Both the position numbers and the translations under genes were made by a program. Below are positions 1-64,000 of a stretch of 64,000 bases of DNA, in pieces. The notes beneath the pieces are model-generated. The model ran no database searches and was not told where the DNA came from. It saw nothing but the letters and a program-made list of their open reading frames with translations. Where the stretch lies: contig NC_057718.1 in assembly GCF_004010195.1 (NCBI RefSeq), positions 57,128,264-57,192,263 on the forward strand, given 5' to 3'. The first letter of the stretch is position 1. Every line of letters begins with the position of its first letter. Source of the stretch: Chiloscyllium plagiosum (lineage: Eukaryota).

Positions 1-19
1 ACACGTAGTGTTTTTGGAG

Positions 20-1035
20 GAGGCAGTGTAGTGATAATATCACTGTACATAAGTTAATGCTTTGGAAACACAGATTCATGGCAGTGGATGGAATTTAATT
101 CCGAATAATAAATCTAGAGTTAAAAGCTGTCTTCATCAATAGCGATCCCAGAATCATTGTCAATTGTTGCAAAAACTCATCTGGTTCACTAATTTCCTTT
201 CAAGGGAGGGAATTTATTCTTATGTGATCTGGCCTACATGTGACAGCACATCCTCAGCAAAGTGGTTGGCTCTTAATTTCCCTCTGAAATTGCTTGGCAA
301 GCACTCGTGGATGTACGATACCTTTAAGGAGACTAAAAGATAGCAGTGATAGCACCAAGTATTCTAAATAAAACACAATGTAACATGTGATCCAGCTACT
401 GCGGTAGCTGGTTGCCTGGAAACGACAAAACATTCAAATTAGGCCAATCAGTTTAAATTATATCCTGAAAAATACCAAATTCCAATCAAGTTTGACTTGA
501 GTATATTGACAATCTTAAAAGCCAATGACACAATCAGATGGTTTGGGGTATAAGACCAGAGAAAATTGAACAGTTGGGAGAAGAACTGCCAAGCCAGCGA
601 CATCTGCACACTGCCCAGAAAATAACTCTCTTAAAAGATACCTTAAACGATCAGTAACCTGTGAAGCAGACTTCCCAAGAAGAAAAAGGCAGGAATTCAG
701 AGAAAACTGAGAGCAGCCTGGTTTTGAAATAAGAAGCGTTGTTTTGTAAATCTTAATTGGGAGTTTTATCGGACTAGTATTCTAGAAGGGAAGGTAAAAG
801 ATAGGTTAGAGGAAGGACTTGTAAACAGTTGTTAGTTAATTATTCTCTTATACTTCAAGAAGTAAAGTTGTTAATTTTTACTTTAACAAGTTCTTGACCT
901 ATCGAATTTTCACAGATTACTGCATGGGGTAAATCTTTTCTGTGTTGCTGGTTTTTAAATTAAGCAGGAGAGTTTACCCCATGTCGTAACAGTTAGGAAT
1001 GGCCAACAAATGGCAGTGATGTCCAAATCCCATTT
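20..1035 (+). mobile_element. Old DeuSINE-like (SacSINE1-like) SINE split by an LTR at 307-991
   Basis: Core ctggttcactaatttcctt...tctggcctacatgtgac...gtggttggctcttaatttccctctgaaat. The tail resumes after 991. Homologous to 18075-18432. Confidence 0.7.
307..991 (+). mobile_element. Solo LTR (Gypsy-like), slightly 5'-truncated
   Basis: TATA-like ggggtataaga at ~545, ends gtcgtaaca. Collinear reverse-complement similarity to 6798-7508 and 28030-28689. Confidence 0.75.
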
Positions 1036-2742
1036 CTGTCAGCCAATACTTTGTAATTCTCAAGCATATTTTATCAAATATCTCATTTTGGTTTTTAATG
1101 CTTTTTTTCAATAGGGAGTTAATTTAATGTTTTGGATAACATTAGTCATGATCATCTTTCAAAACTAGTCAATTCATTTGAACATTCAGGTGCTAACAGC
1201 ACTTTTCACTTGATAGCCACAGAATTGAACCTTGTTCACTCTTCATAATCCAGATTCAAGGTGCAATAGGGAATAGTATCAGTCAATATTCATCTCCTAT
1301 GGAGCCAAAACAAAGGAAGATGAGAAAATGTCTGGATTTCTATAATCTCCCAAAAGATCGCTACCTCTGCACTTGGATATGTTTTTATGTAATTATTTTA
1401 CTTAATGTTAGCTAGATCTTTTGATACGAGTCACAGCTGTAAAAGACTGATATTTGTATGAAGTCAACTTTTTTCAATACTCCGTTGATTAGACATTGCT
1501 ACCAGTAATGAGTTTTAAGCCTCTATCTTAAACTTAGTTCTGAATGCCTTACAAAGTGTCTGTTGATTATCATTATTTACCTGTAATTGAAAGACTTGGA
1601 TTATCTACCTTATTTGGTGCATTCTGATACATACACTTGAGAGAAACTGAACTGGGTAGACATCCAGCCTTGTGACCTTTCCTAGTTGGACTTCCTGATC
1701 TTTCTGTAGAAGTACAATTTACATCCCTGCCAAATTATCAACAGTTTGGACTGTTGTGCTCAGAGCACTTAGAGGTAATGCATGTATTCCATGTTAATCA
1801 TACCTAAAATATAATTGTAAAACTCTGGTTTTTATAACACATGTAAAGTTTGTAGTCCCAAATGTCAGGCTAAACAGGATATCCTTGAAATGAATTAGTT
1901 GGTAAGACAGCTTTGGCTCAACTGATGTGGCTGTGCCTACAGGGCGAGATTAGAGACAAAGATTTCAAAGAGTAATTTACTAAATATTCCCTTTTCGTAG
2001 CTCCCATGAATTTATTTCCCTTGGGTAGAGAGAACATCTGGGAAACAGATGAGAGCAGTGCTTGTAATGAGACAATAACAATTTAATCTTAAGTAGGAAG
2101 TGTTGTCAAGCCTGCCTTATTGCTCTGGAATCCAGTCAGTCATTCTATCAACATAGATATTATTGACTTACTGTAAAGTTTATAGGGAGGAATGAGGCTC
2201 TGTTAAATTGGGATATTCTGTACTTTTCTAAAAAAGCTTGAATTCTCCAGTACCTGGTAGGAACATCTAACCAATTTTTAAAATTACATTCGGCCTCTAC
2301 AAGTTTGAACAATTGTAAGTCTTTTACTTGGGTAGGTGAAATCTTGGAGTCTTGTGTGACTTTTTTGCTACTGGCAATGAATGCTTTGCTCAAAGGCAGG
2401 TCTTTGTTTCATTGTCTACTGATACTTGATCTTGAGATGTGTTATTGGAAATTCTTGTCAGTGGTGGTTTACCATTGCATTCCGCTTTTAGGAAGGGCTG
2501 GGTCCCAAGTCAGTGGAGGTCAACCACATTGGTGGTGATATTCTGAACTACATGCAAACCATCTAACCAACTAAATGGACCAATCTCCACCTTTCTTTAA
2601 CTTCCAGTATAATGTTTACAACATTATTAATGGAAGTGGCCCAATGATGTTTCTTACAATCAGTGCAGAATTTGCTGTCTTTGTAGCATACAAGAATGGC
2701 ATAAGCAGTTATTAAGGTTGAAATAGGGCTTCAGTAGTAATG

Positions 2743-2876
2743 TGGTAAAAACAATGACTGCAGATGCTGGAAACCAGAGTCTGGTTAGAATGGTGCTGGA
2801 AAAGCACAGCAGTTCAGGCACCATCCGAGGAGCAGTAAAATCGACGTTTCGGGCAAAAGCCCTGCATCAGGAATAC
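2743..2876 (-). mobile_element. Short PLE terminal element with hammerhead motif (core variant CTGATGC)
   Basis: Minus strand reads ttcctgatgcagggcttttgcccgaaacgtcgattttactgctcctcggatgg...ttttccagcacc...gcatctgcagtc. Same family as 24848 and 37326. Confidence 0.85.
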
Positions 2877-3418
2877 AGGACTCACAACAAATTAGCAGAG
2901 TTCATTTATACAGTGCCTGCTGTTCTTTTCATTCACTTCAAGGCACTAATTCTCCCACCACCCCCTATTTTTCAACAGTCCAGTCTTTATCATCCCACAG
3001 TGGATTTGTTTGGGCCTGTGACACTAACTCCATCTTGTGGTAAATAGCCATTTCTGTGAATTTTCTGACGTATTCCTTTGTATGGGACATTTAAACCTTA
3101 TACCTTCTTGAGTCAAGTAAGTTAAACTGTTGTGGAGTCCTGCCAGCCATTCACAAACCAGTAGAATACAAAATATTAAATTCATGGATGGCTTCATGTT
3201 GAAGTGATATATGATGTTGTTTGTATGGCTGTCAGCATCCTTTTACATGCTAGTTCATTGCAATCATCATCTGTGTTTCCTGTTGAAAAACCTGTCTGTG
3301 ATCTTATCCTCCATGACCTGGGCATACAAGATATCACTTCCCATGGCTTGGATCCAGCCCACTTATGTACGGTGACTCACCGCAATTTGATTCTGACTGT
3401 ACCCCATCTTCTACGATT

Positions 3419-3662
3419 TGATTTGGAGATGCCGGTGTTGGACTGGGTTGGACAAAGTTAAAAATAACACAAAACCAGGTTATAGTCCAACAGGTTTATT
3501 TGGAAGCACTAGCTATCGGAGTGTTGCTCCTTCATCAGGTGGTTGTGAAGGAGCAGCACCCCGAAAGCTAGTGCTTCCAAATAAACCTGTTGCACTATAA
3601 CCTGGTGTTGTGTGATTTTTGACTTTGTACACCCCAGCCCAACACTGGCATCTCCAGATTAT
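3419..3662. mobile_element. Fold-back (palindromic) PLE-derived element with degenerate hammerhead motifs
   Basis: Two ~115-bp inverted arms (gatttggagatgccggtgttggactggg... / ...cccagcccaacactggcatctccagatt) around a ~10-nt loop near 3540. Confidence 0.85.
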
Positions 3663-4194
3663 GATGTTGTGTTAATAGAAAAATGGCTTTAAAATGTGAA
3701 GGACTTGAGTGCTTAATATACCATGATACACAATGTACAGAGAAAGATGGACAAAAGGAGGTAAGGTGGTAGCACCGAATAGGAATGATACTGTAATGTT
3801 GGAAAGAACGTTCTTTACAAGGTAAACATTAATCAATTTGTTTAGAGTTGAGAAAGCATCAAAATAGTTCGAGAGAATTGGAGGGGCAAATTGGGGAGGT
3901 AAAATTGGATATAGGGGTCTGGTCAATGTTGAGGAATTGGGAAGATGTCAGGGGTGGGGATGGCCTTCAGTTTTATAGCTAGTTAATTTTTCCCAGGTGG
4001 TGATTCAGGTAATTAAGTCAGAACTCTTCAAAATATCTGCCTTTGCTTCAGAGTTGGTAATTTTTTTCAGAGGCTTCTAGACACATGATAATTGCCCATC
4101 AAAAGTTTAAATCTCCAGTACATTGGGACATCTGAGGGTTTCCCAACAAACATCTTTCAGGGTGTGTGGCCGCAATAGCTATTTTATAATTATA

Positions 4195-4325
4195 ACATCT
4201 AAATTATGACCATGAAACCGTTGCTGATTGTCAGGAAAAAACAACATGGTTCACTCATGTCCTTTTGGGAAGGAAATCTTCCATCCTTACCTGGTCTGGC
4301 ATAGTTGTGATTGCAGATCCACAAA
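4195..4325 (+). mobile_element. DeuSINE-like fragment
   Basis: gaccatgaaaccgttgctgattgtc...ggttcactcatgtccttttgggaaggaaatcttccatccttacctggtctggc. Confidence 0.65.
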
Positions 4326-5139
4326 CAAAATTAAATGATAAAGTTATGTAAGAATGTTAATAGGTTCTTTAGTGTTATTAGCAATTACTTTTTATCCATT
4401 GCAACTATCATTTTTGGACCCAATTAAAAACATTCCTGTCAACTCCCCAAACAGTACCTGTGTGAAAGTGGACCCCACATTTGGCCTGAAATATTAGCCA
4501 CAAAGTTCAAGTTTTACATCTGTATATTTGGTTAAGAAAAATGATTAATGGTATTGATCCATTGATATATTCTTCAAGTCACAGAAACAGCTGCAGCAAT
4601 GGTGTCATTGGCACTCCTAGCTCCTGGGACTAGCTTCTTTTTTTTCAGCTTGCTTGTACTGCACTGCTTGATCATCATCTGAACTTGCACAGCTGTCTGT
4701 CCTTTTTTTTTCTGGTTTCATCCAGTTTTACTTTCTCCAGAAGTTTGGTTTCCAATCTCAGTCTCAGTTTTAGTTCCTCTTAGATGATTTATGAAAACAA
4801 ATTATTCTTTTTACATTTTTAATTTGTTTTACAAAAACACAGGTTTGAAGAGATAGTTTATGTATTGAGTAATTTTTACAGTTACGTATGATTTGAGTCA
4901 TTGAAGGACTGGGTTTTGTGTAACTATTAAATAATGTAATGAAATGCGTTGCTTTAACTTCACTACCTCAGTTTCTCGTTTTATTTAAGATAATCCTTAA
5001 GTATAGCCTCTTTAGCCCAGCTTTCTATCATCTGATTTAACATCTTCATTTTGAGGCTCAATGTCATACTTTGTTTTATAATGCTCCAGTAAAGCACCTT
5101 GAGACATTTTACTAGGTTAAAGGTCCTGTACAAATATAA

Positions 5140-5319
<180 letters not shown>

Positions 5320-5539
5320 TAATTGTTTAATTAATTCATAAATAGCATTATTAATTACTAAATCACTATGTTGTCAGGTCTGTTGATAATAATCAATACC
5401 TTGCCTCAATAGACACATTTTACTGAAAGGCGATATTGTTAGTGTTTGGATTTTGGATGATGTTAGGAAGGCAATTTATAATATCTGTCAAAACACTGGG
5501 TTTGGTCTCCCTACAAAAATCTGTGAAGGAACCAAATAC

Positions 5540-6420
5540 ATGCTTGTTACTTTCACTAAGAATTAATTAAAACATAACTTCCCCTTCAAAAAGCCATGTT
5601 GATTCTGCCTGATGCTAGCATGATTTTCTAAATATTCCATCATACACTCCCAAATAATAGATACGAGCAATTTCCCTGTTGCAGATGCAAGGCTAATTGA
5701 CTTACAGCTTCCCGCTTTCCATCTCCCTTCTTTCTTGAATAAATGTTCCATTTGTTTCTTTCCCCAATCTGCAGGGACTCTTCCAGAGTTTAAGGAATCT
5801 TCAAAAGATTACAAGCAATGCCTCTATTATCTCTGCCGCTACTTATTTAAAATTCCTGTGATGCAGGCCACTTGTTCTGAGGACTTGTCAGCCTTTAGGT
5901 CCAATAAATTTCTCAACTTCTTTTCCCTGGTGGTGTTTAATTGTTTTAAGTCTGTCCCTTTCTTTTACCTTTTGATTTTCAAATGTCTTGGGAAAATTTT
6001 CTATGTAGAAAATGTACAAAATACCTATTTAATACATCTGCCATTTCATTGTTTTCTATTATAAATTCCCAGGCTCAATCTGTAGAGGAGAAAGTGAGGT
6101 CTGCAGATGCTGGAGATCAAAGTTGAAACTTTATTGCCAGGCTCAATCTGTAGAGGATCAAATCCAGCTTTAGTTAGTCTTTTCCTATTTAAAAGTTTGC
6201 ATAAATTCTTGCTCCCTGTTTTTATATTTCTCGTTATCTTTCTCTCACATGTTCCTTTCTCCTTCTATTATTGGTTGAGTCACTCTTTGTTAGCTCATCA
6301 AATCTGGCCAAACATCTAAACTTATCACTAGTGTTTGTACTTTCTCTTCCAACTTGATACAATCTTTAACTTCCTTATTTCACCACAGGTGACGTATCCT
6401 TCTCCAAGAATGTTAATGTT
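5540..6420 (-). mobile_element. Decayed CR1 LINE ORF2 fragment
   Basis: LFKKEGR...ISLASATGKLL...IRQNQHGFLKGKLCFN is a typical CR1 RT-proximal motif; many frameshifts. Confidence 0.8.
6090..6136 (-). mobile_element. 47-bp PLE 3' tip flanked by a 21-bp direct duplication
   Basis: gaaagtgaggtctgcagatgctggagatcaaagttgaaactttattg lies between two exact copies of ccaggctcaatctgtagagga (6069-6089, 6137-6157). Confidence 0.8.
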
Positions 6421-6614
6421 AAGATGAAACTTTGCTGAGAGTTATGGTGTTAGTAGATGCAGCCCCTTTTTAAATCTGAGCCTACATCCGTTGAAATGTG
6501 CATACATGAATAAAGCCATGTTGCCCGCAGCCTATTAATTATCTCCTTTAAGGTCTAATACTGCAAGTCTACTGTCCTGCATTCTAGCCTAGTTTCTCGA
6601 TGTAGGAGCAAATT

Positions 6615-6790
6615 ACTGCAGTGCATCAGGTAGCATCCATGGAGAAAGAGCAAACTTAGATTTTGAATCTAGATGAGTCTTCATCAGAGCTGCGTGAAGT
6701 GTGGAGGGGACAGCATTTATGCAATAGTGGGAGTGGGTGGGGGAGGTTGTAACATTGCAGGAGAAACACACACCATTGTTCTGCCATTAT
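6615..6790 (-). mobile_element. Old PLE terminal fragment with decayed hammerhead motif
   Basis: Minus strand ctctgatgaagactcatctagattcaaaa...ctccatggatgctacctgatgcac has the same layout as the other PLE tails. Confidence 0.55.
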
Positions 6791-6797
6791 CACATTT

Positions 6798-7508
6798 TGT
6801 TACGACACGGGGTAAACCCCCCTGCTAATTTAAACCAGCAACACAGACAAGATTTAACCCGTGCTGTAATCTGTTAAAATTTGAGAGGCCAAGAACAATC
6901 CAAAAGGTTACTATTTAAAGTAAGAATTAACAACTTTATTTTTTTAAAAAAGTTTAACAGAGAATAATTAGCTAACAACTATTTACAACTCCTTTCTCTA
7001 AACTAACTTTCACTTCCCCTTCTATAATATTGGTCCGATAAAACCCCTAATTAAGATTTACCAGAAATTCAAATTTCAAAACCAGCCAGCTGTCGAATCT
7101 TCTCTTTGTATCTTCCTTTCTTGTCGTCTTCTTAGGGTTTCTGTTTCACAGGTCACTGATAGATAAAGTTACCTTTAAGAGAGCTATTCTGTGGGCAGTC
7201 TGCATATGTTGGCGGCTTGCCAGTTCTCCTCCATCTGTTTAATTTTTCAGCTTTATACCCCAAAGCATTGGATCATTTCATTGATTTCAATATTGTCAAA
7301 ATACTAAATTTGAACTTGATTGGAGTTTAGAATCTTTGGGCATAACAAATTGATTGGCCAAATTTGAATTTGTTTTTGTCTCACAGCAACCCAGGTACTG
7401 CTAACTGCTGGACTAAATGTTACATTGTAAATTTTCCAGCACTCTTGTGTGCTTGCTAAGTCCTTCAACTCTTTTAAAGGTACTGTAGACCTCTAAGCCT
7501 TCATAACC
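6798..7508 (-). mobile_element. Solo LTR (Gypsy-like)
   Basis: Starts tgttacgac and ends ttcataac, i.e. inverted tgtta/taac termini. Inverted homologue of 307-991. Confidence 0.75.
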
Positions 7509-7599
7509 ATTCTGATCACTTAATCTGAACTATTAACATTCTTTCTTCCTCAGCATTTCAACCCAGTAGGTCAGTATGTAGTGATTGAGGCGAAGGTAG

Positions 7600-8545
7600 A
7601 GTTTAAGTCAGTAAGTCTAATATGATGAACAGGCAGGGCCATGTTAATGAACATGGTGGGTCTCGTGGTCTGAACTGTATTTATTTTAATGCAAGGAATC
7701 TAATAGATAAGGCAGGTGATCTTAGAGCCTGGATTAGTTCATAGAGCTATGATGTTGTAGACATTACAGAAACTTAGTTGAGATGGGTGGGACTGGCAGC
7801 TAAATGTTCCAGTGTTTAGAGTTTTAGGTGTGATAGATAGGGGTACAAAAGGGGTGGGGGAGTTGCATTACTGATTAAGGAGAACATCAATCAGTAATAG
7901 AACTCGGAGATAAGAAAAGTGCAGTCATTATGTTGGAGTTATACTATCGGCCTCCCAATAGCCAATGGAGATAGAGGAACAGATATGTAAGCAAATCGTG
8001 GAAATATGTAAAAACATCAGGGTTGTTGTAGCAAGGAATTTTAACTTCCTCGATATTGACAGGGGCTCAATAGTGCTAAAGGCTCAGATGCACAGAATTT
8101 GTTTGGTGCATTCAGGAGGGCTTCTTTGAAACAACATGTAAATAGTCCAACCAGGGAGTGTGCTGTACAAGACCTTGTTCTGGGGATTGAGCCTGACCAG
8201 GTGATTGAAGTTTCAGTGCATAAGCATTTTGGGAACAGTGATCATAATTCTGTAAGTTTTAAGGTAGTTTTGGATCAGGATAAGACAGGTCCTCGGGTGA
8301 AAGTACAAAACTGGGAGAAGGCTAATTGCAACAGTAGTAGGCAACAACTGGAGAAATTAGATTTGGAATGATTGTTTGAAGGTAAATCCACATCTGACAT
8401 GTGGGTGTCTTTTAAAGGCCAATTGATCAGAGGTGAGGACCAGCAGGATATAGATCAGTTGGGAAGTTGGGTAGAGAAATGACATATGGAGTTTAATCTG
8501 GACAAGTGTGAGGTGATGCATGATGCAAATTGGCAGGTTAAATGT
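7600..8545 (+). mobile_element. Decayed CR1 LINE (APE endonuclease region joined to a short RT piece)
   Basis: YFNAR, YYRPPNS, LKQHVNSPTRECAVQDLVL and HFGNSDHNS motifs; then tggagtttaatctggacaagtgtgaggtgatgca. Confidence 0.85.
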
Positions 8546-9185
8546 TTTATAAATGGTTTATAATCCCTTATTTCTGTCTATGCAGTTTTATAAATCCTAA
8601 TCTCTCTCTCTCTATATACTGGATTATAAATCCTTATCTCGCTGTGCTGTTTTATAAATATTAATCCCTCTCTACTGTTTCATAAATCCTTACCTCTTTC
8701 TCTCTGTCTCTCTCCCTGCTGTCTTATAAATCCTCACTTCTTTCTCTCTGCAGTTTTATAAATCCCAATCTCTCTCTCTCTGCTGTTTTATAAATTCTTA
8801 CCGCTCCTATTGCTGTTTTATAAATGCTTAAACCTCTCTCTCTGCTGTTTTGTGAATCCTTACCTTTCTCTGCTGTTTTGAATCCTTACCTTTCTGTCTG
8901 TTGTTTTATGAATCCTTATCTCCTCTGCACTGTTTGTCAATCCTAGCTTCTCTCCATGCTGTTTTATGAGGTCATTCCCCTCTCTCCTCACTGTTTTATG
9001 ACTTTGCCCCTCTTTCTGTGCTGTTTGAGGTCTCACCTTGCTCCGTCTGCACGGTTTTGAGGTCCGTTCCCCCCTCTCCTCTGTTATTTTGAGGTCTGTC
9101 CTCTCTTTCTTTGCTGTTTTGAGATTCGTCCCCTCTCTTGGCATTGTTTTTAGGTCACTCCCTTCTCTCCATGCTATTTTAATAT
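8545..9185. repeat. Diverged minisatellite, ~30-35-bp unit (ctctctctgctgttttataaatcct..)
   Basis: Roughly 20 imperfect units; explains ORF 8860-9204. Confidence 0.9.
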
Positions 9186-9224
9186 CAATGAACTTAAACT
9201 TCATCTGAACCTCTTCTATCCATT

Positions 9225-9680
9225 TTTTAATTTAGATCAAAACTTGTTCTCCAATCATTCTGTATTCATTTACCTTCATTAGCTCCCACTTAAGCAACAT
9301 ATTCATTTTAAAATTCTCATCAAGTCCCTCCATGAACTTGTCTCTCCCTGTTGTTTAAGCTCCTCCAACCATACAACTGCCTGAAGTCTTGGTAGTCTTC
9401 CAGTTCTGGTACCTTGCGCATTCTTGGTTTTAATAGCTGCGTCATTGGTGGCCATCTTTCCAGATGCCATGGTCCTCAACTCTGGGAATCCTGCACTAAA
9501 CCTGTCTGATTCTTTGCCTATTTCCTCCTTTAAGATGCTCCTTAACAAAATGTTTTGACAATGTGCCCTTCACCTTCTGTGATTTGGTGTCAGATTTAAT
9601 GTAATGATATTCCTGTGAAGAGTTTGAGATATGTTACTACATTAAAGATGCTACATAATAAGTAAGTTATTTTATTAGTC
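9225..9680 (+). mobile_element. L2-type LINE 3' end
   Basis: tttaaaattctcatcaagtccctccatg...ctcaactctgggaat...tcctgtgaagagtttgagatatgttactacattaaagatgctacata. A similar short tail lies at ~5000-5150. Confidence 0.65.
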
Positions 9681-10703
9681 CCTCTTTGTAACTTTCTGTT
9701 CCCATTTATGCAATTTAATGTTCTTCCTAATTTTTGAGTCAACTGCAAATTTGAGAGGATAAATCTTTGTTCCTTCATTTGAACTGCTAATATATATAGT
9801 GCGAAACGATACTCCAGCCCTGAAATTTAACAAACATAATTTTTCATGTTGCACTGATTAGACTACATTTCTTTTATACTGACTCTTGGCTTTCTACCTC
9901 ACAATTAGTTGGCAACCCAGATCACAAGTTTGTATCCAATTCCATTTGCTCTCATTTTTGCTGGCAGTGTCTTGATGGAACTTTATCATATGCTTCTGGA
10001 AGTCCATGTAAGAATGTCCACAGACACCTTGAAATATAAACAGGAAATGGTAAAATACCCAGGCAGCACTTCTAAAGAGATAAACTGACTAAATGTTTCA
10101 AGATGATAATCTGATGATATTAGATATTGTGAACTTTAAGTGATGTATAAAGTTATATTTTTGCATATGCAATAAATATCATGATTAAAGATGAACAAAA
10201 CAAATATCAAAAGTAAATTAAATGCACAACAAACTGTTTCTGCAAAAGTCCCTGTGAACTGCATTTGTCAAATATCTCAGTTCTAAGGTTCACAGTTCAT
10301 TATCATGAACATTAGATTGTAGCTGTAGCTAAACAAAGCATGCTAATTTAAATATTTCTAAATTAAAACTGATAAACGTTTAAGGAAAAAATATTGAACA
10401 ACGCTTTAAATTTTAGGTCTCTTCATTTGGCCCATTCCCAGAGTAATCCAAAACTAACATCTCTCTTCCTATCAACCTGTTGATGGACATCTTCCTCTAC
10501 TTCAAAAATGATAAGATACACTATCTTCCCTGTGATAAGCCATTTAGTCCTTTCCTCGTGGCAGTCTTATTTCAATTACCTTTTATCGTTGACTGCCTGA
10601 GCCAGTGATACACCCTGCTGGACCTAGACCTTCATAGATCTTCCTTTTTGCTTTCTTTCTTCCATGAGAGTAATTCTGGTATCTAAATCTCTTTGCAACT
10701 ATT

Positions 10704-11020
10704 GATTAGATTAGATTACTTAGTGTGGAAACAGGCCCTTTGGCCCAACAAGTCCACATGGACCCTCCGAAGAGCAACCCACCCAGACTCGCTCCCCTAC
10801 ATTCACCCTTTCACCTAACCAGGCAATTTAGCATGGCCAGTTCACCTAACCTGCACACTTTTGGACTGTGGGAAGAAACCGGAGCACCCGGAGGAAACCC
10901 ATGCAGACACATGGGAAGAACGTGCAAACTCCACATAGACAGTTGCCTGAGGTGGGAATTGAACCCGGGTCTCTGGCGCTGTGAGGCAGCAGTGCTAACC
11001 ACTGTACTACTGTGCTGCCC
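10704..11020 (-). mobile_element. tRNA-derived V-SINE (HE1-like)
   Basis: A/B-box-like head (agtggttagcactgctgcctcacagcgccagagacccgggttcaattccc), V-domain tgggtttcctccgggtgctccggtttc, (taatc)n tail. Confidence 0.9.
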
Positions 11021-12259
11021 ACAGTTTCCAACTTAGGCATCAATTCCATGTGTCTACCTTATATGTCTTCTACAGTTCTAATGTCCTTTTTAAAATGTTT
11101 CCCAAAGATGCATGCAATATTCCAAACTATGTACTAACAAAAGCTTTATATAAATTTTTGTTACTTCTTGATTGATAAATTTCCAGGATACACAGCTTCA
11201 TTAATCTTAATTTTCTAAAGCTGTTTAGCTTTGGGATATGTGCCTCTGGCTTGCAAATTTCATTCCATTATATATGTAGGAAGACAGAGGAAATCTTGGT
11301 AATTATAGACCTGTCAGTTTAACATAATGTGAGTAAGTTACTGGAATCAGAAGAGATGGAGGAAGATATTTTAACCTATAGAATGTTTGAGTTGCATGGG
11401 ATGTTAAAATAGTAAAAATCTCAAATGCATACATAGTCCATCTACGTCCAGTTTTCATGGATCACACATGACAGAGGCCAGCAACCAAGCTCCTAGGTTA
11501 CAGATTAGTTTTTCCAAGCACTAGATTAAATTCTGCTGTATGTAGCATGTTTCGTTGGCTTTTGGAAACATAGCATATAAAGAAAAGGGAGGACTAATCA
11601 ATCTCCCATATAAGAGGTTTCCAGTGCTGCTTATGGACCACAAGAGTCACGATTGCTTCTGCCACTGTCTCTAGCCCACCAAACATAACTTGTTCTTGGT
11701 CAACAGTAACACCTTTCTCACCTTGGTGATGAGATCCCTCCTGCCATCTGATCTTTCAGTGATCTGGCCTTCACCCATGCCTTTCTGATCCTTACCTCCC
11801 AGCTGCAAATTTTAATCTCCTGGACTCTGATTACATAGCCTCTCTACCTTTCAGTTCTCCCTGCTGACCTTTCCAATCTGATTCCCCTTCCCCCATGTAT
11901 ATCTTTCTTCCTCCCACCATGGCTTTTTGACCGCCTTCCCAAATCATTTTGCTCTCTGTGTCTTGCATCACCAATCTCTGATCTCTAGCTTCTGAACCCA
12001 TTTTATCCTCCAAGAGGGTAAAGGAGGGAATGAGTCACTCCTTAAAATAGAAAACCAGCATGTAATATGAAAAGGCAATTTATAATTTATAGTAATCATG
12101 TATTAGATCTTATCTACTAATGTGGTCAAATAATACCAAGCAGTTTGTGTTTTCATTTGATTGAAATATTTTAATGTGACAAATCACTGCTGTAATTAAT
12201 TTTCTCACCTGAATTGTTTTTTATTTTATCGAAAACTTGACATTTTAGTGGCAAAATAG

Positions 12260-12406
<147 letters not shown>

Positions 12407-14669
12407 TGAGTAGTTGTTAGATTACATTCCGGATCATTCTATGCTACTCAGCACTTATTAAAATGTACTAATTTAGATGAGGTAAAGCATTAACATAAAT
12501 AGTTGTCAGATTCTAATATATAATTACTAATTGCTAAAGGATAATACGTTTTTCTTCACTGGTGCATTTTTTCACACAGACTAATAAATTGATCAAACCA
12601 TTCTGTAAAAGCACAAGAGTCATAAGTAAGGTTGCTGCAGCTCACCACTTTATTTATTACAATCTGTGCATGAATTCAATTCTTACCTCTCAAACCTAGT
12701 CCAGTTTAAATGACAATATGTAGCTCAAAGCAAGTTGCTGTGGTAAATATTTGGAGTTGAACATATATTCTTAGAGAGTTTGGATATAAACAATGTCTTA
12801 AGTTCTTTGGATGAAAACCATGCATCTTATTTGTAGTGGCTTGTGTATTTTGAGCTGATTATTGATTACAACAACCCAATATTTAGAGCACAATTTTCCA
12901 AACCCTGAGGCAAGTAAGCAGCTTACTTGCCCATATAGGGATATTTTGGCACAGAGGCCATGGTACTAGCATGTGGATTTAGGAAGCAGTGAAGCATCTT
13001 GTGAAGATGCACATGTCACTGAAATGTGCCACAGTGCTACATCAACATCAACATCAGAGGTGATGCATGTGCCTGCACTTTATGTGGCAAACACTGTGTG
13101 TGCATGAAGAGCATAGAGATGCGTGAACGAGAAAGGAGAGGCATACTTAGGAAGCCAAGGCTTCAGGTAGTTAGAATGTATTTCTGTGGTTAGCCCAGGC
13201 TATGAGCCACTTCTGGTCTGGGGACTTGGCCATGGTCAGTCAGATGATTGGTCCAGTTCAAGTCCAGTGATTAACACATTTTAGTCTGGGCACTGGACTA
13301 TCATCACCACTAGGAATTGAGCAAAATCAATTCAGATCAGTCATCTTGCACAATCAGTCAGGAGAGGACCAGGGCCAGTCAGCAATGTCCTGCAAAACAC
13401 TGGGAAATGGACCTAGACAATCAGGGGCTCAGTTTTATATAATCTGGGGTGTTTTGGGGTCTGACTTTTGTCATGTTAATCTGTCCACAGATTCAAGTCT
13501 TGGGATTGGCCTGATTGTATTTGATAGCTGAGGAATTGTGTAATTCTAGGGAGCAGTTGAATATAACAGGGAAGGAATCTGGTAGGTTGGGGAAGGAGAC
13601 TAGATTGCCTGAAAGGAGTTATCAAGGTAAATCATGTTCACTCTGGCTGCAACATGTGGAGAGTACAGGGACAGCAAAGGCATCGCTTTGCCTTATGCTC
13701 ATAGTGGATCAATCAGCCTAACCTTCTGTCTGCACTGGCAAGTCATAAAGTTTCAAAGTCGGCAAGCTTCAACATCACGCATGATTGTAGTCAAGGGTAT
13801 GGTGGTGGTCATGAGGGTCATTGGGAAATCAGGGATAACCTACAATAAGGATGGTGAAGAATTTGGGGATATTGTGAGTCATGGGGAAGCTTGCAGCAAA
13901 TGTAAATGTAAAGTTTATCATATGGATCTGAAAATCAAAAAGTTTCTGATATCAAAATGGGAGGAATAAGTCAAACTTTCATTGAAAAGGGATGGAGCTA
14001 ATGGCTGTAAAATAAGGTGATCTATAGTACTAATCCAGTGATTAATCAATGCTAACCATGTCCTTTCAATTCCCATTTAATCAGCAAATCAATGCACCAA
14101 AGTGTAGGGTGCCTTCTGTATCATTCCAACTCCATTTTGATTTAGTCTTCTCCCTCTATCCCTACCTTTCCTTCTCCTTTGGTGTTACTGCCTTGTCCTA
14201 ATGGAATGTGCACATAAATTGAATAATGGGAAATACAGGTAATTTACTGATGGTGAAAAAAATCATGGGTAATTTGGTGATGGGAAAAGCTGTTTGGTGG
14301 GAGACTAATGGAAGATCTAAACCTCTCTTGACCAATTGTACCTTCATCAGCACAAATACAAAAATATTGAAATGTTACAGGGAATATTTGCATGGCTCCT
14401 ATGCCAGGATAACATGCACATTTTTGACGTCTTATGCATTTTTAAGGTCTTATGATGCAATAGTGGCATTCCTACTGCTGGGTACAAAGATCCGAGTTCA
14501 AGTCCTATCTCAAGAAGTGATGGCCACAGGGGTGTGTCATTACTTGTCTGTACAGTTAGCTCAGTTGCGAGAGTGTTTGACTGACGATCTAAAGTTCCTT
14601 GGTTCAGTTGTGCTCACTTCAGCACCAGACATTAGAGGAGGCAAGTAAATAGATAGTGACAGAAGTGCA

Positions 14670-14915
14670 GAACACCCCACCACCTGCAAGGTCCCCTTCA
14701 AGCCACTCATCATCCTGACTTGAAAGTATATTGGGGTTCTTGTTGCTCGGTCAAAATTCTGGAATTCTCTCCCTAAGGGCATTGTGAGTTGGAGGAACTG
14801 CAGTAGTTCAAGAAGACAGGTCACCACCACTTTCCCAAGGACAATGAGGGATAGGCAATAAATACCGGCTAGCTAGTTAACAAGCAATGCTTACGACTCA
14901 TGAGTAAATAGAAAA
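14670..14915 (+). mobile_element. L2-type LINE 3' tail, same tail as the DeuSINE-like SINE
   Basis: ggtcaaaattctggaattctctccctaagggcattgtg...gcagtagttcaagaag...agggataggcaataaa; homologous to 18640-19360. Confidence 0.65.
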
Positions 14916-15594
14916 ATAAATATCCAATAATTGAAAATCCATGTCCTGAATGAGCCCTTGGAAGATTTATTTTACATTCTCACTGCTCAACTTCCACACT
15001 GGTGTTGAGCAATCCTGCTGACTTGTCTACCCTTGCTGACTTTGAAGTCTTCGACAGATGTCCCTTGACATAGACTTTGAGGGCACAGCCTGCTGAGAAT
15101 TTCCTTCACAGAGGCGGGTTCACCCTCCTTGGTCTGAGCTGCTAAAGCTTGTAGGGCACCTTTGGAGTGTTCTGAGAAGAAGCTGCTGGGGTGCCTGCTG
15201 TTGCTTCTCCCTGTGAGTTAAAACACAGTTACTGAGTTGGAATTTCAGAGATGTTGCTATCAATTGTGTCACAAGATTAGAATTGATCATTTTGATGACC
15301 AAAATGGTGGTAATATATCTAGAATAGTAAAATAATTATGTGTGCCATGAAATGTAAGCAGATTTTAGCAATGTTAAGCATTTTATTGGATGATTTAAGA
15401 TTTATCCATCTGAGTAATTAGTATCAATATTTAGGGTTAAATTGTTAAAAGACTTGCATTGTGTTACATAGGAGTTACTAAGTATATTCAAGGCTGTTCT
15501 AAACAGATTTTTAAACAGTAAGGAATTCAAGGGTTGTAAGAAAAAGGAAAGAAAGTGGAATTAAGGATCAGATTAACAATGACCTTGTTGAATA

Positions 15595-15832
15595 AAGCAC
15601 GGAAACAGATACTTTGGTCCAACTTGTTCATGCCAACTAAGTTTCCCAAACTAAACTTGTCCCACTTGCCTGTGTTTGGCCCATATCCATCTAAATTTTT
15701 CCCATTCATGTAGCTGTCCAAATGTCTTTTAAATGTTGTAACTGTATCTGCATCTACCATTCCTGCATTCCACCCTGTTTGTGGAAAAGGTTCCCCCTCA
15801 GGTCCCTCTTTAATTTTTCTCCTCTCATCTTA
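15595..15832 (-). mobile_element. CR1 3' end fragment
   Basis: VVDADTVTTFKRHLDSYMN C-terminal motif plus 3' UTR. Confidence 0.8.
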
Positions 15833-18074
15833 AAAACATACACATGGCTGAACCACATGGTGTACTATTTCTCCTACACTATGGTCTTAAGAAAAAAATT
15901 GATATAAAACATAAAACAGTACAACGCAGTTTATACTGACCATGGTGCTTTTCTAAGCTAAATTGATCTACTTGCACATGGTCAATATTCCTGTATTCTC
16001 TGCCTGTTCATGTGTCTGTCTAAATACCTCTTAAACGTTGCCATTGTATCTGCGATTTGCTGAAGCTAATGATTACATTTTCTCAAATGTTAGGCAAGAT
16101 TGAAATGAGTTATTTTCTCAAATGGCTAGTTCCTTTTGGCTGTTTGCATGCATATAAATAGAAAGTTTAGATTTTCATTCGTTCCACAGAATAATTTAAT
16201 AGCTGCCAATTTTACGAAAATAAATAAACTGTAAAAGTATGAATCTAAGTGTGAAGATTCACACTTGCAGTCAGCTGCTAGGAACAATTATAAATAAATG
16301 GGAACTTCCAAATTTATGGCAGCAACCTTAAGAGAGCCTGAATTGCCTGCTTATTATTGATATTGTTTTTGGAATTGTTGTATTGGCCTGGTCATATTTT
16401 ATATTGCCCCAATTGGAGCACTTTGTGCACATTTCACTCCCTTTACACACATACAGACAGGCACAGGCGGGAAAAATGGTGGGTGTTATGAGCAGAGGGA
16501 AACACTGGGAAGGCAATTTCATGGTTCCTATGCACAGATAATTTCTATCTCCAGATGCTTTCACTTGTTTGCAGGAGACACTGATGACTGGTTCACATTT
16601 AAAAAAGTCTCTAACTTATTAATTAAAAGTCATATCTTACAGCAACAGGTGAAGGAAAAATAAACTTTTTTTCAACCTTGAAGTGTTTATTACTACAGAG
16701 AGAGACAGCTCCTGGGATTAGAGAGCAGGTGGCTTCTTACTAGCTTGTTCGCAGGCCTGGAAGCTGATCACATTATTGGTAGGCAGAAGGGCCTTTGTCA
16801 TTGATAATTGGATACTAATCCACAGACCAGTCAGCTATTTGCCAGTTGAATTTCCATTTGTACACAGCCCTTGGCTCTAGCTCATCTGCAAACCATTCAC
16901 TACTGCTTGAACCAGCAGCTGTGTAAATAACATTTGCAATGAGTTTCACTCTACTTGCTTTCAAAAAGTGCGTCAGCACCTCAACAAGCCTTGGTTTTTA
17001 TAACATGTCTTCTCCCATTTCAACCCACAATCGAAAATGCAGAAAAATAAAAAGATATTGTCTTTATATAACATTGTAGTCTTCCATAATCTTCCAATAA
17101 AATCAGAATAAGCCCATGTACTTTGGTGTTACACAAACTTTGTGAAGAAAAAAATTTCTTTAACTTTAAATATGCAGTTGTGAGGAGAGCCAATAGTCAT
17201 TTTGAAATTGGAGATATTGTACGTTTAGTAGATTTGGGTTCAAAAGACATTGTAGAGGCATTGGTTGTAATCTTCAAAAATTCCTTAGATGCTGGAACAG
17301 TTCCAGTGAATAGGAAGTAACAAATGTAACACCTTCATTCAGTGGCCTGAAGCATTTGTCTGCATATGATCTCACCTTTGAGTTAAACCTTGAGTTTACT
17401 GGTGCAAAGTATTTTTCAAAGCTCAACATGAAGCAGAGCTTTTGGTTTGTCCACTTAGCCAAAGAGTCTCAACAGCTTACAAAATTTAGTACTCTATTAT
17501 CCCCAGTAGACAGAGATCATTAATCATATATTAACACTGGGAATTCTTTCAAGTGCATGTGCAGTTATTAAATAAGCAATCAATCATTCAAGCTCCACTT
17601 GAGGAAAAAAACTCTCCGTAGATCAAAAAATTGTCAATCAGAAATATTACATGGTTAAAAAAAAATTGCTGCTCTTTGGTACTCATAAATCTATCAGTCT
17701 TCCACTAACAAAGAGTAGGCACCCTTTCACTTCTCAGTTCCCCAGGTCTACCTTGTGTCCTGACTCCAACAATTAAGTATCTATTATTACATGGAACCTT
17801 TTCCTGAGTTATAACAACACAGAGCCATTCTTACTGTTCTTGACACCCCCCCTTCCCCAATCGCCTCCATAGAACATATATATTTTAACAGCCTTCTCAG
17901 TGGTACACTAACTCCAGAATTCCTAAGAAGGTGTCTACTTCTGTCTCTGTCTGACATCTTCACTGACTGCATATAACCTTTCAACTGCTCGTCAGTAAAA
18001 CCTGAACCATCCTCGGTGACCTATTGAAAACCTTGCAATAAGCCCCCCCACTGTTGCGGGGTGGAATAGGTTGG

Positions 18075-18432
18075 AAGGCGATAGCCTAGTGGTATTATCA
18101 CTGGACTATTAATTCAGAGACCCAGTAAGATTCTGGGGACCCAGATTCAAATCTCACCATGGCAAATGGTGGAATTTGAATTCCGAGAATAATCTGGAAA
18201 TAAGAGACTAATGGTGACCATGAAACTGTTTCAGTTGTCAGAATTGGAAGTTGGTTCATTAATATCCTTTAGAGAAGGAAATCTGCCATCCTCACCTGGT
18301 CTGGCCTACATGTGACTGCAGACCCACAGAAGTGTGGTTGATGCATAACTGCCCTCTGGGCAGTTAGGGACTGGGCAATAAATGCTGGCCTAGCCAATGA
18401 CACCCTCATCCTATGAATGAATTTTTAAAAAA
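18075..18432 (+). mobile_element. Near full-length DeuSINE-like (SacSINE1-like) SINE
   Basis: tRNA-like head (tagcctagtggtattatcactggact...agattcaaatctcacc), conserved core, tail gggcaataaatgctggcctagcc...catcctatgaatgaattttt aaaaaaa. Confidence 0.75.
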
Positions 18433-18639
18433 ATCAATGTCACCAACTATTGAAAGAGTCAAAATCTTCAGTTTATCCTGAAGGTCATATTCTTACAGAA
18501 TGCTCTTCATTACTATCAATCATTTAATGCAAACAAAAATCCTTCATCTAACTAAGAGATTTGAAGTTGGCAACATCTTTTAAACATACTTACTAAAAGA
18601 TTCCTAACTCCACAAAAGAGTTCCTCCTCAAGTTTCATG

Positions 18640-19360
18640 CAGGCTTCATGTATCCACCCACCTTACTGAAGATCTTTAACTCAGTGAAATTCACCAAAGG
18701 TCTTTCGACAGCATCTTCCAAACTCAAGACTACTTCCATCTAGAAGGACAAGGGCAGCAGATACATGGGAACATTGCCCAAGTTCCCCTCCAAGCCATTC
18801 ACCATCTTGACTTGAAGATATATTGCTGTTCCTTCACTGTCGATGGGTCAAAATCTTGGAATTTTCTCCCTAAGTGCATTGTGAGTCAACCTAAAACACA
18901 TGGACTGCAGCAGTTCAAGGCAGCACTGTGATTCAATGGTTAACACTGCTGCCTCACAGCACCAGAGACCTGGGTTTGATTCCACCCTTGGGTAACTGTG
19001 TGGAATTTGCACATTCTCCTTGTGTCTGTGTGGGTTTCCTCCAGGTGGCCCCGGTTTCCTCCCACAGTCCAAAGATGTGCAGGTTATGTGGATTGCCAAT
19101 GCTAAATTACCTACAGTATCCAGTAATGTGCAGGCTAAGTGGATTAGTCATGGGAAATGTGGGGTTACAGGGATCGTGTAGAGGGGTGGGTTTGGATGGG
19201 ATGCTTTTCAGAGAGTCGGTATGGACTCGATGTGCCAAATGACCTGTTTCCACACTGTAGGGATTTTTTGATTCTTCTATGATTCTAAGGCAGCTGACCA
19301 CCACCTTCTCAAGGATTACTAGAAACAGTCCATAAATGCTGACCAGCAATAATGCTAAGT
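18640..19360 (+). mobile_element. L2-type LINE 3' tail interrupted by a V-SINE
   Basis: Homology to 14670-14915 on both sides of the SINE. Confidence 0.65.
18925..19286 (+). mobile_element. V-SINE (HE1-like, older subfamily) with 8-bp TSD
   Basis: tRNA head plus V-domain; aaggcagc at 18917-18924 and 19287-19294. Confidence 0.88.
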
Positions 19361-19902
19361 GTAAACAACAAAACTCAGTAAAATTTAAAATTGAGGCAGT
19401 TATTTAAGGGCTGAACCTGGTGTCACTTTCGATATCTGTCAGGTTGTAATCTTCCACTTTTTCTGCACTGGTTGAAATGGCTGGAGAGAATCAACTGGGT
19501 AGTTTAAATTACTGTGTCCCTACCTATATTTTCAGCCGCCAGATGGATTTGCTCAATGTTGGGATTTGGCCATATAAAATTTGGCCCATTTCAATATTTA
19601 GGTATCCTAGAGAAGAATTATTTTGAAAAATCTCGTGCCCTAAAGACAAAAGTGTAAATCTTTTTTTCATGTTTAACTCTTACTATTTTTGATGTCTTCT
19701 GTCAAAAACTGAATTTGATGTATTATTTGTACAATCCAGGTGGAAGCCATAAAGCACAGGATGAAAATCCTTTGCAATTTCATTCTTCCCATCCGCAAGA
19801 CTTAAATGCCTTGTTGAAAACCTAATTTGATGTTTGGCAACAACTGCTACCTCAGTAATCTGCATTTTTTTTTTGACATATGCATTTTCATGCGTTCATC
19901 AG

Positions 19903-20074
19903 ACAATCAAAAGATGAGTATGAACGGGAGGTAGCAAAGAGATATGCTACTGAGGCAGGAGCCAAAGCTGGATCAACACAAAGTGACTTAGAGAAAGCAA
20001 TTGTGGAGAATGCACAACAGGAGGAAGCTCGGCTTTCCAGACAACACGAACAAGGAAAGGAAAATTTACAACGG
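19903..20074 (+). CDS. CFAP36: CFAP36 internal coding exon
   Basis: Acceptor ttcatcag|, donor |gtaata, 172 nt, phase 2 to 0. Translates (R)QSKDEYEREVAKRYATEAGAKAGSTQSDLEKAIVENAQQEEARLSRQHEQGKENLQR. The start matches CFAP36 RKSKEEY; the donor choice is less certain than the acceptor. Confidence 0.88.
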
Positions 20075-22003
20075 GTAATAAAATCATTTAAGATGGTACT
20101 TAAGTTTGTGATAAAATGCCATCCTCTACATCTAAGTTACAACATTTAGAAATTCTGTTGTAATATTGAATAGGATTATAAACCCGAATTCTGGGCTGAG
20201 TATCAAAGGAATGGACTTCATTATTTATTTCAGATATGATTGTCCAGATGCTGTTCATAGTCTTTCAGCAAAGATTTCTGGTTTCAGACATCTAATCTAA
20301 TATGGAGCCCTCTACAGATGATATGTGATATTTGTGAACAGTATGGAGGTTCTTCACCTGGTGAATTTAAAGAATCCGCATTGAAGCATGCAAACAAATC
20401 TGAAACATTAATTTTTTTAAAGATGAGATTCCACACTTATAAAATTAACTTTTCGGGTCAATTTTGAGTAGCATTTATTACTACTATCTATTGAGAATTA
20501 ACTTACTCCTGATTCGTCTACCTGAGTGTTTTGATGCCTTTGCAATGTTTATTATCCTGGGTTTATGACAATAAAGTAATGTCTGTATAGATTCCGTCAG
20601 TAAAAGCTGTGGTTGTGCAGAATATCACTGATAATAACTTTCAGATCTCCAAATTAACTGTGCAAGTGCATGGTAACAGCATCACATAGACCATTGATTG
20701 AATCTGGACTGATCCTGGTCTACAATACACATTTAACCACAAAGCGTGGTGTTCTTAGTGTCACTTCTACAAACAAGCCTAAAAGCCAGTATATGAAGCC
20801 TGTTGACTGATAATACTGACAGAAACTAATAACAGGTTAATTTCAGGCAATAGGTTCTTTTGTACCAAAGCTTTTACATATCTACTGGCTACTGAGCAGT
20901 TACTTGTATAAAATCATACATATTATACAAAATAGTCTTGGAGTATTCCGAACCATTAATTATCGCAATCAGCCCAGCACCTTGTTCAATATGGCACTAC
21001 CAGTTTGTGCTTGAACATTGTTTCTGACCTTACCTTACAATAGAGTTTTGTTTCTACTTTTGTTTCAATCTAGAGAATCTGTATTTGTCACCACAAGATC
21101 TAATTTGAGCACATTAACAAGTGTTAAGAAATGTTTTCAAGAATTGTACATAGAACAAATGCTGAGCTGAACCCTCTTTTAACCCCAATTAATTTGGCAA
21201 CAAACATCAAATTATTTAAAGCTTCTTGAAACTTCAATGTGCTATGTAGAAGTTAAGACTAATTAATGTCTACCTTGCCCATGCTCATTCTCTTCCTGGT
21301 AACCCTGTTTGTATGCACTTCTCTGGTTAGCTCCTGATTTCCAACAGTCTGTTCACCTTTATCTGTTTTGATGTTTCTATTTCTTTTTCTCATTTCAGTT
21401 TGGGTAGGAAGGAAATTGTGTACTGTCATGTTGGAACAATTGACCATATTTCACAGAAAGGATTATTACAAAAAGTGACTTTTTAAAAAGTGTAGTGTAT
21501 TTGTGAATGTTTTAATTGAGGAACACAAGATCATCGCTTTTCTTATGATACTAATTAGCTAACTTTGTTGTTTCTCAGATTTTAAATAGTTAAAAAAAAT
21601 ACTGAGTTATACTGATGAAGGCAATTTATTAAACTTTGAAAATTTAAAATAGAAGAAATTTTTAAAAAATGTCTAACTCTCCAAAACGTTTAGACTTCGA
21701 GTCATAGAGTCATTAGGATATATAGCACGGAAACAGATCCTTCAGTCAAACCCGTCCATGCCGACCAGATATTATAAACAAATCTAGTCACATTTGCCAG
21801 CATTTGGCCCATATTCCTCTAAACCCTTCCTATTAATATACCCATCCAGATGCCTTTTAAATCTTGTAATTGTACCAGCCACCACCACATCCTCTGGCCC
21901 TTCCATACATGTACCACTCTCTGTATGAAAATGTTGTTACTTAGGTCCCCTTTAAATTTTTCCCCTCTCACCTTAAACCTATGCCCTCTATTTCTTGACT
22001 CCC

Positions 22004-22531
22004 TGTGGTGTAAAATTATGTCCCAATACATGTGTGAATCATAATGTAACACATGTATTGGGCCAAGCAGTGGAATGTGGTGTAAAATTCCAAGCAGTGG
22101 AATGTGGTGAAACGGTTAAAAATTATGTCCCAATACATGTGTGAATCTAACCGGAATGGAGGTGTTGCTTAGTCCCGTGTGAATCTTCTTATCTGTATGT
22201 AACCAGAATGGAATGTGTTTTTTAGCCTTGCTCTGCTGTTCACATGAATGTTTATATCTGGAAAAGAGTATATCAGCTGGAAAAGTCTCCAGTTCGGTGA
22301 GTCTGCTCCGGGGTTACGTTTAACCGCCGAGCGTGGGTTGTTGGCAACCGCTCTACGAGAACTGATGGCTCCCAGTTTTGGTAACATGTAGAGTGAGTAT
22401 AAGCCAGACCCGTTCTGGCGACGCTGCGGGGAATAAAATGCCCATATTCTAGCAGACTCGCCTCTTGGTCGTTTGTTCTGTGTCAGACTACTCTCCTACG
22501 AACCTGACCTTGAGAATTTTTTTTTAAAACA
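22004..22531 (+). mobile_element. Young solo LTR with 5-bp TSD
   Basis: TGT...ACA termini, CTCCC at 21999-22003 and 22532-22536, internal tataa and aataaa, CpG-rich. The CR1 sequence is continuous across it. Confidence 0.85.
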
Positions 22532-24847
22532 CTCCCCCACCCCAGAGAGAGGACCTTGTCTATATACCCTCTCCATGCCCTCAGGATTTTATAAACTTCT
22601 ATAAGATCACCCCTCTGCCTCCAACCCTCCAAGGAAAACAACCCCAGCCTATTCAGCCTCTTCATGTAGCTCAAATCCTCCAATACTGGCAACATCGTTG
22701 TAAATTCTTTCTGAACCCTTTCAAGTTCCACAACATCCTTCCGATAGGAGGGCAAACCAGAATTGCACACAATGTTCCAAAAGTGGCCTAACCAATATCC
22801 TCATGACCTCCCAACTCCTACACTCGATGCTCTGACCAATAAAGGAAAGCATACCAAACGCCATCTTCACTATCCTATCTACCTGAGACTCCACTTTCAA
22901 GGAATGAAAAACTCCAAGATCTCTTTGTTCAGCAACCTTCCCCAGACCTTACGATTAAGTGTATAAGCCATGCTCTGATTTGCCTTTGCAAAATGCAGCA
23001 CCTCACATTTAGCTAAATTAAACTCCTTCTGCCACTCCTCGACCCATTGGCCAAATTGATCAAGATCCCACTGTGTTGTTTCACTGTCCACTACACCTCC
23101 AATTTTGGTGTCATCTGCAAACTTACTAACTTATACCTCCTATGGTCACATCCAAATCATTTATATAAATGATGATAAGCAGTGGACCCAACACCAATTC
23201 TTGTGGCAGACCACTGGTCACAGGCCTCCAGTCTGAAAAGCAACCCTCCACCACCATCCTCTGTCTTGTACCTTTGAGCCAGTTCTGTATCAAAATGGCT
23301 AATTTTCTCTGTATTCCATGAAATCTAACCTTGCTAAGCAGTCTACCATGAGGAACATTGTCAAACGCCTTGCTGAAGTCCATATAGATCACGTCCAGTG
23401 CTCTGCCCTCATCAGTCCTCTTTGTTACTTCTTCAAAAACTCAATCAAGTTAGTGAGACATGATTTCCCAGGTACAAAGCCATGTTAACTATCCTGAATC
23501 AGTTCTTGCCTTTCCAAATGTAAATCCTGTCACTCATGATTCTCTCCAACAACTTGCCCACCATTGATGTCAGTCTCACCTGGCTTTTGCTTACAACTTT
23601 TCTTAAATAGTGGCACCACATTAGCCAACATCCAGTCTTCCTAGCTTCCCACAGATATTGAGGTACGCCTGATCAGATCTTGGGGATTTAGCCACCTTAA
23701 GATATCTAGCACCACCTCCTCGGTAATATGGACATTTTTCAAGATATTATCATCTATTTCCCCACAATCTGTATCTTCCATGTCCTTCTCTACAGTAAAC
23801 ACTGATGAAAAATACTCGTTTAGTATCTCCCCCCTTCTCCTGCGATTTCACACATAGGCTGCCTTGCTGATCTTTAAGGGGCCCTATTCTGTCCCTAGTT
23901 ACCCTTTTGTCCTTAATGTATTTATAAAATCCCTTTGGATTTTCCTTGACCCTATTTGCCAAAGCTATCTCATGTCCCCTTTTTGCCCTCCTGATTTCCC
24001 TCTTAAGTATACTCCTACTGCCTTTATACTCTTCTAAGGATTGACTCAATCTCTGCTGTCTATACCTGACATATGGTTCCTTCTTTTTCTTAACCAAATC
24101 TCAATTTCTCTAGTTATCCAGTATTCCCTCCACCTAACCAGCCTTGCCATTCACCCTACAGAAATAAACTGTCTCTGGACTCTCGTTATGTCGTTTTTGA
24201 AGTCTTCCCATTTTTCATCCATTTCTTTACCTGTGAACATCCGCTCCCAATCAACGTTTGAAAGTTCTTGCCTAATACTGTCAAAATTGGCCTTCCTCCA
24301 ATTTAAAACTTCAACTTTAGATCCTGTTTGTCCTGTTCCATCACTATTTTAAAACTAATAGAATTATGGTCACTGGCCCCAACCTGCTGTATTTCCCAAG
24401 ACTAGGTCACGTTTTGCGCCTTCTCTAGTCGGTACAACCACACACTGAATTAGAATATTTTCTTGTACACACTTAACAAATTCCTCTCCATCTAAACCCT
24501 TAACACTATGTTAGTCCAAGTCAATGTTTGGAAAGTTACAATCCCCTACCATGACCACCGTTTTATTCTTACAGATAGCTGAGATCTCCTTAATAATTTG
24601 TTTCTCAATTTCCTGCTGACTATTGGGGGGTCTATAATACAATCCCAATTAGGTGATTATCTCTTTCTCATTTCTCAGTTCCACCCAAATAACTTCCCTG
24701 GATGTATTCCCAGGAATATCCTCCCTACGTACAACAGCAATGCTATCCTTTCTCAAAAATGCCACTCCCCTCCTCTCTTGCCACCCTCCATTATCCTTCC
24801 TATAGCATTTGTATCTTGGAATATTAAGCTGCCAGTCCTGTCTATTC

Positions 24848-24972
24848 CTGAAGAAGGGCTTATGCCCGAAACGTTGATTCTCCTGCTCCTCGGATGCTGC
24901 CTGGCCTGCTGCGCTTTTCCAGCACCGCACTTTTCAACTCTGGTCTCCAGCATCTGCAGTCCTCACTTTCTC
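24848..24972 (+). mobile_element. Short PLE terminal element beginning at a hammerhead core
   Basis: CTGAAGA-A-GGGC-TTAT-GCCC-GAAA-CGTT...gcatctgcagtcctcactttctc; 15-bp duplication cctgtctattcctga at 24837-24851 and 24973-24987. Confidence 0.85.
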
Positions 24973-25844
24973 CCTGTCTATTCCTGAGCCAAGTCTCTGT
25001 AATTGCTCTGATATCCAGTCCCATGTTCCTCGCCACGCCCTGAGTTAATCTGCCTTCCCTGTTAGGCCTCTTGTATTGAAAATAAATACAGTTTAATTTA
25101 TCAGTCCTACCTCTTTCTCTGCTTTGTTCCTGCCTGCACTGACTGTTTGACTTGCTCCTTTTCTCAACTGTACCAGTGTCAGACTGATCGCTTTCCTCAC
25201 TTTCTCCACCTTGCTACTTAAATTCTCCCAAGCAGCTCCAGCAAATCTCTCTGCCAATATATTAGTCCCCTTCCAATTCAGGTACAATCTATTGTTCTTG
25301 TACAGATTACTTCTAGTCTGTAAACTGTTGTGATAAGACCTGTACTTCTTGTACAGATTACTTCTAGTCTGTAAACTCTTGTGATAAGACCTGTGGACTA
25401 TTATCACTAATAAGTTGTTTTGGATAACCAAACCACACAAAGATCTCCTCTGGTCTTTCAATGGTATTCTCTGAAGCAGTCCTCTTCATGATGATCATTT
25501 CAGGCCATTTAGTACGTGTGTCAACCACTATGAAAACATCGCTATGTAAAAAGCGCAATATATGGATTCTTTTCTATGACCAATGTGGAATGTATAGTTG
25601 ATTGAATTGTGATGGAACGATGACCATCATTTCCTCGAAGCTGCAAATGTGCACCTGCTCCAATATTCTGCGCATTGTGGCACCGACTTCTGTTACTGCA
25701 AGTTGCTGCTGTTCACGGACTTTAGAGGCTTATCCAGCCAGTAAGGAAATGAGAGGGCACACTAATGATGACTTTCATTCCTCATAGGAGATGTCCTGTT
25801 TATACAGATAGTTCTAGCTTCCGTATAACATGTTGGCCCACTAA

Positions 25845-27500
25845 AGACTGAAAGTGGGAATACTCTTAATAACTATGGGGAAATGGCAGACATGTTGAAT
25901 AATTACTTTGCCTCCGTATTTACGATAGAAAAGGGATAGCTTAGTAGAAGTCCGAGGAAGTTACTATTAAAGGGAAACTGAGATTGAATAAAATTAATGT
26001 AAGTAAAGCATCAGTAATAAGGAAATTAATGGAATTGAAGAGTGATAAATCCCCAGGAGCTGATTCTTCCATGCAAAGGTGTTAAAGGAAGTATGAGAGC
26101 ACATTTTAGACACCCTAACTATAATCTTTCAGAGTTCCCTGGTTACTCCTGTTCCTGCATTTTAGAAAGGCGAAAGAGGAAAACCTGGGAATTACAGACC
26201 AGTTAGCCTAAAATATGTGGTGGGAAATTGTTGGAATCTATAATCAAGAATGAAGTAACTGAATTCTTTGAACATTTTTAGTTAATCAGGGAGAGCTAAC
26301 ATGGAATCATGACAGTTAGGTCATGCCTAACAAACCTCCATTGAATTGTGAGAATAGGTGACACAGACAGTGCACAGGGGATGTCTGTGCATGTCATTTA
26401 TATCGACTTCCAGAATTCATTTGATAAAGTCCCACATAAGAAACTGTTAACTAATGTAGAAGCCCAAACTGAGAGAAAATTATTGACATGGCTGGGAAAT
26501 GGATTGAGTAGGTACTTAATAGGTACTCAAATTGGTAGGATGTGACCAGTGGGTTCCCACAATGATTTATGTTCAGGCCAAATTTATACACATTATTTTA
26601 CCGATTTGGCTAATGGCATAAAACCAAATTAGTTGCGGATGCAAAGTTAGGCAGCATTGTAGACAGTGTAGATGATGATAGTATAAAATTACAAAGGGGT
26701 ATCGATAGACGTAGTGAATGGGCTTAACTAGCAGATGGAATTCAATGTAAGCAAGTGTGAGATTATCCATTTTGGACTGAGAAAGCATGCATCTGGTTAC
26801 TTCTAGATGATGTGAAGTTAAATACTGTGAATGTACAAAGAGACTTGGCGGTTCAGGTGCATAGATGTTTAAAATGTCATGAACAAGTGCAGAAAGCTAA
26901 TGGTATGCTGGCCTTTATATCTAGAGGACTGGAGTACAAGGATGCAGAAGTTACACAAAACCCTGGTTAGGTGCCAATTGAAGTACAGTGAGCAGATCTG
27001 GCACCACAACTTTGTATGGATATATTAGCCTTGGAGGGAGTACAACGTAGGTTTACAAGACTGCTAACTGGATTTCAGGGGTTAAGCTGTGAGGAGCAAT
27101 TATACCAATTAGGCCTGTTTTCTGTATAGTTTAGAAGGTTAAAGGGTAACCTGATCAAAGTCTTCACAATATTAACAGGAAAAGACAAAATAGTCAAAAC
27201 TAAACTTCACTGGTTGAGGATTCTAAAACTAGGGGACTTAGTCTGAGAATTAGCGCCAGATCATTCAGTAGACATGTTAGGAAGCACTTCTATGTATAAG
27301 GGTGGTAGGTGCATGGAACCTTCTTCAAAAAACAGCAGTCAATGCTGGATCAGTTGTTAATTTTAAATCTGAAATAGATAAACTTTTGTTAAGCAAAGGC
27401 ATTAAGGGATATGGAACAATGGTAGATATATTGAGTGAGCCATGATCTCATCGAATGGAGGAACAAGCTTAGGGGCGGAATGCCTACTCCTGCCTACATT
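25845..27500 (+). mobile_element. CR1 LINE 3' half nested in the Gypsy remnant
   Basis: GNYRPVSL, VIYIDFQNSFDKVPH motifs; 3' UTR agccatgatctcatcgaatggaggaacaag...cctactcctg. Confidence 0.88.
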
Positions 27501-28029
27501 CCCTCATATTGCTTCATTTCTGCGATTGTTCCTGTGTTCTTGCTGCGAAGTATCACATTCAACACATTTGATCGTTTTGGATCATTTCTGGAGTACTTTT
27601 TAACTTGTCCTGCCATTACCACAGTGCTATCCACATGCTCGAAGTAAGGACCCTTTGGCAATGGTAATCTAGAAAACCCATGAGCATTCCCATGTCAGTT
27701 GGATTGCTGATACTTAATTGTCTAAGTGTGAGCTGATAGCAACAATGTCTACCTCTGCAATATGGCTCACTACTAGAAAAGCTATCTTTGTTTGATTGCA
27801 GTGGTAACTTTGGGTCAAAATTGTCAGGATTTCTGCATTTAATAAATGCTCTTTGGCTTGTTTAAAGGGCCTTTTATATTGATCTTCACATTTCATATTC
27901 TTGTTATTGGCATAATAAATTGTGTAATCACTTAAGACTGGTTGCAAGGTTGGAAAGAAATACCTTCCATAGTAATTTAGCAAACCCAAAAATGACTATA
28001 GTTTATATTTTTAGGTGTTTATGATTCAG

Positions 28030-28689
28030 TGTTACAATGTGGCAGTAAAGCCTTCTGCTAATTAAACCAAACAGACAGAAAAGCTCACCTCACCTCATTA
28101 TCTGTTAAAAGTATGAGTGACAGAGAATTACCCAAATTCTACTACTTAACAAAAAATATCAATTTTATTCTTTAACTCTAAAATGAACATTAAACTCTAA
28201 GCCTCCTTTCTCTTAAATATTTGTTATCTACCTCCCATTCTATAACAATATACTGATCCAATAAAGCCCCTATTAAATTTACAGAAACTTAATTTTTCAG
28301 AACCAGACAGCGGCTGTCATCTCTGGTGTCCGTCTTCCCTGGGTCATCTTTGGTCATCTGCTGCAAAGGTGCTTCATATGAAAAAGGTACTGTTGATAGA
28401 GAGTGTTTTCAGGCAGTTTGTCTGGCAATGGCAGGTAGTGCTCTTTCTGGCTAACTGTCCAAAATGACCGTTTTTATCCCCCAAACATTGGATCGTCTCA
28501 TTGGTATAATGTTGTCAAACAGTAAAATTCGAATTCAAATTAAATTTGAACTCATGTGAAAACAACTGGTATCTATGTTACAGCCAAAATGTTACATCTT
28601 TCAATTTTACAGCAAACTCTGTGACATGACTTGCCAGCTTTCACTCACTCTTAAAAGTACAGTCCACGCCTTCAACTTCAATTTCAACA
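28030..28689 (-). mobile_element. Solo LTR related to 307-991 and 6798-7508
   Basis: tgtt...aaca termini, near-TSD ttcag (28025-28029) / ctcag (28690-28694), shared internal blocks. Confidence 0.75.
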
Positions 28690-28925
28690 CTCAGTTACAA
28701 TCTTTACTTTTGAAGGTGATTTGTATCATCTCTTAGCACCAATGACATAGGTTAAGTAGTGAATAGACGATTTTAAAAATTTCTGTCAGTCTTTCCTCAC
28801 TCTTGGACCATAATCTTCAAACCTCTACAGAGAAGCATCTGAATTGTGGAGATGTTCCTTTCCATTTCTCCCCATGACTAAAGTACCACCTATGTAGCTC
28901 TGGACTCCTTCCAATTCACTTAAAA

Positions 28926-31086
28926 ACAGAGAAAGTGAGGACTGCAGACTCTGGAGAGTCAGTCAAAAAGTGTGATGCTGGAAAAGCACTGCAGGTCAGA
29001 GAGTATCTGAGGAACAGGGGACCTGACGTTTTGGGCATAAGCCCTTCATCAGCAATGTAAAGGGGGAAGGGGGCTAAGAGATGAATGAGGGGGTTGGGGT
29101 GGGGGTAGGGGGAAGGTAGGTGGGATGGTGATAGGTGGACACAGGTGGGAGGTAATTATGATAGGTCATTGCAGAAGGTGGAACGGATAGGTGGGAAGGA
29201 AGATGGACAGGTAGGATAGGTCAAGAGGATGGTGCCGAGTTGGGAGAGTTGGATCTGGGATAAGATGGGGGTAGGGGAGGGGAGATTTGGAAACTGGTGA
29301 AGTCAGTGTTGATACCATGTGGTTGTAGGGTCCCAAGGCAAATAGTGAGCCATTTTTCCTCCATTTGGCGGGTGGCTTTGATTTGGCAGTGGAGGAGGCC
29401 CAGGAGTTGTTTGTCCTTGGGGAGTGTGAGGTGGAATTGAAGTGGTTGGCCAGAGGGCGGTGGGGAGATAGCTTAGTGGAATTCCGAACAAATTAATATT
29501 ACAGGGAAACTGAGATTGAGTAAAATCAATGTAAGTAAAGCATTGGTAATAAGAATTGGTACGTGCGGACCAAGACGTTACCTGAACCACTCTACGAGTT
29601 GTCAACCTGTCTCCCTGATGTAGAGAGATCACATCGAGAGTAATGGATGCAGTAGATGAGGTGGGTAGATGTGCAGGAAAATTTCCAATGGATTTGAAAT
29701 GATCCTTTAGGGCCTTGGATGGAGGTGAGGGGAGAGGTGTAGGCACAGGTTTTGCAACTCGTGTGGTGGCAGGGGAAGATGCCAGGTGTAGAGGGTAAGT
29801 TGATGGTTGGCATGGCTGTAACAATAGCATCGCAGAGGGAATGGTCTCTGTTGAACGCAAATATGGATGGAGAGGGAAATATATTTTGGTGGTGAGATCT
29901 GAGTGTAGGTGGTGAAAATGGTGGAGTATAATACGCTATATCTGAAGATTCATGGGATGAAGGTGAGGATCAGGCAGATTCTATCCTTGTTGCGGTTGGA
30001 GGAGGAGGGTTCAAGGGCAGAGGTGCAGGAAGTGGAAGAGATGCGATGGAGGGCATTGTTGATCACCTGGGAGGGGAAATTGCAGTCCTTGAAATAGGAG
30101 GTCCTCCTATTCCAAGGACCACAATTTCCCCTCCCACGTAATCCACAATGCCTCCATCGCATCCCCTCAACTTCCTGGACCTCCACCCTCGAACCCACAC
30201 CTCAAACTGCAACAAAGATAGAACCGCCTGGTTCTCACTTTCCACCCCATGGGTCTCCGGATACAGCACATTATCCTCCGCCATTTTCGAAACCTACAGT
30301 CAGACTTCACTACCAAAAATATGTTTCCCTCTCCACACCTATTTGTGTTCCCCCCCAACCCACCCTCTACACATGGCACCTTCCCCTGCCACCACACGAG
30401 GTGCAAAATCTGCACTCGCAACTGGCCCCTCGCCTCTATCCAAGGCCCTAAAAGATAATTTCAAAGATTTTCCTGAACATCTACCCACCTCATTTACTGC
30501 ATCCGTTGTTCTGGATGTGGTGTCTTCTACATTGGGGAGACAAGAGCCAACTCACGAAGCAGTTCAGGGAACATTTCTGGTACGCACACACCAGACAACC
30601 CCACTGCCCTATAACCAACTACTTCAACACCCCTGTCACACGTTCCCATTGACATGCAAATCCTGGGCCTCCTTCAATGCCACCTGCCCAGTGGAGGAAG
30701 AACACCTCATCTTCTATCTCAGGACCCTACAACCACATGGCATTAACATTGACTTCATCAGTTTCCAAATGTCCCCTCTCCCCACCTCATCCCAGATCCT
30801 ACCCTTCCAACTTGGCACTGCCCCCTTGACCTGTCCTACCTGTCCATCTTCCTTCCCACCTATCCGCTCCACCTTCCAAACTGACCTATCACAATTACCT
30901 CCCACCTGCATCCACCTATCACCATCCCACCTACCTTCCCCCCATGCCCACCCCAACTCCCTTATTCATCTGTCAGCCCCCTTCCCTATCCACATTGCTG
31001 ATTAAGGGCTAATACCCAAAATGTCGACTCTCCTGCTTCTCAGATGCTGCCTGACCTGCTGTGCTTTTCCAGCACCACATGTTTTG
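28926..31086. mobile_element. Penelope-like element as a 2.2-kb inverted (fold-back) pair of 3' halves
   Basis: GIY-YIG-linker motif CxxC (CHHTSCKTC...FSCTSTHLIYCI) on the minus strand left and on the plus strand right. Symmetry centre ggagg-t-cctcc at 30102; acttaaaa repeated at 28918-28925 and 31087-31094. Confidence 0.88.
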
Positions 31087-32613
31087 ACTTAAAATCTGTT
31101 CAATGACACGTTGGAATCATGCAGGTGCTGATGTAATTCCAGTTGGAAGTCTCTTGTATTTGAATAGTTGTTTATATGTAACAATCATTAAGAATTTCTG
31201 TGACTTAGCATCTCTCAGGTTCATCTGGAGATAAGCTTGACCGAGGTTCATTTTACTAAGAAGCTGACCTCCAGCTAATGCAGCAAATAGATCATTGATT
31301 ATAGGCAAAAGAAACTGCTCAGCACGCAGTCTCAGATTTATACTGATGTTAAGATCTCCCCAGATGCATACCTATCCATTTTAATTCATCACTGGTATCA
31401 TGTCTAGGCATTGCCCAATCACACTCACTCACGGATTCAGGGTCTCTTGACTTGACCAGCCTCTCTGATTTTGCTTCAACTTTTTGTTTTGATTGCCTAA
31501 CACACTGATCTAGACTTGGAATATTTTGTTTGATTCTCATCCTTGATTTTCAGTTTGACAGAGACCTTGTCAAAGCTTCCTAGGTCCCCATTGAAAATAA
31601 TGGAATGTTTCTTTAGAATTTGTGATTAGCTCAGTCTCAGAATCTGACAAATGATTTACTTCAGCCCAATAGAGTTTGGTTATCTCCAACCATGTTCTTC
31701 CCAATGGAGCTAGAAGATTTCCTTTGATAACATGCATGGACAAATCTTCTGATTGATTGAATTACTGAACATTCATACAATTCCTTAAAGATACCACTTC
31801 ACCAAATAAGTTCTTAGTACAATTTTTGCGGGTTGCAACACAATGTGACTCAGCTGCTTTGATACATACTTTCAGGTATCAATGAAGCCATTTCTCGGTG
31901 TCCACCTCCATTCTTACTGGTTTGCCATTCATTAAGGGAATGACCCAGTATCAGTATCAGTTGGTGTCTCCAGTAATGACCGTTATGTTTTAATAATAGC
32001 CCCTGTTCGGACTCAGAGGCTGGGCTTTTGCCATTGAGCGTCCTTGCCTGTTAGTTCTGCCGAGATTACAATTTCATATGCTTTTTTTAGGCCTTTCTGT
32101 CAGTAATTTCTTCTGGATTGTCTCACATCTTAAACCACACATCAGTCTGTCTCTGATAGGATCATTTAAGTTGTCTCTGCATTCATGATATTCTACTAAC
32201 TTGTTTAAAATTGCTATGAACTGGGAGATAGATTCACCATCAAGCTGTTTGCCTTTCTGGAATCTGAAGCTTTCGGTAATAAGTAATGCTTTTAGTGAAA
32301 AATTATTCTTGTAGGATTCCTACTATTTTGTCATAAAGTTTGGAACTTGGATTTTCTGGCTGTACCAAACTCCTGTGAAGGTTAGGAGTTTCTCCCCTCA
32401 CAGTATGAGGAATGCAGGGACAACTATACCTGCTTCAATTTTGTAATCTTGTACAAAATAATGGAATTTGTGTAGAAATCCTATACAGTCCTATGTCACC
32501 AAAATTTTGTAATTCTTACAAAAATAGGGCCTGCACAGTACGATGTGCCATGAAAATTTTGCTTCTTGCTGTTTAAAATAAGGTATTGCTGAGGTTGCCT
32601 GTTTCTTTCAAGT

Positions 32614-35600
32614 CACAGAGTCGTAGAGATGTACAGAATGGAAACAGACCCTTCGATCCAACTCGTCCATGCCAACCATATATCCTAAATTAATCTAGTC
32701 CCATTTGCCAGCACTTGGCCCATTTCCCTCTAAACCCTTCCTATTCGGGTACCAATCCAGATGCCTTTTAAATGTTGTAATTGTACCAGCCTCCATCACT
32801 TTCTTTGGCAGCTGATTCCATACATGCTTGAAAAAGTTGCCCTAAGCTTAGGTCCCTGCTGAATCTTTCTCCCCTCACCCTAAACCTGTGCCCTCTAGTT
32901 CTGGACTTCCCCAACCCAGGGAATAGACCTTGTCTGTTCACCCTATCCATGCCCCTCGTGATTTTATAAACCCGTAAAGTCATCATTCAGCCTCTGACGC
33001 TCCAGGGAAAACAGCCTCAGCATGTAAGGCCTCTCCCTATACCTCAAACCCTCCAAAACTTGGCAATATCCTTGTAACGTTTCACAACATCCTTCCTATA
33101 GGACAGAGACCAGAATTGTACACAATATTATGACCTCCCAACTCCTATACCTAATGCTCTTACCAATAAAGGAAAGCATACCAAATGCCTTCTTCACTAT
33201 CCTATCGACCTGTGACTTCAGTTTCAAGGGAATATGAATCTTCACTCCAAGGTCTCTTTGTTCAACAACATTCCCCAGGGCCTTACCATTAAGTATAAAA
33301 GTCCTGCCCTGATTTACCTTTCCAAAATTCAGTACCTCGCATTTGTCTAAATTCAACTGTACCTGCCACTCCTCAGCCCATTGGCCCATCTGATCAAGAT
33401 CCTGTTGTACTCTGAGGTAACGTTTTTCACTGTCCACTACACCTCCAATTTTGGTGTTATCTGCAAACTTACAAACTATACCTCCTATGTTCACATCCAA
33501 ATCATTTACATAAATGACGAAAAGCAGTGGACCCTGCATGGATCCTTTGGGCATACACTGGTCACAGGCCTCCAGTCTGAAAAGCAACCGTCTACCACCA
33601 CCCTCTGTCTTCCAGTTCTGTATCCAAATGGCTAGTTCACCCTGTATTCCATGTGATGTAACCTTGCTAACTAATCTATTATGAGGAACCTTGTCGAACG
33701 CCTTACTGAAGTCCATATAGGTTACGTGCATGGTTCTGCCCTCATCAATCCTCTTTATTACTTCGTCAAAAAATTTAATCAAGTTAGTGAGACATGATTT
33801 CCCACACAGAGCCATGTTGACTATCCCTAATCTGTTCTTGCTTATCCAAATAATGTAAATCCTGTCCCTCAGGATTCCCTCCAACAACTTGCCCACCACC
33901 GATGTCAGGCTCGCCGATCTATAGTTCCCTGGATTTTCATTACCACCTTTCTTAAATAGTGGCATCACATTAACCAACCTCCAATCTTTTGCTACCTCAC
34001 CTGTGACTATCGATGATCCAAATATCTCAGCAAGGGTCCCAACAATCCTTCCCATGGAGTGCTAGGGTACACCTGATCAGGTCTTGGGGATTTATCCACT
34101 TTTATGTATTTTAAGACATCCAGCAACTCCTCTGTAATATGGACATTTTTCAAGATGTCATCATCTATTTCCCCCACATTCTGTATCTTCCAAGTCCTCT
34201 TCCACAATAAACACTGATGCAAAATACTTGTTTAGTATCTCCCCCATCTCCTGCGGTTCCACAGATAGGCTGCCTTGCTGATCTTTGTGGGGTTCTGATC
34301 ACTCCCTAGTTACCTTTTTGTCCTTAATGAATTTTAAAATTCCTTTGGATTCTCCTTAACCTTATTTACCAAAGCTATCTTCTGTCCCGTTTTTGCCCTA
34401 CTGATTTTCCTCTGAAGTATACTCCTACTGCTTTTATACTCTTCGAAGGATTCACTCGATCTCTGCTGTCTCTACCTGACATGTGCTTCCTTCTTTTTCT
34501 TGACCAAAACCTCAATTTCTCCAGTCATTGAGCATTCCCTACACCTACCAGCCTTGCTTTTCATCCTAACAGGGACATATTGATTCTGGACTCTCCTTAT
34601 CTTATTTTTGAAGGCTTGCCACTTTCCATCTGTCCCTTTACCTGTGAACATCCGCACCTAACCAACTCTTTGAAAGTTTTTGCCTAATACTGTCAAAATT
34701 GGCCTTCCTCCAATTTAGAACTTCAACTTTTAGATCCTTCGCCATTACTATTTTAAACAAATAGAATAATGATTGCTGGCCCCACAGTGCTCCCCAACAG
34801 ATGCCTTAGTCACTTGCTCTGCCTTATTTCCCAAGAGTAGGTCAAGTTTTGCATCTTCTCTTGTAGGTACATCCATATACTGAATCAGAAAATGTTCTTG
34901 TATACACTAACAAATTCCTCTCCATCTAAACCCTTAACACCATGGCAGTTCAAGTCTGTGATTGGAAAGTTAAAATCCCCTATCATAAGCACCCTATTAT
35001 TCTTATAGATAACTGGTATCTCCTTACAAATTTGTTTCTCAATTTCCCGCTGACTTTTGAGGCTTCTATAGTACAATCTCAAAAAAGTGATCATCTTTTT
35101 CTTATTTCTCAGTTCCACCCAAATAGCCTCTCTGGATCTATTCCCAGGAATGTCCTCCCTTAGTACAGCTGTAATGTTATCCCTTCTCAAAAACGCCACT
35201 CCCCCTTCTCTCTTGCCCCCCCCTTTCGATCGTTTGTGTAGCATTTGTATCCCGGAACATTAAGCTGCCAGTCCTCATCCCTGAGCCATGTCTCTGTCAT
35301 TGCTATGATATCCCAGTCCCATGTTCCTAACCATGCCCTGAGTTCATCTCTCTTCCCTATTAGGCCTCTTGCATTGATATAAATGCAGTTTAATTTACCT
35401 TGTTCTCTGCTTTGTTTCTGCCTACCCTGACTGTTTGACTTGCTCCTTTTCCCAGTACCAGTCTCAGATGGATCTCTTTCCTCATTATCTCCCTGATCTC
35501 ACTTCCCCACCTTATTAATTTAAATCCCCCCCAAGCAGCTCTAGTAAATCTCCCTTCCAATTCAAGTTCAATCTGTCCTTCTTATACAAATCACTTCTAT

Positions 35601-36700
35601 CCCAGAAGAAATTCCAACAATCCATAAATGTGAACCTTATCCACTGCACCAGCTCCTCAGTCACACATTAATCTGCTCTATCCTCCTATTTCTATCCTCA
35701 CTAGCTCATAGCACTGGGAGTAATCCAGACATTACTACCCTCAAGGTCCTCCTTTATAAATTCCTGTCTAACTTCCTGTATTTTTCCTTCAGAATCTCAT
35801 CCTTTTTCCTCCCTATGTCATTAGTTCCAATGTGCATGATTTCCTGCTGGTCTCTCTTCCCTTTGCGAATATTCTGCACTGTTTTCGAGTCATCCTTGAT
35901 CTGGCACCAAGGAGGCAACACACCATTATGATTTCTCACTGTGGGCCACAGAAACGCCTGTCTGTGCCTCTGACTCGAGAGTCCCTATCACAATTGATCA
36001 CTTGGAGCCTGATGTACCCCTTGTTACATTAGAGCCAACCTCGGTACCAGAAACTTGGCTGTTCGTGCTACATTCCCCTGAGAGATCATCACCCTCTATG
36101 TTTTCCAAAATAGCATACTTGTTTGAGATGAGGATAACCACAGGAGACTCCTGCACTACCTGCCTCCCTCTCCTACCTTTATTGGCGGTAACCCATCTAT
36201 CTTACTGTTTCTGTCGTTTTTCTCCTTTCCTCTAACTGGTATCCATCACATCACCTAGCTCCTGTAAATTCCTCATTGCCTCTAACTGCCACTGAACCGA
36301 TCCATGTGATCTGATAGGATTCACAACCAAACACACTTACTGCAGACTTAATCATCAGTAACATGGATACTCTCCCTAATCTTCCATGTCCAACATGAAG
36401 AGTACATCACTCTATTAAAGGCCATCTTTCCACCTTAACAATCTACAGAAAATAGCGCAGTCTTACTCGAAAAAATACTGCTCCAGGCTAACTTAGTACC
36501 TGTGTTTTATATTTTTAAATTTTAATCAAGGGACAGATCTCAATAAGATATATAATAAAAAAGAATCTACTCTACTCACTATTAAATAAAGACAGCAAGG
36601 TTACATTTAAAAACCATGCACTTACCTGTTCCTATGCTGTGAGTTCTCCCACACAGGTTCCTCCAAGGTTAGCTGTGAATTTTGTTGTTTGTTAATTTTT
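32614..36700 (-). mobile_element. Near full-length decayed CR1 LINE (5' UTR, esterase-type ORF1, APE-RT ORF2)
   Basis: ORF1 SGNH-like MHIGTNDIGRK (35754-35939), [39 protein letters not shown], 3' tail; multiple frameshifts. Confidence 0.93.
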
Positions 36701-37425
36701 CTCTCCACCACTAGCTCAAAACATTCCCATCCTTGTAGCATGCTCATTACTCGCATTTGTAATGAGGACCAGAATTGTTTTTTGATGAATCCCTGGATTG
36801 CCCTGGTGGATCTTGAAGCAGATTTTATCCTGTTCTGATTGTGTTATGTTTCAAGATAGACCAGGGACTGTAAAATTTAAAATGACGAGCTTTTATCAGG
36901 AAGTGTTCACTCAATATGGCAATAAGCTAGATTGAATTGTTTACCTCCAAAATGGCCAAAGATGTCACCATCATGCCAGGTGATCATACTATTAAGGTGA
37001 CTCTACAACATACTTCCAGAAATGCACAACAGATTCGAGAGTTTTAAAATGTTATCCTGTCCTGTCCCAACTCACATTTTCTTGGGTTTAAAATACCCCA
37101 ATTGCATTCTAATTGAACCATGGCAAAAAATTACAACATGCTTATTAATTGTGCAAAGTGTATATGACCTGAACAGGGAAAGAAATGGGTGCCGAAGTAG
37201 GCTATTCATCCCATCAAGGCTGTTCGCCATTCAAATAGATCATGTTCTGAATGAAGAAATGTTGCCTCATCTCTGTCTTAAACGGCCTTCCTCTTATTCT
37301 AAACTCACCAGCTAGGAGAAGCAACGAGGTAAAAACAATGCCTGCAGATGCTGGAAACCAGATTCTGGATCAGTGGTGCTGGAAGAGCACAGCAATTCAG
37401 GCAGCATCCGAGGACAGGCAAAATC

Positions 37426-37453
37426 GACGTTTCGGGCAAAAGCCCTTCATCAG
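37426..37453 (-). ncRNA. Minimal type I hammerhead ribozyme motif
   Basis: CTGATGA-A-GGGC-TTTT-GCCC-GAAA-CGTC: full core, 4-bp stem II, palindromic ACGT, GUC triplet. The 5' strand of stem I is lost in the gap. Confidence 0.75.
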
Positions 37454-37823
37454 NNNNNNNNNNNNNNNNNNNNNNNNNNNNNNNNNNNNNNNNNNNNNNN
37501 NNNNNNNNNNNNNNNNNNNNNNNNNNNNNNNNNNNNNNNNNNNNNNNNNNNNNNNNNNNNNNNNNNNNNNNNNNNNNNNNNNNNNNNNNNNNNNNNNNNN
37601 NNNNNNNNNNNNNNNNNNNNNNNNNNNNNNNNNNNNNNNNNNNNNNNNNNNNNNNNNNNNNNNNNNNNNNNNNNNNNNNNNNNNNNNNNNNNNNNNNNNN
37701 NNNNNNNNNNNNNNNNNNNNNNNNNNNNNNNNNNNNNNNNNNNNNNNNNNNNNNNNNNNNNNNNNNNNNNNNNNNNNNNNNNNNNNNNNNNNNNNNNNNN
37801 NNNNNNNNNNNNNNNNNNNNNNN
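37454..37823. other. Assembly gap (370 N)
   Basis: Run of N. Confidence 1.
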
Positions 37824-38205
37824 TGGGCGCAGGTTTTGCAATTCCTGCAGTGGCAAGGGAGTGTGCCAGGATGGGAGGGTGGGTCGTAGGGGGGCGTGGA
37901 CCTGACCAGGTAGTCACAGAGGGAACGGTCTTTGCGGAAGGTGGAGAGGGGTGGGGAGGGAAATATATCCCTGGTGGTGGGGTCTGTTTGGAGGTGGCGG
38001 AAATGTCGGCGGATGATTTGGTTTATGCGAAGGTTGGTAAGGTGGAAGGTCTCTCCCTCCTATTTTTTGTCCATTAACCAATTCCCAGTCCATTCAAATA
38101 TATTGCCCCCAGTCCCATAGGCTTTAATTTCGTTTACTAATCTAGTGTGAGGCATTATTGAAACATCCAACTTATCTTATTCTTTATCAAGAAAATGGAA
38201 TTAAA

Positions 38206-39000
38206 CTGCATTCATCCTGCCACATCCTGTAAATATTTTGAAAGTTTCATTCTTTGAAACTTCTTTGAATACTGGCTCAATGTTTTTATCATCTTTCTCA
38301 TAAGGCAATTCCACTATCCTAAACTGTGTTATAATCCTTCTTTGCCAAGTCCATCTTTAGAAAAGGTGTCCAAAACTGCACACAGTACTATTGGTTCAGT
38401 CTCACCAAAGCTCATTACAGTTGCAGTAAGGCATCTTTACCCCTGTGCTCAATCCCCTTATGATGCCAACCAATGTACCATTTGCCTTCCTAATTGCTTG
38501 CTGCACTTGCTTATCAGCATTAAATGACTCATGAACAAGGACACCAGGTCTTTTTGGGCATCAGTTCTTGCCAAACTCTCTCATTATGAATAGAACTTTG
38601 TTTTTCTGTTTTTCCTAAACTTCTTCACATTTGAATCCATCTGCCATATCCTTGCCCATTCACTTAGCTCCTCCAAATCGCCTTGAACCTGCTTTGCATC
38701 TTCCTCACATCTCACATTTTCTCCTATTTTTATATCACCAGTAATTTTGGAAATATTACATTTTGTCCCAACATCAAAATCATTTATATGATTGTGAACA
38801 GCTATGGCCTCAACATTGATCTTTGCAGTACCCCAATAGTAATATATATCCAGCTATCCTGAGAATGACCTGTTTATTTCTCCCTCCTATTTTTTGTCCA
38901 TTAACCAATTCCCAGTCCATTCAAATATATTGCCCCCAGTCCCATAGGCTTTAATTTCGTTTACTAATCTTGTGTGAGGCATTATTGAAACATCCAACTT
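38206..39000 (-). mobile_element. Old CR1 RT fragment; its 3' part is at ~37150-37325
   Basis: catttgccttcctaattgc, ccatctgccatatccttgcccattcact and aaatcatttatatgattgtgaacagc are reverse-strand CR1 RT signatures. Confidence 0.75.
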
Positions 39001-39681
39001 ATCTTATTCTTTATCAAGAAAATGGAATTAAATCCCAAATTATGATAGGCCAATGTTATTTTGAAATTGGATCCTTTTAGTTTGTAATTATCACTCTACT
39101 TGTATTCACTCTACCATTTTGATATCTTTACTACTACTGTCTGTTATCACCTTATTAATGAGGAATTTTTATCAGTATAATTTTGTAGCACTGCGTTGTT
39201 TATGATTTGTGAAAAAAAATTGAAGGCTCTGTGTCAGTATTTTACTATTGCTTGGCATTATAATGTGATCGGAACAATGATGATCATGCCGATTATTGAA
39301 ATATAAATGAGTGTGTTTTGAATAATCATTTTATGTATACCATTCATTTGATTAAGTTATTGACATTTCTGAATAATCTGTGATAGTGCACTGATCATAA
39401 GGATTGTTACTAACATGTTGGAAAATCTCAAGCTTCACTAAACAAAATGCTACTGCAACACAGCTTGTAGCTCAAGCTTGTATTTTACAATAAAATTGTA
39501 ACTAAGGTGATGAATAAGTATTGACACATCATTACTTGAACTGAGCTGAATGCTGATGTGATGAAACATTAAATTAGAACTTTCAGCTCATATGTCCGCT
39601 TGGAGCCTTTCTCTTCATTTGAGTTGGGTTTCCTTTTTCTTCTTCTCAAGCTTGCCTCAGAGTTAACAGGATCGACTTTAG

Positions 39682-40006
39682 GATTAGATTAGATTACTTT
39701 AGATTACTTTACAGTGTGGAAACAGGCCCTTCGGCCCAACAAGTCTACACCGACCCGCCGAAGCGCAACCCACCCATACCCCTACATTTACCCCTTACCT
39801 AACACTACGGACAATTTAACATGGCCAATTCACCTGACCTGCACATCTTTGGACTGTGGGAGGAAACCGGAGCACCCGGAGGAAACCCACGCAGACACGG
39901 GGAGAATGTGCAAACTCCACACAGTCAGTCGCCTGAGGCGGGAATTGAACCCGGGTCTCTGGCGCTGCGAGGCAGCAGTGCTAACCACTGTGCCACCGTG
40001 CCGCCC
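39682..40006 (-). mobile_element. Young V-SINE (HE1-like)
   Basis: Complete head gggcggcacggtggcacagtggttagc, V-domain, (taatc)n tail, CpGs retained. Confidence 0.92.
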
Positions 40007-40319
40007 AAGATGGTAGTTATAGATTAGGAGGGTAGGGGGGGGAGGAGCGGCGGTGGGCAGCAATCAAGCTGAAAGAGGAGCCGTGGTTAACATTTAGAGG
40101 TGAAGGTAAGTTAAGGCTCAATAAATTGGAGCAACGTTGAGAGAGCAGATAATTTTGAAATCCCTTGTGCTGTTCGCTTCAGAATTTATCCCAGTTCAGG
40201 TGGATGGTTTCCATTTTCTTATCTGAAATTGAAGTAATAAATTATGTGGAGATTTTGAGGAACCTGTTGCTTTGTAGTGTAGTAAGTATGACTGTTTTAA
40301 CATGCCAAATTTTTTACAG

Positions 40320-40394
40320 GCTGTTCAAAAATCTTTACAAAAGAGAACATCAGCGAAAGAAGATGCAGTTGCATCCACAAGTAACCTAGATGAG
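40320..40394 (+). CDS. CFAP36: Probable CFAP36 internal exon (75 nt, symmetric)
   Basis: Acceptor aaattttttacag|, donor gag|gtagta, phase 0 to 0. Open frame AVQKSLQKRTSAKEDAVASTSNLDE in non-repeat DNA, frame-compatible with both neighbours. No recognisable homology. Confidence 0.65.
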
Positions 40395-42171
40395 GTAGTA
40401 GACGTGTTTGTAAATTTTTAGTCTTTGATAAATTAGTTACTAAGTGTTCTTTGAAAAATTCAGACTATTTTAAACATGAAAGTTTCTCTGCGATAACAAT
40501 GATCTCTTGCGCTTCACATAAGTGCAAGAATCTAAAATCTGGTCCTGGATTCTTTTAAATATCAACATTGTAGGACAGTGTATCTAAAATCCAACATGTA
40601 AATTGTTTTATGCTTTCCCAATTGCTAGCATGATCTCTTGGAACTAATTCTGTTTTTGTTTTTACACTCTCATCTCAACATCCATTTGATAATTCATATA
40701 TTTATATGCAATACCAATCAAAAAAACTGATTTGGTTTCATTTTCTTTGAAAGTAATCTCCAGCTGTCTTGTGATATTGATTTTAGTGCTGAAAGATTCT
40801 TCAAATTATGAATACCTGCATTTGCTTTTCAAACCTTAAACCTTAAAGATCTAAATTTACATTAGTGACATTGAACCAGAAGCTATCTGAAGGTATCTCT
40901 ATTTGGGCTGATATGGTTTGGTTGTCCTTTTGTTTGTGGTATTTATGATACACAGAATCATGATTTACAAAGAAACACATGACAATTAAAGGCCCTTCAG
41001 CCCAACAAGACTGCACTTGTTAAAAACAATCACCTATTTAATCCCATTTTCTAGTACCTGACCCATAGCCTTGTACCTCTTGATTTTGCAAATTCAACCT
41101 AAATATTTCTTAAATCTTATGAGGGTTTCTGCATCTACCGCTCTTAGTGGCAGTGAGTCCCGGATTCCACACATTGCCAGTAAACATTGCCCTTTACCTT
41201 CAATCACTGCCCTAATCATTGATCCTGCCAACAAGGTGAAAGGTTCTTTCCTGTCTACCCTGGTAATGCCCCTCAATTTTAAACATCTCAATCATGTCCC
41301 CACTAGTCTACTCTGCTCTAGGGGACTAACTCTTTCCATGAATCTCCAGTTTATCTGATTGGTCTTCATGATTAAAACTCTGCAACATCTTGGTAAATGT
41401 TCTCTGCACCCTCTCCAAAGCAATCACCCCCCCCCCCCCCCCGTCCTATTATGTTGATTCCAGAATGGAATAACCTAGCTGTTGCCTAACCAACATTTTG
41501 AACAGTTTGACCATAACTTTGCTGTTCTTAAGCTCTGTGCCTCGGCTACTAAAGGCCGGAATCCCATATGCCTTCTTAACCACTTTATCTATTTGTCCCG
41601 CTAGCTTAATGGACAGATGGACTTGCACACCAAGGTGTGTCTGATCCTTGGTGCTTCCCAGGGTTCGACTGTTCATAATGTGTTCCTTTGCCTAGTTTGT
41701 CCTGCTTAAGTGCATCACCTCCAGCATATCCTGATTGAATTCCATATGTCACTCATCAGCCCATTTGACTGTCTATATCATCTTGTAATCTAAGGCTATC
41801 CTCCTCACTATTTACCACCCACCAATTTTTGTATCATCCAAAAAATTACTGATCAACCCTCCTACATTCAAGCCTAAGTCATTTATTTACATCACAAACA
41901 GCAAGGGCCTCAATGCTGATCCCTGTGGAACCCAACTGGACACAGGCATCTAGTCACAAAATCACTTCTTAACCATCACCCTCTGCATCGTGCCAGTCAG
42001 CTAGTTCTGGATCCTGTCAGCCAAATTTCCTTGGTTCCCCTGAGCTCTTACCATAGCTATTAGTCACCCACGTGGACCTTATCAAAAATGTTTTTGAAGT
42101 CCAAGTAGACTGTGCCTAATGCGATGTTCTCATCTATACACCTCATCACTACTTCAAAAAAATTATTCAGG

Positions 42172-42946
42172 TTGTGAATGCTGCATTTTGGAAAGGCACA
42201 TCAGAGCAGGACTTATAAACTTAATGGTAAGGTCCTGGGGAGTGTTGCTGAACAAAGAGTCCTTGGAGTGCAGGTTCATAGTTCCTTGAAAGTGTAGTCG
42301 AAGATAGATAGTAAAGAAGGCGTTTGGTATGCTTTCCTTTATTGGTCAGAGCAGTGAGTATTGGAGTTGGGAGGCCATGTTGCGGCTGTACAAGACATTG
42401 GTACAGGACACATTTGGAATATTATGTGCAGTTCTGGTCTCCCTCCGACTGAAAGGAAGTCGTGAAACTTGAAAGGTTTCAGAAAAGATTTACAAGGATG
42501 GAGGATTTGAGCTGTAGGGAGAGACAGAACAGACTTGGGCTGTTTTCCCTCGAGCATCACAGGCTGAGGGGTGACCTTATAGAGGTTTCTAAAATCATAA
42601 GGGTCATGGATAGGGTGAATAGACAAAGTCTTTTCCCTGGGGTGGGGGAGTCCAGAAGTAGAGGACATAGGTTTATGATGAAAGGGGAAAAACTTCATAG
42701 GGACATAAGAGACAACGTTTTCACGCAAAGGATGGTGCGTGTATGGAATGAGCTGCCAGAGGAAGTGGTGGAGACTTGTACAATTACAACATTTAAAAGG
42801 CATCTGGATGGGTGTATGAATAGGAAGGGCTTGGAGGGATATGGGCCAAGTGCTGGCAAAAGGGGCTAGATTAGGTTGGGATGTCTGGTGGGCATGGACG
42901 AGTTGGACTGAAGGGTCTTTTTCCGTGCTGTACACCTTTATGACTC
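42172..42946 (+). mobile_element. 5'-truncated CR1 (younger family) nested in opposite orientation
   Basis: KLERFQKRFTRM..LRGDLIEV..TFKRHLDG and 3' UTR ending tatgactct. Confidence 0.9.
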
Positions 42947-43393
42947 TTAAGTTGGTCAGACTTTAACAAAACCACGCTAACTGTTCTTGATTAATCTCTG
43001 CCTCTCAAAGTGCAGATAATTTCTGACTCTCAGAATTGATTCCTGTAGTTTCCCCACCACTCAGGTTAGACAGACTGGCCTGTAGTTTCTCAGTTTATCC
43101 CTTGATCCCTTCTTTAAAAGTTGACCTGATTGGCTGTCCTCCAGTCTTCTGGCACCTCACTTGTGGCCAGGGAGAAATTGAAAACTATTCTTCTACCCTT
43201 GCTACTTCATCCCCTGCCTCAGTCAACAGCATGGGATATATTTCATCTGGTCCTGGATATTTACCCCCACTTAAGCCTGCCAAACCATGTAGAACACTCT
43301 GTATATGCTAATTTATTTCATTATATCACAGTCACTTTCCCTGATAACTATATTGACATTGACCCTCTCATTAGTGAACACTGACAGAAAGTA

Positions 43394-43642
43394 GGCAAAA
43401 GTGAGGACTGCAGATGCTGGAAATCAGAGTCTAGATTAGAGTGGTGCTGGAAAAGCACAGCAGGTCAGAGGGGGGGGGGAGAAGGTAGCAAAGAGTACAA
43501 TTGATGGATAGTGGGGATAAAGTTGATAGGTCAGAGAGGAGGGTGGGGGAAGGTAGCAAAGAGTACAATGGGTGGATGGGAGTGGGGATGAAGGTGATAG
43601 GTCAGAGAGGAGGGTGGAGTGGTTAGGTAGGTAGGAATATTG
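43394..43642 (-). mobile_element. PLE terminal fragment, internally deleted, with 14-bp TSD
   Basis: aaagtgaggactgcagatgctgg...ggaaaagcacagcaggtcag plus purine-rich tract; actgacagaaagta at 43380-43393 and 43643-43656. Confidence 0.8.
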
Positions 43643-43868
43643 ACTGACAGAAAGTATCCACTTAGAACCCTGTCTACATCCTCCAGCTCCATGCAGAGAT
43701 TACTATTATGATCCTTAATGGACCCAACTCTTTTCCTAGTTATTCTTTTAGCCTTAATGTACATGTAAAATAACTTAGAATTTTCCTTTATTTTGCCTGC
43801 CATAATCCTTTCAAGTTCCCTTTTGCTCTCCTAATTTACTTTTTAAGATCCCCCTTGCATATTCTATA

Positions 43869-44448
43869 GTATTGCATATTTTAACAAGGACATCTACTTC
43901 AAACTCACCTCCTACCACTCCCTCTCCTGTAAAAATGCCATCCCTTACTCCCAATTCCTCCGCATCCGCTGTATCTGCTCCCAGGAGAAGCAATTCCATT
44001 CCAGGGCATCCCAGATGGCTTCTTGTGATCAACAGTGCCTTCCAGCGCATCTCTTCCACTTCCAATATCTCCACCCTTGAGCCCCACCCCTCCACCCACA
44101 ACAAGGATAGGAAGAAAGCCTCATCTTCTGCTTTGGGATCCTTCAACCACACAGCATCAATGGTGACCTCATCACTTTCCAAATCTCACCTCCCCCCACC
44201 TCATCCGAGATCCAATCCTCCAACTCAGCACCACTTAAACTGTCCTAACTGCCCATCTTCCTACCCACCTATCTGCTCCACCCTCACCTCTGCCTTATCA
44301 CCATCACCCCACCTGCATCTACTTATCGCCTTTCCAGCTACCCCAACCCCACTTTCCTGATGAAGGGCTTATGTCCGAAACCTCGACTTTCCTGCTCCTC
44401 GGATGCTGCCTGACCTGCTGTGCTTTTCCAGCGCCACACATTTCGACC
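43869..44448 (+). mobile_element. Internally deleted PLE with hammerhead motif at 44357-44384 and 11-bp TSD
   Basis: catcccttactcccaattcctccgcatccgc (IPYSQFLRIR, PLE post-RT motif); ctgatgaagggcttatgtccgaaacctc; catattctata at 43858-43868 and 44449-44459. Confidence 0.82.
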
Positions 44449-45544
44449 CATATTCTATACTCCTGTCAGGCTTCTGCTATTTTGAGCCCTTAGTATCTGC
44501 CGTATTCCTCCCTTTTTCCCTTTATCCAAGTCTATATATCCCTTATTTTCCAGGGATTGCTAGATTTGTTAGTCCCACCCTTTATCTGGATTGAATAGTA
44601 CAACCTCAATGTCTGAGGCTCCCTCAACATTACAGTGAAGCTTGTTGTCGAAGGGTAGTGAAAAATATGATGCTGTTAAAATTGATGGGCATAGACTGAC
44701 CCACTGACAATAAACAGTTGACTAAAACCATTTGTTTCACCTTGATGTTTTGTGAATGTTGTGGATTAACACGGTTTCATCGCGAAGACTGTATTTTTAA
44801 AACCTTATTCATCCCGAATAAGCTTTTACACCTAATCTCAATGAACAAAACAGGCAGCAAATGTGTTTCTTAATAGTAGATTTGGAGGGCTAATGGTAGA
44901 AGATTTGAAAGTTGTCATTTTCCTCCATCCACACACAGGATCAATGTTGATTTCACCAGTTTCCTGATCTCCCCTCCCCCCACTTTATCCCATCCCTCCC
45001 TCCCATAAGAGAACCACACCACCCATATAATCAGGCCTGATTAATAGTTAGATGGATAAGAACAAGATTCTAGGTTTGTAACTGAGAGCCAGCTACTAGT
45101 CAGACTGATAGAGGAGTTGACGTCAGAGGAGTCTTGCATTATAATGATAGTTAGAATGAGCAGACAATCTCAATTGCCTCCATGACTTACAGTCTAGCAG
45201 GTTCAGGGTTTCAGAGTTAGAAATGTAAGACCCTTTAATGCTTAAGCAGAACAGCACCAGAGTTGGTTGAGGGTAGATAAAGCTTATTAGACTTCTTGAG
45301 TTTCCCCAGGGAATTAGTTTCTGGATAGAGAAAGGGTTCAGAAAGGAAAGATATCTGTGCTAAACTATATCTTTGTAGTAAAACTTCCGTAAATCTTTGA
45401 AAATATTTTGCACCTTTTTGAACAAATGGATATTGATGTATGAAACATGGTAACCTTGACCTCTTCAGATTGGAAGGCATAGAAAGCAGAAGGTAATTAT
45501 TTTTTCTGCTAGAAACAAAGCTCCTGGTGACTTTTTAAAAGTGA

Positions 45545-46930
45545 AACAGTTGATAAGGGTACCTTCTGCTAGACTACTTAATAAGGTAAGTGCCCATGGT
45601 TCTGAAGGTAGTATATCTGCATGGATAGATGAATGGCTAACTAATTGCAGATAGTGTTGGGAAAGGGGCGTCATTTTCAGGACAACAACCTGCAACTAGC
45701 CGAATGCCACAGGAATAGTGCTGGGATTACAATTATTTACAATATATATCAGCGACCTGGGTGAGGAAAGTGAATATACTGGAGCCAAGTTTGCAGAAGA
45801 CACAAAAATAGGTGGGAAGGCAAATGGTGAGGATGACACAAAGAGTTTGCAGAGGAATATACACAGGTTAAGTGAGTGGGCAAAAAACTTGGTAGATGGA
45901 ATATAACGCTGGAAAATATGAGGTTATGCACTTTGTTAGGAAGAATAGAGGAGCTAACTATTACGTAAATGGAGGAAGACTGCAGAAAGCTACAGAACTA
46001 GAGGGCTGTAGGGGTCCTTGAGCACAAGTCACAAAAAGCTAGCATATAATGGAGTGGGCGGCACGGTGGCACAGTGGTTAGCACTGCTGCCTCACAGCGC
46101 CAGAGACACGGGTTCAATTCCCGCCTCAGGCGACTGACTGTGTGGAATTTGCACGTTCTCCCTGTGTCTGCGTGGGTTTCCTCCAGGTGCTCCGGTTTCC
46201 TCCCACAGTCCAAAGATGTGCAGGTTAGGTGAATTGGCCATGCTAAATTGCTCCTAGTGTTAGGTAAGGGGTACATGTAGGGGTATGGGTGGGTTGCGCT
46301 TCGGCGGGGTGGTGTGGACTTGTTGGGCCAAAGGGCCTGTTTCCACACTAAGTAATCTAATCTAATAATTTCAGGCATTAGAATGGAATGTTGACCTTCA
46401 TTTCAAAGCGGACGGAATATTTTATCATTTAAACTATACAAGGCACTAGTCAGACCACAATTACACAGTTTTGGTCCCCTTAGCTCAGGAAATATATCCT
46501 GAAATCAGAGGCAATTCAGAGAATGTTCACGAGGTTGATCCCAGGTATGGAAAAATTGTCTTATGAGGAGAAGTTGAGTAAGTTGGGCCTGGAGTTTGGA
46601 AGAATAAGTTAAATTGAAATATAGAAGATTCCGAAGGAATGGGAAGGCGTGGGTATGGGAAGGCGTTTCCCCTAGTGAGAGCCTAGGATCAGAAACCATA
46701 AGCTCAGAACAAGAAATTGCCCATTTAAGACAAAGATGAGGAGGAATTTCTTCTTGAAGTGTAGTGAATCTGTGGAATTCTTTATCAAAGCTGTAGAGAC
46801 TAGGACATCAAATATATTCAAGGTGAAATAGACAGATTCTTAATTAGTAAGGGAATTGAGGGTTATGGGGAAAAAGAAGGAATGTAGAGTCGAGGATTAT
46901 CAGATTATCAGCCAGGATCTCATTGAATGT
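45545..46930 (+). mobile_element. Decayed CR1 3' half interrupted by a V-SINE
   Basis: LGLQLFTIYISDL..AKFAEDTKIGG; 3' UTR gatctcattgaat. Confidence 0.85.
46056..46364 (+). mobile_element. Young V-SINE (HE1-like)
   Basis: gggcggcacggtggcacagtggttagc...taatctaatctaa. Confidence 0.92.
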
Positions 46931-47104
46931 GCCTTATAATAAAAAGCTCTTCATAGCTGTACCTCCAAGCAATTTCTGTTCATGTCTACTTGTCAATTAT
47001 GAATCACAAGATGAATATTCAATGACATCTCTAACTGGGCTAAGAGAAACAGGAATATTTTCATTGCAAGTTCTGTAGCTTGGCAACCTCAAATTTATAG
47101 AATT

Positions 47105-47434
47105 TTTAGAATCCCCACAGTGTGGAAACAGGCCCTTTGGCACAACAAGTCCACACTGACCCTCCGAAGAGTATCCCACCCAGACCTATTACGCTACATT
47201 CCTCTGACTAATGTACCTAACCTACACATCCCTGAACATTATGGGCAATTTAACTTGGCCAATTCACCTAACCTGTGCATCGTTGGATCCAGGAAACTGG
47301 AGCACCCAGAGGAAACCCATGCAGACACAGGGAGAATGTGCAAACTCCACACACAGTCACCCGAGGCTGGAATATAATCCGGGTCACTGGCGCTTTGAGG
47401 CAGCAGTGCTAACCACTGAGCCACTGTGCCGCCC
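47105..47434 (-). mobile_element. V-SINE (HE1-like)
   Basis: Reverse complement of head and V-domain; more diverged. Confidence 0.88.
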
Positions 47435-48029
47435 AAATGGAAAGGAATCTTTCAAAGAATTGCTCTTGTGCATCTCCAGTAATACTTGCTATATATGCAA
47501 AAGTTCAGGAAGGCAAAAGAATAATAAAGGAATTAGTTGTGGCAATGTAACAATCATCATAATCTTGTCTCTCATAGTTCAGTTATTTATGGAGAAAGAT
47601 GTGTGTCAGAAATGCTTTTAATACTGTCTCCAGCCTTTTGTAAGTTCCCAATCTCTTCAACTCTTAACTTCACTTAACTTCATTGCTATCCTCTCCATTT
47701 GATCATTTCAAAATTTGTGACTGGCCTCTTCCTTTGATTTTTAAAAATATTTTCTAAGATAAACAAAGCCTGTGAATGACTGAAAGTCTCATTTGATGGA
47801 GTCCATTTGGTGAACATGATGAGAAGACAGACATATCATATTGCATAAGGATTAGAGTGAGTGGCAGTGGCGGATAGAGAAATTAGGCGATGAGAATGTA
47901 CATAAAAAGCGAAGAATGTGTTCTACTGAAACTTAAATAAAACACTTTGGCAGAGGTGACAGCAGTCCTGATTAACTGGCAGGTAACATTAGAATGTGAA
48001 TGATTAGGCAATGAATGCTGCATGTTGTA

Positions 48030-49560
48030 AGATGTGGTAACATTACTGGCCAAAAAGTAACATTACTGGACCAATATGATAAAGATCTGGATGAACGATC
48101 CACAGAAACGGGTCAAAATTCCACCATGATAGGTGAAATTTGAATTCTGTTAATTAAATGAATCTGGAATAACTAACTAGTATCGGCTTTAATGACTGCA
48201 AAACTACTAGATTATTGTAGAAATCCATCTGATTTACCTACGTCCTTTTGGGAAAGAAATTGCCACCCCTACCTTGCATAGCCTGAACGTGACTGGAATA
48301 ACTCCAGAGTGACTGGTATCCCATCACCAAGTCAACTTTTATTTATACGTGGAGAGTCCTTGACACTGATGTAGCTTTCTCACAGTCAGCTCTCAAAGTG
48401 AACAGGACCTCTGACAGCTTCTTTAATAGTCTCTTGACCTTTCTGAAGAACATTCATGTATTTAATTAGGACTTCACCCCATCAAACTTGGGCCCAAGAT
48501 TTTTACTATGATCAGTGGTAACTGAATCAGCTGCTTCTCATAAGAGACTGGAACCAAAGTTGTACCTTTAAATTGTAAAGCTTCCCTGGTATAGGTTCTC
48601 AGTCTAGCCAAGGTCTTATGCAAACTTAAAGGTTGGAGTCCAGAGCAAATTTTCTTAAAGATTGGTTCTGCGATCATTGAAATGGCCATGCCAGTATCGA
48701 CCTCCATTCGAACCAGGTGACATTTAACCAGATATTTATTTTGATTAGTTCTGATTTGGATGTTGCTAAGCAATTTAACTGTTCCAAACCAAATATAGGT
48801 GGACTTTCCAGGGTGTGCACTTTACTGCATATTGGCCTATGAGTTTTCTTATTCAATTTAGGTCTAATGGGACTCTCTTATTGTCTCGAGTCTACATAAC
48901 AGCAGCAACTACAATGGCTTGTTGGCCCGGATTCTGAGGAAAATTTTAACTATTTGGCCAAAGCTTGGCTTTGTTCTGGAATTTTGCTGTGGGCTGACCT
49001 AGAGTCCCTCTGTTCAGGATATGTCCTGAGTTAGCCTATGCAACTGTCTTCACTCAAGTGGTGTTCCCCAAGCTCAGTTGGACTGGTGAGGGTGTCCACT
49101 TCCATCAGAATACCCATCAACTTACATGCTTCACTTGCCGCATTATCCAATAGTACAGCCAATTGTAGTGCCGTTGGAGTTCAGTTGGGTTTCAGCTTGT
49201 AGACACTTTTGCATGGTTTCATCATAAATCCCACTTATTGTCGCTGAAATAACTCCACAGAGCATGGTACCCCAGCACCAAGTCACACTTTATTTACACA
49301 TGAAGAGTCCTTGAAACTGATTCAGCTTCCTCAGAGCCAGCTCTGAAAGTGAACAGAATGTCTGGAACTCCTATGTATATCTGTCAGCCAAGGCTACCTG
49401 AATGGACCAGATTAACAGCCACAATTAAGGAATTTATATTCTGAGGTCAATCTGGCTGACCTTGTTATAACACAACAGTGACTCCAGACCCACAACAATA
49501 TAATTCACTGTAAATTTGCATCTTAAAGAGTTTAGTTAGCCACTTACATATTCAAGATGG
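48030..49560 (+). mobile_element. DeuSINE-like SINE split by an LTR element
   Basis: Core ...gcctgaacgtgac | (insert) | gtgactccagacccacaac is continuous once the insert is removed. Confidence 0.7.
48294..49477 (-). mobile_element. Internally deleted Gypsy LTR element, two LTRs, 5-bp TSD
   Basis: TG...CA termini, GTGAC at 48289-48293 and 49478-49482, direct repeats ~48294-48420 and ~49246-49477, aspartic protease motif MEVDTGMAISMI. Confidence 0.85.
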
Positions 49561-49579
49561 TGGCTCATTATCACCTTAA

Positions 49580-50600
49580 AAGTTGGCGACAGATTAGGGG
49601 GCAGAGCTGAGAGTTCATCTGCTCCCATCGGCTTTCTTATTTTTCTTCTTTTAACTTTTGCTTTTTTAAAAATTTTTGTTTTCCCATAATTTTTTATCTT
49701 AAAACCTGAAGAATAGCAGTTGACAGAAGAGGCTTTCGGCAGCAGTGGCAGCAATGCAAGGACAATCCAGACATGGCTCTGATCTGGCCTGGGGTCTCCC
49801 TGCGAGTGAGGAGTAGGTCCCAAGCTGACACACCAGCCCAGAATTACAAGTTGGCCTGGGCACCTGAAAGTGATGAAGAAGTGGCAATATCAGCTCAGCA
49901 TTGCGGTCTTGTCCCAGTGTAGAGGTTTTCTTCATCTTCAGCTTCCAGGTATTCCAATGGCCCGGTAGGTGGTCTTGGTCTGGCATGGCGGTCTTCTTTG
50001 GCGGAGGTTTCCAGCTCAATATTCCAGCAGCCCGATATGGCGTTCTCACCCTGGAATGGTGGTCTCGTCCTGACTACGTCTTCTGGGTTTTTCAATTGTT
50101 TCCTTAATCAGCTTTCCACAAGCCCTGGAGCCATTAACTGAATTATGATGAACTTTGTCTTAATTTTACGTTTTTTTATTATGTTGACTTCTGCCATTAA
50201 TATAGGTACCTTGGTAAAGATTAGATTCAATTACCTACAGTGTGGAAACAGACCCTTCGGCCTAACAAGTCCACACCGACCCGCTGAAGCGTAACCCACC
50301 CATTCCCGTACATTTACCTAACACTACGGGCAATTTAGCATGGCCAATTCACCTGACGTGCACATCTTTGGACTGTGGGAGGAAACCGGAGCACCCGGAG
50401 GAAACCCACGCAGACACGGGGAGAATGTGCAAACTCCACACAGTCAGTCACCTGAGTCGGGAATTGAACCCGTGTCTCTGGCGCTGTGAGGCAGCAGTGC
50501 TAACCACTGTGCCACCGTGCCGCCCAAAAGTGACTTATAAAACTTTTCACTGTATTTTTCATGTAAAAATACATGCGACAATAAATTTCTATTCTATTCT
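49580..50600 (+). mobile_element. Probable non-autonomous non-LTR element with GC-rich body, interrupted by a V-SINE
   Basis: 3' end ttttcactgtattt...atacatgcgacaataaa(ttcta)n resembles a LINE tail hairpin plus microsatellite; no coding motif recognised. Confidence 0.45.
50219..50525 (-). mobile_element. Young V-SINE (HE1-like)
   Basis: Highly similar to 39682-40006. Confidence 0.92.
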
Positions 50601-51467
50601 CAAGGTCAATTATAGGGTGGGTAATGTCAACAATGTCAAAATCTCATGAATTAATTTAAAAACAAAGATTTATGCTCCACGAAAACACTGCCACTCTTCC
50701 CAGGCAGTGCCTCAGCAATCCTAGTGATGTGTCAGATGACAGTTTGCTAGACTGCTGTACAAGCCCTTTTGAATGCTAGTAATCATAGCTATGATATGGA
50801 CAGTCTGAGCTTGCATGATAGCAAGTTAAGCTTGCATGAGAATAGCCTGAGCCTGCATGAGACTAGTTTGTGCTTCTACTGCAGCACCCAGTTATCCGAT
50901 AGCTTCTGTTTGTGCAGCAGCGAAAGCTGAGACATTTCCAATGGAGGCTCAATTATGAATGGGTTTTGATTGAGTTGATCACCACTTACATAGTTCAGAT
51001 TTCATTATTCAAGCTCAGTACAAAGATCTTTACCAAGTTAGTGTCAGACTCCTCCATGCACTTCCACATTGACCATAGGCCAGCAGGGTGTTTGCAAAAC
51101 TTGGACCATTCCCTCTCTGTCACATTTCTTCCTGCTCATATTCTCTTAACCAACCCTTTTAAGTGGTGCAAATTAGTTTAAAGTACTGCAGGTATCGCTC
51201 AGTGGTTCAAGCCTTACATTAACTTAGACCCTTGCTGAGATTTGGAGACACTCAAAAGCATGTTCCATTCTGACTTTGTAATACCATTATTTGAATGAGT
51301 AGACAGCACAGATTTTGCCTTTGCCTTCATTGGAAGACTTTCACATTTTGCTCCCACCTGACAGTAGCAATTTAAAACTCTGAATTCACTCTCTTCTTCT
51401 GTGTAAGCTAAACATAAGCTACTTTTTAAACAGAGAATAATTTCTATGTTTTTGAATGCAAATATCC

Positions 51468-52535
51468 AGAAGATTAAGATGCATGGGATCCATGGTGACT
51501 TGACCACATGGATTCAGAATTGGCTTGCCCATAGAAGGCAGAAAGTGGTGGTGGAAGAGTGCTTTTCTGGCTTGAGATCCATGTCTAGAGGTGTTCCACG
51601 GGATCTTTACTGGGACCTCTGCTGTTTGTGATATATATATATATATAAAAAGTGGCTTGGATGCAAATGTGGATAGGTGGGTTAGTAAGTTTGCAGATGA
51701 TACAAAGATGGGTGGAGTTGTGGACAGTATAGAAGGTTGTCAAAGGATACAGTGGGATATAGATCAGTTGCAGATATGAGTGGAGAAATGGTAGGTGGAG
51801 TTTAATCTGGGTAAGTGTGAGATGCTGCACTTTGGGAGATCAAATGTTAAGGAAACGTATATGGTTCATGGCAGGACCCTGAACACCATTGATATATGGA
51901 GGGATCTTGGCATTCAAGTCCGTAGCTCCCTGAAAATGTCATGCAAGTAGATAGGATAGTAAAGAAGGCGTATGGCATGTTTGCCTTTATTGATCAAGAA
52001 ATTCAGTACAAGAGTCAGGAAGTGATGTTGCAGCTTTATAAGATTTTGGTTAGGCTACACTTAGAGTATCACATTACAAAAAGGATATAGAGGCTTTGGA
52101 GAGGATATGCTGCCTGGATTAGATGGTATGAACTGTAAGAAAAACTCAGATGGAGCATTGGAGGCTGAGGGGAGACTTGATAGAAGTCTATAAAATTATG
52201 AGATACATAAATAAGGTTGATGTCAGAATCGTTTTCCCATTTGAAATATCTAATACTAGGGACATGTACTTAAGGCAAGAGATGGAAAGTTCAAAGGAGA
52301 TGTGAGGGGCAAGTTTTCTACACAGAAAGTGGTAGGAGTCTGGAACATGCTGCCAGGGTTGCTGGTGGAGGCCTATATAATAGGGGCTTTTAAGGGGCTT
52401 TTAGATAAGGACATGATTATGCAAGGAATGGACCAAGAGGAGGCAGAACGGATTAGTTTAATTTGGTGTCATGTTTAGCACAACATCTTGGACTGAAGAA
52501 CCAGTTCTTGTGCTCTACTGTTCTATGTTCTGTCT
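51468..52535 (+). mobile_element. 5'-truncated CR1
   Basis: HGIHGDLTTWIQNWL..SKFADDTKMGG; tail tgttctatgttct. Confidence 0.9.
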
Positions 52536-52603
52536 TCTGTATATAAAATCATAATTCATTTAATAACTAAATACTTTTCATACCATGAGTTTATTTTAAA
52601 ATA

Positions 52604-52677
52604 AAACTTTCAACATGTAAAGTTTTTTAAAACTTTGAACATGTGATGTTTTTAAAACTTTGAACATGTAATGTTTT
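52604..52677. repeat. Three ~25-bp tandem units (aaactttgaacatgtaatgttttt)
   Basis: Read directly. Confidence 0.85.
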
Positions 52678-52848
52678 GTAGAAGTTGTAATGCTGATATT
52701 TGAATGAATATTAAAACCATTATTTGAATTGATTTGATCTGACCACCACTCTAATGACTAGAGACTTGTCAATGCAAAATAAATTGGATCTAACAATTTT
52801 GAGAAAGTGAAACTCATAGTACCACACTCAGCAGATGACTTGTTCTAC

Positions 52849-53367
52849 ATCTTCAGTTAGAAAGTCAGACAAATCACTGAAAATGGCTGAGTTTTCCAAT
52901 TGGTGTTATTTTAACGGCCGAGAATTCGTGAAGAACAGGTAGGTTATCACAATCATTAAAATAAATGATAATTGCAAACTACAGGATGACAAGTCAATAT
53001 CCTGGAATGGTAGACACAAAAATGAACACAAATAGTGTAGAACTAAAATTCCAAGCAAGACATGGAAGTATTGAGAGGTTAGAGGAACTACTGTGTTATG
53101 AATTACCATGAGAAAGAAATCTTCAGCTAGAAAGTCAGGCAAACCACTTAAAATAGCTGAATTTTCCAATAGTTGTTATTTTAATGGTCAAGAATTCATG
53201 AAGAATAGGTAGGTTAGCACCAGCATTAAAATAAATGGTTATTGCGTACTAAAGGTTGACAAGTAAATGTCCTGGAATGATAGACACAAAAATGATTGTG
53301 TAGAACCAAAACTCCAAGACATGGAAGTATTGAGAGGGTAAAGAAAATACTGTGTTCTGAATTACCA
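52849..53367 (+). repeat. Old tandem duplication, two ~260-bp units
   Basis: Unit 1 ~52849-53108, unit 2 ~53119-53367; both run atcttcagYtagaaagtcag...tgaattacca. Confidence 0.9.
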
Positions 53368-53394
53368 AGCTTTAATTATCTGATGTTTTTTCAG

Positions 53395-53497
53395 AATGTT
53401 ATGAAGTCAAAAAAAGTATCAGAGAAAGTTATTGAAGCGTTACCTTCGTGTAAAACGGGAAACAAGATGGGCAATGATCAAGAAAAGACCTTATCAG
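53395..53497 (+). CDS. CFAP36: CFAP36 internal coding exon (variable linker)
   Basis: Acceptor tgttttttcag|, donor cag|gtatct, 103 nt, phase 0 to 1. Translates NVMKSKKVSEKVIEALPSCKTGNKMGNDQEKTLS; its phase is needed to join the next exon. Confidence 0.8.
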
Positions 53498-55553
53498 GTA
53501 TCTACCAAAACAACAAATGCAAACCCAAAGGCAATATTGATGTAATTGATGATTTTGGAGACTGATTGCAACGTAGTTGAATATGGATCATATTTAATGG
53601 AAAAATTGAATTACATTTGACTGTAAAGAATAAAATTTGTTCATGTTTTTCCAGGAATTAAATGTGATACTTCTATAATCTCCCTTTCAATGATTGATTA
53701 CACTTTTGTGAATTAAGTTTGACAGGTATGACATAAGAATAATGACAGTTCTGAGCCATCCAGCCTACTCCCTATAATTACAAACTTGATACAGCATAAC
53801 ATATACTCTCCTTATTCAATCCAAAATCAGGAGAATGCCAGTGAATGGCAGAAATAACAGATTGAAAACTCATCTGGAGAAAATAATCTGGAAAATTTAT
53901 TTCTGATCTATTTTCTTCATTTTTTTGTGTTAGCTATAGGCACTACAGGTACTAGACCTCTGCTGGCAAGAGGGAGACAAGTGTTATAGGTTAAATAATA
54001 CCGTTCCACATTAAGCAGTTATAATCTCCATGGAGGTATTGAAAGGGTTAGTAGATTGATTATCAATCTGTTTGGCCAAATGATGCACACTGCTGTGGCT
54101 AATAAGTCCTGGAGCAGAACTTGAATCTGGGTAATTCTTATCTGGGTAATCAAAACGAGTGCAGTTGATCAATCTGCACCTGAAATACACCTTTAATACA
54201 CCTTTAATGCACTTTAATGTCCACCTCAACCAGGCATTTCACATAGATCTCGTCTTACACAATTCGAAATGTGACCTTTGGAACTGCGACAGACTCTGTC
54301 CCCTCATTGTACAACTCAGTCTGATCACACATATCTGTGCTTTTCTAAAATATAGAATCACAAATCTTTTACCTTATATTGATACCTAATATTTTTCACA
54401 CTGGGGGTTAGTCAAGTGACCTTCCTCTGCATTCTTTCCAAAGTCTTCGCATCATCCAGCATGTGAGGAGACCAAAACAGGACCAAGTAAGCGCTGATCA
54501 ACGGTTTGTATCCAAACAAAATAATATGCTTTGTCTCATACTTGTTTGTCCTTTGAATAACCCCCGCAATCTAATTAACCTAGCTATCACTTCACAATAT
54601 TTCTTACATGTCTTTTGAGATGTATTAGAGCCTGACTTTTTTTTTCACTACTTTCTGCTTGTAAGTTCACGTTGTTGTTCTTTGCAGAAGTTTAAACATT
54701 TACCTATTATCATCAGCATCTGATGCAGCAGGAACAAATTTAAAATAATGAAACATATTCAATATTCAGCGAAAGATTTTAGTAAGAGTATAGAGGAGCA
54801 GTGCTGAACATTTCTAATGGAAAAGATAGCAGAACTACAGCAGTGCTACTGAAAGCAGCAAGATAACTTCAGGCATTCTATAATGCACATTATGTAGCTA
54901 CAATGTGGCATCTACAATGATTTGGATGGCAGAGGCACGCAGTTGTTATTGAAACTGCAGCTGATGACTACGAGAAAGAGGATTAGCTTTTACATAATGC
55001 ACTTATTTAATTACTTTGATTCTAGTCACTATTATAAAATAGAGAAACATTACAGCCGATTAGTACACAATAACGTGCTACAAATGACAGGTAACTGACT
55101 TGATATTCGGTTTATTGGTGATGCAGGTTTCAGAATATATATTGGTTATAATAAATGGAGCTATTGTTTGCTTCTTCCTCAATTTGAAGAATTGAATTTT
55201 TCAATCCATATGAAAAGAAAAAGGGGTCTTCTGACTTGAAGTCCAATCCAAATGTCTGCAGCTCTGACAGTGCAAGTCTCCCCCAACTGCAATGAAAGTT
55301 TTGTTCTGAATTATGCATCAGTATTTGATCAATTGATAAGATCTTGGGGGGTAAACATCTGAGGCTGCGATTCTTCTCACTTGCCTCCAAATAACTGTTA
55401 GGTTGATTTATACCAAACAGTGATAAGCTTAAGTGTACTAATAAGCTGTATAATTTTGATGATTAAACTCTAGCATAACATTACATTATTTAGGATTCCT
55501 CACCCTTGGTTGTTACCAATCTGTAAGAACATTATACAATCTGAAAAAAAGGA

Positions 55554-55747
55554 CACAACACCAGGTTATAGTCCAACAGGTTTAATTGGAAGCACTAGCT
55601 TTCGGAGCGCTGCTCCTTCATCAGGTGGATGAAGGAGCAGCGCTCCGAAAGCTGGTGCTTCCAATTAAACCTGTTGGACTATAACCTGGTGTTGTGTGAT
55701 TTTTAACTTTGTACACCCCAGTCCAACACTGGCATCTCCAAATCATG
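55554..55747. mobile_element. Young fold-back PLE-derived element with hammerhead motif
   Basis: Near-perfect inverted arms around the loop caggtg; left arm shorter; flanked by tgaaaaaaagga at 55542-55553 and 55746-55757. Confidence 0.88.
55593..55627 (-). ncRNA. Minimal type I hammerhead ribozyme motif
   Basis: cac-CTGATGA-A-GGAGC-AGC-GCTCC-GAAA-GCTA-gtg: stem I cac/gtg, 5-bp stem II, palindromic AGCT, CUA triplet. Confidence 0.75.
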
Positions 55748-55799
55748 AAAAAAAGGAAGCGGCATTATTTTTGCAAGTGTAACTATCTGAGCTGCTGTC

Positions 55800-56750
55800 A
55801 GGAAACAGCAGGCAAATCAGTTAACCTCAGTGGTGGGGAAATGATTGGAAGCAATTCTGAAGGACAGAAGTAATCTGCACTTGGAGAGGCAGAGATTAGT
55901 CAAGAACAATCAGCATGGTTTTGTTAAGAGGAGGTCATGTTGATGAACTTGATTAAATTTTTCAAAGAGGTAACCAGGTGTGTAAATGAGAGCAATGTGT
56001 TGACATAGTCTACTTGGACTTCTTCAAGGCTTTTTTAAAGGTCATGATTTGGAGGTGCCGGTGTTGAACTGGGTTGTACAAGGTTAAAAATCACACAACA
56101 CCAGGTTATAGTCCAACAGGTTTATTTGGAAGCGCTAGCTTTCGGAGCGCTGCTCCTTCCTCAGGTGGATGAAGGAGCACCTGATGAAGGAGCAGTGCTC
56201 TGAAAGCTAGCACTTCCAAAATAAACCTGTTAGACTATAACCCGGTGTTGCGTGATTTTTTTCCTTTTAGAGGTCAGCATGGGAGACTGATAGTAAAGAT
56301 AAGCGCCTAGGGGATTCCGAGGAAATTGGACCAATTAGATCCTGAATGAATTGTGTGGCAGGAAGCAGACACTGATGATTGAAGTGTGTTTTTATGACTG
56401 GAAGCCTGTGTCCAGTGGGATTCTGTAGGATCAGATTTGGGGCCCTTGCTGTTTGTGGTATAAGTAAGCAATTTAGACTAGAATGTAAGAGAGTTTATCA
56501 GGAAGTTTGCAGATGTTATGAAAATTGGTGGGGGTGATAAATAGTGAGGAGGATAGCCTTAGATTACAGAAAATATAGACAGACTAGTCAGGTGGGCTAT
56601 CAGTGGCAAATGGAATTCAGTCCAGATAAGTGTGAGGTGATGCACTTGGGCAGAACAATGAAGGTAAAGGAACACATGATGAATGGTAGGACCCTGGGAA
56701 GAACTGAGAATCAGAGGGACATTAGTGCACATGTCAATCGTTTCCTTAAG
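55800..56750 (+). mobile_element. Decayed CR1 RT fragment interrupted by a fold-back element
   Basis: NQHGFVKRRSC, VYLDF.KAF, KFADV and WQMEFSPDKCEVMHLG motifs. Confidence 0.85.
56045..56262. mobile_element. Fold-back PLE-derived element with hammerhead cores on both strands
   Basis: Minus 56136-56164: CTGAGGA-A-GGAGC-AGC-GCTCC-GAAA-GCTA. Plus 56181-56209: CTGATGA-A-GGAGC-AGT-GCTCT-GAAA-GCTA. Flanks ttttaaaggtca / ttttagaggtca. Confidence 0.88.
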
Positions 56751-56987
56751 GTTTCCTCTAAGTTTGTTGGAAAAAATGCTTTTCCTTCATGCTTTTTGAA
56801 ATTAAAATCTAGTACATTCACACATCCCCCTTTCAAAGTGGTATAATAATTCATGTCATTTATGAAGTCAGTGATACTTGATATTTTTGGCAGAAAGGTC
56901 ACCTCAGTATTCAAAGAGTAAATTGTTGTTCGTATTTTCCTCATTGTCACTTCCTTTTTTCATTTTGATTTATTGGTTACTTATTAG

Positions 56988-57160
56988 AACAAAGTAATGG
57001 AGTTTCCAGAAAAACATTAGGACCAGTGCGGGTTCCAGTAAAAGGAGAAGAGCAACGATTACCTTCAGAATCAGTAGGAAAAAGGATACACCAAAGTGAT
57101 GCAGCAGAGACCTGGCTACAACAGGCAAAAAAAGAAGCGGGCATTTCAGGCTCTGTTATG
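56988..57160 (+). CDS. CFAP36: CFAP36 internal coding exon
   Basis: Acceptor ttacttattag|, consensus donor atg|gtaagt, 173 nt, phase 1 to 0. Translates (E)QSNGVSRKTLGPVRVPVKGEEQRLPSESVGKRIHQSDAAETWLQQAKKEAGISGSVM. The AAExWxxxAxxEAG segment resembles non-mammalian CFAP36 as I recall it. Confidence 0.87.
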
Positions 57161-58384
57161 GTAAGTGCAGGAGAGCTGAATTCAATTTAATATTGTTATA
57201 AATATTAGAAACCAGATAAATCCGTTCACCTTATTTTTCTACTGTTTCCCAGAAAGTTTTATTTTCTTCACATTATATTCTGTTTATAGTGGGTGGTTTG
57301 AATTTGATATCTGAGAGAGTAAAACCAGTTATTTTGACCAGAACTTGCACAACTTTTCTTTAGTTGCCTGACTATGTTTCATCCCTACACCATTACCACA
57401 ATTTCCCTTTCTGGCTTCATTTTCAAGTATTACAGATATGATTTAATGCTGTTGCACCAGCTTGTCAAATAATGATGCCAAGAAATTATTGTCAGTTTGT
57501 TCTAGAATTTTGTTGATTTGCATTTAAAGGTTGTTGACTCACTGTTCAACACAGGCATTTCTAGCATGTTAAGAAAAGCAACCTTGGGAAAGAACTGTCC
57601 TGATTTTAGTGATTTTTAAAATTCTGGGGTGTCATATCTATAAATTCTTTCTCTTTCTGTCTAACACATTGTTAGTGTAGTTCTTCAGTTCAATGGTTTT
57701 AGGCAACACTGACAATTTCATCTGAATCTTGTTTAAAGTAAATTTTCGTTCTAACCAGCCTTTCCTAAACTAAAACACAGATTCATATTCACTCACCTCA
57801 ATAATTAATTTTTGGTAGACCATTTTCCATTTTGTTTATTTTCCAGACAACTCAGTCACACGATCAGTTACTGGAAGCAAGCATTTTTTCTTTTACAATA
57901 AATATTTCAGAAAAACCTAGTTTTTAAAGGGACCATTGTCCCATCATGAAACATGCATTTTTTTTTCTGCAAAAGCTCTTGGGCTATTACACTGGTATCA
58001 TTGAAGAAATAGTGAGAGAGGAGGCAAACCTGCTACGTAATGCTACTAAAGCATGTCATTTTTTTAATAGTGGGGCTTCTTAGAATATTCTCCACCACTC
58101 ATCTCATTAGATGTGCATGATTCTTCCATGAACACTCGTCGCTTCCCCTCGGGTGCATTATCTTCCCTCTTGTCAGAGGCAGAAGTAATCCCAACTGCCC
58201 GCACCTTCCAGGATTTCTGATGCCAGCACCATTTTTAAAACTTAATTGTGCACTAGGTCACACACTACTAACCAGGAGTTGCCCTTCAATGTGCATGAAG
58301 TGTGAGGGGAGCCAAAATGAAATGCTTCTGAGGACACCTAGGTGGCTCCCTCCCGATATGGATGTCTAATGAGTGACCAGAGAC

Positions 58385-59863
58385 AAATACCACCAGAGAC
58401 AGGGTGGTGGTAGAAGATTTTTGTTTGGACTGGAGATCATGACCAGCAAAGTGCCACAAGGATTGGTGCTAGCTCCACTGTTGTTTGTCATTTATATAAA
58501 TGATTTAGATGAGAATTTAGGAGGCTTGGTTTGTGGATGACACCAAAGTTAATGGTATAATGAACAGTAAAGAAGGTTATCTAAGAGTACAATGAGATCT
58601 TGATCAGCTGGGCCAATGGACGGGGAGTGGCAGATGTAGTTTAATTTAAATAAATGTGAAGTGTTGCATTTTAGTGACACAAACCAGAGCAGGACTTACA
58701 CAATTAATTGGAGGGCCTTGGGGAGTATTGTTTGAACAAAAAGACCTAGGAGTGGAGGTACATAGCTCGCTGAAAGTGGCGTCACAGGTAGACAGGACAG
58801 TGAAGAAAGCATTTGGCATGCTTGCGTTCATTGGTCAGATCATTGAGTACAGGAATTGGAATGTCATGTTGTGGCTGTACAAGACACTGGCAAGGCCACT
58901 TTGGAGTACTGTGTACAATTCTAGTCACTGCTATAGGAAGTATTTACTAAAATGGAAAGGGTACAGAGAAGATTCACAAGAATGTTACCTGGATGGAAGG
59001 CTTGAATTAGAGGGAGAAACTGGATAGGCTGGGACTTCTTTTTGCCTGGAATGTAGGAGGCTGAGACAGAAATCTTGATTAAGTTTAAACAAAATGTCTG
59101 CAGTTGAAATGATTATGTTTAAACAAAATGTCTGAAGTTGAATGCATATTGTACAAGTTACTTGAGTGGAAAATAATAAGTAGAAACTGTGTAGCTGCAG
59201 AAAGCAAGGACAGAATGTTCTCGCAAAAGGCAGGGCTGACCACTACAATGTCAAGCACCCCGGTGCTTAAGTAAGATGATTGGAAGAAAGTGAGGGGGTG
59301 GAAGCGGGTATAAAACTACGAGTATGTGACTCCCACATGGGCAGTTGGAATCGGAAGGAAAGCGGTAGAGATCTACCGCTCATGTAATTTTTTTTTGAAG
59401 TTCAACCAATAAATAATTTTTAAAAATTAACAATCCCTGGTGGTCTCATGTGTGATTTGTTATGCAATCTTCAAACTCAACAGGTGACCTGACAGAGGTT
59501 TATAAGGTTATGAGAAAAATAGGTAAGGTGTATAGTTTAGGTCTTTTCCTAAGCTGTGGGTCCAAGACTTTTGGGCATAAGTTTAAGGTGAGAGGGGAAA
59601 GATTTAAAAGGGACCTGTGGGGCAACTTTTTCACAAAGAGCGTGGTGTGTATGTGAAACGAACAGCCAGAAGAAGTGGTAGAGGCGAGTACTGTTACATT
59701 TAAAAGACATTTGGAAAGGTATATGGATAGGCAAGGTTTAGAGAAATATGAGCCAAACGTAGGCAATTGGGACTAGTTCAGTTTAGGAAACCTTATGGGC
59801 ATGGATGAGTTAGGCTGAAGGATCTGTTTCTGCGCTGTATGTATGTATGATGGTATGACTCTT
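58385..59863 (+). mobile_element. 5'-truncated CR1 interrupted at ~59067-59482
   Basis: KDLGVEVHSSLKVASQVDRTVKKAFGMLAF; resumes GDLTEVYK; tail tatgactct. Confidence 0.88.
59067..59482 (+). mobile_element. LTR-like insert in CR1
   Basis: Splits CR1 aggctgag|ggtgacct; contains gggtataaaa and aataaa and ends caaca. No clean TG start or TSD. Confidence 0.55.
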
Positions 59864-61499
59864 AATATGTTTGTGCAGCTTCTTGACTGATTTTCCGCGA
59901 CTCCCCATACTGATTACACTGAAACTGCAGGACTGACTTTACCCAAGTCCCTGAACTGATAGTGGATGCTGCCCTTGATTTACTGCATTGCGATCCCTGA
60001 CTGAAGGTGGTCTCATTTTACTTGATTGAGCACTACTCCCCAGAGATTTTGAGACATGGCCGTATGTTCAAGCAATTTCCTTGCCCCATACACTGCTGAT
60101 TATAAATTGACTTTGTGTCATGTTGTAGAGCAATATGTCCACTCCTTTGATTGGTGACTATTGATAACCATGAGTTTTTCATGACGCTACCAAGCTGCCC
60201 AGCTTTATGTCTGCATTACTAGACAAGGCAAGACAGAAATATTTTGAACCTTTAACCCCTGGCTAAGAGGACAAGGCAAGGTGGAAATGCTATGAGCATT
60301 TAAGTAGGTGCAAAGTGAATGTACGCTAAGAAAGTGAAGAGCTCTGAGGTGCACCCATGGGTGAGCACTTGTCCCTGTGCAGAAAGAGGTCTTGAAGCAG
60401 CATAACAATGATAGGTGCCAGTGTACTCTAAAGTGCATCACTGAAGTGGAAAACAATTTTGTGGGTCAAGGATGTGCCATTAGGTTAGTACATGTCATAT
60501 TCAACCTCCTTGGATGGTGAGTCCAGACAGTCACAATGCATGTAACATGCCCTGAGATGGTGAGGTCTACTGCCGAAGATTGACCCCCAGAGGACCAAGC
60601 GGCAAACTGGGAGTCACCAGTTACCTGCTCTGACTTTCATGTCAGATATTGTCGCTATCTAGTTTCTATCCAGCAGGTGGGAAAGTAGGGAACTGCATTT
60701 TAATAAAGCAAGATTAGGTAATAATTGCATTCTAATTCCTGCAAATGGATGCAAATCGACCTCACCACTCAACAGTAAGTTTCTCATCTCGCCATTCAAA
60801 TCCTGATTGCAGAATCAGACTTTTTTTTAATGTTGAGAATCTAATTTTGCTTATCTCACCGTACTCTCACAACTGACTTTCAGGGTCTGCGATGATTCTA
60901 CCCAAAGTGGGAAAATATATTATCTATAACAGAAGTGCTTTTCCACACTCAAGAAAGTGCTTGCCAGTTAAAGAAGATTCAGAAAGTTTAGAGGCATGTA
61001 GGTCAGGCTACCTCAGTAGTACATCAAACAGTGCTGTAGAGTTTTTCATGAGCCTACCAAGGTGCTTGAAGGCATGAATATCCATGAAAATGCTGAAATA
61101 ATGCTGCAGATATGACTTACTCTAACATCATCAAAGAACATGTATTAAAAAGCAATTTACAAATGCAATATCTTTGAAATCTCTAATCTTCTGATGAAGT
61201 TAAGGTAGCAAAGTGGAAGTAGATCATAGGGACTTTTTGGCTCCTGATTAAAAAAGACATTGAATTTCTTTTATTTTAAAACCATTATTACAGATACCAG
61301 GATGAAATGAAAGTAGGAATTAGTCTGCATAAATTAGTCCCGCAAAGGAGAAATATGTGCATGACTAAAGGCAAATAAGTACCACAGGTGAAGGAGTATC
61401 CTTTGTGCCCCTCACAAGTACTGGACCATTAAAAATTTTAAAATATTACTGAGTAGCTTGATAGTTCTAAAGTACCTCATTTACATGTTTCACCATGAC

Positions 61500-62470
61500 A
61501 CAATACTCATTAAAGAACAAGCCTAGAAAATCCACTAAGGAGTAAGTAACTTGTGAAAGGAAGGGTGTATTGTGGAATGAATCATAGTGCACCAATAAGC
61601 AGGAGCAGCTGGGAGGAAATGATGAAGAAACTGTTCTTATCAAGAAAACAGCAGGGCCTTCAGGGCCCACATTATTCAATATCAACCATCGGTCTTCACT
61701 TGCAGCTGAGTTTGAGGTCGTACTTAGATTCATTGATCAAAGAAGCTGACTTGTGCTGGTACAATCAACCAATCAATAATCTCTGGAATAGTGTAATGTT
61801 TTATATTACTCCTTAAAAGTACCCATCTATGTTGTCAGAGTCAATGATTCCTTGGGCAGAGAATTGATGTTCGTACATTGGGGCAGTCTGTTCTCAGTAT
61901 TTCAGATGTTGGATAAATTGGATAATTCTTTGAACCACACCTGCAATGCCTAAATGATGTAGAACATAATTTGAAGAACATACTGGTGCATCATACTTTA
62001 AAGAAAAACTCAGTAGCATCCAGATGTCCAAGGGCAATTGTTACTCTCAAAGTGGCAGCAGCGACTGGTTTCACTGATGCTCTGAAGCACATTCTCGCTC
62101 GGTTCTTAGGGATTAAATGGGATTATTGAGTTTGCTCATAAGCAGATCATCAGCACAACTGAATCTTTGAAAGTTGGTATTGGAATTAAAGATGTAGATT
62201 TAGTTTGCAGTTGCAATTTGCCCACCACCTGACGTGTGGCATGTCTGACAAAATGTGGACATGTGTTTATGTAATCCTAGCCCATAAAAATGTTTCTATA
62301 TTTCAATGCATTAACATTTTTCAAACAAGTAAGTGACCTGCCAGTGGAATTTCATGACCCACTCATGAAATTTTGTCATCATATTCAGACGGACTACAAC
62401 CTGATGGACTGTTGCCCATTTGTTGTTGGCTGGTATTTGAGATCATCTCCATTTCCACACTATTACCTTA
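61500..62470 (-). mobile_element. Very old non-CR1 LINE RT remnant (possibly Ingi/Vingi-like)
   Basis: Minus strand near 62140-62205 reads ..QRFSCADDLL (YADD-like), preceded by a degenerate PISLLS-like block near 62400. Family and boundaries are uncertain. Confidence 0.35.
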
Positions 62471-64000
62471 TCTTTCAAATAATAACTGTTGGGTATGGTT
62501 CTGATTCAGTTTCTGAGTAGGCTCTATCACTATAAACTCTTCAATTCAATATGTTTGTTGCATTAAAGAAGATGGGCTAAGCGTGTCAGTCTCATTCTCT
62601 TTACTTTCATTCATTTTATTTACATTTTGGAAACTGTATCCAATAATAGATTTTCCTCATCATATCTCTTTTTTTTAATTGACCCTACCTTTTCCTGTCT
62701 AATTCTTTGGACCTTTCCAGTTTTCTTTCCTGCCCTTGAAACATATTTGGAACTAACAATGATGGTATTTTATAGATGAGTTAATTGAAAGAGATCAAAT
62801 GTACAACAGAGCACTAAGGTTGTCCCCTATATCCCAATTTTATTTGCTTGCATTGGCGTTGGGTTTATGCAGCCAAATCAGAACTACAAGACTGCCACAG
62901 GAAGTGAATTGTGGGGAGTGTTTTTGAGGTAGAGGTTCAACAGATCTGCCAGTCCACTTCTGTCCTATCCTGAAAGTGGGGAACAAAGAAAATCCAAGTT
63001 AATATGTTCGATTTAACATGCTGTCACCCTAACTGAGATGTAGCATTAAATAGGGCCAAACGTCAAACTTCTTTGACTCTTTGGCTATGTTCCTTTCACT
63101 GTATGTTATACATAATCATTGCGCAATTGAAGGTGTTCTCATTATGATATGTTCAAGTGTAAGTTCTTAGATGTGAAAAAATTAACTTTGGAGATGTAGA
63201 AGCTGATATTATTAACATTAGCTTTTACTATTATATTTCTTTAGAACAGAAAGAACTGATTGATTTATTATGGAAAACTTCACTTTTCATAAACTGCAGA
63301 CTTTAGTCCTTTTTTAAAAAATTGATTTTTCACTGATTTTCTGTATGAATTGATTATAATTAAATTTAAACAATTACTTATATTACTGTGCAATTTAATT
63401 TTGTCATTATATTGTAGAAACTTTAGAACGTGGAGAATAGGTGACCTTTTGTTCAACTATACGAGCTATTCCTATATGTTAAGAGGCATGTAATTACTGT
63501 CATTGTTGATGATTTGTTTTAAAAAATCATTTGGAATTTTCATTATAGCAAATTGAACAACATTAATACAGAGGATTGATTAAAAATAAAGGAAACTGTT
63601 GAAATTCTTATCTATGGACCAATACTCAAAAGATTTTGATGAGCTTTTCTTAAGCATTTCACTTTATGGTGCATATTAGTGAACCCTTTATTTCTCCAAA
63701 GATTAATTTCAATCTTTCATCAAATATATTTTTGGATACCTTACTTCAGCCTCCAGCTCTAAATTAAGATAGAATTGATTAGAATAAAGTGACTGAATAG
63801 AGATGAAGAAAATTAAGTCCTTCACACCTTTAAGGTACAACAACTGCTGTTTTTGATTTCAAATTTCACTCTCCATTCACGTAATTGATCATTAAAACTC
63901 TACTGCTATCTACAAAGCTAACCAGTATACTTGTTCAGAAAGGAACCTGCCAATTCTTTCAAAGTTGCATATGAGATTCCAACTCAATAATGGGACAATA

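What the first reader, a model, noticed from the sequence alone, without database searches (positions are those of the whole stretch)
55554..56262. Fold-back mini-elements carrying mirrored hammerhead ribozyme motifs on both strands
Seen: two adjacent ~200-bp near-perfect hairpins, plus an older copy at 3419-3662. Their centre is a hammerhead core CTGANGA-A-GGAGC-loop-GCTCC-GAAA-GCTA, and the 56045 copy has a complete core in each polarity. Arm lengths and loops differ among the three copies, and the flanking duplications are ~12 bp of unrelated sequence. That fits poorly with a MITE, which needs both TIRs and a fixed short TSD. Known: minimal hammerheads with palindromic stem III occur in Penelope-like terminal repeats, and PLEs often insert as inverted structures. 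Inference: this is a non-autonomous, non-coding, retrozyme-like family mobilised by a PLE, whose RNA would be a rod with ribozymes of both polarities, formally like viroid-like RNAs.
Basis: partly seen in the sequence, partly recalled or inferred. Interest (0 to 1): 0.85.

Follow-up and report, generated by a model that had tools for sequence, protein, structure and literature searches.

The report
Dead-end Penelope retroelement leader hairpins
The hairpins are real head-to-head pairs of the short, hammerhead-bearing end of an abundant Penelope-like jumping gene, most likely made anew as dead ends at each insertion rather than spreading as a viroid-like RNA, and their very sharp lengths suggest a testable idea of how these elements copy themselves.

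Summary
The three fold-backs, the hammerhead letters and two 12-bp target duplications are real. They are not a separate non-coding family. Each arm is the terminal repeat of an autonomous Neptune-type Penelope-like element (RT + GIY-YIG, about 3.3 kb) found in this genome; the longer arm ends exactly at that element's start codon. At least about 12,700 such fold-backs exist. Junctions are diverse, duplications are 10-17 bp, and one arm carries the 37-nt 'tail' (67 of 74 pairs). This is the published Penelope insertion pattern, and opposite-strand hammerhead pairs were noted in 2014. This scan reported the same kind on other DNA. The rod/viroid reading fails: folding a hammerhead inside the hairpin costs about 46 kcal/mol. 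Extra findings: arm ends stop sharply about 10 nt before the hammerhead, 30 nt after a TATA box; RNA is polyadenylated upstream of both outer arm ends; arm lengths are coupled (both short or both long). The likely mechanism is twin priming in the mRNA's 5' leader, run-off at the cap, and end-joining. I found this model in none of six literature searches; it is inferred and untested.

The parts
55553..55748 (.). Copy 2: head-to-head fold-back insertion (untailed arm left, tailed arm right)
55553..55628 (-). Copy 2 untailed arm, element positions -4 to about +72/+78
55596..55624 (-). Intact minimal type-I hammerhead: core, 5-bp stem II, palindromic stem III, 3-bp stem I
55628..55748 (+). Copy 2 tailed arm, +2 to +121; core truncated; ends at the element's start codon
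55664..55669 (+). Poly(A)-signal hexamer at +38..+43 (mirror copy at 55581-55586 on the minus strand); family RNAs are polyadenylated at about +55..+58
55542..55553 (+). Copy 2 target duplication, left copy (right copy 55746-55757; 12 of 12 identical)
56045..56264 (.). Copy 3: fold-back insertion (tailed arm left, untailed arm right) with a short duplicated piece at the junction
56136..56164 (-). Hammerhead core letters, stem I reduced to 1 bp
56181..56209 (+). Hammerhead core letters, G-U at first stem-II pair, stem I 1 bp
56033..56044 (+). Copy 3 target duplication, left copy (right copy 56265-56276; 11 of 12 identical)
3419..3663 (.). Copy 1: older fold-back, tail on both arms (1 of 74 pairs), no intact core, no duplication found

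Best explanation
Each hairpin is a pair of 5'-truncated terminal-repeat copies of an autonomous Neptune-type Penelope-like element, joined head to head, likely formed anew at each insertion as a dead-end product of twin priming in the mRNA's 5' leader. SHOWN: the arm is the element's repeat; a TATAAA lies at -40, the hammerhead at 0 to +31, a poly(A) signal at +38, poly(A) addition at about +55..+58, the two outer arm ends at about +82 and +121, and +121 is the ORF start codon. INFERRED: transcription starts near -10. The element's protein makes a staggered double cut (about 12-13 nt). Each DNA end primes reverse transcription at one of the two internal sites (+82, +121). An mRNA that ends at +57 holds these sites only in its 5' leader, so both cDNAs run off the capped end after about 90 and 130 nt and are end-joined through microhomology. 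Only RNAs that read through the poly(A) site offer the same sites at the 3' end and give long, ORF-bearing inserts. The hammerhead is a passenger and would be locked in the duplex. Confidence: about 0.9 that these are de novo dead-end Penelope inserts; about 0.6 for the full leader-priming mechanism.
For: Parent element: arm-bearing loci run upstream into RT thumb and GIY-YIG sequence; 19 of 20 ORF-selected loci have the arm about 1.2-1.5 kb downstream; tail runs directly into the ORF in 11 of 11 aligned copies, ATG kept in 10. De novo formation: diverse junctions; 10-17-bp duplications in 47 of 74 pairs, 3 more of 8 bp, against 3 of 290 mismatched-flank controls; tail on exactly one arm in 67 of 74; both arms share the A/T marker at +39 in 61 of 65 pairs (39.9 expected) and a 2-nt indel in 57 of 61. 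Sharp inner end: identical anchors with centre gaps 2-25, 26-55, 56-85, 86-115, 116-145 give 491, 2,055, 6,268, 14,590, 2,066 strand matches; weighted arm starts are 42% at -10..-1, 5% below -10, 5.5% at +20..+29, so no peak at the ribozyme cut site (104 arms); 23 of 26 arms in 769 kb of unselected sequence start between -16 and +46. A second, unrelated Penelope family shows the same cliff: 19 of 31 resolvable copies start at -12..0, none at -13..-39 (read by eye). Two independent cDNAs: the tailed arm reaches further 5' in 22 pairs, the untailed in 20, tie 4 (46 pairs). Coupled lengths: 15 of 15 inverted partners of ORF-bearing inserts reach -47 or further (30 loci examined, 15 without partner). 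Poly(A): 359 + 435 reads with non-templated A runs at about +55 and +58 in one polyA RNA run; such reads continue upstream of -5. In vitro precedent: the anole element cuts and extends both strands and initiates at two internal sites bounding the tail (PMC11167929).
Against: The start site is predicted from a TATA distance only; the RNA run showed no pile-up of 5' ends, and Drosophila Penelope has a TATA-less internal promoter (PMC2377424). Of 12 copies that reach the leader, only 4 start at -13..+2; 3 start inside the leader and 5 start upstream (-54 to -341), which needs longer templates or jumps. The leader holds the poly(A) signal too, so it must be bypassed near the promoter; untested. 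The second family has only a TATA-like motif near -35 and one short-plus-long mixed pair. 4 of 61 pairs disagree at the indel marker. The poly(A) reads come from unknown copies and from one sample, about 2% of the run. Histogram weights rest on 9-17 loci per bin and omit centres over 145 nt. No intact uninterrupted ORF was found among 10 near-full-length copies.
Confidence: 0.6

Rival explanations
1. Ordinary 3'-end priming on read-through RNA, with the reverse transcriptase stalling just after the protein-bound hammerhead, gives the same short head-to-head products.
For: Needs no second priming location; the anole protein binds the hammerhead-proximal RNA and assists its cleavage (PMC11167929); the cliff sits at the hammerhead's 5' edge in two families.
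Against: The stop lies beyond the structure, not at its 3' base; independent stalling predicts long arms with short partners, but 15 of 15 partners are long; polyadenylation removes the 3' priming sites.
Confidence: 0.17
2. Short RNAs transcribed from truncated, TATA-bearing copies (or from an internal promoter) are mobilised in trans by the element's protein, a SINE-like source of the same arms.
For: Would give the same start at -10; thousands of promoter-bearing truncated copies exist; trans-mobilisation by terminal repeats is published (PMC3846280).
Against: Such RNAs would meet the poly(A) site at +57 before the priming sites; arms carry the same subfamily variants as full-length copies; no distinct non-autonomous sequence was seen.
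Confidence: 0.1
3. One cDNA folds back on itself and is copied (snap-back self-priming), as proposed for palindromic junctions in rotifer Penelope elements.
For: Junction microhomologies of 1-2 nt in the window copies; arms share markers; self-priming proposed in PMC3846280.
Against: It predicts the tailed arm always reaches further 5'; the untailed arm does so in 20 of 46 pairs, 16 by 5 nt or more; it does not explain the fixed +82 end; many junctions have filler bases.
Confidence: 0.07
4. One reading: a self-propagating non-autonomous retrozyme-like family whose rod RNA carries working hammerheads of both polarities.
For: Very high copy number; 8 of 74 pairs keep core letters on both strands, 3 pass a strict test; some junctions recur (21 copies of one); animal retrozymes derive from Penelope repeats (bioRxiv 10.64898/2026.07.22.740005).
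Against: No tandem same-polarity units; junctions diverse; the recurring junction is found with the tail on either side (5 vs 7) and with both markers; hammerhead fold costs 45.5-48.7 kcal/mol in the hairpin against 4.0 in a single arm; on either strand the sense ribozyme is transcribed after its complement; minis lack the TATA box; no reads in the unique flanks of this locus (about 2% of one run).
Confidence: 0.05
5. A MITE with terminal inverted repeats, moved by a DNA transposase.
For: Short, palindromic, high copy.
Against: Outer ends unequal by about 37-40 nt, duplications 10-17 bp and variable, partner is an RT/GIY-YIG element.
Confidence: 0.01

Closest known systems
Insertion units of endonuclease-bearing Penelope-like elements (pLTR, adjacent inverted 5'-truncated copy, 30-40-bp tail at one end; PMC8557442 Fig. 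2, PMC3846280; passages read)
   Same: Head-to-head inverted repeat, tail on one arm, palindromic junction, target duplication of variable length (8-10 bp in the rotifer), RT + C-terminal GIY-YIG parent.
   Different: Here most inserts are the extreme short form with no ORF at all; duplications centre on 12-13 bp; the tail ends at the start codon instead of lying inside the ORF; inner ends stop at a sharp boundary.
Minimal type-I hammerheads of metazoan Penelope repeats (Cervera and De la Pena 2014, PMC4209133; parts 1-2 of 4 read)
   Same: Core, bulged base before stem II, G10.1-C11.1, palindromic 15.2-16.2, short stem I; the paper already notes dual motifs about 100-700 bp apart on opposite strands and ascribes them to truncated elements.
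   Different: New family sequence; the two motifs here are nearly adjacent (0-30 nt); stem II is 5 bp and stem I 3 bp.
Poseidon element of Anolis carolinensis (Frangieh 2024, PMC11167929; parts 1-2 of 4 read)
   Same: Two internal initiation sites bounding the tail, near the hammerhead and ORF start; both strands cut and extended; ribozyme not needed for insertion.
   Different: Poseidon clade, ORF starts inside the hammerhead; the paper does not link 5' run-off or a poly(A) site to inverted mini-inserts in the parts read.
Non-LTR retrozymes of animals (bioRxiv 10.64898/2026.07.22.740005; part 1 of 5 and passages read)
   Same: Non-coding, hammerhead-bearing, derived from Penelope repeats.
   Different: Defined as head-to-tail tandem units with same-polarity ribozymes; these are inverted pairs with unique junctions.
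Avsunviroidae and viroid-like RNAs (PMC11722881; passages read)
   Same: Hammerhead letters on both strands; rod-like predicted fold.
   Different: Those are replicating circles whose two ribozymes are selected to fold during transcription; here the second polarity is a mirror copy that blocks folding.

Membership tests
EN+ Penelope-like element, Neptune/Nematis type (parent) | Single ORF with Penelope-type RT (DKG motif, RT core) and C-terminal GIY-YIG endonuclease | tested here: met
   Motifs read directly; weak RVT_1 hit E=0.0016; homologues carry PF00078 and PF01541. Pfam alone did not detect the endonuclease.
EN+ Penelope-like element, Neptune/Nematis type (parent) | [quoted passage not shown] | tested here: met
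   CX4CxxC linker and VVY..C...C...YIG read; definition from PMC8557442.
EN+ Penelope-like element, Neptune/Nematis type (parent) | Phylogenetic placement in Neptune rather than Nematis | not tested
   No tree with named references; 'Neptune-type' rests on the linker motif and on recalled knowledge that vertebrate linker-bearing elements are Neptune.
Penelope-like insertion unit | Pseudo-LTR formed by partial tandem, holding a minimal hammerhead | tested here: met
   Same repeat at both ends of near-full-length copies.
Penelope-like insertion unit | Inverted 5'-truncated copy and 30-40-bp tail at one end only | tested here: met
   67 of 74 pairs; same in ORF-bearing inserts.
Penelope-like insertion unit | Target duplication of variable length | tested here: met
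   10-17 bp in 47 of 74, control 3 of 290.
Minimal type-I hammerhead | Conserved core, G10.1-C11.1, palindromic stem III, stems I and II; covariation between families | tested here: met
   Two families share the core with different stems II, III and I. Strictly met by 1 of 6 strands in the window copies.
Minimal type-I hammerhead | Self-cleavage as a dimer | not testable with these tools
   No RNA ends piled at the cut site; no arm-end peak there.
Non-LTR retrozyme | Tandem head-to-tail units each with a same-polarity hammerhead | tested here: not met
   Window copies and 74 pairs are inverted.
Non-LTR retrozyme | Propagation as a unit (shared junction and length) | tested here: not met
   no full tree was built.
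Non-LTR retrozyme | Abundant circular RNA | not testable with these tools
   No RNase R or total-RNA raw run was offered.
MITE | Equal terminal inverted repeats, fixed 2-9-bp duplication, DDE partner | tested here: not met

The most novel reading that the evidence does not exclude
Penelope-like elements have an LTR-like RNA layout (promoter / repeat / priming region): the poly(A) site lies upstream of the two priming sites, so normal mRNAs can be primed only in the 5' leader. Twin priming there yields strong-stop-like cDNAs that are end-joined into tens of thousands of mini fold-backs, whose inner ends mark the transcription start; only read-through RNAs yield long copies. This would explain the inverted structure, the one-sided tail and the flood of solo hammerheads in animal genomes in one model.
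Probability: 0.55. Interest if true: 0.6.

Novelty: new member of a known kind. Interest (0 to 1): 0.38.

Why it matters
As an element it is ordinary: Penelope-like inserts of this shape are published and this scan has met them repeatedly. The value lies in the statistics. The Penelope transposition cycle is described as still undefined (PMC8557442). More than ten thousand natural products with a sharp inner boundary, two fixed outer ends and a mapped poly(A) site give concrete predictions for the existing in vitro system. It also warns that two-polarity hammerhead 'rods' in animal genomes or transcriptomes can be retroelement debris and not viroid-like RNAs, and that such arms scatter poly(A) signals on both strands.

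Tried and rejected
Rfam scan: no hammerhead family at E<=1; only hairpin-type miRNA chance hits and two U6-like pieces. Pfam on endonuclease pieces: nothing; PDB sequence search: nothing below E 0.47. Protein atlas gave no result. Sequencing-run search: no RNA holder listed; run X22 laid 0 reads, so no test; contig runs X1, X6, X15 cannot show starts or strand. Cleavage-site hypothesis (template 5' end made by the ribozyme at +29): rejected, no peak. An apparent excess of changes at the cleavage base in tailed arms is selection bias from searching with copy 2. Core conservation within the family could not be judged from pattern-selected loci. First-strand jump from leader to 3' end as the source of long inserts: disfavoured because partners of long arms are long. 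Two copies starting at -341/-340 share no upstream flank; unexplained. [quoted passage not shown] Supplements of the cited papers were not read.

Full report
Observation. The three fold-backs are present as described. Positions are given relative to the first C of the hammerhead core (0) in element sense. Copy 2 joins an arm from -4 to about +75 with an arm from +2 to +121; copy 3 joins -4..+121 with -3..about +82; copy 1 joins -9..+120 with +4..+121. Copies 2 and 3 each have their own 12-bp target duplication, so they are independent insertions 290 bp apart; copy 1 has none. Only the minus strand of copy 2 passes a strict hammerhead test; copy 3 has core letters on both strands but a broken stem I on both. 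Rfam finds no hammerhead, as expected for minimal variants.

The parent element. A search of the genome with one arm gave 3,662 candidates. Among 30 fetched loci the shared sequence extends upstream of the hammerhead by anything from 0 to over 1.4 kb, through a CA-rich untranslated stretch into GIY-YIG and RT-thumb coding sequence. Walking upstream gave near-full-length copies of about 3.3 kb. The ORF has the DKG motif, RT core motifs, a CX4CxxC linker and a cysteine-bearing GIY-YIG domain, which by PMC8557442 (passages) is the Neptune/Nematis type. Its nearest named relatives are unnamed shark proteins at 72-92% identity. The same repeat stands at both ends, and the 'tail' runs straight into the ORF in 11 of 11 aligned copies; the tail ends at the start codon, kept in 10. 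The 3' repeat ends at +79..+88 in 7 of 8 copies where it was found (10 examined). All 10 copies are broken by stops or frameshifts.

Abundance. In 80 unselected 10-kb pieces (768,714 non-N bases; 20 lie next to the window, all on large contigs) there are 26 arms at about 18 loci, 6 of them mini fold-backs. That extrapolates roughly to 80,000 loci and 28,000 minis, with wide error. Exact-anchor patterns give 25,470 strand matches, at least about 12,700 loci.

Made anew at each insertion. In 74 fold-back pairs (5 unselected, 3 window, 66 selected by similarity or pattern; 7 duplicate loci dropped) the tail is on exactly one arm in 67, and 47 have 10-17-bp duplications against 3 of 290 controls. 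Junctions are mostly unique. Copy 2's junction occurs 21 times, with the tail on either side (5 vs 7) and with both subfamily markers, which fits recurrent microhomology joining and not descent. The two arms of a locus share the +39 marker in 61 of 65 pairs (39.9 expected) and a 2-nt indel in 57 of 61, so they usually come from one template or source. Arms differ by 7.8% within loci and 10.0% between loci. This layout is published: inverted 5'-truncated copy, one-sided 30-40-bp tail, 8-10-bp duplications, palindromic junctions (PMC8557442; PMC3846280), and opposite-strand hammerhead pairs ascribed to truncated elements (PMC4209133).

The rod RNA. Forcing a hammerhead inside the hairpin costs 45.5-48.7 kcal/mol, against 4.0 in a single arm. 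On either strand the sense ribozyme is transcribed after its complement. Minimal hammerheads are reported inactive as monomers and weak as dimers (PMC4209133), and each strand here holds one. Both strands pass a strict test in 3 of 74 pairs. No read of the one raw RNA run fell in the unique flanks of this locus (about 2% of the run, so weak). The motif itself is genuine in the parent: a second family in the same genome keeps the core with different stems.

A sharp inner boundary. With the same anchors and growing centre gap the counts are 491, 2,055, 6,268, 14,590 and 2,066. Weighted arm starts are 42% at -10..-1, 19% at 0..9, 18% at 10..19, 5.5% at 20..29 and 5% below -10 (104 arms of 52 pairs; 55 loci examined). 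Equal-geometry patterns give 6,976 at the hammerhead edge, 491 near +40 and 234 near -45 (anchors differ, so not normalised). There is no peak at the cut site (+29). A TATAAA lies at -40, which by textbook spacing puts a start near -10. A second family shows the same cliff: 19 of 31 resolvable copies start at -12..0, none at -13..-39, 12 further upstream (34 listed, 3 hidden by N; read by eye).

A poly(A) site before the priming sites. In a polyA single-cell run, 359 and 435 reads carry non-templated A runs at about +55 and +58, 14-17 nt after a hexamer at +38 whose two subfamily forms are the two common poly(A) signals, and before a GU-rich stretch. Such reads continue upstream of -5 (63 reads), so they are 3' ends of longer RNAs. 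Which copies they come from is unknown. An mRNA ending there lacks +82 and +121 at its 3' end and has them only in the leader.

Two cDNAs, coupled lengths. Single snap-back predicts that the tailed arm always reaches further 5'. It does in 22 of 46 pairs; the untailed arm does in 20; 4 tie (6 of 52 pairs left out for unclear tail). In ORF-bearing inserts all 15 inverted partners reach -47 or beyond (30 loci, 15 without partner), while about nine in ten arms of unselected loci stop at -16 or inside. The anole protein cuts and extends both strands and starts at two internal sites bounding the tail (PMC11167929).

Mechanism. Shown: parent, layout, duplications, one-sided tail, inner cliff, poly(A) site, coupled lengths. 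Inferred: start near -10; staggered double cut; priming at +82 and +121 in the leader; run-off; end-joining; long inserts from read-through RNA. Against: the start is unmapped; Drosophila Penelope has a TATA-less internal promoter (PMC2377424, passages), so minis might keep some promoter activity; only 4 of 12 leader-reaching copies start at -13..+2, and 5 start upstream; the leader's own poly(A) signal must be bypassed; one mixed pair was seen in the second family. Stalling at a protein-bound hammerhead remains the main rival.

Novelty. The element and the insert shape are a new member of a known kind. Earlier notes of this scan reached the same classification on other DNA (seen after my reading was formed). 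The leader/twin-priming model was not found, which cover open-access text only. Interest 0.38; novel case probability 0.55, interest 0.6 if true.

Noticed in passing
window 28961-31089: A 2.1-kb fold-back of a second Penelope-like family (different hammerhead stems, ORF remnants in both arms, junction near 30100): the long form of the same insertion pattern. More pieces of this family at 2791-2870, 24770-24960, 37333-38060, 43800-44456.
   Followed up: partly
L061-L140 (second family): Divergent subfamilies of the second family keep a TTATC motif about 30-35 nt before the hammerhead, a possible promoter element at the same distance as the first family's TATA box.
   Followed up: no
family position +38..+43; window 55664-55669 and mirror copies: Each arm carries a poly(A) signal with a GU-rich downstream stretch, so fold-backs offer potential 3'-end sites on both strands of host transcripts.
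   Followed up: partly
L242:1733 and L243 (sense 1807): Two near-full-length copies start at the same position (-341/-340) with unrelated flanks; unexplained second boundary.
   Followed up: partly
window 14336-14443 and 58927-59031: Two degenerate U6 snRNA-like copies (57.8 and 30.9 bits), probably retropseudogenes.
   Followed up: no
window 10719-11023, 39710-40009, 46054-46349, 47116-47437, 50236-50528: A 300-bp SINE-like family with copies up to 97% alike; also found inserted inside Penelope arms (L027).
   Followed up: no
window 55930-56750: CR1-like LINE RT fragment (family name recalled) interrupted by copy 3; many similar fragments across the window.
   Followed up: partly
L049 (sense 5300-5700): A near-full-length copy sits directly beside a histone H4-like gene on the opposite strand.
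   Followed up: no
window 19877-20146: Open frame that looks like a host exon (coiled-coil-like); the host gene context was not worked out.
   Followed up: no
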